Positions 1 through 64,000 of a stretch of 64,000 nucleotides of DNA are shown here, in pieces (the first letter of the stretch is position 1; every line of letters begins with the position of its first letter). Source of the DNA: Mobula hypostoma (taxonomy: Eukaryota). The notes under the pieces were generated by a model. The model saw only the letters and a list, made by a program, of their open reading frames with translations. It did no database searches and had not been told where the DNA came from. A program made the translations under genes and the position numbers. The stretch spans positions 6,882,001 through 6,946,000 of the forward strand of contig NC_086108.1 of assembly GCF_963921235.1 (NCBI RefSeq). The letters are read 5' to 3'.

Positions 1-1344
1 CAGAGGAAGCCCATGTGGTCAGGGAGAATATGTGTGGACTTCACACAGCTCCAGAGATCAGTACTGAACTCGAGTCATGAACATGTGAGGCAGTAGTTCT
101 ACTTGGTGTTCTATTGTACCATTACAGTAGAAAAGATTAACATGGAACTGCAGCACAGTACAGGCTCTTCGGCCCATGGTGCTGTGCTAACCTTTTAATC
201 TACTCTATTGTCAGATTCAGGGTTAATAACACCAACACATGTCATGAAAATTGCTGTCCTTGCGGCAGCGTACAATTCAATACATAATAATAAGGGAGGA
301 AAAATATAAATATATTTGATATATTTAATATTAATTTAATATGTTTAATAAATATATTAAATTAAGTTAGTGCAAAAATAGAAATAAAAAAAGTAGTAAG
401 GCAGTGTTCATGGGTTCAATGTCCATTCAGAAATCAGATGGCAGAACATTAGAAGCTGTTCCTGAATTGTTAAGTGTGTGTCTTTAGCCTCCTGTACCTC
501 CTTCCTGATGGTAGCAATGAGAACAAGACATGACCTAGTTGATGGGGGCCCTTAATGATGGACGAAGCCTTTTTGAGGCATTGGTCCTTAAAGGTGCCCT
601 GGATACTGAGGCTAGTGCCCATGGTGGAGCTAACTAAGTTTAACGTTCTCTGAAGCTAAACCCTCCCTCACACATAGCGCTCCATTTTTCTATCATCGAA
701 GTGCATATCTCTTAAGAGTACCTTAAATGCACCTAATGTATCTGCCTCTATCACCACTGTGTAAAAAAAACACAACACTAACTAACTTACCTCTGCCACC
801 CCTTCCCTTTATTCTCCTTAGCTTTATTAATCGCTTGTATGTCGAAACATACAGTTTAATGTATTCTTTGCGTCAGCGACCAACCCTGTCCAAGGGTGTG
901 CTGGGGGCAGCTTGGAAGTGTTGCCATACCTTCAATGTCATCCGAGCATACCCACAGCTAACCCTAACCTGTAGTCTTTGGAATGTGGAAGGAAAGCAGA
1001 ACACCCAGAGAAAACCCACGCAGTCACAGGGAACATACAAACTCCTTAGAGACAGCAGTGGAAATTGAGCTCTGATCACTGGCACTATAAAGAGTAAAGC
1101 TAACTATTAGGCTTCTGTGTCGCGCTATGAACTTTGAAGGTGGAGGTATTTATGGTGACATGGGTAAAGTCAAAACTGAATACGTATCGTCTATAATGCT
1201 TCTTGAGACTATCAAAAGAAGATGCAGTGGCATGAAAACAGTCACCGTAGAGCGAAGGTTTGGTGGAGGGAAGAAATTTTTGGTGGGGTGGGCAAATGAA
1301 TATGCTATTGATATTATCAAAACTGACTGTGTTTGTATTTACAG

Positions 1345-1479
1345 GTTCAGCAGCTGGTGCCAGCTCGAGATCAAGCTTTGCAAGCAGAGTTTAACAAGCA
1401 ACAATCTAATGAAAACCTGCGTGAGCAGTTTGCAAATAAGGCCAATGTTGTTGGTCCCTGGATTCAGACTAAGATGCAG
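1345..1479 (+). CDS. ACTN4: Alpha-actinin-4 coding exon (equivalent to exon 16; spectrin repeat 3/4), [45 protein letters not shown]
   Basis: tttacag|GTT acceptor, CAG|gttggt donor, 135 bp, phase 0; peptide matches ACTN4 VQQLVP...QQSNE...[12 protein letters not shown] as recalled. Confidence 0.93.
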
Positions 1480-2159
1480 GTTGGTAAAATTCTTTTGGCA
1501 TTCAGAATTACTGGTTTTGAGGATATTCTCTGCTTCAATAAAAATCATTCTATTTCCAGTTAGCTATTTACTGTCTGTTACTCCACTGGCGTTTAAGGCA
1601 GCAATGAAGGTCCTCCATCTCTGGTGGTGTACAGGGCTTCCTTCAATGTGTCAGTAACTTCCTCTCAGTTTTCACTACTGGGTGGAGACTCAGGAATACC
1701 GTCGCACTCAGATGTAGGATTTTTCATTGCTGTTTCCGTAACGGTTTTGTTTGACCAGTCAGGGTTCCCGAACCTGAAGGACTGATGAACTACTCTTAGT
1801 CTGAGAGAGTTTCTTGTAGTAAGAATTAGATCCATTGTGCTTGAATTATGATGGGAGTCAGTCAAGTTAAGATTTCCACACACAAGTTACTCGTGCCACC
1901 ATCTATGGAGGCGAATAAGCATTCAACATTTTGGACCGAGAGCCTATATCAGGACTGGAAATAAAGGAGTCAGAAGCCAGAATAAGAAAGTGGTGGGGAG
2001 GGGAAGTAGGACAGGCTGACAAGTGATAGGTGAGACCAGGTGAAGGGGAAGGTTACACAACTTGCAATCTGAAAATATTCAGCAATGCAGTCCAAGACCA
2101 GGGCAACACCTGGATGTGGAAAACGAGTTGTTGACTGTTATTTTGTGTATTTATATTAG

Positions 2160-2339
2160 GAGATTGGACGGATCTCTATTGAAATGCACGGTACACTGGA
2201 GGACCAGCTAAATCAACTGAAGCAGTATGAGAACAGTATCATCAATTATAAGCCCAACATCGACAGATTGGAGCAGGACCATCAACTCATTCAAGAGGCC
2301 CTCATCTTTGACAACAAGCATACCAATTATACCATGGAG
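2160..2339 (+). CDS. ACTN4: Alpha-actinin-4 coding exon (exon 17 equivalent), [60 protein letters not shown]
   Basis: tattag|GAG acceptor, GAG|gtaata donor, 180 bp, in frame with flanking exons; classic actinin spectrin repeat 4 sequence. Confidence 0.95.
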
Positions 2340-4270
2340 GTAATAATTATGCTTTATTTTCAGATGAGTTCATCTTGCATTTAAAATCAGTAACCATGGG
2401 AGGAGATGCATCTCTACCAAAGGAGGTGTAAGGTGCTCCCTCTCTCCGCTAGCCTGCAGGTCACCCTTGGGCAAGGTGTAGCACCTGCTTAGCTAGCGCG
2501 TGGCCCCCCCCAAATCAGGGTCACGAGAAGTCATGGGAGCAGGTGGAGGAAGGTTTTATGAGCAGCTGGTGCATAATGACAATTTCTGGTTGTTGTCATG
2601 TGAATGAAGTCATTGGAGAGAAGTACTACAGAGACCCAAATATTGAATTTAAATCAGCATTGTCTGGTCTTCCAATTATTGTGGTTCACAGTCTTATAGG
2701 AACCCATTGTTCAGAGCTGCATTTTAGATTTAATCTACACATCATACTCAGATCTGAAGATTCATGGCTGCAGTTATTTGCCACATGTTCTAACCCCAAA
2801 AAATGCTGTCACATTGGTTATTCCATGACTGACACCATGCAATCTCTGAAAAGTATTGCTAGTAGCTGGGGGTCATCTGCCTTGTAAAAACACTGCCCAA
2901 AACAACGCAGCGGCAAACCACTTCTGTAGAATTTGCCAAGAACAATCATGGTCATAGACCACGATCGCCCACGTCACACAATAAAGATGGTGATGAACTG
3001 TGCCCACAGTACAGGGTGCTGAATCTTTGGAGCTTGGTATAGGCACCAGCATTACTTCCCACTCCCTTTGATGAAACTGTTTTATGAGTTATCATACACA
3101 TTTCATGACAAATTATTATCTCGCAAGAGGAAGGTCAGTCTGCTGACCTGCCTTTCCTTGGATTTTCCCTTTGCAAAAATAAAGTCCGTCCCCTCTCCTT
3201 CAGCCTTGCAGTTTCTTTAGCATTTTGTTTGTTGCCTGTTGCTGGCTCAATCCTCAACCCAGCATGGGTGGAACTCGTGCAAGGAGCTGGCCGGGTTTGA
3301 ACCCAGGGCCACTCGCACCGAAGTCTGGGTGTGGTACCACTACACCCTGGCACAGACCGCAAAAATAAAGTTCTCTTGATTTTCCACTTGGACTGAATAA
3401 ACACTGATTATGGACCAAAAATCTGAAGATTTGACAGCAAGGTTAATTAATTGAACATTCACTGTTGCCACATTTCAACAGCAGCAATGTGTTTTAAACA
3501 ATTTGTTTGAGCCCTTCTAAAATATTGAGGAAGTTATTGTATCGGTTTGAAATACACATAGGTAGTAATTTGACCTATTAATATGCCTGTGCTGGTGCTT
3601 TGATCTACCCAGTCATGGCAATACTTAAACATATCCATGTTTGATTCCTTTTGCAATACTATTGAATCTACTTCCACCAACACTGGGGCAGTGAATTCCA
3701 ATGATAACCAGTGTAACATTTTCTCCTCTCCCTCTCCCTCTTCCTAGTAATCTTTCCCCACCCCAACTCCCCTGTGTATTTTTTCTAAGTGAGCAGTTGT
3801 GGAGGGTGCTGTATAAAATGCAAGCACTCCCGGAAAGAAACACCAGCAACCACATGCCGAGGGTGTCATCTCAACTGGCCATGAAACATCTGCAAGCTCA
3901 TTACCAAGCTCGGCGAGCACCGCAACATCAATTTTTCTAATTTTCTTAAATTTCAGTTTAAACCGTATTTTTCTGTCTGATACAAACTTTTTAAACTATC
4001 TGATCTAAGCCCTTCACAATTTTGAACACTTTCATTCTGTTATTATTGTCTCCTTTGGTCTACGGAACACCACTAGCTTCTCTAGTCCCTCTGCACTTTC
4101 TCCATCCTTTAATTTAGAGTGTCTTGTTGCTCTTGTATTTCTAAAGCAAGGCCCTTAGAAGTGGATACCTTTATATCCAGGTGAAGCTTACTGATGTGCT
4201 GAAGATGGCCAAGCTTCCTAGCATTTTGTAATTGCAATTTGTTTTTAAGAAAAGTTTGTGTTCTTAACTT

Positions 4271-4505
4271 AGGGTGCCACAGTAGCATAGCGGTTAGCCC
4301 AATGCTATTACAACTCTGGGCATTTCAGAGTTCAGTTTAGGCACCGTCTGTAAGGAGTTTATATGTTCTCCCCGTGAATGGATAGGTTTCTGTACCAGTT
4401 AGTAGGTTAATTGGTCACTGTAAGTTGTCCTGTGATAGGCTAGGGTTAAATAGGTGGATTACTGAGTATTGCAGCTCGTTAGGCCAGAAGGCCTGTTCTG
4501 CACGG
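4271..4505 (+). mobile_element. tRNA-derived SINE (V-SINE/HE1-like)
   Basis: A-box-like tagcatagcggt and core tgtaaggagtttatatgttctccccgtga; related copies at ~1-120(-), 900-1110(-), 24800-24965(-), 26500-26710(-), 53885-54115(+). Confidence 0.65.
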
Positions 4506-4999
4506 TGTCTCCTGTCTTATCAAACCTGTAGCTTCGGTCCTACTGGAAATTGTCGTTCTCCAGGTTTGGGCATAGTCTTTCTTGTGCTTAAGGCAACAAA
4601 GGTTGCCTGTGCCAGTTCGTGAATTCAAGTTAGTAATGGTTAGATGGTTTTTAAATTCAGTTAGTTTGGCATTCAGTTCTTAAACTTGTGAGTTTGTAAT
4701 ATACCCAAGTGAGCTGCTCTTTCATAGTATTCAATGTGTAGTTTAATGTTTTGCGTAAGGAAAATTGGAGAACAGCGCTGCAGTATGCATATGCTAATCA
4801 AAAGACGTGCATATATTTACACTTGGGTGTCAGATGAAAATTTACGCCATTTGATAGCTCTAGATTAAACACTGCTTTATGCATTGTTATTGGATAATAG
4901 ATTACACCTTGAGCCTAATGCTAGCTTTTTCAATGCAGCAAAGGCAAAGTGCATCTTTGATCTGGAAGGCTGTAAGTAGTGAAAGCCCATATTGAGTAG

Positions 5000-5317
<318 letters not shown>

Positions 5318-5504
5318 TGATCTACGTTACGTGATGGAATTGCAAAAAGTTTGATTATAATAGACTTTGTAATGCTTGATTACCTTGTATCACCTGCACT
5401 TCCAATGTAGAGCATGCTGAAGCTGTATGCACTGAGATGTACTTGAGGCTTAATTAATTTAATTCTAATCAATTCCACTTTAATTGTCATTCAACCGTAC
5501 ATGA

Positions 5505-6545
5505 ATGGAGAGAAAATTTTAAAAACTGAGGTGCAAAGGGGCTTGGGAGTCCTCGTGCAGGATTCCCGAAAGGTTAATTTGCAGGTTGAGTCAGTGGCAA
5601 GTATGATGTTAGCATTCATTTCAAGAGGTCTAGAATATCAATTTAATTTCATTTCAATTCCACTTTAATTGTCATTCAACTACACACGAGTGCCCATGTA
5701 TACAGCCAAACAAACATTCTTACTCTGGGGTCAAGGCGAAAAACACAGTACCAACAGTCATATGCAGCGCAAAGAATCACAAGCACAAATAGTATCACAT
5801 GCACATAATGAAAGAGTCCAAAGCTTGTGCCATCGAACAGTGGTGGGACAGCTCTGACTCCAGCCCTGACACCATGCCGCATCAAACCAGCGGAGAGCAC
5901 CGGCCCTGATGCAACCCCCCGCCAGCCAGCACGACACTGCGGCTTGAGGCCCAGTCCCCCATGTACAAGATAACAAGCACATATAGAATATCTGCAAAAC
6001 ACAAGTGTGTAGAATATATATGTATAAAAGAAAGCGTGTAATATTGAGGCTTATTGTGAGCAGTTTTGTGCCCCTTACTTAAGAAAGGATTTGCTGACAT
6101 TGGAGAGATTTCAAAGGAGGTTCATGAAAATGATTCCAGGATTGAAAGGCTTGTCATATGAGAAGCGTTTGATGGCTCTGGGTGTCTACTCACTGGAATT
6201 CAGAAGAATGAGGGGTGACTTCATTGAAACCTATTGTATATTGAAAGGCCCCAATATAATGGATGTAGAGAAAATGTTCCCTGTGGTGAGGGAGTCTAAG
6301 ACCTGAGGACACTGCCTCAGAATAGAGGGTCGTACATTTAGAACAGAGATGAGGAATTTCTTTAGCCAGAGTGGTGAATCTGCAGAATTTGTTGCCACAG
6401 ACGGCTGTGGAGGCCAACTCTTTGGGTATATTTAAGGCAGAGGTTGCTTAGTCAGGGCATGAAGGCTTATGGGGAGAAGGCAGGAGACTTGGGGTTGAGA
6501 GGAGAATGTATCAGCCATGATGAAATGTTGGAGTTGACTTGATGG
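5505..6545 (+). mobile_element. Degenerate CR1 3' fragment interrupted by another LINE tail (~5640-6030)
   Basis: LERFQRRFMKMIPGL...LEFRRMRGDFIETY peptide; related fragments at ~9880-10200(-), 11015-11325(-), 13520-13970(+), 33420-33720(-), 53555-53875(-). Confidence 0.8.
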
Positions 6546-7124
6546 GCCACCTCTGTGGAGATGAGGATTTATGGGATTGGGAATCTCAAGAATTCTGTAC
6601 TAATGTTGAACGTAGGCAAGGTTGCCATAGATTATGGGCTGTAGGAGGATGTTATGGGGAAATAGGAAAGTGGAGTTGATTTACTGAGTTATGGAGTAGG
6701 TTTGAGCTGGGGAGGGGATGTGGCCACTTGTTACATAAAAACCCACCGGTAGAATAATTGCCTATTAATGTGTTATGGCGATCAAAAGGATTAAAGAGTC
6801 TAAATGTATATAATCCAGTGCCGAGTCTCAAAGAATTTTCTGATCTATATTCTGCAATGGTTGGCTGAGTGCATCCGAATTGCTGTGTAAGTGGAGGAGT
6901 TTCTATTGAATGCAGTGTTTTTAATGTGCCAGGCTGCAGTCACAAGGGTGTGGCTTTCTGGCAGCTGTTTGCTTAGGTTACTGCAAGGGTAGGGGTTTTC
7001 GTGCTGAGTCTGCTCTACAGGTCAGCAGGAATAGCAGCCACTTCTCCTGTGTGGGGAGCTAATACTATTAACTGATCAACTTTGCAAGGCACCTCGTACT
7101 TGGTGCATTGAAGTTCTCCACAGT

Positions 7125-7855
7125 ACAGAATCAGAATTAGGTATATTATCACTGATGTGTGTCATGATATTTATTGTTTTGCAGCAACAGTATAGTGCAA
7201 TACATAAAATAAAATAAATATATATAAAATAGTGCAAAAAGAGAGCAAAACTAGTGTGGTAATGTTCATTGTTCAGGAACCTGATGTCGGGGGGAAGATG
7301 TTCCTAAAACACAGTGTGTGTCTTCAGGCTCCTGTATCACCTCCCTGATGGTAGCAGTAAGAAGAGGGCATATTTTGGTGGTGACAGTCCTTGAGGCTTC
7401 ACCTTTGAAGATGCCGCTGAGTTTGCAGTCTTCTGCAGTCTTTTCTGAACCATCCTCCATACCAGATGGTGATACAACCAGTTAGAATGCTCTCCACAGT
7501 ACATTGCAGAAATTTGTTGGTCCTTGGGGACATCCAAAATCTCCTCAAACTCCTAATGAAATATAGCCACTGGCGTGCCTTCTTTGTAATTCCATTCACA
7601 CATTGGCCAAGGATAGATCTTCAGAGAGTTGACACCCAGGAATTTGAAACTGCTTACTGCCGATCCCTCGATAAGATCTGGTGTGTGTTCCCTTGACTTC
7701 TATTTTTTGAAGTCCACAATCAATTCCATGGTCTTATTAGCATTGAGTGCAAGCTTGTTGCGACACTGCTCAACTAGCTGAGCTATCTCGCTCCTGTACA
7801 CCACCTCGTCTCCACCTGAGATTCTGCTGACAGCAGTTGTGCACTGAAATCTCAT
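7125..7855 (-). mobile_element. Rex1/Babar-type LINE 3' fragment
   Basis: KARQWLYFIRSLRRF, VESILTGCITIWYG, ELIVDF; related copies at ~210-655(-), 8404-8850(+), 9100-9465(+), 18610-19170(-), 29795-30295(-), 42860-43470, 47880-48330(-). Confidence 0.85.
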
Positions 7856-10800
7856 TGCAGCATACGAGTGGGTAGGAGACATGATTAATACTTAATTTTG
7901 AATGGAGAAAACTGAATTTGAAGCATGGGTGTTTTAATTCTTTTTGTGGTTGGGAGGTGGGGGAGGTTTCTTTATGTATCCAATGTCGTCACTCTGAATG
8001 AAATTGGAATATGTGGCCTTCAGAGCACTTCAAAAAAGCATTTGTTAGCTTTCATCATCTTGTGGTTTATGAATCAGAAAGATTTTATGTGACAGGAGTT
8101 CAATATATACGTATTTGCTGAGTAGGAGCAAGGCACACTTCCTGCTGATTGCATTGGTATTCACTTAAGAAATCCAAATGATATGCCATCTGGAGCACTC
8201 ATTAATATGTATTTCAGTCTTGATTATTCACCAACCAATGAAGATGGTCATGTATTGAGGAAGTTGGTAGCCTTGTGGCTAGAGCTGGCGTTTGGACTGT
8301 GGACTGGGTGCGCAGTTGGGGTCGGAAATTTAGGGAGTCGAGCGACTTGATTAGTCGTATCTCTATCTGGTGTGTGAGTAGCTGAGCATCAGACCAGAAG
8401 TCCCTACAAAGGACTGTGAGAATACCAGAGCCGGTCGTACCATCTATCAGAGATATTTATCAGGAACACTGCGTTCATTGGGCCCTTAGAATTATTAAGG
8501 ATCCCACGTCCATCCAGCATCCTCTTTGACTTTCTACCATCAGGCAGGCGTCTCCGATGTATAAAGACAAGAACATTCAGGATGGGAAACAGTTTCTTCC
8601 CCCAGACCATTAGGCTTCTGAATTTCCTGCCGCATCGTATTCAAAGTATCACTGGTTAATTTGTTCTGTGCCTTACAATATTTAATTTATGCACTTTACT
8701 TTGTTTATTTATGTGTAACCTATCTGTAGGTTTTATCCTTACTTTCGTTCTTAAGTTATTCTGTGTTCTGTATACGTCAGTATTTTACATCCTGGTCTGG
8801 AGAAACATTGTCTCATTTGACAGTTTACATGTGTATAGTTAAATGACAGTAAACTTGATTTTCTTTGTAGTTCATGTTAGGAGTGCCACAGGGTGAAATG
8901 TATGCTCAGCTTGCAAGCTGAAACTTGCTGCCTGTAAATGTGCTGAGTTCACTATTACAACACTGTGTTGCATGTAGGAGCAAGCATTTCAACATTGTAC
9001 GAGTCACATCCAGTAGTCCAGAAAATCTAGTCTACCACAACCAAAGTGAGGGCTCCACGGATCCGAATTGGGAGCCTCTGACCCATATTAATTTAGAAAC
9101 TCTTACACTCAACATTAGTAGGATCAAAGAACTGATTGTGGACTTCAGGAAGGGTAGGACAAGAGAACACACATAGAGGGATCAGAAGGGTAGAGAGTGA
9201 GCAATTTCAAGTTCCTGTGGGTATCAGTATCTCTGAGGATCTATCCTGGACCCAACATATCGATGCAGCTGCAAAGAAAGCACAACAGTGGCTATATTTC
9301 ATTAGGAGTTTGAGGAAATTTGGTACGTCACCAAAAGTACTTGTAAATTTCTACAGATGTACCATGGAGAGCATTCTGACTGGCTGCATCACCATCTGGT
9401 ATGGGGGGGGGGGGTGCTACTGCACAAGATTGAAATAAGCTGCAGAAAGTTGTAAACTCAGTCATCTACCAGTCTTTTTTGTTTCAAGTATAGATCATCT
9501 TTGATCTCTATCCACTGAATTTCAGGAGCTCTTCTCTGTATCATCTTACATAATTAACAGCATTGCCATCTCTTGACAAGCCTGTATTTTGTATATTAGC
9601 CTGATTTGCCTGTTACATTGAAGGGATTTCTTCATCTTACCACCTAGATCAGCAATTTTGTTTTGCTGTTGAAAAGCTACTTTGTTCCAAAGGGGAAAAA
9701 ATTACTAGACTTCACTGGGTTGTCAAGATATTTTTTAAACTTGGCACATAAATGAGTGGGCTTAACTAGTTCTTTGCTGTCGTATGCATCTTAAGTCACT
9801 GGCATGACATTATGCTTGGGGATCCCTGGTGCTTTTGAAACTTTAGTTGTGATTTCTTTAACATTTAAAAAGCATTCCATTAGACCATAGCAGCAGAATT
9901 AATCAATTCGGCCCATCAAGTTGATCCTGTCCTGATATCATGGCTGATTTATTATCCCTCTCAACATCATGCTTCTGCCTTCTCCCCGTAACCTTTGACA
10001 CCCATAGTAATCAAGAACCTATCAACCTCTGCCTCAAATATATGCAATGAATTGGCCTCCACTGATATTTATGGCAATGAATTCCACAGGTTCACCACCC
10101 TCTGGCTAAAGGAATTTCTTCTCGTCTCTGTTCAAAGAGACATTCCTCTATTCTGAAGTTGTGTCCTCTGGTCCTGGACTCTTACCATAGGAAACATCCT
10201 CTTGGAGAGAGAGAGAAGGAGACCCAGTGTTAGTTGTACACTACAGAAAGGTGCTAGGTTTTGACCATTGTTAACAGAAGTAAGTAACAGAAAGGAGGCA
10301 CTTTTGTACCATTCTCCAATAATTTGTTTGTATCCTGCTAATGAAATACTGCTGTCACCATAAAGCCGTTGCTTCTGCTCTCCAAAGCTTATACTTGGCC
10401 ACTTTGTAAGGTAATTCACCCAAGCACTAGCACCATCAAAAGAGGGAAGTGAATTAGTAAGCAGAAAGGAGGTAGTCAAGCCAAAATGCTTCTCATTTTT
10501 TCCCTCTTTCCTGTAACAGTTTTATTGGAAGCCAGCTGCCCTTTAGTGACTATGGTGTGTAATTTTTTTTTGCCTTGTGTATCAGGAACTTGGATTATGA
10601 AAACCATTCTAACTAGCCTCAACACTTGTTTTTGTAAGGTCTCTTCCTGATGCTCATATATATTAAAAATGTTCTCTACATTTTTTAACCCATTCTGTTC
10701 AGCTGAATCAGAAAGCCAAACATGATTAGAACAATAAAAATCATGGAATCTTTTAGGGCTGGTATTGGCTGCATATTTTAACGGTTTGTGTAGTCACAAA

Positions 10801-11583
10801 GCTGAGCTAATGCGGTTTGGTAACCACTGACAAATGGAGATGTATTTATATCATTGACTCATCTACAAATGGTGTGCCTAAGCTTTTACTGATCTGGTCT
10901 TGATATAAATGACTGCAAAACAACTAGAATTAAAAATATGTTTTTAATTGATTACCAAAATGCAGAGCTCACTGTTTGGCTCATTCTTTCTAGAGTATAT
11001 TACAATCAGTACTTAAGACCATAAGATGCAGGAGCAGAATTAGGCCATTCAGCCCACCTAGTTATCTCTACTATTTCATCACGGTGATCCATTTTTCCCC
11101 TCAGCCCCAATCTCCTGCCTTCTCTCTCTATCCCTTCATGCCCTGGCTAATCAAGAGCCTGTTGACCTCCATTTTAAATATATCCAGCGATGGCCTCCAC
11201 AGCTGCCTGTGGCAGCAAGTTCCACAGACTCACCACCCTCTGGCTAAAGAAATTCCTCCTCATCTCTGTTCTAAAAGGATGCCCCTCTATTCTGATTCTG
11301 TGTCCTCTGGTCCTAGTCGCTCCTGCCAAAAGAAACATTTATAAGTGTTGTACTGTTTAACAAATTCGAATATTTTTCACACTCACTGGCAGAAAGCAGT
11401 ATAGCAGCTAAACTAACGGTTTATCACCTCTCTCATTTTTCATTAGCACATTACCCACATGATGTAATTGTTTTAATTGTAGCCTAGTAACTAATTTATC
11501 TCTCTTTTAAAGAATTTCTCTCATCTATAAAAGTGATATACTTTTCAGAAGTGCCATTTCAGCGTTGTTTCACAGTTGAAAAG

Positions 11584-12712
11584 CAGGATTTATGAACATT
11601 TGGAGAGGCGCAATACGATTAGGAATAGTCAGCATGGCTTTGTCAAAGGCAGGTCGTGCCTTACGAGCCTGATTGAATTTTTTTGAGGATGTGACTAAAG
11701 ACATTAATGAAGGTAGAGCAGTAGATGCAGTGTATATGGATTTTAGCAAGATATTTGATAAGGTAGCCCATGCAAGGCTTACTGAGAAAGTAAGGAGTTT
11801 GTGGATCCAGAACTGGCTGGCCCACAGAAGACAAAGAGTGGTTGTAGACGGGTCATATTCTGCATGGAGTTCGGTGACCAGTGGTGTGCCTCAGGGATCT
11901 GTTCTGGGACCCCTGCTCGTCATGATTTTTATAAATGACCTGGATGAGGAAGTGGAGGGATGGGTTAGTAAATTTGCTGATGACACAAAGGGTAAGACTC
12001 TTGGCAGTTTGGGGGATCGGAGGGATCTTGGGGGCTGAGTCCACAGGATACTCAAAGCTGCTGTGCAGGTTGATTCTGTGGTTCAGAAGGCATACAGTGC
12101 ATTGGCCTTCATCAGCCGTGGGATTGAGTTTAGGAGCTAAGAGGTAATGTTGCAGCTATATAGGACCCTGGTCAGACCCCACTTGGAGTACTGTGCTCAG
12201 TTCTGGTCACCTCACTACAGGAAGGACATGGAGACCATAGAAAGGGTGCAGAGGAGATTTACAAGTATGTTGCCCGGATTGGGGAGCATGTCTTATGAGA
12301 ATAGATTGAGTGAACTCAGCCTTTTCTCCTTGGAGCGGTGGAGGATGAGAGGTGACCTAATAGAACTATATAAGATGGTGAGAGGCATTGATCATGTGGA
12401 TAGTCAGAGGCTTTTTCCCAGGGCTGAAATGGTTGCCACAAGAGGGCACATATTTAAGGTGCTTGGGAGTAGGTACAGAGGAGATGTTAGGGGTAAGTTT
12501 TTTACGCAGAGAGTGGTGAATGCATGTAATGGACTGCCAGCAATGGTGGTGGAGGCGGATACGATAGGGTCTTTTAAGAGACTCCTGGATAGGTACATGG
12601 AGCTTAGAAAAATAGAGAGCTATGGGTAATCCTATGGGTAATTTCTAAGGTAAGGACATGTTCGGCACAGCTTTGTTTGCCTGTATTGTGCTGTAGGTTT
12701 TCTATGTTCCTA
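11584..12712 (+). mobile_element. CR1 LINE 3' portion, intronic, inserted into a solo LTR
   Basis: ORFs 11673-12038 ([13 protein letters not shown]) and 12147-12629 (LVRPHLEYC, FFTQRVV). Confidence 0.92.
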
Positions 12713-14561
12713 TCTGTTTATTTAGTTTGCTTAGTTTGTTTGCACTCTAAAATAAACTGAAATCATAAAATTAAGACTACTCATCATTCCTTACTCCCAG
12801 AAGAACCCTAAGGATCAGGAGTTATTAGAAATCAAACAGTGGAAAACCCGATTCAGTTATAGGAGAGGAATGGCCTGCAGAGGAAGTTTCAAAGTGTTTA
12901 ACTGCACGTTATTTTTGTGTCTTGGAGGGAGAGGATGAAGAGGATCACGACCACGTGAGTGGTGAGAAAAAAAAGATTGAAGAGATTTGAGGAGTGATGA
13001 TAATTGGAGGAAAAAGTAATTTTGCAGTTAATGAGTAGGAAACTAAGTCGAGGATTGTTGGTGTGGAGATGGTGACGGGCTAGGAAGGGAATTAAAGCCT
13101 AGTGGGCAGTTACATTCCCTGGTACTGATAATATTTTAACACCCACCACAAGGCTGTAATTCTCCCTATGAGAATGCAGTCTGTGTTCCAGAAGGCTATT
13201 GTAATTAGTTTTGGAAACTTGCACTAAATTTCAGGTGTCTACTTGTGGTCAATATGCATGGTACAGGATAGGAGCAAACGTTGAAAGCAGCGAAGAATGA
13301 GTAAGCTGTGGAGAAAATGAAGCTGTACTCTTGCATCCTTTGCTAACAAACAGCGTTATCGCGACCTGCAGTTTTGTAGGTTGAACATAGCTTAATGGGA
13401 AACAGTTTGGTGTTGTAATTTTAGTTATGGTCTGATTTTTAAAGCATTTTATGTCATCTTAAATTGGTATGTTGCATAATGGTTATGGGTTAATCGGGTT
13501 TACTGTATACTGGCTGTATATGGATTAACATATGAGGGGAGCGTTTGGTGGCTGTGGGTGTATACTTGCTGGAATTTAGAAGAATGGGGGAAGAGGATTT
13601 CATCAAAACCTATCAAATATTGAAAAACCTAGGTAGAGTGGATGTGGACAGGATGTTTCCTATAGTGGGGAAATTCTAGGACCAGAGGATACAGCCTCAG
13701 AATAGAGATACATGCCTTTAGAACAGAGATGAGGAATTTCTTCAGCCAGATGGTGCTGAATCTGGAATTTTTGGCCACTGATGGCTATGGAGGCCAAATC
13801 ATTGGGTATATTTAAAGCAGTGGGTGATAGGTTCTTGATTGGTAAGGGCGTCAAAGATTACAGGGAGAAGGCAGGAGAATGGGGTTGAGAGGGACAATAA
13901 ATCAGCCATGATGGAATGTTAGAGCAGACTTGCTTGGCTGAATGGCCTAATTCTACTCCTGTGCCTTATGATCTTTTGCTACTCTGTACTTGGGATTTCA
14001 TTGCACATTCCCCTAGTTGTTACAGTTCTCTAATCTTAAAGCTCTCCCTGACCATCTGTATTACGTTAATAACCATTTTACTTCTGGCTATATACTTCTG
14101 AATAATTGCAGAAGAAGAAAGTAGTTTAATTAGTTGAATATTTTGTTTCACAAAGCTTAACATTTTAAAATACGCAGTAAAAACAATTGGATCCATAGGA
14201 ACATTAATTTTCCCCTCTTCCCACACCCCTCGCATCTCCTTCATTCAAGACTGCATGATTGTTTGGCAAAAAGAGGACGATAGGTTCTCCATTCTTCCAA
14301 TTGGTTGGCTTTTATTTCAGTAAGACTGACCATTTCAATTAGTTCAAAGGCCAAAGAGAGGACCAGAATTTTTCATTCATGCATAATGTGTACAACAGAT
14401 TCTCAGAAATTCATTTTGTCTTGTCATAGAAATAAAACTGGTCACAATGTGTCAACACAGCTTGGCAGAACTGGGCACGTTTGTTGACTGCTGATTTTTG
14501 ACTCTTGCCAGAATTGTTGATGAAAAGCCTTGTTTTTAGGGGGGGGGGAAGGATTTAAAAT

Positions 14562-14797
14562 CCTGACACAAAATTCTGCAGGAACCTAGCAGGTCAGGCA
14601 GTATCTTTGGAGAGGAATAAACAGTTGACGTTTCAGGCTGAGATCCTTCATCAGGATTGATTTACTGATGACGACATCTCAGTCTGTAACATCGACAGTT
14701 CATTCTTCTCCATAGATGCTGCCTGGCTTGCTGAGATCCTCCAGAATTTTGTGTGCATTGCTTTGGATTTCCAGTATCTGCAGAATCTCTTGTGTTT
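14562..14797. mobile_element. Inverted (head-to-head) pair of Penelope pseudo-LTR fragments
   Basis: Minus copy ~14565-14657 and plus copy ~14665-14797 are mutually complementary; each has a hammerhead-derived core. Confidence 0.8.
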
Positions 14798-14871
14798 AAA
14801 ACCATAAAATGGTCAGTATACTCTTATTGACAAGGAGGATGTTAATTTTTTCCCCTTTACTGTCAACTTGA

Positions 14872-15327
14872 TGTTGGATCTCTGCTTAATTTCTGATCCT
14901 TGGGTTCTTCGGGAGTCAAAAACGGTGAACAGTCTTAATTCCAAGATTACAATTTATTTTAGACTACAAACATACAAACAAATACAAAGCAAACTAAATA
15001 AAGAGCTGAGAAATTATACTAAGAGGGAAATTAATGCTAAAGGGTGTAAGACAAAGGAAAGAAGATGGTGCTTCTGAAAAAATTTATCACTTTCATAGAT
15101 GAGAGAAGGGAAATTCCTTGGATAGGAATGAATTAGCTAACAGGTTACATAATTAAAACAATCACATCATGTGGGTGATGTGCTAATACTTAGCCAGGGA
15201 AAAATGAGAAAGGAGAGAAGCTGTCAGTTTAGCTGCTTTATGGCTTTCTGCCAGTAAGTGTGAGAAATACACGAATTTGTTAAAAAATACAAATCTTATA
15301 TTTAAAAAAAAGTAGTGGTTTCCAGCA
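14872..15327 (-). mobile_element. Solo LTR, same family as 49366-49813
   Basis: TGTTGGA...TCCAGCA termini; collinear with the 49.4-kb copy; no clean TSD. Confidence 0.65.
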
Positions 15328-15352
15328 TTACCAGGAGAAGAAATTAAGAAAA

Positions 15353-15820
15353 ACGCACACAAAGTGCTGGAGGAACTGAGCAAGTCAGGCGGCATCTATG
15401 GAATAGAGTATTTCAGTCTGAGACCCTTCATCAGGACTTGAAAGTATGGGGAGAAGTCAGAGTAAGAAGTTGGGGTGGGGTGAAAGAAGTACAGGGTAGC
15501 AGGTGATGGGTGAAACAGGGGGAGGGGGTGAATCTGATAGGAGAGGGTAGAAGACCATGGAAGAAAGGGAAGGTGGAGGAGCATGAGAGGAAGGCGATGG
15601 CAGGTAAGGTGACAGAAGGAAAAATGGGAATGGGGAATAGTGAAGGTGGTGGGCAATTACTGGAAGTTCGAGAAATCGATGTTCATGCCATCATGTTGGA
15701 GGCTACCCAGACGGAATAGAAGCTGTTACTCCTCCGACCTGGCTGTGGCCTCATTGCAGCAGTAGAGAAAGCTGTGGACTGACACGTCAGAATGGCCAAC
15801 CTGCTGACTTCCTCCAGCAT
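15353..15820 (-). mobile_element. Penelope 3' fragment (end of GIY-YIG plus pseudo-LTR)
   Basis: Similar to 44700-45200; hammerhead remnant at ~15405-15438. Confidence 0.8.
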
Positions 15821-18800
15821 TAAAGGTGATAAACTGTTAGTTTAGCTGGCAGAAAGCAGAATAACTGAGTGTGAAAATTACATGAGTTTGTTAAAAAGTA
15901 CATATCTTATAAAAAGTGGTATTAAAAAGAAAACAGTGGTTTCCAACATTACCAGCGTCAGAAATTAAGAACAAGGCCTCTAACCAACTTCCTTTCAGTA
16001 TGTCAAATAGACATGAATTATGTGAATACGTTAACTGCAACTTTAAAGTAGATGTTTTTTTGTTTCCCTGCCCAGTAATTATTATTCCAAAAATCTTGCC
16101 AGAAAGTTCAGTGGTTATTGAGTTACTATGGACCCTGTCAGTTTTCCAAGCCCTTGTTTTTGCAAGATGTGGAATTAGTGACAAAACAGAGAAGAATGCA
16201 GAAAATATTGCTTTTGGGTTGTATATTTAGTATTGCATTGCTGCTGAGGTTACTGTTAAAGCTGGGGATAGTGACCACTACCACCAGGCATGCAGTGAGA
16301 CTGCAGCTGCATGTCAGCAGTGCCTTAAACTTGGAGCAGCTTTGTTTAAAGTACAGTACTGTAGTAATTTTATGTATTGCACTGTACTGCTGCCACAAAA
16401 AAATTATAACTTGTGTGAGTAATGATAAACCTAATTCTGATATGGGTCTTAGTTGTGGACTGAGAATGAGAAGGGGACAGGGAGAGGGAAATCATGGTTG
16501 GGAAAAGGGGAAGGGGGAGGGGAGGGCGCGGAAAGCACCAGAGAGATATTCTATAATGATCAATAAAGCAATTGTTTGGAATCAAGTGACCTTGCCTGGT
16601 GTCTCAGGGCTGGGTGTGTCTGTGCCCATGCCACCCCCTACCCCCCCCCCACCATGGTGTTCCACCCTCACCATTCCCAACATCCTTTGCTCCTGCCAGA
16701 TTTACAAATACACTCTGCTCCACGATGACAAATACAGTACTGTGCAAAGTCCTAGCCAGCCTAGCTGTATATATGTCCCTAAGAGTTTTGCACAGTACTG
16801 TAGTTTTGCTCGGATTTAATGTCCCAGTGACGTATTTAAATATTCAATTAATGTGATTTTAATGCATAGGTCATATGAGATTTAGAAAATTCCAAGCAGA
16901 GCTGTGGGCAGAGGATATCACATTATTTGCATTAAGTGGGTAACATAACAGCATGCCTTTGGTTTTAATCAACATCAAATTTTTGCAATGCCATATTCAA
17001 AGTTTCAAAGTACGTTTAATATCAGAGTATGTATATAATATACAACCTGAAATTTGTCCTCACAGACATCCACAAAACAAAGATACACCACAGAACGATT
17101 GAAACCTCGAAGCCCCCTCCCCTTCGCACAAGCAGCAACAAAAGCATTAATGCTGCCACTTCCACCCCCACCCCCACCTGCACCGGCAGAAGCACCAAGC
17201 CCTCCAGAGTCCATCAGACTACAGCAGTTCGGTATGTCAGACAGGCTGTTTCTCTAACAAGGGAGATGACGTTCCCTGCTGCAACAACGAGAGCAGAGAC
17301 CAACTCTCTGCTCCAGTACTGAACTCTTTTGCGTCACTTCTCCAAGCCTCCCGTCTTAAAGACTGACAGGCTCTCACTCTCTTCATGTCCCCTTATTGGA
17401 TTTAGAGAAGTAAATCTTGTTCCCTTTCTCCAGGTTTAAGAAACAATATATTTGTAAGCAAGTTTGGCAGGATTTTAAAACATTGTAGAGGTTAGTTTGG
17501 TTAACAAAGGAGGTGGGGAGTAATGTTATATTGCAAAGGAGGACATACAAAGTGACTAGGAGGTTTTTGCATCATGCATGAATGATGAAGCAGCTCACAA
17601 GGGTGAAAATTGATTTTAAAGAGCTTCGTGTGTGATATCAGAAATTTCTGTGGCTATATAAAAAAGCAGCTAAGGCAAACATCTGGAGAATGAGACTGCT
17701 TGCTTGATAAAGAAATGGCTGTTGTGTCATACCAATGATTTTTTTTTTGCATCACTCTGCCATGGAGGGCACCTGGATCAAGAACAGTTACTACCCTAGA
17801 ACCATGAAGCTCTCGAACAAAAGGGGCTCACTTTAGGTCTCTTTAACTCATTATCTGATGTTCCTGTTACTTACTGCTGTTTATTTATATTTGCATTTGC
17901 GCAGTTTGCTGTCTTCTGTACTCTGGTTGATCTTTCATTGATCTCGTTACAGTTACTGTTCTATAGATTTGCTGAGTATGCCCACAGGAAAATGAATCTC
18001 AAGGTAGTATATGGTGACATATATGTACTCTGATAATAAAATTTACACTGAACTTTTGAACTTTGAAATATCCCGAAGGTTACAGGCAGGCTCAATTCAA
18101 GAAATTTGTAAAAAAAAAGATGAAATTACGAACGTAAATAAATAAATCCCAATTGCAAAGGATGAGGTATCAGAGAAATCCATGGGGCTAAAGGCAGACA
18201 AATTGTTGGGACCCGATGGATTTTTTTTTTAAGGTGACGACAAAAATAGTGGGCCCATTGGTCGAAAACTTTTCGAAACTTTCCAAATTTTGGGAGAGCA
18301 TCAGAAGGTTAGGAAAATGGTCAGTGGTGGTTCCTCCCAGAAAGGGAGGAAGACAGGAAGGCAGGGCAATGAGTTTTACATCTGTTGGCAGGATGCTAGA
18401 GTCAGAACAAAAGGGAAATGACTAATCACTTGGGGAAGCTGTAAATTATTAAACATAGTCAAAGTAGTTTTATGGAAGGTAAAACATGTTTGATAAATTG
18501 GATTGAATTCTGTGAGGACGTGGCAATGAGAATTGATAAAGATATTTGAAAGGCATTTGAGAAGGTGGCATGTCGTGCTAGCCTCCTGAGAGCCCAAACC
18601 TACTGGAGGCAGTTCAAAGTAAATTTATTATCAAAGCACATATATGTCACCATGTACAATCCTGAGATTCGTCTTTTTTTTTTGTGGATATACTCAATAA
18701 ATCTACAATAGAATAATAACCATAATAGAATCAATGAAAGACTGCACTAACTTCGACATAATAATGAATAGATAAATAATATTGAGAACATGAGATGACG

Positions 18801-21250
18801 ACTCCTTGAAAGTGAGTCCATAGATTGTAGCTCAAGAGCCTGATGGTTGAAGGGTAGTAACTGTCCCTGAACCTGATGGCAGCAGTAAGAAGAGAGCATG
18901 ACCTGGGTGGTGGTGATCCCTAATGATGGTTGCTGCTTTCCTGCAACAGCGCTCTGTGTAGATATGCTCAATGGTGGGAATAGCAGAGGGCTTTACCCTT
19001 GAAGGACTGAGCCGTATCCACTACCTTTTGTAGGACTTTCCATTCAAGGGCAATGGTGTTTCCATACCAGGCTGTGATGCAGTCAGTCAATATATTCTCC
19101 GTTGCACCTCTATTGAAGTTTGTCAAAGTTTTAGATGTCATGCAGAAAGTTCATAAACTCCTAAGGAAGTGTCAGCATGGACAGAAAAATGTCTGTCACA
19201 CTAGGGAGGAATAGATGGGTTCTTTCAGGCTGGAGGGATGTAACTAGAGGAGTATCCTTGGCCTCAATTGATGACTATTTGCATTAATGACCTAGAGGAG
19301 AAAACAAAATATAAAGTTTCCAAGCTTGCTGACAGTGTGAAAGGAAGCAGAAGGGGTTATTGTGATGAGGGCACAGTGATTCTAGAACAGAATGGATGCT
19401 GGGTGATGTTCCAAAAAACTAACGACTGAAGTTTAATGCAGGAAAGTCTGTAGTTTCATGAGGAAAATCAAAAACCAGATGTCTTAAATGGAAAGTGACC
19501 TGAAGTAAGTGAAGTTCAGATGGATCTGAGTGTTCTAGTGTGTGAGTTACAAAAGGTTAACAGGATGTCATTGAAGCTACAGCTGAAATACTGAGTGTTT
19601 TGGTCCCTTTACTAGTGGCCAATCAAATGAACCAATGCCACTGCTGGTGAACTAGCACAAGTTGTTATCATTGTATGACACGCCTTCCAATCATACAATA
19701 ATAATGTCCCACAAAGTGGAAGAAAATGAACTGACCCTTTATTAGCAATTTGTGAAACAAACAATCTTGAAGCGATGTAACTAAGTGGTCAACAAAAGAC
19801 ATGACACCCGGCGGTCCCCAGAACCAAATTAAACTGCCCAGAACAAAGCATGCATATGTAACTTATTCCCTTTGCTTTTACAGTGCCCCCGCCCACCCGC
19901 CCGCCCCAAATCACATGACTGGTTACCATAATAAACACTCAACAGAATACACTGCAGATACAAAACACATGCATGGCATCTACAGTAGTATTGGAGTCCA
20001 AAGTAGATTCATCAGGCTAATTCCTGGAATGAGAGGATTGTCCTATCGAAAAAGAAGCTGGACCAGGGATTCTCGGCCATTTTTTTAATGCCGTGGGTCA
20101 ATGCCATTAAGCAAGGGTTTGGGGACCCCTGCTCTGGATAGTTTCAGTTTGAATTCTTCGAGTTTTGAAGAATGAGGGGTGACACAAGATCCTAATGGGG
20201 AGGGGGGTGGTTGTGGTACTGGGCAGGTAATACGTTGAGATGTTTTCACTAGTGGGAGAGCCCCAAATAAGGGGACATGGTTTACAATGGCAATATACTG
20301 TGTAACTACATGTAGAACAGTACAGGTTCTTTGGCCCACAATATTGCTCTAACCCTTTAACCTAGTCCAACATCAATCTAACCCTTCTGTCCCACATGTC
20401 CCAGCATTTTTCGATCATCCATATGCTTATTTAAGTTTCTTAAATATCCCCAATGTATCTACTCCTACCAACAGGCCTGGCAGGTCCATCACCTCGTCAA
20501 CTGAGGTGGACAAAATTTCTCCTCGGGAAGGTAATGAACCTTGGAAATTTGTTGCACCCCCTCCACCTCACTATCACCACAAAGGATCCAAGGATGGTGA
20601 AGAACAGATCATTAGATAGATTTTAAGGTGGAGGTGGATTGAAAGATCGAGGAATTGAGGGCTTTGGGGTAATGATAGTGAATGATTTGAGCGTCTGGTG
20701 GACTACTATACATTGTTCGAATCCTGTGAGCTGAATTTTAAAACTGAGCCACTCAGTTTAAAAGAATTCTGCCTCACCGATTCCCTTGAGGTCATACTTG
20801 CTCTCGTGGGCACAGCACAAATTATAGCCGTCACATTAGTAGTGTTAAAATCAATTATTCCTCAGGCTTTCTAACCTTAAAATTTTGGTCCAATTTAATT
20901 TTAGGTATTCATTTGTTCCATTTAATGTCGCTCATTCATAATTCTAGAAGTACAACTTTAGATTGTTTACTGATTTGCCAAATGTGGTTTTAATTTTATT
21001 TTGAAATAACAGATCAAAGACAAGATTGGTATTATCCTTATTAAATGGGTGTAAAATACTTTTGAGATTTTTAATGAGATAGTTAACTTCTGAAAAGGTG
21101 ACAGAAGTAACAACTTCAGTGAGAGCGATACGTTTACTGACTTGCTCATGATATAATTGTTTGGTACTGTTTTAAAGCTGAGGTTTGTTTGAAATTCATG
21201 ATTTCATTTGGAATTTGATTTTCATTTAAATGTTTTCCATTGTTTGTTGT

Positions 21251-21470
21251 CTAACAGTTTTATTTTCCTTCTCTCCATCTGCATGTTTTGTGCATGGTGC
21301 ATGCTGTGCCGAATCACCAACTGCACCAAAATGCCGCCCTCCTTTTTCCCCTTGTTTTCCCCCTCCATTCCTCCCTACCTCCGATTTACCCCCCCCCCAC
21401 CCACTGTGTGTGCACACGTCATGTCACCTGCATACCTGCATGCTCTGGTCTGCACCGTGATCTCGTATAG
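21251..21470 (+). promoter_or_regulatory. Distant branch point (CTAAC, A at 21254), AG-exclusion zone and RBFOX/CAC motif cluster for exon 19a
   Basis: No AG dinucleotide between 21258 and the acceptor at 21469-21470; TGCATG at 21280, 21291, 21298, 21437; long pyrimidine tracts. Confidence 0.7.
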
Positions 21471-21551
21471 GACCATAGCGGGAAACTGGGACCTGAAGAG
21501 TTTAAAGCCTGCCTTATCAGCTTGGGCTACGATGTTGGAAATGACCAGCAG
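21471..21551 (+). CDS. ACTN4: Mutually exclusive exon 19a (non-muscle, Ca-sensitive EF-hand 1), DHSGKLGPEEFKACLISLGYDVGNDQQ
   Basis: cgtatag|GAC acceptor, CAG|gtatag donor, 81 bp; matches the NM exon of ACTN1/ACTN4; not shown in this frame by the ORF track. Confidence 0.93.
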
Positions 21552-21586
21552 GTATAGATGATTTGAATGAATTACGAGTCCGTCAA

Positions 21587-21817
21587 TAGCTAACTATGTT
21601 TTTTTTTCCCTCCACTTCTCTCCTGGATTCTGTGTCCTGGCCTTTCCCCGAATTCCTTTTTAAATTACCCTCACCTGTTCTTTTACATTTGTGTTTTCTT
21701 TTCCTCCTCCTCTGGATTTGGTTCTGTACCTGTCTCGTCTAATATGTAAACCCTTGTTCATGGTACCATGCCCTCTGTGTGCATGTATTTTTCTCCTGCT
21801 CGCTCCTGTTGGAGTAG
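21587..21817 (+). promoter_or_regulatory. Distant branch point (tagCTAAC, A at 21593), long polypyrimidine tract and AG-exclusion zone for exon 19b
   Basis: No AG from 21590 to 21812; pyrimidine tract starts directly after the branch motif; TGCATG at 21780. Confidence 0.75.
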
Positions 21818-21883
21818 AAGCGAACCGGGCTGATGGACGCTGATGATTTCCGGGCTCTGCTTATCTCTACGGGCTACAGTCTG
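21818..21883 (+). CDS. ACTN4: Mutually exclusive exon 19b (smooth-muscle/neural type, Ca-insensitive), KRTGLMDADDFRALLISTGYSL
   Basis: gagtag|AAG acceptor, CTG|gtacgc donor, 66 bp; DDFRALLISTGYSL is the ACTN4-type 19b peptide as recalled (ACTN1 SM reads DDFRACLISMGYNM). Confidence 0.9.
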
Positions 21884-23842
21884 GTACGCTTCCTGTTCCT
21901 CCTTCACATCTCCAGCCGGCAATACCCGGCGTTTGACCTGTGTTCAGTAAATCTCTTGTAAAGGTAGTCCTACTCTCAGTCACACCGTAAAATTTCTGTG
22001 TGCCCAATCCATAGGTAGGTTTCAGATTGGGCAGTAATTTGTAACTTCAACTGGTCAGATGAGTTATTCCAAAGTATCTCACACTGGGTTAATCTTTCAA
22101 AGTATTCCCAGGTTTTGTTCTTGAGATCTACTGAAAACGAGGCAGTTGGTTTTAGTGTGCAGATATTTTCTTCCACTTCACTTAAACATGCAGTTTCTGC
22201 TCTGCAGATGAGTGATGGTATAAGAGGAAATTTGAGGTTGAATGAAGCAGAAAATACAGCAAAAATTTAATCCAAGACATCTTACTGTCAAACCTCTCTC
22301 AATTGCTGAATAATTTTGAAGTTACATTTTTTTTGCCCAAGTTCTTGGTCATCTTTGCCTGCATCAAATAAGCTGAATCCCTCTCTAATTTCTGGAAATG
22401 TAGTCATTTTGGTTCCAGACATTCATATCATGTTTTGGCACTGACCGTTACATGAATCTATTGGCTGGTTGCTTTGGTGACAATCTATAAAGATTTTTCA
22501 GAAGTAAGGTGAAGCTGGAATCATAGTGCGATTCCCAAATAGAATTACTCTCTAAAATTGTACTTGAAATGCGAGGTGAGAAAAGCTACCTGCTCAGTAT
22601 GGATTTCCTGATGACAAGAAACATAGAAACATAGAAAATAGGTGCAGGAGTAGGCCATTCAGCCCTTCAAGCCTGCACCGCCATTTATTATGATCATGGC
22701 TGATCATCCAACTCAGAACCCTGCACCAGCCTTCCCTCCATACCCCCTGATCCCCATAGCCACAAGGGCCAAGAAGGCAAAGAATACTCAAGATTGGATT
22801 GGGGAAGCTCAGTTTCAGTTTCTGTTTCACGCCCAGGTTCAAAAGTACATTTATTATCAAAGTATGTATAAATTATACGACCTTGAGATTCATTGCCTCT
22901 AGGCAGCCATAAAGCAAGAACCCCAGAAGAACCCAGTTTAGAAAAAGAGCAACACCCAATGCACGGGGGGGGGGGGGGGGAAACAAATCATGCAAGCAAC
23001 AGCATTCAGAACAAAAGTAAATCCATAGACAGCACTGATTTTTCATGGAATTCAACCTCTCTATTCTCAAACAAAGGGCAAATTATGTTGAGAAATTTGG
23101 ATAAAAAGTGGCAAAAAATTTGGGGGGTAGAAAATAGAATATTATTTTCATTTCAGTGTGGCAGTGACTAGTCAAGAGTTGCCTATTTTCCATAAAATCT
23201 TGGCATAGCTTCCATTCAAAGTCAACTGCAGTCTTGGATCCCTCAGTTGCAAGTTCCAAATGAGTGCCAGCTGTGTGTGCCCCTTGGTGCATTAAATTTG
23301 ACCTGCCTAGTTTCCCATGTCATGATGGCAAGGAAATAATTCTACAATTTACCTCTTGCCTTTTTTTTTGCCACACACTTGTTTTAGTACAAAGAAGATT
23401 CGCTAGGCTTGAGTCCTGGGATGAGAGGGTTGGCCTAGCAAAGAACTAAATAGTTTGCACCTGAACTCCGAGAGATTAATCTTATTCAAACATCAGATCC
23501 TAAGGGCTTTGACAGAGTGGATATTGGGATTTTTTTTACAAGTGGGAGAATCTCAGACAAGGGCACATGCTTGATAGGGGCTGGTCATTTAAAACTGAGA
23601 TATGTTGAAATCCCTTCTTTCAGATGGCGGTTAATGTCTTGAACTCTCCACCTGTGAGAGTGGTGGAAATTAGTGTTCAGTGGAGGTGGATAAAGATTTG
23701 AGGAATGGAGGGGCGTGAAGAAAAAGCAGAAGTGTTGAGGCAAGCCTATTTCAGTCGTGATCAGATTAAATGGGGTAGGATTGAAGGGCCTGGGGGCCTA
23801 CTTCCATTTTCTGTGTTTCACTTCACTGCTGTTTTCCCCCAG

Positions 23843-24001
23843 GGTGAAGCTGAGTTTGCGCGCATAATGGGCGTTGTTGCCCCCAACAACACCGAGGAAG
23901 TATCATTCCAAGCCTTCATTGACTTCATGTCACAGGAGACAACAGACACTGATACAGCTGAACAAGTCATGGCCTCCTTCAAGATTTTGGCAGGCGACAA
24001 G
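23843..24001 (+). CDS. ACTN4: Alpha-actinin-4 coding exon (exon 20 equivalent; EF-hand 2/3), [53 protein letters not shown]
   Basis: ttcccccag|GGT acceptor, AAG|gtaaac donor, 159 bp, in frame. Confidence 0.95.
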
Positions 24002-27000
24002 GTAAACGATTGTAGTTGAAAAGTTCCAAGAGAACTTGCTGCAAGGTAGAATAATCTGTTTTAAAAGTGAAACATGTTTGGAAAGGCACATTTTCTTCTG
24101 TTGAATTACTAATCCATTTGAAATTCGCACCCAGACGACAAAGGTTAAAATTATCCATAAGCCTTTACAGACGAGCTGAAAGTGCTGAACAGGCTAATGG
24201 GTTTTTGAAGTAAAACGCTAATCTTTTGTGAAGTGGGGATCTGCTGTCAGCCGCACCGTCTCTAATCAGTGTACTAAAAGTGCTGATTTATTAACTGTTG
24301 CTTTGGAGACCAGATACCATCTTTGAAGTTAAGCTATATATATATTAAAAAATCCCTTTGATTTAAAGGTGATTTGGAGGACAGCTCCCGGCCTGAATAT
24401 TGTTGTTGCTTGATGTCTTCAACTGTCCCAACAGGTTTAGTTTGGTTCAATTAAATGACTATCTGAACCTTGTAGAAAAGCTTTTGCTCAGTTCTGTCTG
24501 GAGGCAGGGACAGAAACAAGCTTTCTGTGGTTTTGTGATGTGGAATTGTCACCACAGCAATGGGAGCAGGTGGTGGGTGGTCGCCTGTGCATATCACAAG
24601 TCCTGGTTATGTGATCACTGACGCCAGGCAGACAGTCTGTGAGGAGTATTGATAAAGGCTGGGGCCACCTGTCTTGTAACGACACTGCCCAGAAGAAGGC
24701 AATGGCAAACCACTTCTGTAGATCTGATGAGCATAGTTTGTCACATATACATGGAAACATACAGTGAAATGTTTCATCTTCCGTCAAGTCAGATCAACAA
24801 GGATTGTGCTGGGAGCAGCCCGCAAGTGTCACCATGTTTCCAGTTGCCCACAACTGACTAACCCTAACTCGTATGTCCTTGGAATGTAGGAGGGAACTGG
24901 AGCACCCAGAGAAAACCATGTGGTCACAGGGAGCAAGTACAAACTCCTTACAGATATCGGCGTGAATCAAAGTCAAACCTCACAGTAAATTTATTATCAA
25001 AGTACATATATGTCAGCATATACAACCCTGAGATTCTTTTCCTTGTGGGCATTCACAGTAAATCTATAAAATTAGTAACTATAACGAGATCAACAAAAGA
25101 CCACCAAAGTGGGGTATTCCACCAGAGTGCAGAAGACAACAGACTGTGCAAGTATCCTGGCCCTGTAAGGCAGAGCGCTGACCCGTGACACTACCGTGCC
25201 ACCCACCCGTTTCAACTACTGCAGACCTGCCAAAGACAGGGACTTGCAGGATCTCGGTTTCCAAGCTGGGATGGTGTGTGACTTGGAGATGATGTTGCTC
25301 CCAAGTCTCCGGTGCCGTCCTCAGTAGGAGAGCTTGTAGGTTTGGGAGGTGCTGCTACAGTGGTAGGCAAATAATAGCAGTTCATTTTGTTGATGCCTCT
25401 GCAGCCTCGCTACCTTGGCAGATTGAAAAAAATCTTCGTCGTCATCATGTTGTGGGCAATCATGGTCTTTCTATGATCATTGTTCTTGGCAAATTTTTCT
25501 GCAGAAGTGGTTTGCCATGGCCTTCTTCTGAGCAGTGTCTTTACAAGGCAGGTGACCCCAGCCATTATCAATACTCCTCAGAGACTGTCTGCCTGGCGAC
25601 AGTGGTCACATAACCAGGACTTGTGATCTGCACCGGCTGCTCATACGACCATCCGCCATCTGCTTCCATGGCTTCACGTGACCCTGATGGGGGAGTGGGT
25701 AGGCGGGCGCTACACCTTGCCCAAGGGTGACCTACAGACTAGCAGAGAGAAGGAGTGCTTTACACCTCCTTTGGTAGAGATGTATCTTCAGAATACTCCT
25801 GAGAGAGTGCCACATTGCCAGCGAGTGACAGTTGGGAAGAAGTATCTCACTGTCAGAAGTTTTCCTGTAGGAGCACAGCAATGCCAGAGAGGCATCTCAC
25901 ATCTGAGAGGTAGTTATGAGGGAGTGCTGCAGCACAGAGAGAGACAGTTCAGATGAAGTATCTAACTGACAAAGGTTCTCCTGAGGGAGTGCCACGTTAC
26001 CAGAGAGAGACAGCTCAGAAGATGCATCTCACCATAAAAGAAAGGATGAATACATAGACTGCTTCTCCCAGGGTATAGGAGTCTATTACTGGAACGTGCA
26101 TATGTAAGAGGTACCCGATGGGCAACTTCTTCATACGGAGGGTCGGGGATGTGTGGAACAAGCTGTGAGAGGAAATGATAGAAGCAGTCCTAAGATTTAA
26201 AACATCCTTGGACAGGTAAATGGATAGGTGAGGTTTAGAGCAGGGGTTCCCAACCTGTGGTCCATGGACCCCTTGCTTAATGGTATTGATCCATGGCATA
26301 AAAAATATTGGGAACCCCTGATTCAGGGATCTGGCCCAAATACAGAAAAATGGACAATGCTTGAGTGTGTCTTGGTGGTGATGGACCCGTCAAAGGGCTA
26401 GCTTTTGTGCTGTCCCTTATCTCCCGACTCCTGCTGAAGAAGGGATAAAGATTAGCTTTATTTGTCAAATGTACATCGAAGCATACACATTGTTTCTGTA
26501 AACAGCCAGCCCACTTGGGGCAGGAACAAGTGTCGCCACACTTCCATCACCGACACAGCATTCCCACACTTCACTAACCCGAATCCATACACCTTTGGAA
26601 TGTGGGAGCATCTGTTCGGACACAGGGAACGTACGGATTCCTTATGGTCAGTGAGGGGAATCGAACCTCGACCTTACAGCTGATACTGGAAGGTGTTTTG
26701 CTCACTGCTTACCTATCCAGTAGAAAAAGGTCACGGAGTAAGTTGAGGGAAGATGTGAAATAGAACCACTTACTGCCCATTATGCTGCTGGTGTTTAGGG
26801 CAACAATGAAGGTTCCCCATCTCTGGCAATAGCATCAGAATCACTGGCATATGTTGTCAACCTTTTTGCTATGTCGCAGCAGGACAGTGCTAACATAGTA
26901 ATAAAAATGTGAGTTAGTATAAGAAATATATATATAAATAAATAATTTGATTAGGACAAAAAGAACAAAAAATAGTGAGGTAGTATACATGGGTTCGTTG

Positions 27001-27114
27001 TCCATTTAGGAATCCGATGGCGGAGGGGAAGAAGCTGTTCCTGAATCATTGAGTGTGTGTCTTCAAGCCCCTGTACCTCCTTCCTGTTGGTAGCAATGAA
27101 AAGAGAGAAGTTAG

Positions 27115-27339
<225 letters not shown>

Positions 27340-28746
27340 TCCAATCACAGTTTCTTTTCTTTCCATAGCCAGCCCACTCTTTTTTTTTAAACTCCCCCAG
27401 AGCATGCGCGCGCACTCTCTCCTCCACCACCTTCACACAGCAGTGCGGTAAAGTGGCGGCTTGGAGTTGACGTATATTCTTACCAAGGAACTCTTTACTG
27501 TACATTCCATAATGTGTCTTATCTTACTACTTTGTTAGTCTTAAATCTATGCAAACTTCCATTTTGCGTTTCTACACTGGGGTGCAGAACAGTGAAGCTT
27601 TTTATTTTCTCTGAACATTCTGCACGGTTGCACCATTCAGAGCACGTCAGCTATTAATCATAAGTGCCACATATGAATCTGTCTCATGAGAATTTGGCGG
27701 TTTTGATGTTAAATTCTAAAAATTCCATAGGAAACTGGCTCCTTTGTATTTTTTCCAACACATACTCGATACTGTAAAACTAAATATTTTTGTATTTTGA
27801 ATATTTAGTACTCCTGTTTTCACTTCCCACTTCCCTCCCTCCCTCCCCCACCCCCAGCACTCCAAATCAAGGTGTGATTGAAGAGGTATTTAATCAATAC
27901 TCTTCGACAACCAATATCTAGAATAACCCGCACCATTTATTGACGAGCACAATGCAATTTTTTTAAATCAGTTAAGGTATTTAGTTCTACAGTGCAGTAT
28001 ATGCTTTAAAGGAGGTTTGGGGGGGTTGCCTGGCGACGTTTTTACTGAAAAATCAAGACTGATCTGATTTTTCTTTTGCGATTTCTCCGTCATTCAGTGT
28101 TCCAGCATCGCCCACACTGCCCTTGAGTCTAGGCTTCAAGAGTATTTGGACATGTGCTGAAAATGTGGCCTTTTTCTAGGGGGGGTGGAATAAATTTGCT
28201 GATGGTAGATATTAAACAGGTAATATGGCCATTTTTGTGATGGCTTCCTAACTAAACCACGGGACGGGAGAGGTCTAGCGGAGCCCTACGTTCCAGTATA
28301 ATTGCTCACTATTTATTGTGATTAGCTTATTAAGATATTAAAATAACGTTGGGTTTCACTTACCGTTCTACAGTGAGCTTAGAAAGAGCAGCAGAGGCAC
28401 TGTGGAAGTAGAACAGATTGATGTAGGAGTTGGAGTGCTCTGCTACCACGTTATATTTCCACGGTAGAGTGAGTAAGGCAGTAAATGATGATATTGTAGT
28501 ACCCTCCTCCTGTACCCAGTGAAATCCCTGCATCATGTTAAGCTGAAGTCTGAATCATTATTATGAATTGATTATAAAATAAAAGGGATATAAAATTGCT
28601 AGAATTCTGACCAAATCTGCTTAATCCTGAATCAAGAAATTGCAATTATTGTCAATGAATAGAGTCAGCCATGCAGATTGCACGGCCAGGAATGAATTTG
28701 GATGGAAATTTGAGATATGCCTACCAGAAGCACATCACAAAAGAGT

Positions 28747-28953
28747 CAGTTGTTGATTGACAGGGGGTGGGGGAGGGAGGTTTAAGTGCTGTGATTTAGT
28801 GTGGAGGTGAGCTGGGACTGTCTCAGTTGTGTCCTGACATTTTCAGTGCAGTTGTTGATTGATGGGTTGGGGGGGGTGGTTAAGTGCTGTGATTTAGTGT
28901 GGAGATGAGCTGGGACTGTCTCAGTTGTGTCCTGACATTTTCAGTGCAGTTGT
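28747..28953. repeat. ~100-bp tandem duplication within the 3'UTR
   Basis: cagttgttgattga...ttaagtgctgtgatttagtgtggag.tgagctgggactgtctcagttgtgtcctgacattttcagtg present twice (starts 28747, 28849). Confidence 0.9.
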
Positions 28954-29698
28954 GGAGGAAGCCCCATGCTGGAAGCTAAAAGTGCAACCCTGACTGGCTG
29001 TGGTGATCTGTAACTTGACCCCCAAAATGAATTAAAGTTGTGCACCAGGAGAGAATGTTTCCCCCACCAAGAGGCAAACTAGGTTATTATTTTTGAGGTA
29101 GGAAAAATATTTATCTCTCCATATTTAATCTTCGTGTATATACTGCAGTGATCTATAATTTGAATGACTGCCTTTTTAAATATTAAAAAAATACAAAGCT
29201 GGGCTTTTTCTGTGAAGGTACTGTTTTTTTTTGCAGGAAGAAGTCCTGGGAGAGGGTGGGGAGAGGCGGGGAAATGGGGGTGGGGGGCGGGGGCTTTTGT
29301 GGGTTTTATTTTTAATAGTTTTGATTCTCCTTGCTCCTGGGACCGAGACGTTGAATTATTGTCGCTGTGATATATAGGCTGGCCTTGACGGAGTGTATCT
29401 GCAGGTTTTGGTGGTAATGGAGGGGCTTCTGCTGTTTAGATTAATATGGGGATTTGCTATACAATATATATATCATCTGAAACTGTCATGGACTGTAATT
29501 ACTGCTTAATTTTTAAAGAGGGAACATTCTCTGAAGAAAACATTTCAATGGACAAATGGAATTTTCTGGAATATTAGAGGTTTTGTCAATATTTCATACC
29601 CCTCTAGCCAGCTTGCCTTGGTAAGCAAGGGCTGCCTTTCTATATTTGATCTAAAGGTGTTTTCAGTGGGTTTCTGCTACCTTAGCCCTAGTAGATGA

Positions 29699-29704
29699 AA
29701 TAAA
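29699..29704 (+). terminator. Candidate distal polyadenylation signal AATAAA
   Basis: Last AATAAA before TE sequence; followed by T-rich downstream sequence. Confidence 0.5.
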
Positions 29705-30577
29705 TCTTCACTATTTTTGAGAATAAGCTCCCAGACTCGTTATTTTGGACTTTTTGAAAGTGCATTCACTTTTCTTTCTCGTGATACAGAGCCTGTTCAA
29801 GTTCAGTATCACTAGTATTCATCGTGAAATCTGTTAAATTTGCGGCAGCAGTACAATGCAATACATATAGAAAAAAATAGAAAAATCTCAATTACAGTTT
29901 TTAAAAAATGTATATAGTGGTTAAATTAAAATATGTAGTGCAAAAATAGAAATTTAAAAAGTGATGAGTTGGTGTTCATGGGTTCAAAGTCCATTCAGAA
30001 ATCAGATGGCAGAGGGGAAGAAGCTGTTCCTGAATCGCTGAGTGTGTGTCTTCAGGCTCCTGTTCCTCCTCGCGGATGGTAACAATGAGAAGAGGGCATG
30101 TCCTGGGTAATGTGTGTCCTTAATGATAGACACCGCCTTTTTGAGGCATTGCTCCTTGAAGATGTCCTGGATACCACGGAGACTAGTGCCCATGATGGAA
30201 CTGACTGAGTTTACAACTCTCTGCAGCTTACTTTGATCCTGTGCAGTAGCCACTTCCCCACCTCATCCCAGACAGCTTGTTAGAATGCTCTCTACGTTTA
30301 TTGTTATTCAACTGCAAAAACGTATACTGCCAAGCAATCTTCCAGACCAACGTGCACAGCACAGTACATATAATTCACAAACACACAAAATAATATTACT
30401 ACAGTTAAATTAACAAATCATAAAATATATTCAAGAAGATTGATATTTAGCATAAGGTGCATTTACAACACAAGTCAACAATTTCATGCTACTGGCCAAG
30501 AAATGTGACTTGGGTGGCGATAGGAAGTGTGGTAGCCTCATGGCTTGGGGGATGAAGCTGTTTCCCACCCTAACAGT

Positions 30578-30661
30578 CAGGAGTTCCCAAACTTTTTTTT
30601 AATGCCATGGACCAATACCATTAAGCAAGGGACCTGTGGACCCCCAGATTGGGAAACCCTG
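30578..30661. mobile_element. 84-bp hAT (Charlie-like) MITE
   Basis: TIRs caggagttcccaa/ttgggaaaccctg; perfect 8-bp TSD CTAACAGT (30570-30577, 30662-30669); copies at 26241-26320 and 20064-20131. Confidence 0.85.
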
Positions 30662-30942
30662 CTAACAGTCCTTGTCCTAATACAGTGGACCTCTTTGCTT
30701 GACAGTAAGGGGTCAAGGAGATTGTTGAACGGATAGGGGGGGATTCTTGGCCCTGTGTACGCAGCACTCCTGATGGGTGGGAAAGAGACCCTGATAATCC
30801 TCTTGCAGTCCTTGCAATCGTTTTTAGGGTCTTGTGGTCAGATACCTTGCAAATCCCGTACAGATGGTGATGGTAACATTCCAGGACATCATGGTATAGT
30901 TCAGCTGGAGTTCTGGTGAGACGACACTTCACCTCGGTGCTC

Positions 30943-33345
30943 CTTGCCTTCTTTACCACAGACTCAACCTGTAAATTAACCACCTGGGAGTCTTGCACAA
31001 GGGCTCCCAACTCCTTCTGCACCTCTGATGTTTGGACCTTCTCTCCATTTAGATAATAGTCTGCACTATTGTTCCTTCTACCAAATTACATTATCGTACA
31101 TTTCCCAACACTGTATTCCATCTGCCACTTTTTTGCCCATTCTTCCAATTTGTCCAGGTCCAGCTGCAACCGCATTACTTCCTCAGCACTACCTGCCCCT
31201 CCACCTATCTTCATATCATCCGCTAATTTTGCCACAAATACATCATTTCAGTTATCCAAATCATTGACATACAATGTGAAAAGTAGCGGTCCCAATACTG
31301 ACCCCTGAGGAACACCACTCATCACTGGTAGTCAACCAGAAAAGGGCCCTTTTATTCCTGCTTGCCGCCTCCTGCCTGTCAGGCATTCCTCTGTTCATGG
31401 TAGTATCTTTCCTGTAATGCCACAGGATTTTAACTTGCTAAGCAGCTTCATGTGTGGCAACTTATCAAATATCTTCTGAAAATCCAAGTAAGTGACATTC
31501 ATTACCTCTTCTTTGTCCACCCTGCTTGTTACTTCCTTGAAGAACTCTTAACAGATTTGTCAGGCAAGATCTCCCTTGACAGAAACCATGCTAACTTTTG
31601 AGTTATTTTATCATCGCTCACAGACCTTTGGCACACTGCACGCATCTTCCACAGTGAAGACTGATGCAAAGTACTTATTCAGTTCATCTGCCATTTCTTT
31701 GTCCCCCATTACTAGCTCACCAGCATCATTTTCCAGTGGTCCAAAATCAATTCTGACCTCCCTTTTAATCTTTATATAACTGAAAAGACTTTTGGTATTC
31801 TGCTTTATATTATTAGCTAGTTTGCCCTCATATTTCATCTTTTCCCTTTTTATGGCTTTTTTCAGATGCCTTTTGTTGGATTTTAAAAGCTTCCCAATCA
31901 TCCAACTTTCCACTCACTTTTGCTACCTTGTATGCATTTCCTTGGCTTTTATCCAGTCCCTAACTTCCCTTGTCAGCCATTTAAGAACAACTTCTGTGGG
32001 ACATATCTATCTTGCACCTTGTGAACTATTCCCAGAAACTTCAGCCATCTCTGCCCTGTTGTCATCCCCACCAGTATCCTCCACCAATCCACTTGTGTAA
32101 GCTCCTCTCTCATGCCTTTGTAATTCCCTTTATTCCATGCAATACTGATACATGTGACTTATGCTTCTCCCTCTCAACTTGCAGTATGAATTCAATCATA
32201 TTATGATCACTGTCTCCTAAAGGTTCCTTTACATTAAGCTCTCTAATAAGATCTGGGTTATTACACAACTCCCAATCTAAGATGGCCTTTCCCTTAGTTG
32301 GCTCAAGCACAAGCTGCTCTAAAAAGCCATCTTATAAGCATTCTACAAATTCTCTCTATTGCAATCCAACATCAACCTGATTTTCCCAATCCCCGTGCAT
32401 ATTGAAGTTCCCCATTACTATTGTGACATTACCCTTATTACAAGCCTTTTCCAGCTCCCATTGCAATCTCAACCCTGCATCTTGGCTACTATTTGGAGGC
32501 CTATATATGATTCCCACAATGTTTTTTTTATCCTTGCACACCCACTAGGATCCAAAATTCTCTGACCCTATGTCACCTTTTTCTAAAGATGTAATTCCAT
32601 CTCTTACCAACAGAGACACACCACTGCCTATGCCCTCCTGCCTGTCCTTTCAATACAAAGTAGATCCCAACTATGGCCTTCTTTCAACCGTGACTCAGTG
32701 ATGCCCACAACATCATACTGACCAATCTCTAATTGTGCCATGAGTTTGTCCACCTTATTCTGAGTGCCACGCACATTTAAATAGAACACGTTCAGTCCTG
32801 CATTCTTCACCCTTTTAAATTTTGCCTCTGTGGTACAATGTAACTCTTTGCTTTGTCTGCATTTGTCCCCAATCATTGGCTTGTCCTTCCTTACATTCAT
32901 GTTAAATCCATCATCTACTTGTAAACCTGCTGGCTCATTCTGGTTCCCATCCCCCTGCCATATTAGTTTAAACCACTCCCAACAGCTCTAGTATTGCCTG
33001 CAATAATATTGGTCTCTCTCGGATTCAAGTGCAACCCATCCCTTTTGTACACGACACACCTGACGCAGAAGAGGTCCTAATGATCGAAAAATCTGAATCC
33101 CTGCCCCCTGCTCGAATTCTTCAGAGATGCATTTATTTGCCACCGCATTCTATTCCTATCCACACTGTCGTGTGGCACAGGCAGCAATCCTAAGCTCATT
33201 ACCCTTGGGGTCCTGCTTCTCAGCTTCCTTCCCAACTCCCTGTATTCTGTTTTCAGGAACTCTTCCCCTTTTTAGGATATTGAGACGGGCCCTTCAGGAC
33301 TCTAGTCCTTGCCCACCACCGTGTCCCATCTAAACTAGCCACATT
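30943..33345 (-). mobile_element. Older, internally deleted CR1 LINE (RT, EN and ORF1 remnants)
   Basis: Minus-strand peptides IYRPPNS, LGDSDHNMIEF, ELNKYFASVFT; many stops and frameshifts. Confidence 0.85.
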
Positions 33346-33751
33346 CTCCTGTGTTTGTCCCATTATTGCTCTACACGTTTCAAAGAACATTGCAGCACAG
33401 GCCCTTTGGCCCATGACGTTAGGCAATATGATATAGAATTCAACCATTTGGCCCATCGAATCTGCTCCACCATTCCACAATGGCTGATCCATTTTCCCTC
33501 TCAGACCCAATCTCCTGCCTTCTCCCTGTATCCCTCCCTGCCCTAACTAATCAAGAATCTATCAATCTCTGCTTAAATGTACCCAATAACCTGGCCACCT
33601 GTGGCAATGAATTCCACAGATTCACCACTCTCTGACAAAAGAAGTTCCTCATCTGTGTTCTAAGTGAACGTCCCTCTATTCTGATGCTGTGCCTTCTGGT
33701 CTTGGACTCTCCAACCATAGGAATTCACTCTGTATCAAGGCCTTTCACCAT

Positions 33752-33971
33752 CCCTCCCCTTCCTGTTTTCTCCTATCATTTTGGATCTCCCCCTCCCCCT
33801 CCAACTTCAAAATCCCTTACTCACTCTTCCTTCAGTTAGTCCTGACGAAGGGTCTCGGCCTGAAACGTCGACTGCACCTCTTCCGAGAGATGCTGCCTGG
33901 CCTGCTGCGTTCACCAGCAACTTCTATGTGTGTTGCTTGAATTTCCAGCATCTGCAGAATTCCTGTTGTTT
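33752..33971 (+). mobile_element. Penelope pseudo-LTR fragment inserted into a CR1 remnant
   Basis: Homologous to the 3' end of the 44697-46557 element; TSD GCCTTTCA(C/A)CAT at 33740-33751 and 33972-33983. Confidence 0.85.
33837..33874 (+). ncRNA. Minimal type I hammerhead ribozyme (Penelope-associated, dimer-dependent type)
   Basis: UAGUC-CUGACGA-A-GGGU(CUCG)GCCU-GAAA-CGUC^GACUG: intact CUGAnGA and GAAA core, stem I UAGUC/GACUG, palindromic ACGU stem III, GUC triplet (cut after 33869). Confidence 0.8.
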
Positions 33972-34089
33972 GCCTTTCAACATTTGATAGGTTTCAATGA
34001 GACTCCTCCACCCCCAGTTTTTGTGAATTCCAGTGAGTACAGGCCCAGAGCCATCAAACGTTCCTCATACGACAATCTTTTCAATCCTG

Positions 34090-34177
34090 GAATCAGAATC
34101 TGGTTTATTATCAGCGGCATGTGTTGTGAAATTTGACTTGGCAGCAGTGATAAAATAGAAAGAATAGATTACTGTAA

Positions 34178-34223
<46 letters not shown>

Positions 34224-35205
34224 TAGGTTAAAAGAGTGCCAAAAATATAAATACTTTTAAAAAGTGATGTATTATTTATGGGTTCAATATCCATTTAGGA
34301 ATTGGATGGCAGAGGGGAAGAAACTGTCCCTGAATCGCTGAGTGTGTGCCTTAACACCTCCCTGATGGTAGCAGTGGGAAGAGGGCATTCTCTGTCTGAT
34401 GGGGAATCCTTAATAATGGACATCACCTTTCTGAGGCACCGCGGCTTGAAGATGTCTTGGGTACTATGAAGGCTAGTACCCAAGATGGAGCTGACTAATG
34501 TTATGACTTCCTGTAGCTTCTTTCGGTCCTGTGCAGTAGGTGCCTCCCCCCAACCCCCTATACGAGACAGTGATGCAGCCTGTCAGAATGCTCTCCATGG
34601 TACATGCACAGAAGTTTGACTATTTTAGTTGACAAACCAAATCTCTTCAAATGCCTAATGAAATATAGACACTGCCTTGCCTTCTTTATAGCTACGTCAA
34701 TATGTTAGGATCAAGTTAGATCCTCAGAGAGTGAGCAATTTCACATTCCTGGGTGTCAAGATCTCTATTTCTGATTCCTCTATGAAGATTGCTTTGTGTT
34801 CCCTCATCTTATCTTTTCTGAAGTCCACAATCAATTCTTTCGTCTTACTGTCATTGAGTGTAAAGTTGATGCTGGAACATCACTCAACTAGTTGACATAC
34901 CTCACTCCTGTACGCCCTCTGATCTCCATCTGAGATTCTACCAACAATGGTTGTATCATCAGCAAATTTATAGACAGTATTTGAGCTATGCCTAGCCACA
35001 CAGTCATGGGTATAGAGAGAGTAGAGCAGTGGGCTAAGCACACACCCCTGAGGTGCACCAGTGTTGATATTCAGGGGAGAAGATATTATCACCAGTCTGC
35101 ACTGATTGTGGTCTCCTGGTTAGGAAGTCAAGAATCCAGTTGCAGAAGGAGGTACAGAGGCCCAGGTTCTGTAACTTATCGATCAGGATTGTGGGAATGA
35201 TGCTG
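34090..35205 (-). mobile_element. Rex1/Babar-type LINE 3' portion
   Basis: [21 protein letters not shown]...KFADDTTIVG peptide (ORF 34880-35092); (tctgat)-type tail. Confidence 0.88.
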
Positions 35206-35527
35206 TCCAGACGGTGTGAAGAGCTTTCTCGTGAACCTTTGAACCCTCTCCAATGTCAGCACATTCCTTCTTAGATGTTGTGCCGTCTTTGTAACCTACG
35301 CTGAGATCAATGTAACAGTTCCCTCCCACATTGCCCTCCATTTTCCTATAATTCAAAGTTCAATGTACAGGTAAATTTATTTTCAAAGCACACATACACT
35401 ACCCTGAGATACATTTTCTTGCAGGTGTTCACATAAATATAAAGAAAGACGATAGAATCAATGAAAAACTACTCACAAACCAATTTGATAGTAGTGTTGG
35501 ATATTCATTTTGAAAAAACCAAGACAC

Positions 35528-35944
35528 CTCCAAGAGGACCACAAATTTGTCATAGGGTTTAAAGGCTTGTGTGCCTCAATTACTCGAAGAGCTATGTTGG
35601 CTGGAGTCAGGGCTTTGTGCTTTGGCTCTTGTAGGATCACCCAAGCAAAACAGGTCAAAGACTAGAGGCCAGACTAAGAGTAGTCGAGCAGTCCTCCAGG
35701 TTCAGGGGTTCAACTCAGAGCTAACAACCCTGACTGGTCAAACAAAATTGTTATGGAAACAGCAATGAAGAATCCTACGCCTGGGTGGGATGGTATTCCT
35801 GAGTCTCCACCCAGGAATTGCATAGCTGACGAGTGAAAACTGGGAGGAAGCTGCTGACGTGATGAAGGAAGTGCTGAACACCAGCAGTGAAGAAGGACCA
35901 TCATTGCTGCTCTAAATGCCAGCAGTGTAACAGGCAGTAAGTAA
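35528..35944 (+). mobile_element. Non-autonomous RTE-derived element family 2 (~420 bp; RTE 5'UTR fused to a TAAG-tailed 3' end)
   Basis: Copies at ~1568-1803(-), 26768-26828(-), 51935-53201(-, split by CR1); RTE-type cctccaggtt...gctaacaaccc motif; ends ggcagtaagtaa. Confidence 0.7.
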
Positions 35945-36103
35945 ACCAAGACAAACAACCAGTGTACAAAAAAAATGACACTGCAAATATAAAAAGTAAA
36001 ACAAAATGACAATAATAATTAAAAAATGATTTTGAGAAAGTGAGTTCATAGATTGTGAGGTGAGTTTAGTGTTGGTGTGACTGAAACCTATCTAAAAGTT
36101 TCT

Positions 36104-37997
36104 TGAATAGTACAGCACAGTACAGGCCCTTCGGCCCACAATGTTATGCCGACCCTCAAACCCTGCCTCCCACATAATCCCCCCACCTTAAATTCCTCCA
36201 TATACCTGTCCAGTAGTCTCTTAAATTTCACTAGTGTATCTGCCTCCACCACTGACTCAGGCAGTGCATTCCACGCACCAACCACTCTCTGAGTAAAAAA
36301 CCTTCCTCTAATATCCCCCTTGAACTTCCCACCCCTTACCTTAAAGCCATGTCCTCTTGTATTGAGCAGTGGTGCCCTGGGGAAGAGGCGCTGGCTGTCC
36401 ACTCTATCTATTATGGCTGTATACCTCTATCATGTCTCCTCTCATCCTCCTTATCTCCAAAGAGTAAAGCCCTAGCTCCCTTAATCTCTGATCATAATGC
36501 ATACTCTTTAAACCAGGCAGCATCCTGGTAAATCTCCTCTGTACCCTTTCCAATGCTTTCCCATACTTCCTATAGTGAGGCGACCAGATCTGGACACAGT
36601 ACTCCAAGTGTGGCCTAACCAGAGTTTTATAGAGCTGCATCATTACCTCGCGACTTTTAAACTCTATCTCTCAACTTATGAAAGCTAACACTCCAAAAGC
36701 TCCCTATCTACCTGTGAGGCAACTTTCAGTGATCTGTGGACATGTACCCCCAGATCCCTCTGCTCCTCCACACTACCAAGTATCCTGCCATTTGCTTTGT
36801 ACTCTGCCTTGGAGTTTGTCCTTCCAAAGTGTACCGCCTCACACTTTGTAAACACTAGGAATTCTGCAGATGCTGCGTTCACCAGCAACTTTAATGTGTG
36901 TTGTACCTCACACTTCTCCGGGTTGAATTCCCTTTGCCACGTCTCAGCCCACTTCTGCATCCTATCAATGTCTCTCTGCAATCTTCGACAATCCTCTATA
37001 CTACCCATACCACCACCAACCTTTGTGTCATCTGCAAACTTGCCAACCTACACTTCTACCCCCACATCCAGGTCGTTAATAAAAATCACGAAAAGTAGAG
37101 GTCCCAGAACTGATCCTTGTGGGGACGCCACTAGTTACAACCCTCCAATCCGAATGTACTCCCTCCACCACGACCCTCTGCCTTCTGCAAATTCGGAATC
37201 CACCTGGCCAAACTTCCCTGGATCCCTTGCCTTCTGATTTTCTGAATAACCCTACTGTGGGGAACTTATGCCTTACTAAAATGCATATAGATCACATCCA
37301 CTGCACTACCTTCATCTATATGCCTGGACACCACCTCAAAGAATTCTATCAGGCTTGTTAGACACGATCTGCCCTTCACAAAGCCATGCTGACTGTCCCT
37401 GATCAGACCATGATTCTCTAAATGCCCATAGATCCTCTCTCTAAGAATTTTTTCCAACAGCTTTCCCACCACAGACGTAAGGCTGACTGGTCTATAATTA
37501 CCCGGACTGTCCCTACTACCTTTTTGAACAAGGGGACAACATTTGCCTCCCTCCAATCCTCCGGTACCATTCCCGTGGACAACGAGGACATAAAGATCCT
37601 AGCCAGATGCTCAGCAATCTCTTCCCTTGCCTCATGGAGCAGCCTGGGGAATATTCCGTCAGGCCCCGGGGACTTATCCATCCTAATGTATTTTAACAAC
37701 TTCAACACCTCCTCTCCCTTAATATCAACATGCTCCAGAACATCAACCTCACTGTTATTGTCCTCACGGTCATCAAGTTCCCTCTCATTGGTGAATACCG
37801 AAGAAAAGTATTCATTGAGGACCTCGCTCACTTCCACAGCCTCCAGGCACATCTTCCCACATTTATCTCTCATCGGTCCTACCTTCACTCCTGTCATCCT
37901 TTTGTTCTTCACTTAATTGAAGAATGCCTCGGGGTTTTCCTTTACCCTACTCGCCAAGGCCTTCTCATGCCCCTTTCTTGCTCTTCTCAGCCCCTTC
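36104..37997 (-). mobile_element. CR1 LINE (family A), 3' half of ORF2 (RT) and 3' end
   Basis: NYRPVSLTSVVGKLLEKI, QHGF..GRSCLT, LVRPHLEYCVQ and FFTQRVV motifs in minus-strand ORFs; frameshifted. Confidence 0.93.
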
Positions 37998-40768
37998 AGG
38001 AGGGGCAGGACTGGCAGCTTAATATTCCAGGGTTCCGATGTTTCAGATGTGATCGAAGCAGAGGAATGAAAGGTGGGGGAGTAGCATTGCTTGTTAGGGA
38101 AAATATTACAGCAGTGCTCAGGCAGGACAGATTAGAGGGCTTGTCTACTGAGTCCTTATGGGTGGAGCTGAGAAACAGGAAAGGTATGGCCACATTAGTG
38201 GGATTGTATTACAGACCACCCAATAGTCAACGAGACTTGGAAGAGCAAATCTGCAGAGAGATAGCAGGCAACTGCAGGAAACATAAAGTTGTGGTGGTAG
38301 GGGATTTTAATTTTCCATACATTGATTGGGACTCCCATACTGTTAGGGGTCTAGATGGTTTAGAGTTTGTAAAATGTGTTCAGGAAAGTTTTCTAAATCA
38401 GTATATAGAGGGACCAACTAGAGGGGATGCAATATTGGATCTCCTGTTAGGAAACGAATTAGGGCAAATGACAGAAGTCTGTGTAGGGGAGCACTTTGGT
38501 TCCAGTGATCATTACACCATTAGTTTCAATTTGATCATGGACAAGGATAGATCTGGTCCTAGGGTTGAGGTTCTGAACTGGAAGAAGGCCAAATTTGAAG
38601 AAATGAGAAAGGATCTAAAAAGCGTGGATTGGAACAGGTTGTTCTCTGGCAAAGATGTGATCGGTAGGTGGGAAGCCTTCAAAGGGGAAATTTTGAGAGT
38701 ACAGAGTTTGTATGTTCCTGTCAGGATTAAAGGCAAATTGAATAGGAATAAGGAACCTTGGTTCTCAAGGGATATTGCAACTCTGATAAAGAAGAAGAGG
38801 GAGTTGTATGAAATGTATAGGAAACAGGGGGTAAATCAGGTGCTTGAGGAGTATAAGAAGTGCAAGAAAATACTTAAGAAAGAAATCAGGAGGGCAAAAA
38901 GAAGACATGAGGTTGCCTTGGCAGTCAAAGTGAAGGATAATCCAAAGAGCTTTTACAAGTATATTAAGAGCAAAAGGATTGTAAGGGATAAAATTGGTCT
39001 CTTGAAGATCAGAGTGGTCGGCTTTGTGCCGAACCAAAGGAAATGGGGGAGATCTTAAATAGGTTTTTTGCGTCTGTATTTACTAAGGAAGCTGGCATGA
39101 AATCTATGGAATTGAGGGAATCAAGTAGTGAGACCATGGAAACTGTACAGATTGAAAAGGAGGAGGTGCTTGCTGTCTTGAGGAAAATTAAAGTGGATAA
39201 ATCCCCGGGACCTGACAGAGTGTTCCCTCGGACCTTGAAGGAGACTAGTGTTGAAATTGCGGGGGGCCCTGGCAGAAATATTTAAAATGTCGCTGTCTAC
39301 GGGTGAAGTGCCGGAGGATTGGAGAGTGGCTCATGTTGTTCCGTTGTTTAAAAAAGGATCGAAAAATAATCCGGGAAATTATAGGCCAGTGAGTTTAACG
39401 TCAGTAGTAGGTAAGTTATTGGAGGGAGTACTAAGAGACAGAATCTACAAGCATTTGGATAGACGGGCTTATTAGGGAGAGTCAACATGGCTTTGTGCGT
39501 GGTAGGTCATGTTTGACCAATCTGTTGGAGTTTTTCGAGGAGGTTACCAGGAAAGTGGATGAAGGGAAGGCAGTGGATATTGTCTACATGGACTTCAGTA
39601 AGGCCTTTGACAAGGTCCCGCATGGGAGGTTAGTTAGGAAAATTCAGTCGTTAGGTATACATGGAGAGGTGGTAAATTGGATTAGACATTGGCTCGATGG
39701 AAGAAGCCAGAGAGTGGTGGTAGAGAATTGCTTCTCTGAGTGGAGGCCTGTGACTAGTGGTGTGGTGTGCCACAGGGATCAGTGCTGGGTCCATTGTTAT
39801 TTGTCATCTATATCAATGATCTGGATGATAATGTGGTAAATTGGATCAGCAAGTTTGCTGATGATACAAAGATTGGAGGTGTAGTAGACAGTGAGGAAGG
39901 TTTTCAGAGCCTGCAGAGGGACTTGGACCAGCTGGAAAAATGGGCTGAAAAATGGCAGATGGAGTTTAATACTGACAAGTGTGAGGTATTGCACGTTGGA
40001 AGGACAAACCAACGTAGAACATACAGGGTTAATGGTAAGGCACTGAGGAGTGCAGTGGAACAGAGGGATCTGGGAATACAGATACAAAATTCCCTAAAAG
40101 GGTCGTCACAGGTAGATAGGGTCGTAAAGACAGCTTTTGGTACATTGGCCTTTATTAATCGAAGTATTGAGTATAAGAGCTGTAATGTTATGATGAGGTT
40201 GTGTAAGGCATTGGTGAGGCCGAATCTGGAGTATTGTGTTCAGTTTTGGTCACCAGATTACAGGAAGGATATAAATAAGGTTGAAAGAGCGCAGAGAAGG
40301 TTTACAAGGATGTTGCCAGGACTTGAGAAACTCAGTTACAGAGGAAGGTTGAATAGGTTAGGACTTTATTCCCTGGAGAAGAATGAGGGGAGATTTGATA
40401 GAGGTATATAAAATTATGATGGGTATAGATAGAGTGAATGCAAGCAGGCTTTTTCCACTGAGGCAAGGGGAGAAAAAAACCAGAGGACATGGGTTAAGGG
40501 TGAGGGGGGAAAAGTTTAAAGGGAACATTAGGGGGGGTTTCTTCACACAGAGAGTGGTGGGAGTTTGGAATGAGCTGCCAGACGAGGTGGTAAATGCATG
40601 TTCTTTTTTAACATTTAAGAATAAATTGGACAGGTACATGGATGGGAGGTGTATGGAGGGATATGGTCCGTGTGCAGGTCAGTGGGACTCGGCAGAAAAT
40701 GGTTTGGCACAGCCAAGAAGGGCCAAAGGGCCTGTTTCTGTGCTGTAGTTTCTATGGTTCTTTGGTTC
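37998..40768 (+). mobile_element. CR1 LINE (family B), near-complete ORF2 (EN + RT) nested in family A in opposite orientation
   Basis: ORFs 37730-39058, 39248-39475, 39495-39839, 39767-40411, 40383-40748 with [21 protein letters not shown]; ends in a TTCTATGG-type tail. Confidence 0.93.
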
Positions 40769-42520
40769 TTCTTAAGCTCCTTTCCTGCTACCCTATATTC
40801 CTCAATAGACCCATCTGATCCTTGCTTCCTAAACCTCATGTATGCTGCCTTCGTCCACCTGACTAGATTTTCCACCTCACTTGTCACCCATGGTTCCTTC
40901 ACCCTACCATTCTTTATCTTCCTCACCGGGACAAATTTATCCCTAACATCCTGCAAGAGATCTCGAAACATCGACCACATGTCCATAGTACATTTCCCTG
41001 CAAAAACATCATCCCAATTCACACCCGCAAGTTCTAGCCTTATAGCCTCATAATTTGCCCATCCACAATTAAAAATTTTCCTGTCCTCTCTGATTCTATC
41101 CTTTTCCATGATAATGCTAAAGGGCAGGGAGCAGTGGTCACTGTCCCCCAGATGCTCACCCACTGAGAGTTCTGTGACCTGACCCGGTTCGTTACCTAAT
41201 ACTAGATCTAGTATGGTATTCCCCCTAGTTGGCCTGTCAACATATTGTGACAGGAATCCGTCCTGGACACACTTAACAAACTCTGCCCCGTCTAAACCAT
41301 TGGAACTGATCAGGTGCCAATCAATATTAAGGAAGTTAAAGTCACCCATGATACCAACACTGTTATTTTTGCGCCTTTCCAAAATCTGCATCCCAATCTG
41401 CTCCTCAGTATCTCTGCTGCTACCAGGGGGCCTATAGAATACTCCCAATAGAGTAACTGCTCCCTTCCTGTTCCTGACTTCCACCCATACTGACTCAAAA
41501 TCCTGCTACATTACCCACTCTTTCTGTAGTGGCCACCCCTCCTCCCCTTCCCCCCTCTCTATCCCTTTTAAAGCACTGAAATCGAGGAATATTGAGAATC
41601 CATTCCCGCCCTGGTGCCAGCCAAGTCTCTGTAATGGCCACTACATCATAATTCCATGTATGTATCCAAGCTCTCAGTTCATCACCTTTGTTCCTGATGC
41701 TTCTTACATTGAAGTACACGCGCTTTAGCCCTTCTACCTTACTACCTTTACACCCTTTATTCTGTTTCTCTTTCCTCAAAGCCTCTCTGTATGTTAGATC
41801 TGGCTTTACTCCATGCACTTCTTTCACTGCTCTATCGCTCTGGGTCCCATCCCCCTTGCAAATTAGTTTAAACCCTCCCGAACCATGCTAGCAAACCTAC
41901 CTGCAAGGATATTGCTCCCCCTCGAGTTCAGATGCAACCCATCCGATCTGTACAGGTCCCACCTTCCCCAGAAGAGATCCCAATGGTCTAAAAATCTAAA
42001 ACTCTGCTCCCTGCACCAACTCCTCAGCCACGCATTCAACTGCCATCTCCTCCAATTCTTACCATCACTGTCACGTAGCACTGGCAGCAATCCTGAGAAC
42101 GCCACCCTTGGGGTCCTGTTCTTCAGCCTTCTGCCTAGTTCCCGAAACTCACACTTCAGGACCTCATCCCTCTTCCTGCCTATGTCATTGGTGCCAACAT
42201 GTATCACGACTTCTGGTTGCTTTCCCTCTCGTACCTCGATGTCGTGCACCCAGTCAGAGACATCCCGGACCCTGGCACCCGGGAGGCAACAAACCATGCG
42301 GGTGTCCTTCTCACGTCCACAAAATCTCCTGTCTGCTCCCCTGACTATAGAGTCTCCAATGACGACAGCTCTCCTCTTCTCTGTCCCACCCTTCTGCACC
42401 ACAGGGTCAGACTCAGTGCCAGAGGCCCTGCCACCGTGGCTCACACCTGGTCGGTCGTCCCCGCCAACAGTATCCAGGGGAACGGCTACAGGGGTGCTCT
42501 GCACTACCTGTCTACTCACC
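40769..42520 (-). mobile_element. CR1 LINE (family A), 5' half: ORF1 esterase/SGNH domain (41863-42519) and ORF2 endonuclease
   Basis: VIGDSIVR, CLPGARV, VIHVGTNDI and DGLHLN SGNH motifs; YRPP, MGDFNF, SDH endonuclease motifs; sequence rejoins 37997 across the family B insertion. Confidence 0.93.
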
Positions 42521-43576
42521 TAATGCCCCTAATATATCTGCCTGTAGCCCCAGCCCTGGCAGTGCATTCCATGCACCCATTGCTCTGTGCAATGACTTAC
42601 CTCTGACACCCCCTTATAGATTCCTCCAGTCACATCAATTTCCTCTCTGAATGTATCTACCCAAATATCCTTTAAATGGTGTTCATAGTACTTTATAAAA
42701 TGTTGTTAATCCTAATGTAGCCAGTTATTAGATTACCAATGTTCACAAGTAGGTCAGATCTGCATTTTTAAAAACTATCTTGTGTTGTGAAAATGATGAA
42801 TCTGGTCCATAGTACTGTTTTTTTTGGGTAAAATAGTGATTTTACCAGTCCATCTGGTTTGGGGGCGGTGTAAGGGTGGTGGGGGCTACTGCACAGGATT
42901 GAAGTAAGCTGCAGAGAGTTGTAAACCCAGTCAGCTCCTTCACGGGCACCGGCCTCCGTAGTAACCAAGTCATCTTCAAGGAGCGATGCCTCAAAAAGGT
43001 GGCAACCATCATTAAGGACCCCCATCAGGCAGGACCTGCCCTCTTCTCACTGCTACCATCAGGGAGGAGGTACAGGAGCCTGAAGACACACACTCAGCAA
43101 TTCAGGATATGCTCAGTGGTTGGGATGGCTTTCCCCATGGTGTACTGAGCCGAATCCACGACCTTTTGAAGGATTTTCCATTCAAAGGCATTGGTGCTTC
43201 CAGATCAGGCTGTGATGTTGTATGTCTATAGACATTTGTAAGAGCGTTTAGACTTACTGACTCTCCTAATGAGGTGGCGCTACTGGCCTACTTCCTTCAG
43301 GATTGCATCAACGTATTGGGCCCAGTACAGATTCTCCAAGACATTGATATCTATGAACTTGGAGCTCTTGCCTTTTCTACTGCTGACCCCTCTAATGAGG
43401 TCTGTTATGTGTTCACCCAACTTCCTCTTCCTGAAGTCCACAGTCAATTCGTGGCTGTTGCTGATACTGATTGATGCAGGTTCGAATTTATTTACGTTTA
43501 TTGAAACACACAGGGAAATATGTTGTTTGAGTTAAGAGCCAACACAACCCAAGGATGTGCTGGGGGCGGCCCGTAT

Positions 43577-43857
43577 GTTTACAGAGAATGGTGCGCAGAA
43601 ACAAAGCAACATCCACTGAGCGACAGTACTGTGGGTGAAAACACCTTGATAATGAGAGAGGTTGGTAGGGAATGGCCAGACTTGTTCAAGCTGACAGGAA
43701 GGTGACAGTAACTCAAATAACCACGTGTTACAACCACGGTGTGCAGAAGAGCATCTCTGAACGTACAACATGTCAAAACTTTAAGTGGGTGGACTACAGC
43801 AGCAGGAGACCACATCGAGTCCCACTCCTGTACCGAATAAAGTGGCCATGAAGTGTA
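43577..43857 (+). mobile_element. Tc1/mariner internally deleted derivative, 3' fragment with TIR
   Basis: Overlaps the 51.4-kb fragment in sequence; ends taccgaataaagtggccatgaagtg-TA. Confidence 0.8.
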
Positions 43858-44696
43858 CATTGGAGGATACAGTGAAATGTGACATTTGCATTAATAACAA
43901 CCAACACAACCAAAGGATGTGCTGGGGGCAGCCCACAAGTGCACCACACAGTCTGGTACCAACATGGCCTACCACGATGCTCAGCACAACAGCATCGAAA
44001 TAAGCCCCTTTCCTTCCTCCCTCTCTCCCATCCACCTATCTCTAGGTGTGTGTGTTTATTAATATTATTATTTATTAACATTAATAAATGACATTATTTA
44101 TTTATTCTCTCAGTCTCACCCTTTAATGCCAAAATTAAAAGGTGAGGGGGAGGGGAAGGAGGCTGGCTGGGAGGTGATGGGTGAAGCCAGGTGGGTGGGA
44201 AAGGTCAAGGGCTGGGGAAGAAAGAATTTGATAGGAGAGGAGAGTTCCAATCTCAAGTTTGGATAGGCAGGGCTAATGGTTTCAGAACTGATTGGCTTGT
44301 CTCAACAATATATTTTAAGATTCAGGATTGTTTAATGTCATTTCCAGTACACAAGGGTAAAGGAGAATGAAATAATTGTTCCTCTGGATCTGACGCAGCA
44401 CAAAAAAAAAACACAATAAGATCAAGAACACAATAATAATACTTAAACACAATATTCAAAGATTCAAAGTACATTTATTTATCGAAGTATGTATGCAGTA
44501 TACAACCCTGAGATTTGTCTTCCCCCATAGACAGCCATGAAACAAAGAAACACCCTGGAACCAACCTGTTCAAAAAGCACAAAACATCAACTCTCCCCCC
44601 CCCCCACAACACACACATGCAAAAGAATTGTGCAAACAGCAACAAAAATAAGTGAAAACAGAATATAAAACACAGAAGCAAACAGCATATTTCAGT

Positions 44697-46557
44697 GCAA
44701 CGCTCACAACACACTGGAGGAACTCAGCAGGTCGGGCAGCATCCGTGGAAATGATGTGTCAATTTTTCGGGCTGGAACCCTTCGTCAGGACTGTAGAGGG
44801 AAGGGGCAGAGGCCCTGTAAAGAAGGTGGGGGGAGGGTGGGAAGGAGAAGGCTGGTAGGTTCCAGGTGAAAAACCAGTAAGGGGAAAGATAAAGGGGTTG
44901 GGGGAGGGGGAAGCAGGGAGGTGACAGGCAGGAAAGGTGAAGAAGGAATAGGGGAAAACACAATGGGTAGTAGAAGGAGGCGGAACCATGAGGGAGGTGA
45001 TAGGCAGCTGGGGGAGGGAGCAGAGTGACATAGGGATAGGGCAAGGGAGGGGGAGGGAATTACCGGAACTTGGAGAATTCTATGTTCATACCAAGGGGCT
45101 GGAGACTACCTAGATGGTATATGAGGTGTTGTTCCTCCAACCTGAGTTTAGCCTCATCATGGCAGTAGAGGAGGTCATGTATGGATATATCTGAATGGGA
45201 ATGGGAAGCAGAGTTGAAGTGGGTGGCCACCGGGAGATCCTGCCTGTTGTGGCGGACGGAGTGAAGGTGCTCGACGAAGCGGTCCCCCAATCTGCGTCGG
45301 GTTTCACCGATGTAGAGGAGGCCACACCGGGAGTACCGGATGCAATAGATGACCCCAACAGACTCACAAGTGAAGTGTTGCCTCACCTGGAAGGACTGTT
45401 TGGGGCCCTGAATGGTGGCAAGAGAGGAGGTGTAGGGACAGGTGTAGCACTTACACTTACAGGGATAAGTGCCGGGTGGGAGATCTGTGGGGATGGATGT
45501 GCGGATAAGGGAGTCGTGGAGGGACCGATCCCTGCGGAAGGCAGAGAGGGGTGGAGAGGGAAAGATGTGCTTAGGGGTGGGGTCCTGTTGAAGGTGGTGG
45601 AAGTTGCGGAGGATAATGTGCTGGATCCAGAGGCTGGTGGGGTGGTAGGTGAGGACAAGGGGAACTCTGTCCCTGTTGTGTTTGCGGGAGGATGGGGTGA
45701 GGGCCGAAGTGTGGGAAATGGAGGAGATGCGGGTGAGGGCATTGTTCATGACGGAAGAAGAGAAACCACGATCTTTAAAGAAAGAGGACATTTGAGATGT
45801 CCTGGAAAGGAAAACCTCATCCTGGGAGCAGATGCGGCGGAGACGGAGGAACTGGGAAAAGGGAATGGGATTTTTGCATGTGGTGGGGTGGGAAGAGGTA
45901 TAGTCGAGGTAGTTATGAGAATCAGTGGGCTTGTAGAAGATGTCAGTAGACAGTCTGTCTCCAGAGATGGAGACTGAGAGATCGAGAAAGGGGAGAGAAG
46001 TGTCCGAGATGGACCAAGTGAATTTGAGGGCTGGGTGGAAGTTAGAAGTAAAGTCGATGAAATTGACGAGCTCAGCATGGGTGCAGGAAGCAGCACCAAT
46101 GTAGTCGTCAATGTACCAAAGGAAAAGTTGGGGAGCAGTACCGGAATAGGTTTGGAGCACAGACTGTTCCACATAACCAACGAAGAGGCAGGCATAGCTG
46201 GGGCCCATGAGAGTGCCCATAGCTACACCCTTAGTCTGAAGAAAGTGGGAAGAGCCAAAAGAGAAATTATTAAGTGTGAGAACCAGTTCCGCCAACCGAA
46301 AGAGGGTAGTGGTGGTGGGGAACTGGTGAGGTCTATTATCCAGGAAGTAGTGGAGGGCTTTGAGGCCTTCTTGATGGGGAATGGAGGTGTATAGGGATTG
46401 GACATCCATAGTGAAAATGAAGTGGTTGGGACCGGGGAACTGGAAGTTATTGAAGAGGTGGAGGGCATGGGATGTATCCCAGATGTAGGTGGGGAGGGAC
46501 TGAACTAGGGGTGACAAAATGGAGTCCAGGTAGGCAGATACAAGTTCGGTGGGACAG
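44697..46557 (-). mobile_element. 5'-truncated Penelope-like retroelement (Neptune-like): RT + Cys linker + GIY-YIG endonuclease ORF (45060-46517, 485 aa) and 3' pseudo-LTR
   Basis: TMDVQSLYTSI, GVAMGT.MGPSYA and YIDD RT motifs; CKCKCYTC linker; GVIYCI...LYIGETRRRLGDRFVEH; 12-bp TSD GCATATTTCAGT at 44685-44696 and 46558-46569. Confidence 0.93.
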
Positions 46558-47070
46558 GCATATTTCAGTACTAATTACAAGTTCTAGTTACCATAATTAT
46601 AAGTACATAAGATAGCATATATGCATTGATTGTATGTCCAGGCTGTACGTAAGGTGACTGACAGGAAGTAAAAAAGTAGTGGTGGAGGTGTTGATCAGCC
46701 AGCATCTCTCTGTATACACATCCTCGATGGTGGGTAGGTGGTGCGAGTGACGCACTGGGCAGATTTGACTATCGTTGTAGACCCTTCCTGTCCACCACAA
46801 TGCAGTTTCCATCTGTAGAACGACATGGGTATAGATGTGCAAAGCTCAGCTCTCTTCAGCGTCCTCAGAAAGCAGAGGCACTGATGAGCTTTCCTGACTC
46901 TGTAGGATGTGTTCTGGGACCATGAGAGGTTGAACAGGAAGCGGCTGCAATTTTCAGCTGAATTACGTTCCTCTGTGGCTGCAGGGCAACCGCAGAGTTT
47001 CCGCTGCTCCAGCCTTGGTTTATCATCTGCGGGGCCTCACCACCACCATGTGGGGAAAGTGCCTGCTCTG

Positions 47071-47101
47071 CTGCCCTCCAGTGGGTGGCACCAGAACTGC
47101 A
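47071..47101 (-). promoter_or_regulatory. CTCF motif with upstream module (TGCAG-N12-CCACTGGAGGGCAG)
   Basis: Match to the CCASYAGRKGGCRS core plus correctly spaced upstream motif. Confidence 0.6.
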
Positions 47102-48800
47102 GGCCCAGCTGTGAACAGCAATCTCACACCAGTCTGGATTGCCCAAGTCCCAGCGTCAGAATCAGGTTTACTACAACTGGCAGACATCATGAAACTTGTT
47201 GTTTTGTGGCAGCAGTACATTGCAATTCATAATAAAAATCTACAAATTGCAATAAGAATATTATTCATGCATTCACTCTGTGCCATGTCATATGACGTGG
47301 GTAATCGTGGTCTTGAACATGATTGTTCTTGGCGAAATTTTCTACAGAAGTGGTTTGTCATTGTCTTCTTCTGGGCAGTGTCTTTACAAGACAAGACGGG
47401 TGACCCCAGCCATTATCAATACTCTTCAGAGATTGTCTGCCTGGTGTCAGTGGTCGCATAACCAGGACGTGTGATATGTGTCAGCTGCTCATACGACCAT
47501 CCACCACCTGATCCCATGTTTCCATGTGACCCTGACTGGGGTCTAAGCAAGTGCAGGCTGGCAGAGGGCAGGAGCCCCTTAAACGTCCTTTCACAGAGAT
47601 GTATCTCCACACCCCCTCCCAACCACTATATATATACTATATATATATATATATATAGTAGGGATTCCTTAATTTCATTAGACACAATTCACCCACCCAG
47701 ACTGTTAAGGGTTAAGTTCGCCATGTATTTTACATGTTATGTTGTACGTTTTGAGGGCATTTTTCTCTGATACACACACACACAGAGTTGCCATTTGTTG
47801 GCTTGTGAATAAAGAGTACATTAGAAGTAATTACACTCGTGTCAATTTTTGTCGACACTCCTACCATACATTTTAAAATTGAATTTGCAAAAAAAGAAGA
47901 AAAAATACTGAGGTAGTGTTAATGGATTCAATGTCCGTTCAGAAGTCTGATGGCAGGGTGGGGAGAGGAGGTAAAAGCTGTTCCTGAATCGTTGAGTGAG
48001 TGTACCTCCTACTTGACCGTAGCAGTGAGAAGGGGGCATGTCCTGGGTGATGGGGGTCCTAATGACGGGTGCTGCTTTTTTTTGATGTATCACCTTTTGA
48101 AGATGTCCTGGATGCTGGCGAGGCCAGTGCCTGTGAGGGAGCTGACTGAGTTTGTAACTTTACTGCTTTTTCTGACCCTGTGCAGTGGCCTGTCTACACC
48201 AGACAATGATGAAACCTGACAGAACGCTCTCCACTGTACATCTGTATAAATGTGTGAGTGCCTTTGGTGACAAACCAGATCTCCTCAAACTCCTAATGAA
48301 ATACAGCCACTGCCATGCCTTGTTAGTAATTGTGTAAGCCTAACCCTAAGATTGCGTACTATGAAGCAAATTGTTTTACCAACATCCTGGTTAGCTGCAA
48401 TGCTCATTGCTTAAGTCAACAGGAGAATGCCTCAGCCGATGAACCTCATCTGCGCAGATAACATCAGGCTGTTAAATTCTACTCTTGGAGCAGAATGATT
48501 AAGAAGAAACTAGCTTTAAAAGTTTCACACACCAAATATAGGCAGAAATGTCACAGGAAGGTTCTGGGCTGCACTCGGTGACATTATCTGCCCTTGTAAC
48601 ATTAGCACCGGTCGCCCTGACGTTTGCTTCCTCTTCAGTTTTAGAAATTTCACCATACAAGGTGGTTGGTCGTGTATTTGTAGAAACCAGAACCACTGCA
48701 GAAAGACTGGGTGATTTCAGTGTGGGTTGCAACAGGCGAGAACATGTCAAATCTTCCTTCCTGTAACCAGTAAATGACATTTATCCAGTCTCATGACCTA

Positions 48801-49101
48801 TCGCTGCTCCCCATCTGTAATTTCTTCAGCTCTTCAACTTTTCGACCACATTTTGACTCAGACTCGCCAGCTCTTGGCTCCATCCCTCCCCCTCCTGTCT
48901 TCTCCTATCATTTTGGATCTCCTCCTCCCCCTCCCACTTTCAAATCTCTTACTAACTCTTCCTTCAGTTAGTCCTGACGAAGGGTCTTGGCCCAAAACGT
49001 CGACTGTACCTCTTCCTAGAGATGCTGCCTGGCCTGCTGCGTTCACCAGCAACTTTTATGTGTGTTGCTTGAATTTCCAGCATCTGCAGAATTCCTCGTG
49101 T
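48801..49101 (+). mobile_element. Penelope pseudo-LTR fragment with a mutated hammerhead (GAAA to AAAA)
   Basis: Same subfamily as 33752-33971; 10-bp TSD TCATGACCTA at 48791-48800 and 49102-49111. Confidence 0.85.
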
Positions 49102-49365
49102 TCATGACCTAATGGCAACTTTTGGCAGTTCATCACAACTGCTTTCCAAACTTCCCAACATTTATTGCAATCTATGGACTAGGACAGCCTGGCTGAACAA
49201 TGCTACCTTATCCAAAGTCACTTGTGATCCCTCTTTGCCTGGGTAGCTATACTTTGGGTGGGGGAGGGGCAGCACATCTAATCCTGTCTACACTTCCACC
49301 CAGGGTAAAATATGAATTAATTCATTATGAATTACGATGTGCTGTATGATGTTGTCAATCATGGT

Positions 49366-49813
49366 TGTCGGATCTCTGTTTATTTTCTGACCCTTAGGGT
49401 TCTCCCAGGAGTCAGGAATGATGAATAGTCTTAATTCCCAGATTTCAGTTTATTTTCAAGTACAAACAAACCTATAAAGAGCTGGGAAATGGTGCTGAGA
49501 GGTGAATGCGAAGACAAAAGATAGGAAAAATCCAAGATGGTGCTTCTGAAAGATCACTTGTAGATAAGAAATTCCTTAGATTGGAATAAACTAGCTAATA
49601 GGCTACAAAATTAAAACAATTACATCATATGGGTAATGTGTTAATACTTAGCCAATGAAAAATGAGAAAGGTGATAAACTTAGTTTAGCTGCTATACCGC
49701 TTTCTGCCAGTGAGTGGGGATGAACTACCACGTACTGTGAAAAATCTGAGTTTGTTAAAAAGTACAAATCTTATAAGGGGTATTATTTTTTTAAAAATCC
49801 GTGGTTTCCAACA
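49366..49813 (-). mobile_element. Solo LTR (~450 bp, Gypsy-like) inserted in an RTE-derived element
   Basis: Termini TGTCGGA...TCCAACA; 4-bp flanks tggt/cggt; homologous copies at 14872-15327(-), 15822-15948(-, partial) and ~11330-11580 + 12715-12838(+). Confidence 0.7.
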
Positions 49814-50721
49814 CGGTTTTCCACAGAAGTGATTTGCCATTGCCACCTTCTGGGCAGTGCCTTTACCAGGCGGGTGACCCCAGGCATTATCAATACTCTT
49901 CAGAGATTTTCTGCCTGGTGTGAGTGGTCGCATAGCCAGGACTTGTGATCTGCACCGGCTGCTCATACGACCATCCACCACCTGCTCCCTGATCGGTGGT
50001 GGTGAGGAGGTGTGGGCTAGGCAGGTGCTACGTCTTGTCTAAGGGTGACATGCAGGCTAGTGGAGGGAAGGAGTGCCTTTCACCTCCTTTGGTAGAGACA
50101 TGTCTCCACCCAACACCTTCAATAACATCACCTGTACTAAAATACTTTGCCGGTGAATCGGGGGGGGGGGCAGTTGATCAGTTGATGGGGGCTAAGCAGG
50201 TGCTACACCTTGCCCAAGGGTGACCTGCAGGCTAGTGGAAGGAAGGAGCACCTTACACCTCCTTTGGCAGAGATGTATCTCTACCCCGCTACCTGTAAGC
50301 CTTTAGCTAGTTTAAAACTCTGTCCTCTTCCACACTCCAGCTTGGCACTGTGCAATAACACACTTGGTGGCAAGTTTGATACCTAGATACTTTGGCCTTG
50401 CATTACTCCATCCCCAGGAGGATCTACCCTGAACCCAAGCCCCATCTGGTACATACAACCCTCATTTGACACCATAAGACACAGGAGCAGAATTAGGCCA
50501 CTCGGCCCATCAAGTCTTCTCTGTCATCCCATCATGGATGATACATTATCCCTCTCAACCCACAATCTCCTGCCTTCTCCCCTTAACCTTTGACACTCTG
50601 ACCAATCAAGAACCTACTAACCACTGCTTTAAATACACCCAATGACTTGGCCTCCACAGATTTACCTCTGGCTCACGAGGAAACCTATAGATTCCATCTT
50701 TGATACTACAACACCTACCAC

Positions 50722-51379
50722 TATCTACTAACCCCCTCTGATACCCACTACCCCCCTCTGATACCCACTAACCCCCTCTGATACCCACTACCCTCCTCTG
50801 ATACCCACTAACCCCCTCCTGATACCCACTACCCTCGATACCCACTAACCCCTCTGATACCCACTAACCCCCTCTGATACCCACTAACCCCCTCCTGATA
50901 CCCACTAACCATGTCTGATACCCACTAACCCCCTCTGATACCCACTAACCCCCTCCTGATACCTACTAACCACGTCTGATACCCACTAACGCCCCTCCTG
51001 ATACCCACTAACTCTCTCCTGATACCCACTAACTCACTCCTGATACCTACTAACCCCCTCCTGATACCTACTACCCATGTCTGATACCCACTAACGCCTC
51101 TCCTGATACCCACTAACTCACTCCTGATACCCACTAACCACGTCTGATACCCACTAACACCCCTCTGATACCCACTAACCCCCTCCTGATACCCACTAAC
51201 CCCCTCCTGATACCCACTACCCCTGATACCCACTAACACCCCTCTGATACCCACTAACTCCCTCCTGATACCCACTAACTCCCCTGATACCCACTAACCA
51301 CGTCTGATACTCACTACCCCACCTCTGATACCCACTACCCCCCTCTGATACCCACTACCCTCTGATACCCACTAACCCC
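50722..51379. repeat. Minisatellite, ~18-22-bp unit CTGATACCCACTAACCCCCT
   Basis: About 30 variant copies visible. Confidence 0.95.
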
Positions 51380-51425
51380 ATCTAGTATCTCAACCTTTAA
51401 CATACACACAAGATATTCTGCAGAT

Positions 51426-51820
51426 CACTGTCACTTCCTGTCAGCTTGAACCAGTCTGCCCATTCTCCTCAGACTTCTCTCATTAACGAGGCGTTTTTGC
51501 TCACAGAACTGCTCACTGGATTTTTTTTTTTTTGTTTTCACACCAATCTCTAGAGACTGTTGTGTGTGAAAATCCCAGGTGATCAGCAGTTTCTAAGATA
51601 CTCAAACCACCCCGTCTGGCACCAACAATCATTCCACGGTCAAAGTCACTTAGATCACATTTCTTCCCCATTCTGATATTTGGTCTGAACAGCAACTGAA
51701 CCTCTTGACCACGTCTGCATGCTTTTATGCATTGAGCTGCTGCCACATGTTAGGCTGATTAACTGTTTGCATTAACGAGTAGGTGTACAGATATACCTAA
51801 TAAAGTGGCCACTGCGTGTA
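51426..51820 (-). mobile_element. Tc1/mariner transposon 5' fragment (TIR + transposase N-terminus MGKKCDLSDFDRGMIVGARRGGLSILETA)
   Basis: Tc1 paired-like HTH peptide; TIR acctaataaagtggccactgcgtg followed by TA. Confidence 0.85.
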
Positions 51821-52064
51821 TCTCTGGCACCATCCAAGTGGGACTGGAGGCCACACTCTTCATTCAATAGTCTCTATGCTATTCCTCGGGCAGGGCTGGA
51901 GAGGTTGATTCTTGAACATCCCAGTGGCTGGGTCTGCTGCCCGTTACGTCGCTGGTGTTTAGGGCACCAGTGAATGTCCTCCATCTCTGGCAGTGTTCAG
52001 GGCTTCCTTCATCGTGTCAGTTGCTCAGTTTTCGGTCAGTTGCTCGGTTTTCGGTCAGTTGCTC

Positions 52065-52920
52065 GGACAGACTGGGTGAGTGGGCAGATGCATGGCAGAT
52101 GCAGTTTAATGTGGATAAATGTGAGGTTATCCACTTTGGTGGTAAGAACAGGAAGGCAGATTATTATCTAACTGGAGTCAAGTTAGGAAAAGGGGAAGTA
52201 CAATGAGATCTAGGTGTTCTTGTACATCAGTCACTGAAAGTAAGCATGCAGGTACAGCAGGCAGTGAAGAAAGTTAATGGCATGCTGGCCTTCATAACAA
52301 GGGGAATTGAGTATAAGAGCAAAGAGGTCCTTCTGCAGTTGTACAGGGCCCTGGTGAGACCACACCTGGAGTACTGTGTGCAGTTTTGGTCTCCAAATTT
52401 GAGGAAGGGCATTCTTGCTATTGAGGGAGTGCAGCGTAGGTTCACAAGGTTAATTCCCGGGATGGCAGGACTGTCATATGTCGAAAGATTGGAGCGACTG
52501 GGCTTGTATACTCTGGAATTTAGAAGGCTGAGAGGGATTCTTATTGAAACATATAAGATTATTAAGGGATTGGAAACGCTGCAGGCAGGAAGCATGTTCC
52601 CGCTGATGGGTGAGCCCAGAACCAGAGGCCACAGTTTAAGAATAAGGGGTAGGCCATTTAGAACGGAGTTGAGGAAAAACTTTTTCACCCAGAGAGTGGT
52701 GGATATATGGAATGCTCTGCCCCAGAAGGCTGTGGAGGCCAAGTCTCTGGATGCTTTCAAGAAAGAGATGGATAGAGCTCTTAAAGATAGTGGAATCAAA
52801 GGTTATGGGGATAAGGCAGGAACTGGATACTGATTGTGGATGATCAGCCATGATCACAGGAATGGCAGTGCTGGCTCGAAGGGCTGAATGGCCTACTCCT
52901 GCACCTATTGTCTATTGTCT
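52065..52920 (+). mobile_element. Young CR1 3' fragment
   Basis: ORF 52246-52833 (195 aa open); ctattgt tail; nearly identical to 55127-55772. Confidence 0.92.
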
Positions 52921-54136
52921 GTCAGTCATGCAAGTCCCGGGTGGAGACTCAGGAATACTGTCACACTCAGATGTAGAAGGATTCTTCATTGCTGTTTCTG
53001 CCACAGTTTTGTTTGACCGGTCAGAACCTGGAAGACTGGTGGACCACGCTTAGTCTGGCCTCAACCCTTTGACCTGTTTGACGTGGGTGACCCTACCAAG
53101 AGCCAAAGCACAAAACCCTGACTCCAGCCAGCATAGCTCTCCGGGTCATTGAGGCACGCAAGTCTTCCATACCCAACGACAAGCTTGTGGTCCTCTTGGA
53201 GCAGTTGGTTGGGTAATTTTGCCTAAAACAGAATTCAACCCAAACACACTAATATGCATGACTTGATGCAGAAGAGAAATCCTCGTTTTCCAACCCCAAT
53301 CTATCCTCCATTCCCAAACCCAATAAACTGCTGTAAAGTTGAACTAAATATTCTCCAACTATTATGCATCACCCCAGAGGTGATAATTTTCCCAGAGAGT
53401 TGCCTGGTTCAGCTTGGGACAACATTTTAGTGATGCTTTTGAGGTAGAGAGTTGTGGTCTGTAAACGGAATAATGACATCAATGAGCTCCTCCACAATTA
53501 GTTTCTGACCCGAGTTCCTAGAGTGTACTTTTGCAAAATTATTACATTCCATCTTAGACCATAAGATACAGGAACAACATTAGGCCATTCGGCCCATCGG
53601 GTCTGCTCCATTTCCCCCTCGGCCCCAATCTCCTGCCTTCCCCTGTATCCCTGACAAGTCAAGAATCTATCAGCCTCTGCCTTAAATATACCCAATGACT
53701 TGTCTCCGTCGCCACCTGTGGCAACAAATTCCAGACTCACCATTCTCTAGCTAAAGAAATTCCTCCTCATCTCCGTCGTAAATGGACACCCCTCTATTCT
53801 GAGGCAGTGCCCTCTGGTCCAACACTCCCCCACCACAGGAAACGTCCTCCCCCAGTCCATTTTATCAAGGGCTTTCAGTTGTAGGGGGTGGCACACTTTA
53901 CAGCACAGATGACCTGGGTTCAATTTCTGCTGCCTGCAAGGAGTTTGTATGTTCTCCCCATGACCATGTGGGTTTCCTCTGGGTGCCCTGGTTTCCAACC
54001 CCCTCCACCATAGGCCAAAGATGTATCAATTGGTCTTTGTAAATTGTCCTGAGGTTAGGCTAGGGTTAAATCGAGGGATTACTGGGAGCTATGGCTCGAA
54101 GGACTGGAAAGACATACCACTCAATCAATCAATCCA

Positions 54137-54510
54137 TCCGGATGAAGGGTCTCAGCTCAAAACTTCCATTCTTTATTCCATTCCATCGATGCTGCCTGAC
54201 CTGCTGAGTTCCTCCAGCATTTTGTGTGTGTTCCCAGCTCTTTACTTCACCCCTCCCCTCTCCCAGTTTCACCCATCATCTACCACCTTGTACCTCATCC
54301 TCCCCTCCCCGCCAACTTCTTACTCTGGCTCCCCCCCCCACCCGGTTCCTTCCAGTCCTGAAGAATGGTCTCGGCTCTAAACACTTGACTGTTTATGCTA
54401 TTTCACAGACGCTGCCTGGCCTGCTGAGTTCCTCCAGCATTGCGTGTGTGTGTGTGTGTGTGTGTGTGCGTTGGTCTGGATTTCCAGCATCTGCAGAATC
54501 TCTTGTGTTT
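54137..54510 (+). mobile_element. Tandem Penelope pseudo-LTR fragments with two degenerate hammerhead cores
   Basis: Two copies of gctgcctg(a/g)cctgctgagttcctccagcatt preceded by cggatgaagggtctcag and ctgaagaatggtctcgg. Confidence 0.75.
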
Positions 54511-54830
54511 TTCAGTTCATTAAACCCACACTCAAATATACAGAAAAGGTTTCTTCCTCTCCACCACTGGATTTCTGAACAGTCCGGAAACTGCCTCCTT
54601 ACTCCTTTTATTTTGCATTTTTTTTTGTTATTTATGCTATTTTTTCTCTTTGCAAAACAAATTTCACATCATACAGGTTAAGTGAGGTTGGTCTTTTCTC
54701 TTTGGAGTGAAGGAGGGTGAGCAGTGATTTGATAGAGGTGTACAAGATGATAACAGGCACAGACTGTGGGTAGCCAGAGATTTTTTTTCCCCGGGGTGGA
54801 AATGGCAAATATGAGCAGGCATAATTTTAA

Positions 54831-55846
54831 GTGGGTGGGGTGGAGATACATCTCTACAAAAGGAGGTGTTAGGTGCTCCTTCCCTCTGCTAGCCTGCAGG
54901 TCACCCTTGGGCACCGTGTAGCACCTGCTTAGCCCCTCCCCACCCCGAGCAGGGTCATGTGAAGCCATGGGAGCAGGTGGTGGATGGTCGTATGAGCAGT
55001 TGGTGCAGATCTCAAGTCCTGGCTATGTGACCACTGACACCAGGTAGATAATCTCTGAAAGAGTATTGATAATGGCTGGGGTCACCCGTCTTGTAAAGAC
55101 ACTGCCCAGATGAAGACAATGGTAAACTAATGGCATGCTGGCCTTCATAACAAGGGGAATTGAGTATAAGAGCAAAGAGGTCCTTCTGCAGCTGTACAGG
55201 ACCCTGGTGAGACTACACCTGGAGTACTGTGTGCAGTTTTGGTCTCCAAATTTGAGGAAGGACATTCTTGCTATTGAGGGAGTGCAGCGTAGGTTCACAA
55301 GGTTAATTCCCGGGATGGCGGGACTGTCATATGTCGAAAGATTGGAGCGACTGGGCTTGTATACTCTGGAATTTAGAAGGCTGAGAGGGGATCTGATTGA
55401 AACATATAAGATTATTAAGGGATTGGACACGCTGGAGGCAGGAAGCATGTTCCCGCTGATGGGTGAGTCCAGAACCAGAGGCCACAGTTTAAGAATTAGG
55501 GGTAGGCCATTTAGAAAGGAGTTGAGGAAAAACTTTTTCACCCAGAGACTGGTGGATATATGGAATGCTCTGCCCCAGAAGGCTGTGGAGGCCAAGTCTC
55601 TGGATGCTTTCAAGAAAGAGATGGATAGAGCTCTTAAAGATAGTGGAATCAAAGGTTATGGGGATAAGGCAGGAACTGGATACTGATAGTGGATGATCAG
55701 CCATGATCACAGTGAATGGCGGTGCTGGCTCGAAGGGCTAAATGGCCTACTCCTGCACCTATTGTCTATTATCTACACTTTTGTAGAAAAGTTTGCCAAG
55801 AACAATCACGGTCAATCGCCAGTGTCGTACTACATGGCACATAATG
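54831..55846 (+). mobile_element. Non-autonomous RTE-derived element family 1 (~380 bp; Bov-A/Sauria-like motif gaagaaggcaatggcaaaccac), split here by a CR1
   Basis: Copies at ~2398-2995(+), 24560-24722(+), 25440-25788(-), 47280-47612(-), 49335-50290(-), 62365-62730(-); (TGA)n tail. Confidence 0.75.
55127..55772 (+). mobile_element. Young CR1 3' fragment (same subfamily as 52065-52920)
   Basis: ORF 55135-55686 (183 aa open). Confidence 0.92.
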
Positions 55847-56012
55847 AACCCATGAATAATTTGAAGGTGATTGGAGTGAAGGTTTGGGGAGGGGGGGAGT
55901 AGGTTAAAGCACCGCACCATGGGTCAAAGGCCCTGTGCTGGGCTGGGCTGGGCTCTGCTTGTCAGTTCCATATGTCAGTGATTATAAAGCTGATCATGGG
56001 CTCTGTGCACCT

Positions 56013-56043
56013 GCTCCCCCTTGTGGCGCTGAGGTGAACAGCA
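56013..56043 (-). promoter_or_regulatory. CTCF motif with upstream module (TGCTG-N12-CCACAAGGGGGAGC)
   Basis: Core match plus spaced upstream motif, in unique sequence. Confidence 0.6.
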
Positions 56044-57175
56044 TGCATTTTCTGTTCCCCTGCCATTTAGAGTGAGAGGTTCCTAATACACTTCAACGCA
56101 GATCCCCTTCCCGCCTGCCTACACGATCATGATGAATAAAATGCAGACCACCCTTGACTTCCTCACAAGTGGCCTTGGTGATGGCGCAGCACTTACAACT
56201 GGAAGGTTTCAATAAAGATTCAAAGTGCATTTATGATCAAAGTTATGTATGCAGTATACAAACCTGGAATTAGTCTTCCCACACAGAACCCGGTCAAAGA
56301 AAAAACATCAAACACCCAACGTGCAAAAAAAAAGAACAAATTGCACAAACAGCAAGAAAATACAAGCAAAATAAACCACCAGACCACAAAATCAACGAAA
56401 GAGTCCAAACATACTCAGTTCAATCCAGCGCTGTCTTTCATTATCCGCAGGCCACTCCAAACTAATTCCCAGAGAACAGCAACAATAAAAGGAATGACCG
56501 GAGTCCAGAAACACATCATAACATTAACAACAGAGTCCAATCCACAAACCGCGTCGATTAAACCTTGCCCAAGACCCAGGACTCTGGCAGCGTCGGGCAA
56601 GAGAGACTGTTTGTACACAGCTCCTTCCTCCGGTGGCACGGGGTGAGAAACCTGTCAAAGACAGGCAGACGGTGCTGAACACCTGCTCGCCTTCCGCTCT
56701 CGCCTTCGTTGATTTCAATCTTCCTCTGCACTTCAATCGACGAGATTGGCGGGAAATGGAATTGATTGTGAGCTCCTGTCCCGTCTCCAGGCTGCATGCT
56801 CCATTCGAAACCTCACCGAACTCTCTCAGAGACGGGGGGTCACTTGTATGATCTGTAAATTTTGAATGAAGGACAACTCCCTTCTTGCAGAAGGGGAGAG
56901 GGTGGCTTTAGCAACACCTTCAGGGTGTATGAGGTGTCCAAGGATGGGGTAGCACCCCTGACGACAGGGTTTGGCGTGTTCATTCTGGGACAGCTTACTC
57001 ATCTTTCACATTTCAAAGTTCAAAGTCAATTTATTATTAAAGAACTGTTGAAATTGCATGTTTTAATGCTTTCAGTGAGGTGTTAGTTGTTAGTTATATA
57101 GCAAGACTAAAATTGTAGTTACCTGTACTAACATTTTTTAAACAATCTTGTATTTTTCACAATATGTGGTGTTTG

Positions 57176-57207
57176 CCTCCACCTACTGGTTACAAAGTGC
57201 TATAGCA
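57176..57207 (-). promoter_or_regulatory. CTCF motif with upstream module (TGCTA-N13-CCAGTAGGTGGAGG)
   Basis: Core match with 1-2 deviations plus spaced upstream motif. Confidence 0.45.
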
Positions 57208-57676
57208 GTTACATAACATTTAATCAGCTTTTCATATTTCATTGGCTAAGTGTGAGCACATGCCACACATGCTGTGTTTGTCTGTCTTTTAATTGGCCAT
57301 TTGCTTATCTCAGAAATGTGGCCTTACCTCAGTATAAAAGAGTCAGTCTCTCCAAAACTCAGCATCTTGTCTTTGTCTTAGTCCTCTCTAGTTCATATGT
57401 TCCATATCTGTTCCTTTGTTAAACTTAAGATAAACTACCATGAAGCCACACATTTTTACTCAATCTTGGAGTGTGATCAATATATTTACTCGGGGAGCGA
57501 ATCCATGCTACATTAGCGCTAGTCATCCTGATGTTTGCTAAATGAGTTTCAATGCTATTTAAAATTTTACAGAGAAAGGTGGTCAGATACCAAACCACTG
57601 CAGAAAGATTGGGTGAGTTCATTGAAAGGCCGAGGTAAAAGAGAAGAGTTGTAGAGTCCTTGAAAGTGAGCCTGCA

Positions 57677-58293
57677 GGTGAGTGAAGTTACCCACACTGG
57701 TTCAGGAGCCTGATGGTTGTGGGGTAATAACTGTTCCTGAACCTGGTGGTGTGGGACCTGAGGCTCATTGTGGTGAGTGAAGTTATCCACACTGGTTCAG
57801 GAGCCTGATGGTTGTGGGGTAATAACTGTTCCTGAACCTGGTGGTGTGGGACCTGAGGCTCATTGTGGGGAGTGAAGTTATCCACACTGGTTCAGGAGCC
57901 TGATGGTTGTGGGGTAATAACTGTTCCTGAACCTGGTGGTGTGGGACCTGAGGCTCATTGTGGTGAGTGAAGTTATCCACACTGGTTCAGGAGCCTGATG
58001 GTTGTGGGGTAATAACTGTTCCTGAACCTGGTGGTGTGGGACCTGAGGCTCATTGTGGTGAGTGAAGTTATCCACACTGGTTCAGGAGCCTGATGGTTGT
58101 GGGGTAATAACTGTTCCTGAACCTGGTGGTGTGGGATCTGAGGCTCATTGTGGTGAGTGAAGTTATCCACACTGGTTCAGGAGCCTGATGGTTGTGGGGT
58201 AATAACTGTTCCTGAACCTGGTGGTGTGGGACCTGAGGCTCATTGTGGTGAGTGAAGTTATTCACACTGGTTCAGGAGCCTGATGGTTGTGGG
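57677..58293. repeat. 95-bp tandem repeat, ~6.5 near-identical copies, derived from a Rex1-type LINE 3' region
   Basis: ORF track shows identical 65-aa ORFs at 95-bp spacing; unit encodes RFRNSYYPTTIRLLN on the minus strand. Confidence 0.95.
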
Positions 58294-58689
58294 AGCTAAG
58301 TCTCCTGTACCTCCTGCCTGATGGTAGTAGTGAGAAAACAGCATGGCCTGGGTGGTGGGGGGGGGGGTCCTTGATGATTGATGCTGTTTTCTTGTGTAGA
58401 TGTGCTCGATGGTAAGAAGGGCTTTATCGTGAGGGACTGGGCTGTATCCACCACTGTCTGTAGGATTTTCGATTCCTGGGCCGGGGCATTGGTGTCTCTG
58501 TATGAGGAAACAAAGTAAACAGCCAGTCTGTTCTGTAAAGGCAACACATCAGCCTCTCATATCCTCACTGAGTTAATTCAATCATAACCCCAACAACTGC
58601 CATCTCTATGGCCCTATGCAGAACACAGAATAAAGAGGCACAGGAGCTTCATGACAGAATAGGAAATGTCACACGTACCAAGATACACT

Positions 58690-59409
58690 CATCATCAGCA
58701 AGACCAAAGAACTGAAGGTGGACTTCAGAAAGGGAAAAAAAGCGAACTGACACCAGTCCTCATAAAAGGATCAGAAGTGGACGGAGAGAGCAGACTCAAG
58801 TTTCAGGATGTCAGTATCTCTGAGGGTCTAACCGGGACCCAATTTATCGATGCAGCTACAAAGAAAACACAACAGCGGCTATAATTCATTAGGAGTTTGA
58901 ACAAATTTGGTATATCGCCAAAAACAATGACAAGTTTCCACGGATGTACCGTGAACAGCATTCTAACTGGCTGCATCACTGTCTGGTATGGGGTGGGGAG
59001 GGGGGCTACCTGACAGAGAATTGTAAACTTGGTCATTTCCGTCATGGGCACTGGCCTCCATGGCATCCAGGGCATCTTCAAGGAGCGATGTCTCAATCAT
59101 TAAGGACTCCCATCACCCAGAACCTGCCCTCTTCTCATTGCTATCGTCAGGGAGGAGGTACAGGAGCCTGAAGGCACACACTCAACGATTCAGGAACAGC
59201 TTCTTCCCCTCTGCCATCTGATTTCTGAATGGACATTGAATCCATGAACACTACCTCACTACTTTTTTTTCTCTTTTTGCACTATTTATTTAGCTATATA
59301 CATATTTCTGTAATTTGCAATGTACATTATGTCTTGCACTGTACTGCTGCTGCATAACTACAAAGTTCATGATGTATGACAGTGATATTAAACTTGATTC
59401 CGATTCTGA
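58690..59409 (+). mobile_element. Rex1/Babar-type LINE 3' fragment
   Basis: Same family motifs (attaggagtttga, ggctgcatcac, ttcaggaacagcttcttcccctctgccatc) ending in a tctgat-type tail. Confidence 0.85.
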
Positions 59410-59482
59410 CGCTGGGATTCAGGCAATCCAGAGTAATGTGGGATTGCTGTTCCCCGCTAGGCTGGGTCTTGGACTGGACACC

Positions 59483-59513
59483 TGCAGTGCTGGCATCAGC
59501 CACCAGAGGGGAG
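59483..59513 (+). promoter_or_regulatory. CTCF motif with upstream module (TGCAG-N12-CCACCAGAGGGGAG)
   Basis: Core match plus spaced upstream motif; homologous to the 47.1-kb site. Confidence 0.55.
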
Positions 59514-59687
59514 TAGAGTCCAGACTTTTCTCGCAGTGGCAAAGTTCTGCGGATGGTAAACCAGGACTGGGCCAGCAGAAAGCCCACGGGCCCACTGCAG
59601 TTGTCAACAGCCACAGGGGAATGTAATCCGGCCGAAAATCGAAACCTTTCCCAATTCAACCTCTTATGCTCCCAGGACGCATCCTAC

Positions 59688-60690
59688 ATCATCATCATCA
59701 GGTGCCGTGCCCAGTTTGACCCACACACTCCTGTTTCGGGTCAAGTGGATCAATTCTTTGGTATTCATTTCCAGTTCTTTGGCTGCTGTCTCCATCATCA
59801 TTTGTCTTTGTCTTCCTCTTGCTTTCTTCCCTTCAATCTTTCCCATAATTACTGTGCATTCTAACTCCTCTTTCCTAATCACATGTCCAATGAAGTTACG
59901 TTGCCTTTTCATGATCTCATACATTATTTCTCTTTTTGTGTTTGCTCTGTTCATGACATCCTCATTAGATATTCGTTTTGTCCATGATATTCTTTGCATC
60001 CTCCTCAAAAACCACATCTCTGCTGCTACAATTCATTTCTTCATGTTACTAGATATTGTCCAACGTTCTGAGCCATATAACATAACTGGATAAACATAAC
60101 ATTTCAGTATGCTGAGGTGGGTTGTCATGCCTAGTTTAGTATTGGTCAGTATACTCTTCATTCTTGTAAAGGTGTCTTTTGCCATCTCTATTCTTCTTTT
60201 GATGTCCAAGTCGCACCTGCCATCCGATGTCACCCAGCTTCCTAAGTGGCAAAAGTTCTGTACTTATTTTATGTCTTCCCCGTTTATTTTCAACCTGCAG
60301 ATAGGATTCTTCTTCTTTTTGGATATCATCATACATTGTCTTTTTGCAATTGATAGATAGACCCATTTTTGCACTTTCTTCAACAATTATATCAATTAAG
60401 TTTTGTAGTTCTTCCTCCATACTTGCAATTAACACAGTGTCATCTGCATATCTGAAATTATTGATGTTTTCACCGCCAAATTTGATTCCCAAGTTGTCTC
60501 TTACTTTTTGTAATATTGTTTCACTGTACACATTAGATAAATCAGGGGAGAAAACACACCCTTGTCTAATGCCTCTCTTAATTTTCGTAAACTGACTCAC
60601 TTCTCCATCTATTCTTACAGCGGCAGTTTGTTCCCAGTACAGATTTCTGATTCGGCGGAGGTCTTTCGAATCTAGATCTAGAATTTTCTA
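59688..60690 (-). mobile_element. RTE-clade (BovB-like) LINE 3' portion
   Basis: RGIRQGCVFSP, RYADD, DIKRRIEMAK, FLRRMQRISWT, GKIEGKKARGRQR; (GAT)n tail at ~59688-59700. Confidence 0.9.
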
Positions 60691-61034
60691 CGCATCCTAC
60701 ACAGTCAGGAAAGCTCACCAACACCTCTACTTTCTGAGGAGGCTGAAGAAAGCCTGATTTTGCACATCCACACTCACATCATTCTACAGTAGAGAGCATC
60801 CTAGCATTCATTATCACTGCATGGTACCAGAAAGGTCCAGTAACATCACGAGGGATCCCAGTCACCCTGCTCATGGACTCACTCCATCTGGGAGGAGGCC
60901 ACGTAACATCCACACCAGGACTGTCAGAATCCAATACTTGCCCCAAGCAGTAAGGCTGACCAACACCTCCACCTACTAACTCACCCCTCCTCACCCCCAA
61001 CCACCACCAGTTAATGATCTTCTTGTTAAGTGTT

Positions 61035-61300
61035 TAGTGCCGGAGGGGGTGGGGTTGGCAGACCAACATCGGGAGTCTTACCGCCACCAACTGAGCCGGA
61101 GTGCGGAGCAACGGGACCGGAAGTTGGTCCGTCCCTTCCCCCCCCCCGGCGGAATTGGTCCGTCCCCCCGCCCCCCCCGAAACAGTTGGTCTGTCCCGTC
61201 ACCCCTCTCCCACGGTGGAATTGGTCTATCCCGTTGCCTTGGTGAGCCGGTTGCCCGGATGTGGTTTGCGGTTCCCGGATGTGGTGGGGAGAGCGACAGG
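61035..61300 (+). promoter_or_regulatory. CpG-rich promoter-like island with ETS motifs and a candidate first-exon donor
   Basis: High CpG density in an otherwise CpG-poor window; CCGGAAGT 61117-61124; CCGGATGT 61255 and 61275; TTG|GTGAGC at 61241/61242. Confidence 0.55.
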
Positions 61301-61319
61301 AGGAGGTAGGAGGCGTCAA

Positions 61320-61860
61320 GGGGGAGGAGGGAGAGGGGAGAGCGAGGGGGTAGGGAGGAGAGGAGGGGTTGAGGGGCTAGAGAGGAGTGAAGTGAGGAGA
61401 GGAGGGGTAGAGGGGGTGGAGAGGAGGGGTAGAGGGGGTGGAGCGGAGGGGTAGAGAGGAGGGGTGGAGAGGAGCAGAGGGGTAGAGGGGGTAGAGAGGA
61501 GAGGAGGGGTGGAGAGGAGAGGAGGGGTAGAGAGGGATGGAGAGGAGAGGAGGGGTGGAGAGGAGAGGAGGGGTAGAGAGGGATGGAGAGGAGAGGAGGG
61601 GTGGAGAGGAGAGGAGGGGTAGAGAGGGATGGAGAGGAGAGGAGGGGTGGAGAGGAGAGGAGGGGTGGAGAGGAGAGGAGGGGTAGAGGGGGATGGAGAG
61701 GAGAGGAGGGGTGGAGAGGAGCAGAGGGGTAGAGGGGGTAGAGAGGAGAGGAGGGGTGGAGAGGAGAGGAGGGGTGGAGGGGGATGGAGAGGAGAGGAGG
61801 GGTGGAGAGGAGAGGAGGGGTGGAGAGGAGAGGAAGGGTAGAGGAGAGGGGTGGAGGTAT
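61320..61860. repeat. Polypurine GGAGA/GGGGT low-complexity repeat
   Basis: Units such as GGAGAGGAGAGGAGGGGT repeated; almost no C. Confidence 0.95.
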
Positions 61861-62794
61861 GGGAGTGAGGGGAGGGGTGGGGTTAGGGAGTTGAGAGGAA
61901 AGTGGTGGGGAAGAGGATGGAGTGGGGGTGAGAGAGGGGAGAGGAATATTGGTTCTGTGTCAGTTAGAAGAAAGAGTGTTAAATACTTTGAGGATATTTC
62001 TGCTCATAAAGCTGCTAGTATGTATTGCCAGCTGTGGGTGTCAGCGAGGTGCTGTGCTTGGTCCTGAGGAATGGCTCTGTCCAGTCATACCACAGTGGGT
62101 TGACCTGAGACCCAACTCAGTGTGGGTGGGGGTGTTGGGGGAAATGAGTGATTTGGCTTCCGTAATGCTGATACTAATAAAGAGGAAAGTTACATCAAAT
62201 ACCTGATAAGCTGTAGGAAAAAGCTTTGAGTTCTCTCACACCAGCTCATGGTCACTGAAGTGTTGGAGTGATTAAAACCGGAGGGCTAAGTCTTGGTAGA
62301 ATTAGGATCTAATTTAGTCTATTGCTGTCACATGAAGCTGACAGGAAACAGTTTGCACAGTCATCATCATCATCGTTATGGTGGTCTGATGTGGGCGATC
62401 ATGGTCCTTCCATGACCATGATTGTTCTTGGCAGATTTTTCTACAGATGTGGTTTGTCATTGGCTTCTGGGAGGTATCTTTACAAGACGGGTGACCCCAG
62501 CCATTATCAATACTCTTCAGAGATTGTCTGCCTGGTGTCAGTGGTCACATAACCAGGACTTGTGATATGTGTCAGCTGCTCATATGACCATCCACCACCT
62601 GATCCCATGTTTCCATGCGACCCTGAACCAGGGTGGGAGTGGTTAAACACCTTGCCCAAAGGTGACCTAAAGGCTAGTGGAGAGAAGGAGCACCTTATAC
62701 CTGTCTTTGGTAAAGACGTATCCCTACCCTGCCTCTCAAAATACCCCAACAAATATAGTCGGCACACAAAAAAACAGAATGCTGGGAAGATCGC

Positions 62795-63540
62795 AGTGCA
62801 GTGAACATCAGTAAGACGAAAGAGCTTATTGTCGACTTCAGGAAGGGTAAAACGAAAGAACACACACTGGTCCTCATAGAGGGATCAGAAGTGGAGAGGG
62901 TGAGCAGTTTCCTGGATGTCAGCATCTCTGAGGATCTAACCTGATCCCAACATATCAGTGCCGAAGAAGGCAAGGCAGCGGGTATATTTCATCAGGAGTT
63001 TGAGGAGTTGGAATGTCACCTAAATCACTCACAAATTTCTACAGATGGACTGTGGAGATCATTCTAACTGGCTGCATCACCGTCTGGTATGGGAGGGGGA
63101 GGGTCTACTGCACAGGATTGAAATAAGCTGCAGAGAGTTGTGAACTCAGTCTGCTCCATCATGGGCACCAGCCTCCGTAATATCCAAGACATCTTCCAGG
63201 AACGGTGCCTCAAAAAGGTGACGTCTATCATTACGGATGCCACCACCCAGGACGTGCCCTCTTCTCATTGCTACCATCAGGGAGGAGGTACAGGAGCCTG
63301 AAGACACACACTCAATGATTCAGGAACAGCTTCTTCCCCTCTGCCATCAGATTTCTGAATGGACATTGAACCCATGAACACTACCTCACTACTTTCTGTT
63401 TTTACGTTTGCACTGTTTATTTAACTATTTATATACAAAATTGACATTTTTTTCTCGATCATGTATTGCATTGTACTGCTGCTGCAAAGTTAACAAATTT
63501 CATGATGTGCCAGTGATAACAAACCTGATTCTGATTCAGT
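62795..63540 (+). mobile_element. Rex1/Babar-type LINE 3' fragment
   Basis: Collinear with 58690-59409; tail cctgattctgattc. Confidence 0.85.
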
Positions 63541-64000
63541 CTGAGGTAGCATCAAATTAAAGTAACAGTGACAATAACAGAGAGTCAGAGAACGAGGCAG
63601 CCCCACTGGTGGATGTGAGAGAGGTGGCCGGTTCAGGAGTCTGACAGCAAGTGGGGAAGAAGCTGTTCCTGCGTCTGGGTGTGAACTGTGCAGGAGCTGC
63701 AGTACCACTGTCTTCTACAACACAATGTCATCATTTCCAAAAGATCCCACTCGAAGCAATTCTGAGAGTGTAGTGAGAGTTGCTCGATGGGAAATCCAGC
63801 AGGCAAGTTGGGTACAGACTGAATCCGTAAACAGTTTGACAGTGCTGGGCCTCTGCGGGCTGCAGTTTAGAATGACGAAGGGGAACTCATTGAAACTAAG
63901 TGGATGTGCAGCGTATAAGGGGGGAGGTTCTAGATACAGTATAATGGGGGGGGGGTTCTAGATATAGTGTGGATTAGACTGTCCCAGCCCTTCGAGCCAC

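What the first reader, a model, noticed from the sequence alone, without database searches (positions are those of the whole stretch)
21471..21883. Steric mutual-exclusion switch in ACTN4: exon 19b branch point only 42 nt from the exon 19a donor
Seen: the 266-nt intron (21552-21817) has a good branch motif (tagCTAAC, A at 21593) followed by a long pyrimidine tract and no AG until 21813. The branch A is 42 nt from the 19a donor and ~224 nt from the acceptor. Both exons are multiples of 3 (81, 66), so NMD cannot remove double inclusion. Established: a ~42-nt donor-to-branch distance enforces exclusivity in alpha-tropomyosin exons 2/3, whereas mammalian ACTN1 can include both NM and SM exons in brain. 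Inference: this ACTN4 has a hard-wired Ca-sensitive/insensitive switch, apparently dating to early jawed vertebrates.
Basis: partly seen in the sequence, partly recalled or inferred. Interest (0 to 1): 0.7.

Follow-up and report, generated by a model that had tools for sequence, protein, structure and literature searches.

The report
Leaky branch-point switch in ray ACTN4
A ray's alpha-actinin-4 gene picks between a calcium-sensing and a calcium-blind exon using a splicing trick already known from mammalian alpha-actinin-1, and the choice looks leaky rather than hard-wired, so this is mostly a new example of something known.

Summary
The anatomy is as described. Exons 19a (81 nt) and 19b (66 nt) of a cartilaginous-fish (ray) ACTN4 flank a 266-nt intron. 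The best branch motif has its A 42 nt from the 19a donor, followed by a pyrimidine tract and 223 AG-free nt. The branch point is predicted, not mapped.

The reading 'hard-wired, unlike ACTN1, dating to early jawed vertebrates' mostly fails. (1) The design is published for rat Actn1 (cited at second hand), and this genome's ACTN1 and ACTN2 show it too (+54/+58, about +50), so it probably predates the paralogue split. (2) In-frame 19a+19b ACTN4 models exist for five cartilaginous fishes, and human ACTN4 has a curated one (NP_001427229.1). (3) A teleost-type ACTN4 keeps the distant branch motif but about 1,040 nt from the donor.

Best reading: a leaky steric bias on top of RBFOX/PTB/CELF-type regulation; exon 19a has its own distant branch candidate and four upstream UGCAUG. 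Four laid runs showed only 19a, so exclusivity is untested here. The scan noted this trick earlier in another genome's calcium-channel gene. New member of a known kind; interest low.

The parts
5102..5248 (+). ACTN4 exon 18 (upstream constitutive exon; ends in the first EF-hand; exon numbers follow the mammalian convention, recalled)
   Evidence: tblastn of ray proteins; splice sites read; loose contig ends matching its 3' end in front of exon 19a in X1, X3 and X8
21249..21255 (+). Candidate distant branch point of exon 19a (GTCTAAC, A at 21254, -217)
   Evidence: Best-scoring candidate in the last 300 nt of the intron; predicted only
21258..21468 (+). AG-free zone (211 nt) before exon 19a, holding four TGCATG RBFOX-type elements at 21280, 21291, 21298 and 21437
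   Evidence: 4 seen against 0.08 expected from 8 in 21,060 nt of neighbouring intron; Poisson P about 2e-6
21471..21551 (+). Exon 19a (non-muscle type, 81 nt, 27 aa; completes a canonical EF-hand loop, Ca-sensitive by inference)
   Evidence: 100% to ray proteins; spliced to exon 20 in 4 of 4 runs laid
21552..21817 (+). Intron between 19a and 19b (266 nt, GT-AG)
21588..21594 (+). Predicted distant branch point of exon 19b (AGCTAAC, A at 21593 = +42 from the 19a donor, -225 from 19b)
   Evidence: motif and spacing unchanged in a contig of related organism B; not mapped
21590..21812 (+). AG-free zone (223 nt) with long pyrimidine tract; weaker branch candidates at 21663, 21667, 21673 and 21742; one TGCATG at 21780
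21812..21817 (+). Tandem acceptor GAG/TAG; use of the upstream GAG would put TAG in frame as a stop, so TAG must be the productive site
   Evidence: Read directly from the sequence; competition of AGs within 12 nt described in PMC2991248
21818..21883 (+). Exon 19b (smooth-muscle/brain type, 66 nt, 22 aa; Lys at EF-hand position Y, Ca-insensitive by inference)
   Evidence: matches the 19b segment of annotated shark and ray isoforms; not seen spliced in the 4 runs laid
23843..24001 (+). Exon 20 (downstream constitutive exon)
27181..27339 (+). Coding part of the last exon, with stop codon

Best explanation
This is the vertebrate alpha-actinin EF-hand exon pair 19a/19b in a ray ACTN4, spliced the way rat Actn1 NM/SM exons are. 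Both exons use distant branch points followed by long AG-free pyrimidine tracts (inferred). Exon 19b's main branch point lies 42 nt from the 19a donor, so the spliceosome parts bound at the 19a donor and at this branch point crowd each other and 19a-19b joining is disfavoured (inferred from the published ~50-nt threshold). The block is a bias, not a lock: some 19a+19b mRNA can form, probably through weaker downstream branch sites (+112 to +122, +191) or tissue-specific relief (inferred). That product is in frame and probably still binds calcium, as the ACTN1 brain form does. Which exon is chosen is set by RNA-binding proteins: by default 19a is used (shown in 4 of 4 runs) and 19b is held off at its pyrimidine tract (PTB-type); in neurons and muscle RBFOX-type proteins on the four UGCAUG upstream of 19a repress 19a and 19b is used (inferred from mammalian Actn1). 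The layout probably predates the ACTN1/2/4 duplications.
For: Sequence anatomy and statistics. Orthology: the paralogue on C1 falls in the ACTN1 clade (98/100) and the ray proteins that match the window group with ACTN4 (84/86) (92/88); exon 19b carries the ACTN4-type FRALLISTG motif; a calpain gene lies about 250 kb upstream on the same contig (ACTN4-CAPN12 linkage recalled). Same layout in paralogues: ACTN1 intron 380 nt, AG-free about 350 nt, branch candidates +54/+58; ACTN2 intron 372 nt, AG-free about 333 nt, candidate +50. Threshold of ~50 nt, citing tropomyosin and actinin (PMC7969005; PMC1431707; PMC5740500). Leak: 5 of 24 chondrichthyan ACTN4 models examined, from five species, contain both exons, one of them 49 of 49 identical to the window's two exons; curated human isoform 5 has both. 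In OGDH, an added competing branch point yields double inclusion. Fox-1 represses the actinin NM exon through upstream (U)GCAUG (PMC2777236); PTB represses the SM exon (PMC5062968). The ACTN1 double-inclusion form binds Ca like the 19a form (PMC4435478).
Against: No branch point is mapped. The chondrichthyan double-inclusion proteins are predicted RefSeq (XP_) models whose read support I could not see; they may be modelling artefacts, and I do not have those species' introns, nor the human one. One search was seeded with a double-inclusion query, so its yield says such models exist, not how common they are. No double-inclusion model was seen among the Mobula or Hypanus records listed, though only 15 of 49 members of the main cluster were shown per call. 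In the teleost-type locus L022 the steric part is absent altogether, which suggests it is dispensable. ACTN4 orthology has only moderate tree support (84/86). The +50 candidate in ACTN2 (TTCTAAA) is a weak motif.
Confidence: 0.68

Rival explanations
1. Hard-wired lock: in this lineage the 42-nt spacing makes 19a-19b joining impossible, giving a strict binary Ca-sensitive/insensitive switch, stricter than ACTN1.
For: 42 nt is under the ~50-nt threshold and shorter than the +54/+58 and +50 of the paralogues. Human OGDH reporters with branch points at +25 to +41 gave no double inclusion. Spacing is unchanged in related organism B.
Against: Double-inclusion models in five cartilaginous fishes including a stingray, and a curated human one. 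Alternative branch candidates with pyrimidine tracts lie beyond the threshold inside the AG-free zone. Fish and frog Ogdh reporters did leak.
Confidence: 0.13
2. Proximity is incidental: the conserved element is the distant branch point with its long tract, a landing pad for PTB/CELF/RBFOX-type regulators, and exclusivity comes only from those proteins.
For: Exon 19a, which has no nearby donor, has the same layout. In L022 the branch motif (-216) and a 227-nt AG-free zone are kept while the intron is 1,255 nt long. Double-inclusion models are widespread.
Against: Three paralogues in this genome all keep the branch candidate within 42-58 nt of the donor, although the other introns of this gene in the window run from about 0.7 to 16 kb. 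Steric repression is the published account for rat actinin and tropomyosin (cited).
Confidence: 0.14
3. The +42 motif is not the working branch point; exon 19b branches further downstream, for example at 21673 or 21742.
For: Four other yTnAy motifs lie in the AG-free zone.
Against: The AG-free zone begins exactly at the +42 motif and the strongest pyrimidine run follows it; the other candidates pair worse with U2; there is no yTnAy motif within 50 nt of the acceptor.
Confidence: 0.05

Closest known systems
Rat/mammalian alpha-actinin-1 (Actn1) NM/SM exons 19a/19b (Southby, Gooding and Smith 1999; not held, seen only as cited in PMC7969005, PMC1431707, PMC2777236, PMC5062968)
   Same: Paralogous exon pair in the first EF-hand; distant branch point of the downstream exon near the upstream donor; long pyrimidine tract and AG-free zone; upstream UGCAUG cluster at the NM exon; in-frame double-inclusion form on record.
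   Different: Gene is ACTN4 in a ray; spacing 42 nt (rat Actn1 about 51-55 nt, recalled; this ray's own ACTN1 +54/+58); shorter intron (266 nt against 380 nt in this ray's ACTN1); nothing mapped experimentally here.
Mammalian ACTN4 exons 19a/19b (PMC4550062, PMC9741552; RefSeq NP_001427229.1)
   Same: Orthologous exon pair; 42 of 49 residues identical over the two exons; Ca-sensitive and Ca-insensitive forms.
   Different: I found no paper giving its branch point; the human intron could not be examined; a curated human isoform includes both exons.
Rat alpha-tropomyosin exons 2/3 (Smith and Nadal-Ginard 1989; seen only as a citation; the 42-nt figure is recalled)
   Same: Founding case of steric exclusion by a distant branch point close to the upstream donor.
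   Different: Unrelated gene; there the downstream exon is the default, here the upstream one is the form seen in 4 of 4 runs.
OGDH exons 4a/4b (PMC7969005)
   Same: Ca-insensitive/Ca-sensitive exon pair; branch points 25-41 nt from the donor in human, 46 nt in a fish; U-rich tract; conserved across vertebrates.
   Different: Branch points mapped by lariat sequencing; double inclusion is unproductive there; order of the Ca-sensitive and Ca-insensitive exons is reversed.

Membership tests
ACTN4 orthologue | Groups with ACTN4, with a separate ACTN1 in the same genome | tested here: met
   C1 paralogue in the ACTN1 clade 98/100; ray proteins matching the window with ACTN4 84/86 (moderate; no clade-rejection test run); C22 exon 20 is 100% to a named ACTN2
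Alpha-actinin EF-hand exon pair 19a/19b | Two homologous phase-0 exons of 81 and 66 nt between exons 18 and 20, each found alone in isoforms | tested here: met
   of 24 chondrichthyan models, 11 have 19a only, 8 have 19b only, 5 have both
Alpha-actinin EF-hand exon pair 19a/19b | 19a form binds Ca, 19b form does not | not testable with these tools
   Loop residues fit (Asp against Lys at position Y, as described for ACTN1 in PMC4435478); no binding measured
Distant-branch-point exons | Long AG-free zone with a branch motif and pyrimidine tract at its 5' end | tested here: met
   223 nt for 19b, 211 nt for 19a
Distant-branch-point exons | Lariat actually forms at the distant A | not testable with these tools
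   Only assembled contigs were available
Sterically enforced mutually exclusive exons | Donor-to-branch distance under about 50 nt | tested here: met
   42 nt for the predicted branch A
Sterically enforced mutually exclusive exons | The two exons are never or almost never joined | tested here: inconclusive
   Own runs show no spliced 19b at all; orthologue models with both exons argue against a strict lock
Sterically enforced mutually exclusive exons | A spacer between donor and branch point relieves exclusion | not testable with these tools
   Needs a minigene
   Kept in related organism B but about 1,040 nt in the single teleost-type ACTN4 locus found, L022; tetrapod introns not available

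The most novel reading that the evidence does not exclude
The branch-point-near-donor layout is ancestral to ACTN1, ACTN2 and ACTN4, and its spacing works as a dial for how much double-inclusion actinin is made (42, about 50 and 54/58 nt in one ray genome; released to about 1,040 nt in a teleost ACTN4). Cartilaginous fishes and some early-branching ray-finned fishes also keep an exon 19a in ACTN2, which would give a possibly Ca-sensitive sarcomeric actinin that mammals lost. One genome would then offer a natural series for testing the ~50-nt steric threshold in vivo.
Probability: 0.3. Interest if true: 0.45.

Novelty: new member of a known kind. Interest (0 to 1): 0.22.

Why it matters
If confirmed, it extends a textbook splicing mechanism from rat Actn1 to ACTN4 and to cartilaginous fishes, and suggests the layout is older than the actinin gene duplications. 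It would not surprise a splicing specialist. The more useful point is that three paralogues in one genome, with predicted spacings of 42, about 50 and 54/58 nt, bracket the quoted ~50-nt threshold, so junction counts from one brain RNA-seq set could test how sharp that threshold is in vivo.

Tried and rejected
Direct test of exclusivity with reads: no run was on record as RNA (22 listed, kind guessed). I laid 4 of the 22 (X1, X2, X3, X8). All are assembled contigs. All 4 show the 19a-to-20 joint (depth 124-2,419); none shows any joint at exon 19b, which is covered only by unspliced contigs at depth 7-29. With 19b unused in these samples, the lack of a 19a-19b joint says nothing for or against exclusion.

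RNA structure as the exclusion mechanism: 21530-21830 folds no better than shuffles (z = -1.12; 13 of 100 shuffles as good); not supported. Long-range docker/selector pairing was not tested.

NMD as the enforcing mechanism: rejected, the joined exons are in frame and open. Minor-spliceosome incompatibility: not considered likely, since both donors read as ordinary GT sites; not scored.

Synteny with EIF3K/PSMD8-family and ryanodine-receptor genes: these map to C40, C18, C22 and C1, not to C50, so they gave no support for ACTN4; only a calpain lies near the gene on C50. A ZFP36L-type gene lies about 11 Mb from the C1 paralogue and about 14 Mb from the C22 one, which does not separate them.

Intron comparison across jawed vertebrates: the one metagenome scan gave 12 loci, of which 1 (L022) had both exons; the other 11 showed a single exon-19-type segment and look invertebrate or protist. 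Tetrapod introns could not be fetched.

Primary papers not held: Southby 1999, Gromak 2003, Matlin 2007, Lek 2010. PMC5378181, PMC5224494 and PMC3368720 added nothing on ACTN4 branch points.

Full report
Observation. The window lies on contig C50 of a 3.48-Gb genome. Its actinin exons match proteins named for stingrays and devil rays at or near 100% (282 residues recovered at 98.9% identity to one of them), so the animal is a ray. Exon 19a is 21471-21551, the intron 21552-21817 and exon 19b 21818-21883; both exons are phase 0 and open. The motif tagCTAAC has its A at 21593, intron nt 42 and -225 from 19b. No AG lies between 21590 and 21812. This gap (223 nt) and the one before exon 19a (211 nt) are the two longest of 1,994 AG-to-AG gaps in 1-27180; five constitutive acceptors have zones of 22-71 nt; the shuffled zone stays AG-free in 224 of 20,000 trials, and the 19a zone in 110 of 20,000. 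The +42 site is the best branch candidate by a simple U2-pairing score of my own and, among the 8 best-scoring candidates printed, by the tract behind it; weaker candidates lie at +112, +116, +122, +191 and +209. The first AG after the zone is a GAG whose use would put a stop in frame; the TAG 3 nt further on is the productive acceptor (read from the sequence).

Which gene. The genome holds four actinin loci: C50, C1, C22 and C82. Databases mostly call the C50 orthologue 'alpha-actinin-1-like', but the skate record is named alpha-actinin-4. In a tree of 22 rows the C1 paralogue falls inside ACTN1 (98/100) and the ray and shark proteins that match the window join ACTN4 (84/86, not starred) (92/88 with 20 rows). 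Exon 19b carries the FRALLISTG motif of ACTN4s, where the ACTN1 and ACTN2 proteins and the other three loci have a CLISMG-type motif. C22 exon 20 is identical to a named ACTN2; C82 is ACTN3 by exclusion. A calpain lies about 250 kb upstream on C50, but the EIF3K/PSMD8-family and ryanodine-receptor hits are on other contigs. ACTN4 is the best assignment.

Exon 19a has its own distant-branch layout (candidate A at 21254) and four TGCATG in the 211 nt before it, against 0.08 expected from neighbouring intron. Two such elements also precede 19a in the C1 and in the C22 paralogue. The paralogues share the intron design: ACTN1 has a 380-nt intron, AG-free from +29 to the acceptor, with candidates at +54 and +58; ACTN2 has a 78-nt 19a-like exon, a 372-nt intron, AG-free from +39, and a weaker candidate at +50 ahead of the tract; C82 has only 19b and a 90-nt zone. 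The intron sequences themselves align poorly, so this is shared layout, not demonstrated site-by-site homology.

Is exclusion hard-wired? Of 24 chondrichthyan ACTN4 models that the searches returned, 11 have 19a only, 8 have 19b only and 5 have both. The five come from Chiloscyllium plagiosum, C. punctatum, Scyliorhinus canicula, Hemitrygon akajei and Amblyraja radiata; the Hemitrygon one is 49 of 49 identical to the window's two exons. A search seeded with the double-inclusion region returned 111 new proteins among the 120 listed of 1,257 hits; all 111 carry both exons (100 by pattern, 11 by eye), and 39 of them are named ACTN4 by my count of the listing, from sturgeon and gar to mammals. That search is biased by design. 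Human ACTN4 isoform 5 (NP_001427229.1, a curated record by its prefix) has both exons. The XP_ models are predictions whose read support I could not see, and I lack those species' introns. In the one teleost-type ACTN4 locus found among 12 metagenome loci (L022), the intron is 1,255 nt, with a 227-nt AG-free zone and a branch motif at -216, about 1,040 nt from the donor. So the distant branch layout is conserved and the short spacing is not universal.

Reads. Four of 22 listed runs were laid; their RNA nature is a guess by the tool, but exon-level depth and spliced joints behave like RNA. All 4 join 19a to exon 20; 3 show exon 18 ends in front of 19a among the loose ends displayed; none shows spliced 19b. 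They show that 19a is a real, used exon and leave exclusivity untested. The organism-B contig over 21523-22652 differs at 12 bases and 9 gap letters, all listed: two changes in the intron, none in the branch motif, no indel before it. For organism C three intron changes are listed, none in the motif, but not all differences were shown.

How it most likely works. Shown: the layout, 19a use, in-frame double inclusion, the paralogue and teleost layouts. Inferred from published systems: branching at +42; crowding between the complexes at the 19a donor and this branch point, which disfavours joining; PTB-type repression of 19b at the tract; RBFOX-type repression of 19a in neurons and muscle; leak through weaker downstream branch sites; Ca-binding by the 19a and double forms and not by 19b. 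Confidence 0.68. Rivals: strict lock 0.13, proximity incidental 0.14, different branch point 0.05.

What is known. [quoted passage not shown] PMC9741552 (passages) lists both genes. PMC7969005 (passages; supplement search): ~50-nt threshold citing tropomyosin and actinin; actinin exons use distant branch points of the smooth-muscle exon; OGDH mapped at +25 to +41; ACTN4 occurs 0 times in the one supplementary file held. [quoted passage not shown] PMC5740500 (passages and supplement rows): 57 human clusters (9%) are potential steric cases; its ACTN1 row lists more than 10 joining reads; the ACTN4 rows I saw concern the other, 86-nt exon pair, and further rows were not displayed. PMC4435478 (passages): the ACTN1 brain form with both exons binds Ca at about 49 uM, the non-muscle form at 56 uM, the smooth-muscle form not at all. 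PMC2777236, PMC5062968, PMC3368720, PMC2991248 and preprint 10.1101/2023.08.19.553947 were read as passages for Fox-1, PTB, CELF, AG-zone rules and double inclusion; PMC5378181 and PMC5224494 as passages without gain. Southby 1999, Smith and Nadal-Ginard 1989, Kremerskothen 2002, Foley and Young 2013 and Lek 2010 were seen only as citations; the 42-nt tropomyosin figure and the 51-55-nt rat Actn1 figures are recalled. Eight searches listed no paper on an ACTN4 19b branch point or on these exons in cartilaginous fishes, judged from listings and the passages read; subscription papers and supplements I could not see may hold one.

Verdict. Real feature, correct gene, known mechanism. New member of a known kind; interest 0.22. 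The boldest reading still open is a spacing dial shared by three paralogues, with a retained ACTN2 exon 19a (probability 0.3, interest 0.45).

Noticed in passing
L005:4042-4119 (-), G000 contig C22: This ray's ACTN2 keeps a 78-nt exon 19a with intact splice sites and EF-hand positions X, Y, Z and -Z fit for calcium. Annotated ACTN2 models with this exon, alone or with 19b, occur in sharks, rays, sturgeons, paddlefish and eel, whereas mammalian ACTN2 is said to use only 19b. One search found no paper holding 4 of its 5 terms.
   Followed up: partly
L005, first 8 nt of the ACTN2 19a-19b intron: The donor of the ACTN2 19a exon overlaps a perfect branch-point consensus (A at +7), with an AG at +37; meaning unknown.
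   Followed up: no
L002:2869-3248: This ray's ACTN1 has two branch candidates 4 nt apart (+54, +58), like the two rat Actn1 SM branch points (recalled).
   Followed up: partly
window 21812-21820: Triple tandem GAG/TAG/AAG at the 19b acceptor; one cyprinid model (P0121) lacks the first Lys of 19b, as use of the downstream AAG would give.
   Followed up: no
window 5249-21470: The exon 18-19a intron is about 16 kb while the 19a-19b intron is 266 nt, in line with size restriction of introns that carry distant branch points (PMC7969005).
   Followed up: no
P0009-P0014, P0123-P0139: The ACTN4 orthologue is annotated as 'alpha-actinin-1-like' in most shark and ray records; the trees place it with ACTN4.
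   Followed up: yes
window 45063-46574 (-): Open frame of about 500 aa that looks like a reverse transcriptase followed by a GIY-YIG-type endonuclease (Penelope-like retroelement; label from recall of the motifs, not scanned).
   Followed up: no
window 22600-22900: High-copy repeat in the 19b-20 intron; summed contig depth up to about 360,000.
   Followed up: no
window 50727-51383, 57677-58293, 61324-61910: Tandem arrays with periods of about 21, 95 and 18-64 nt downstream of the gene; the first accounts for the 693-nt AG-free gap at 50689.
   Followed up: no
P0031, P0140-P0145, P0330, P0334: All 9 lamprey actinin records inspected carry a 19a-type exon; none showed 19b, while a hagfish ACTN2-like record has 19b.
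   Followed up: no
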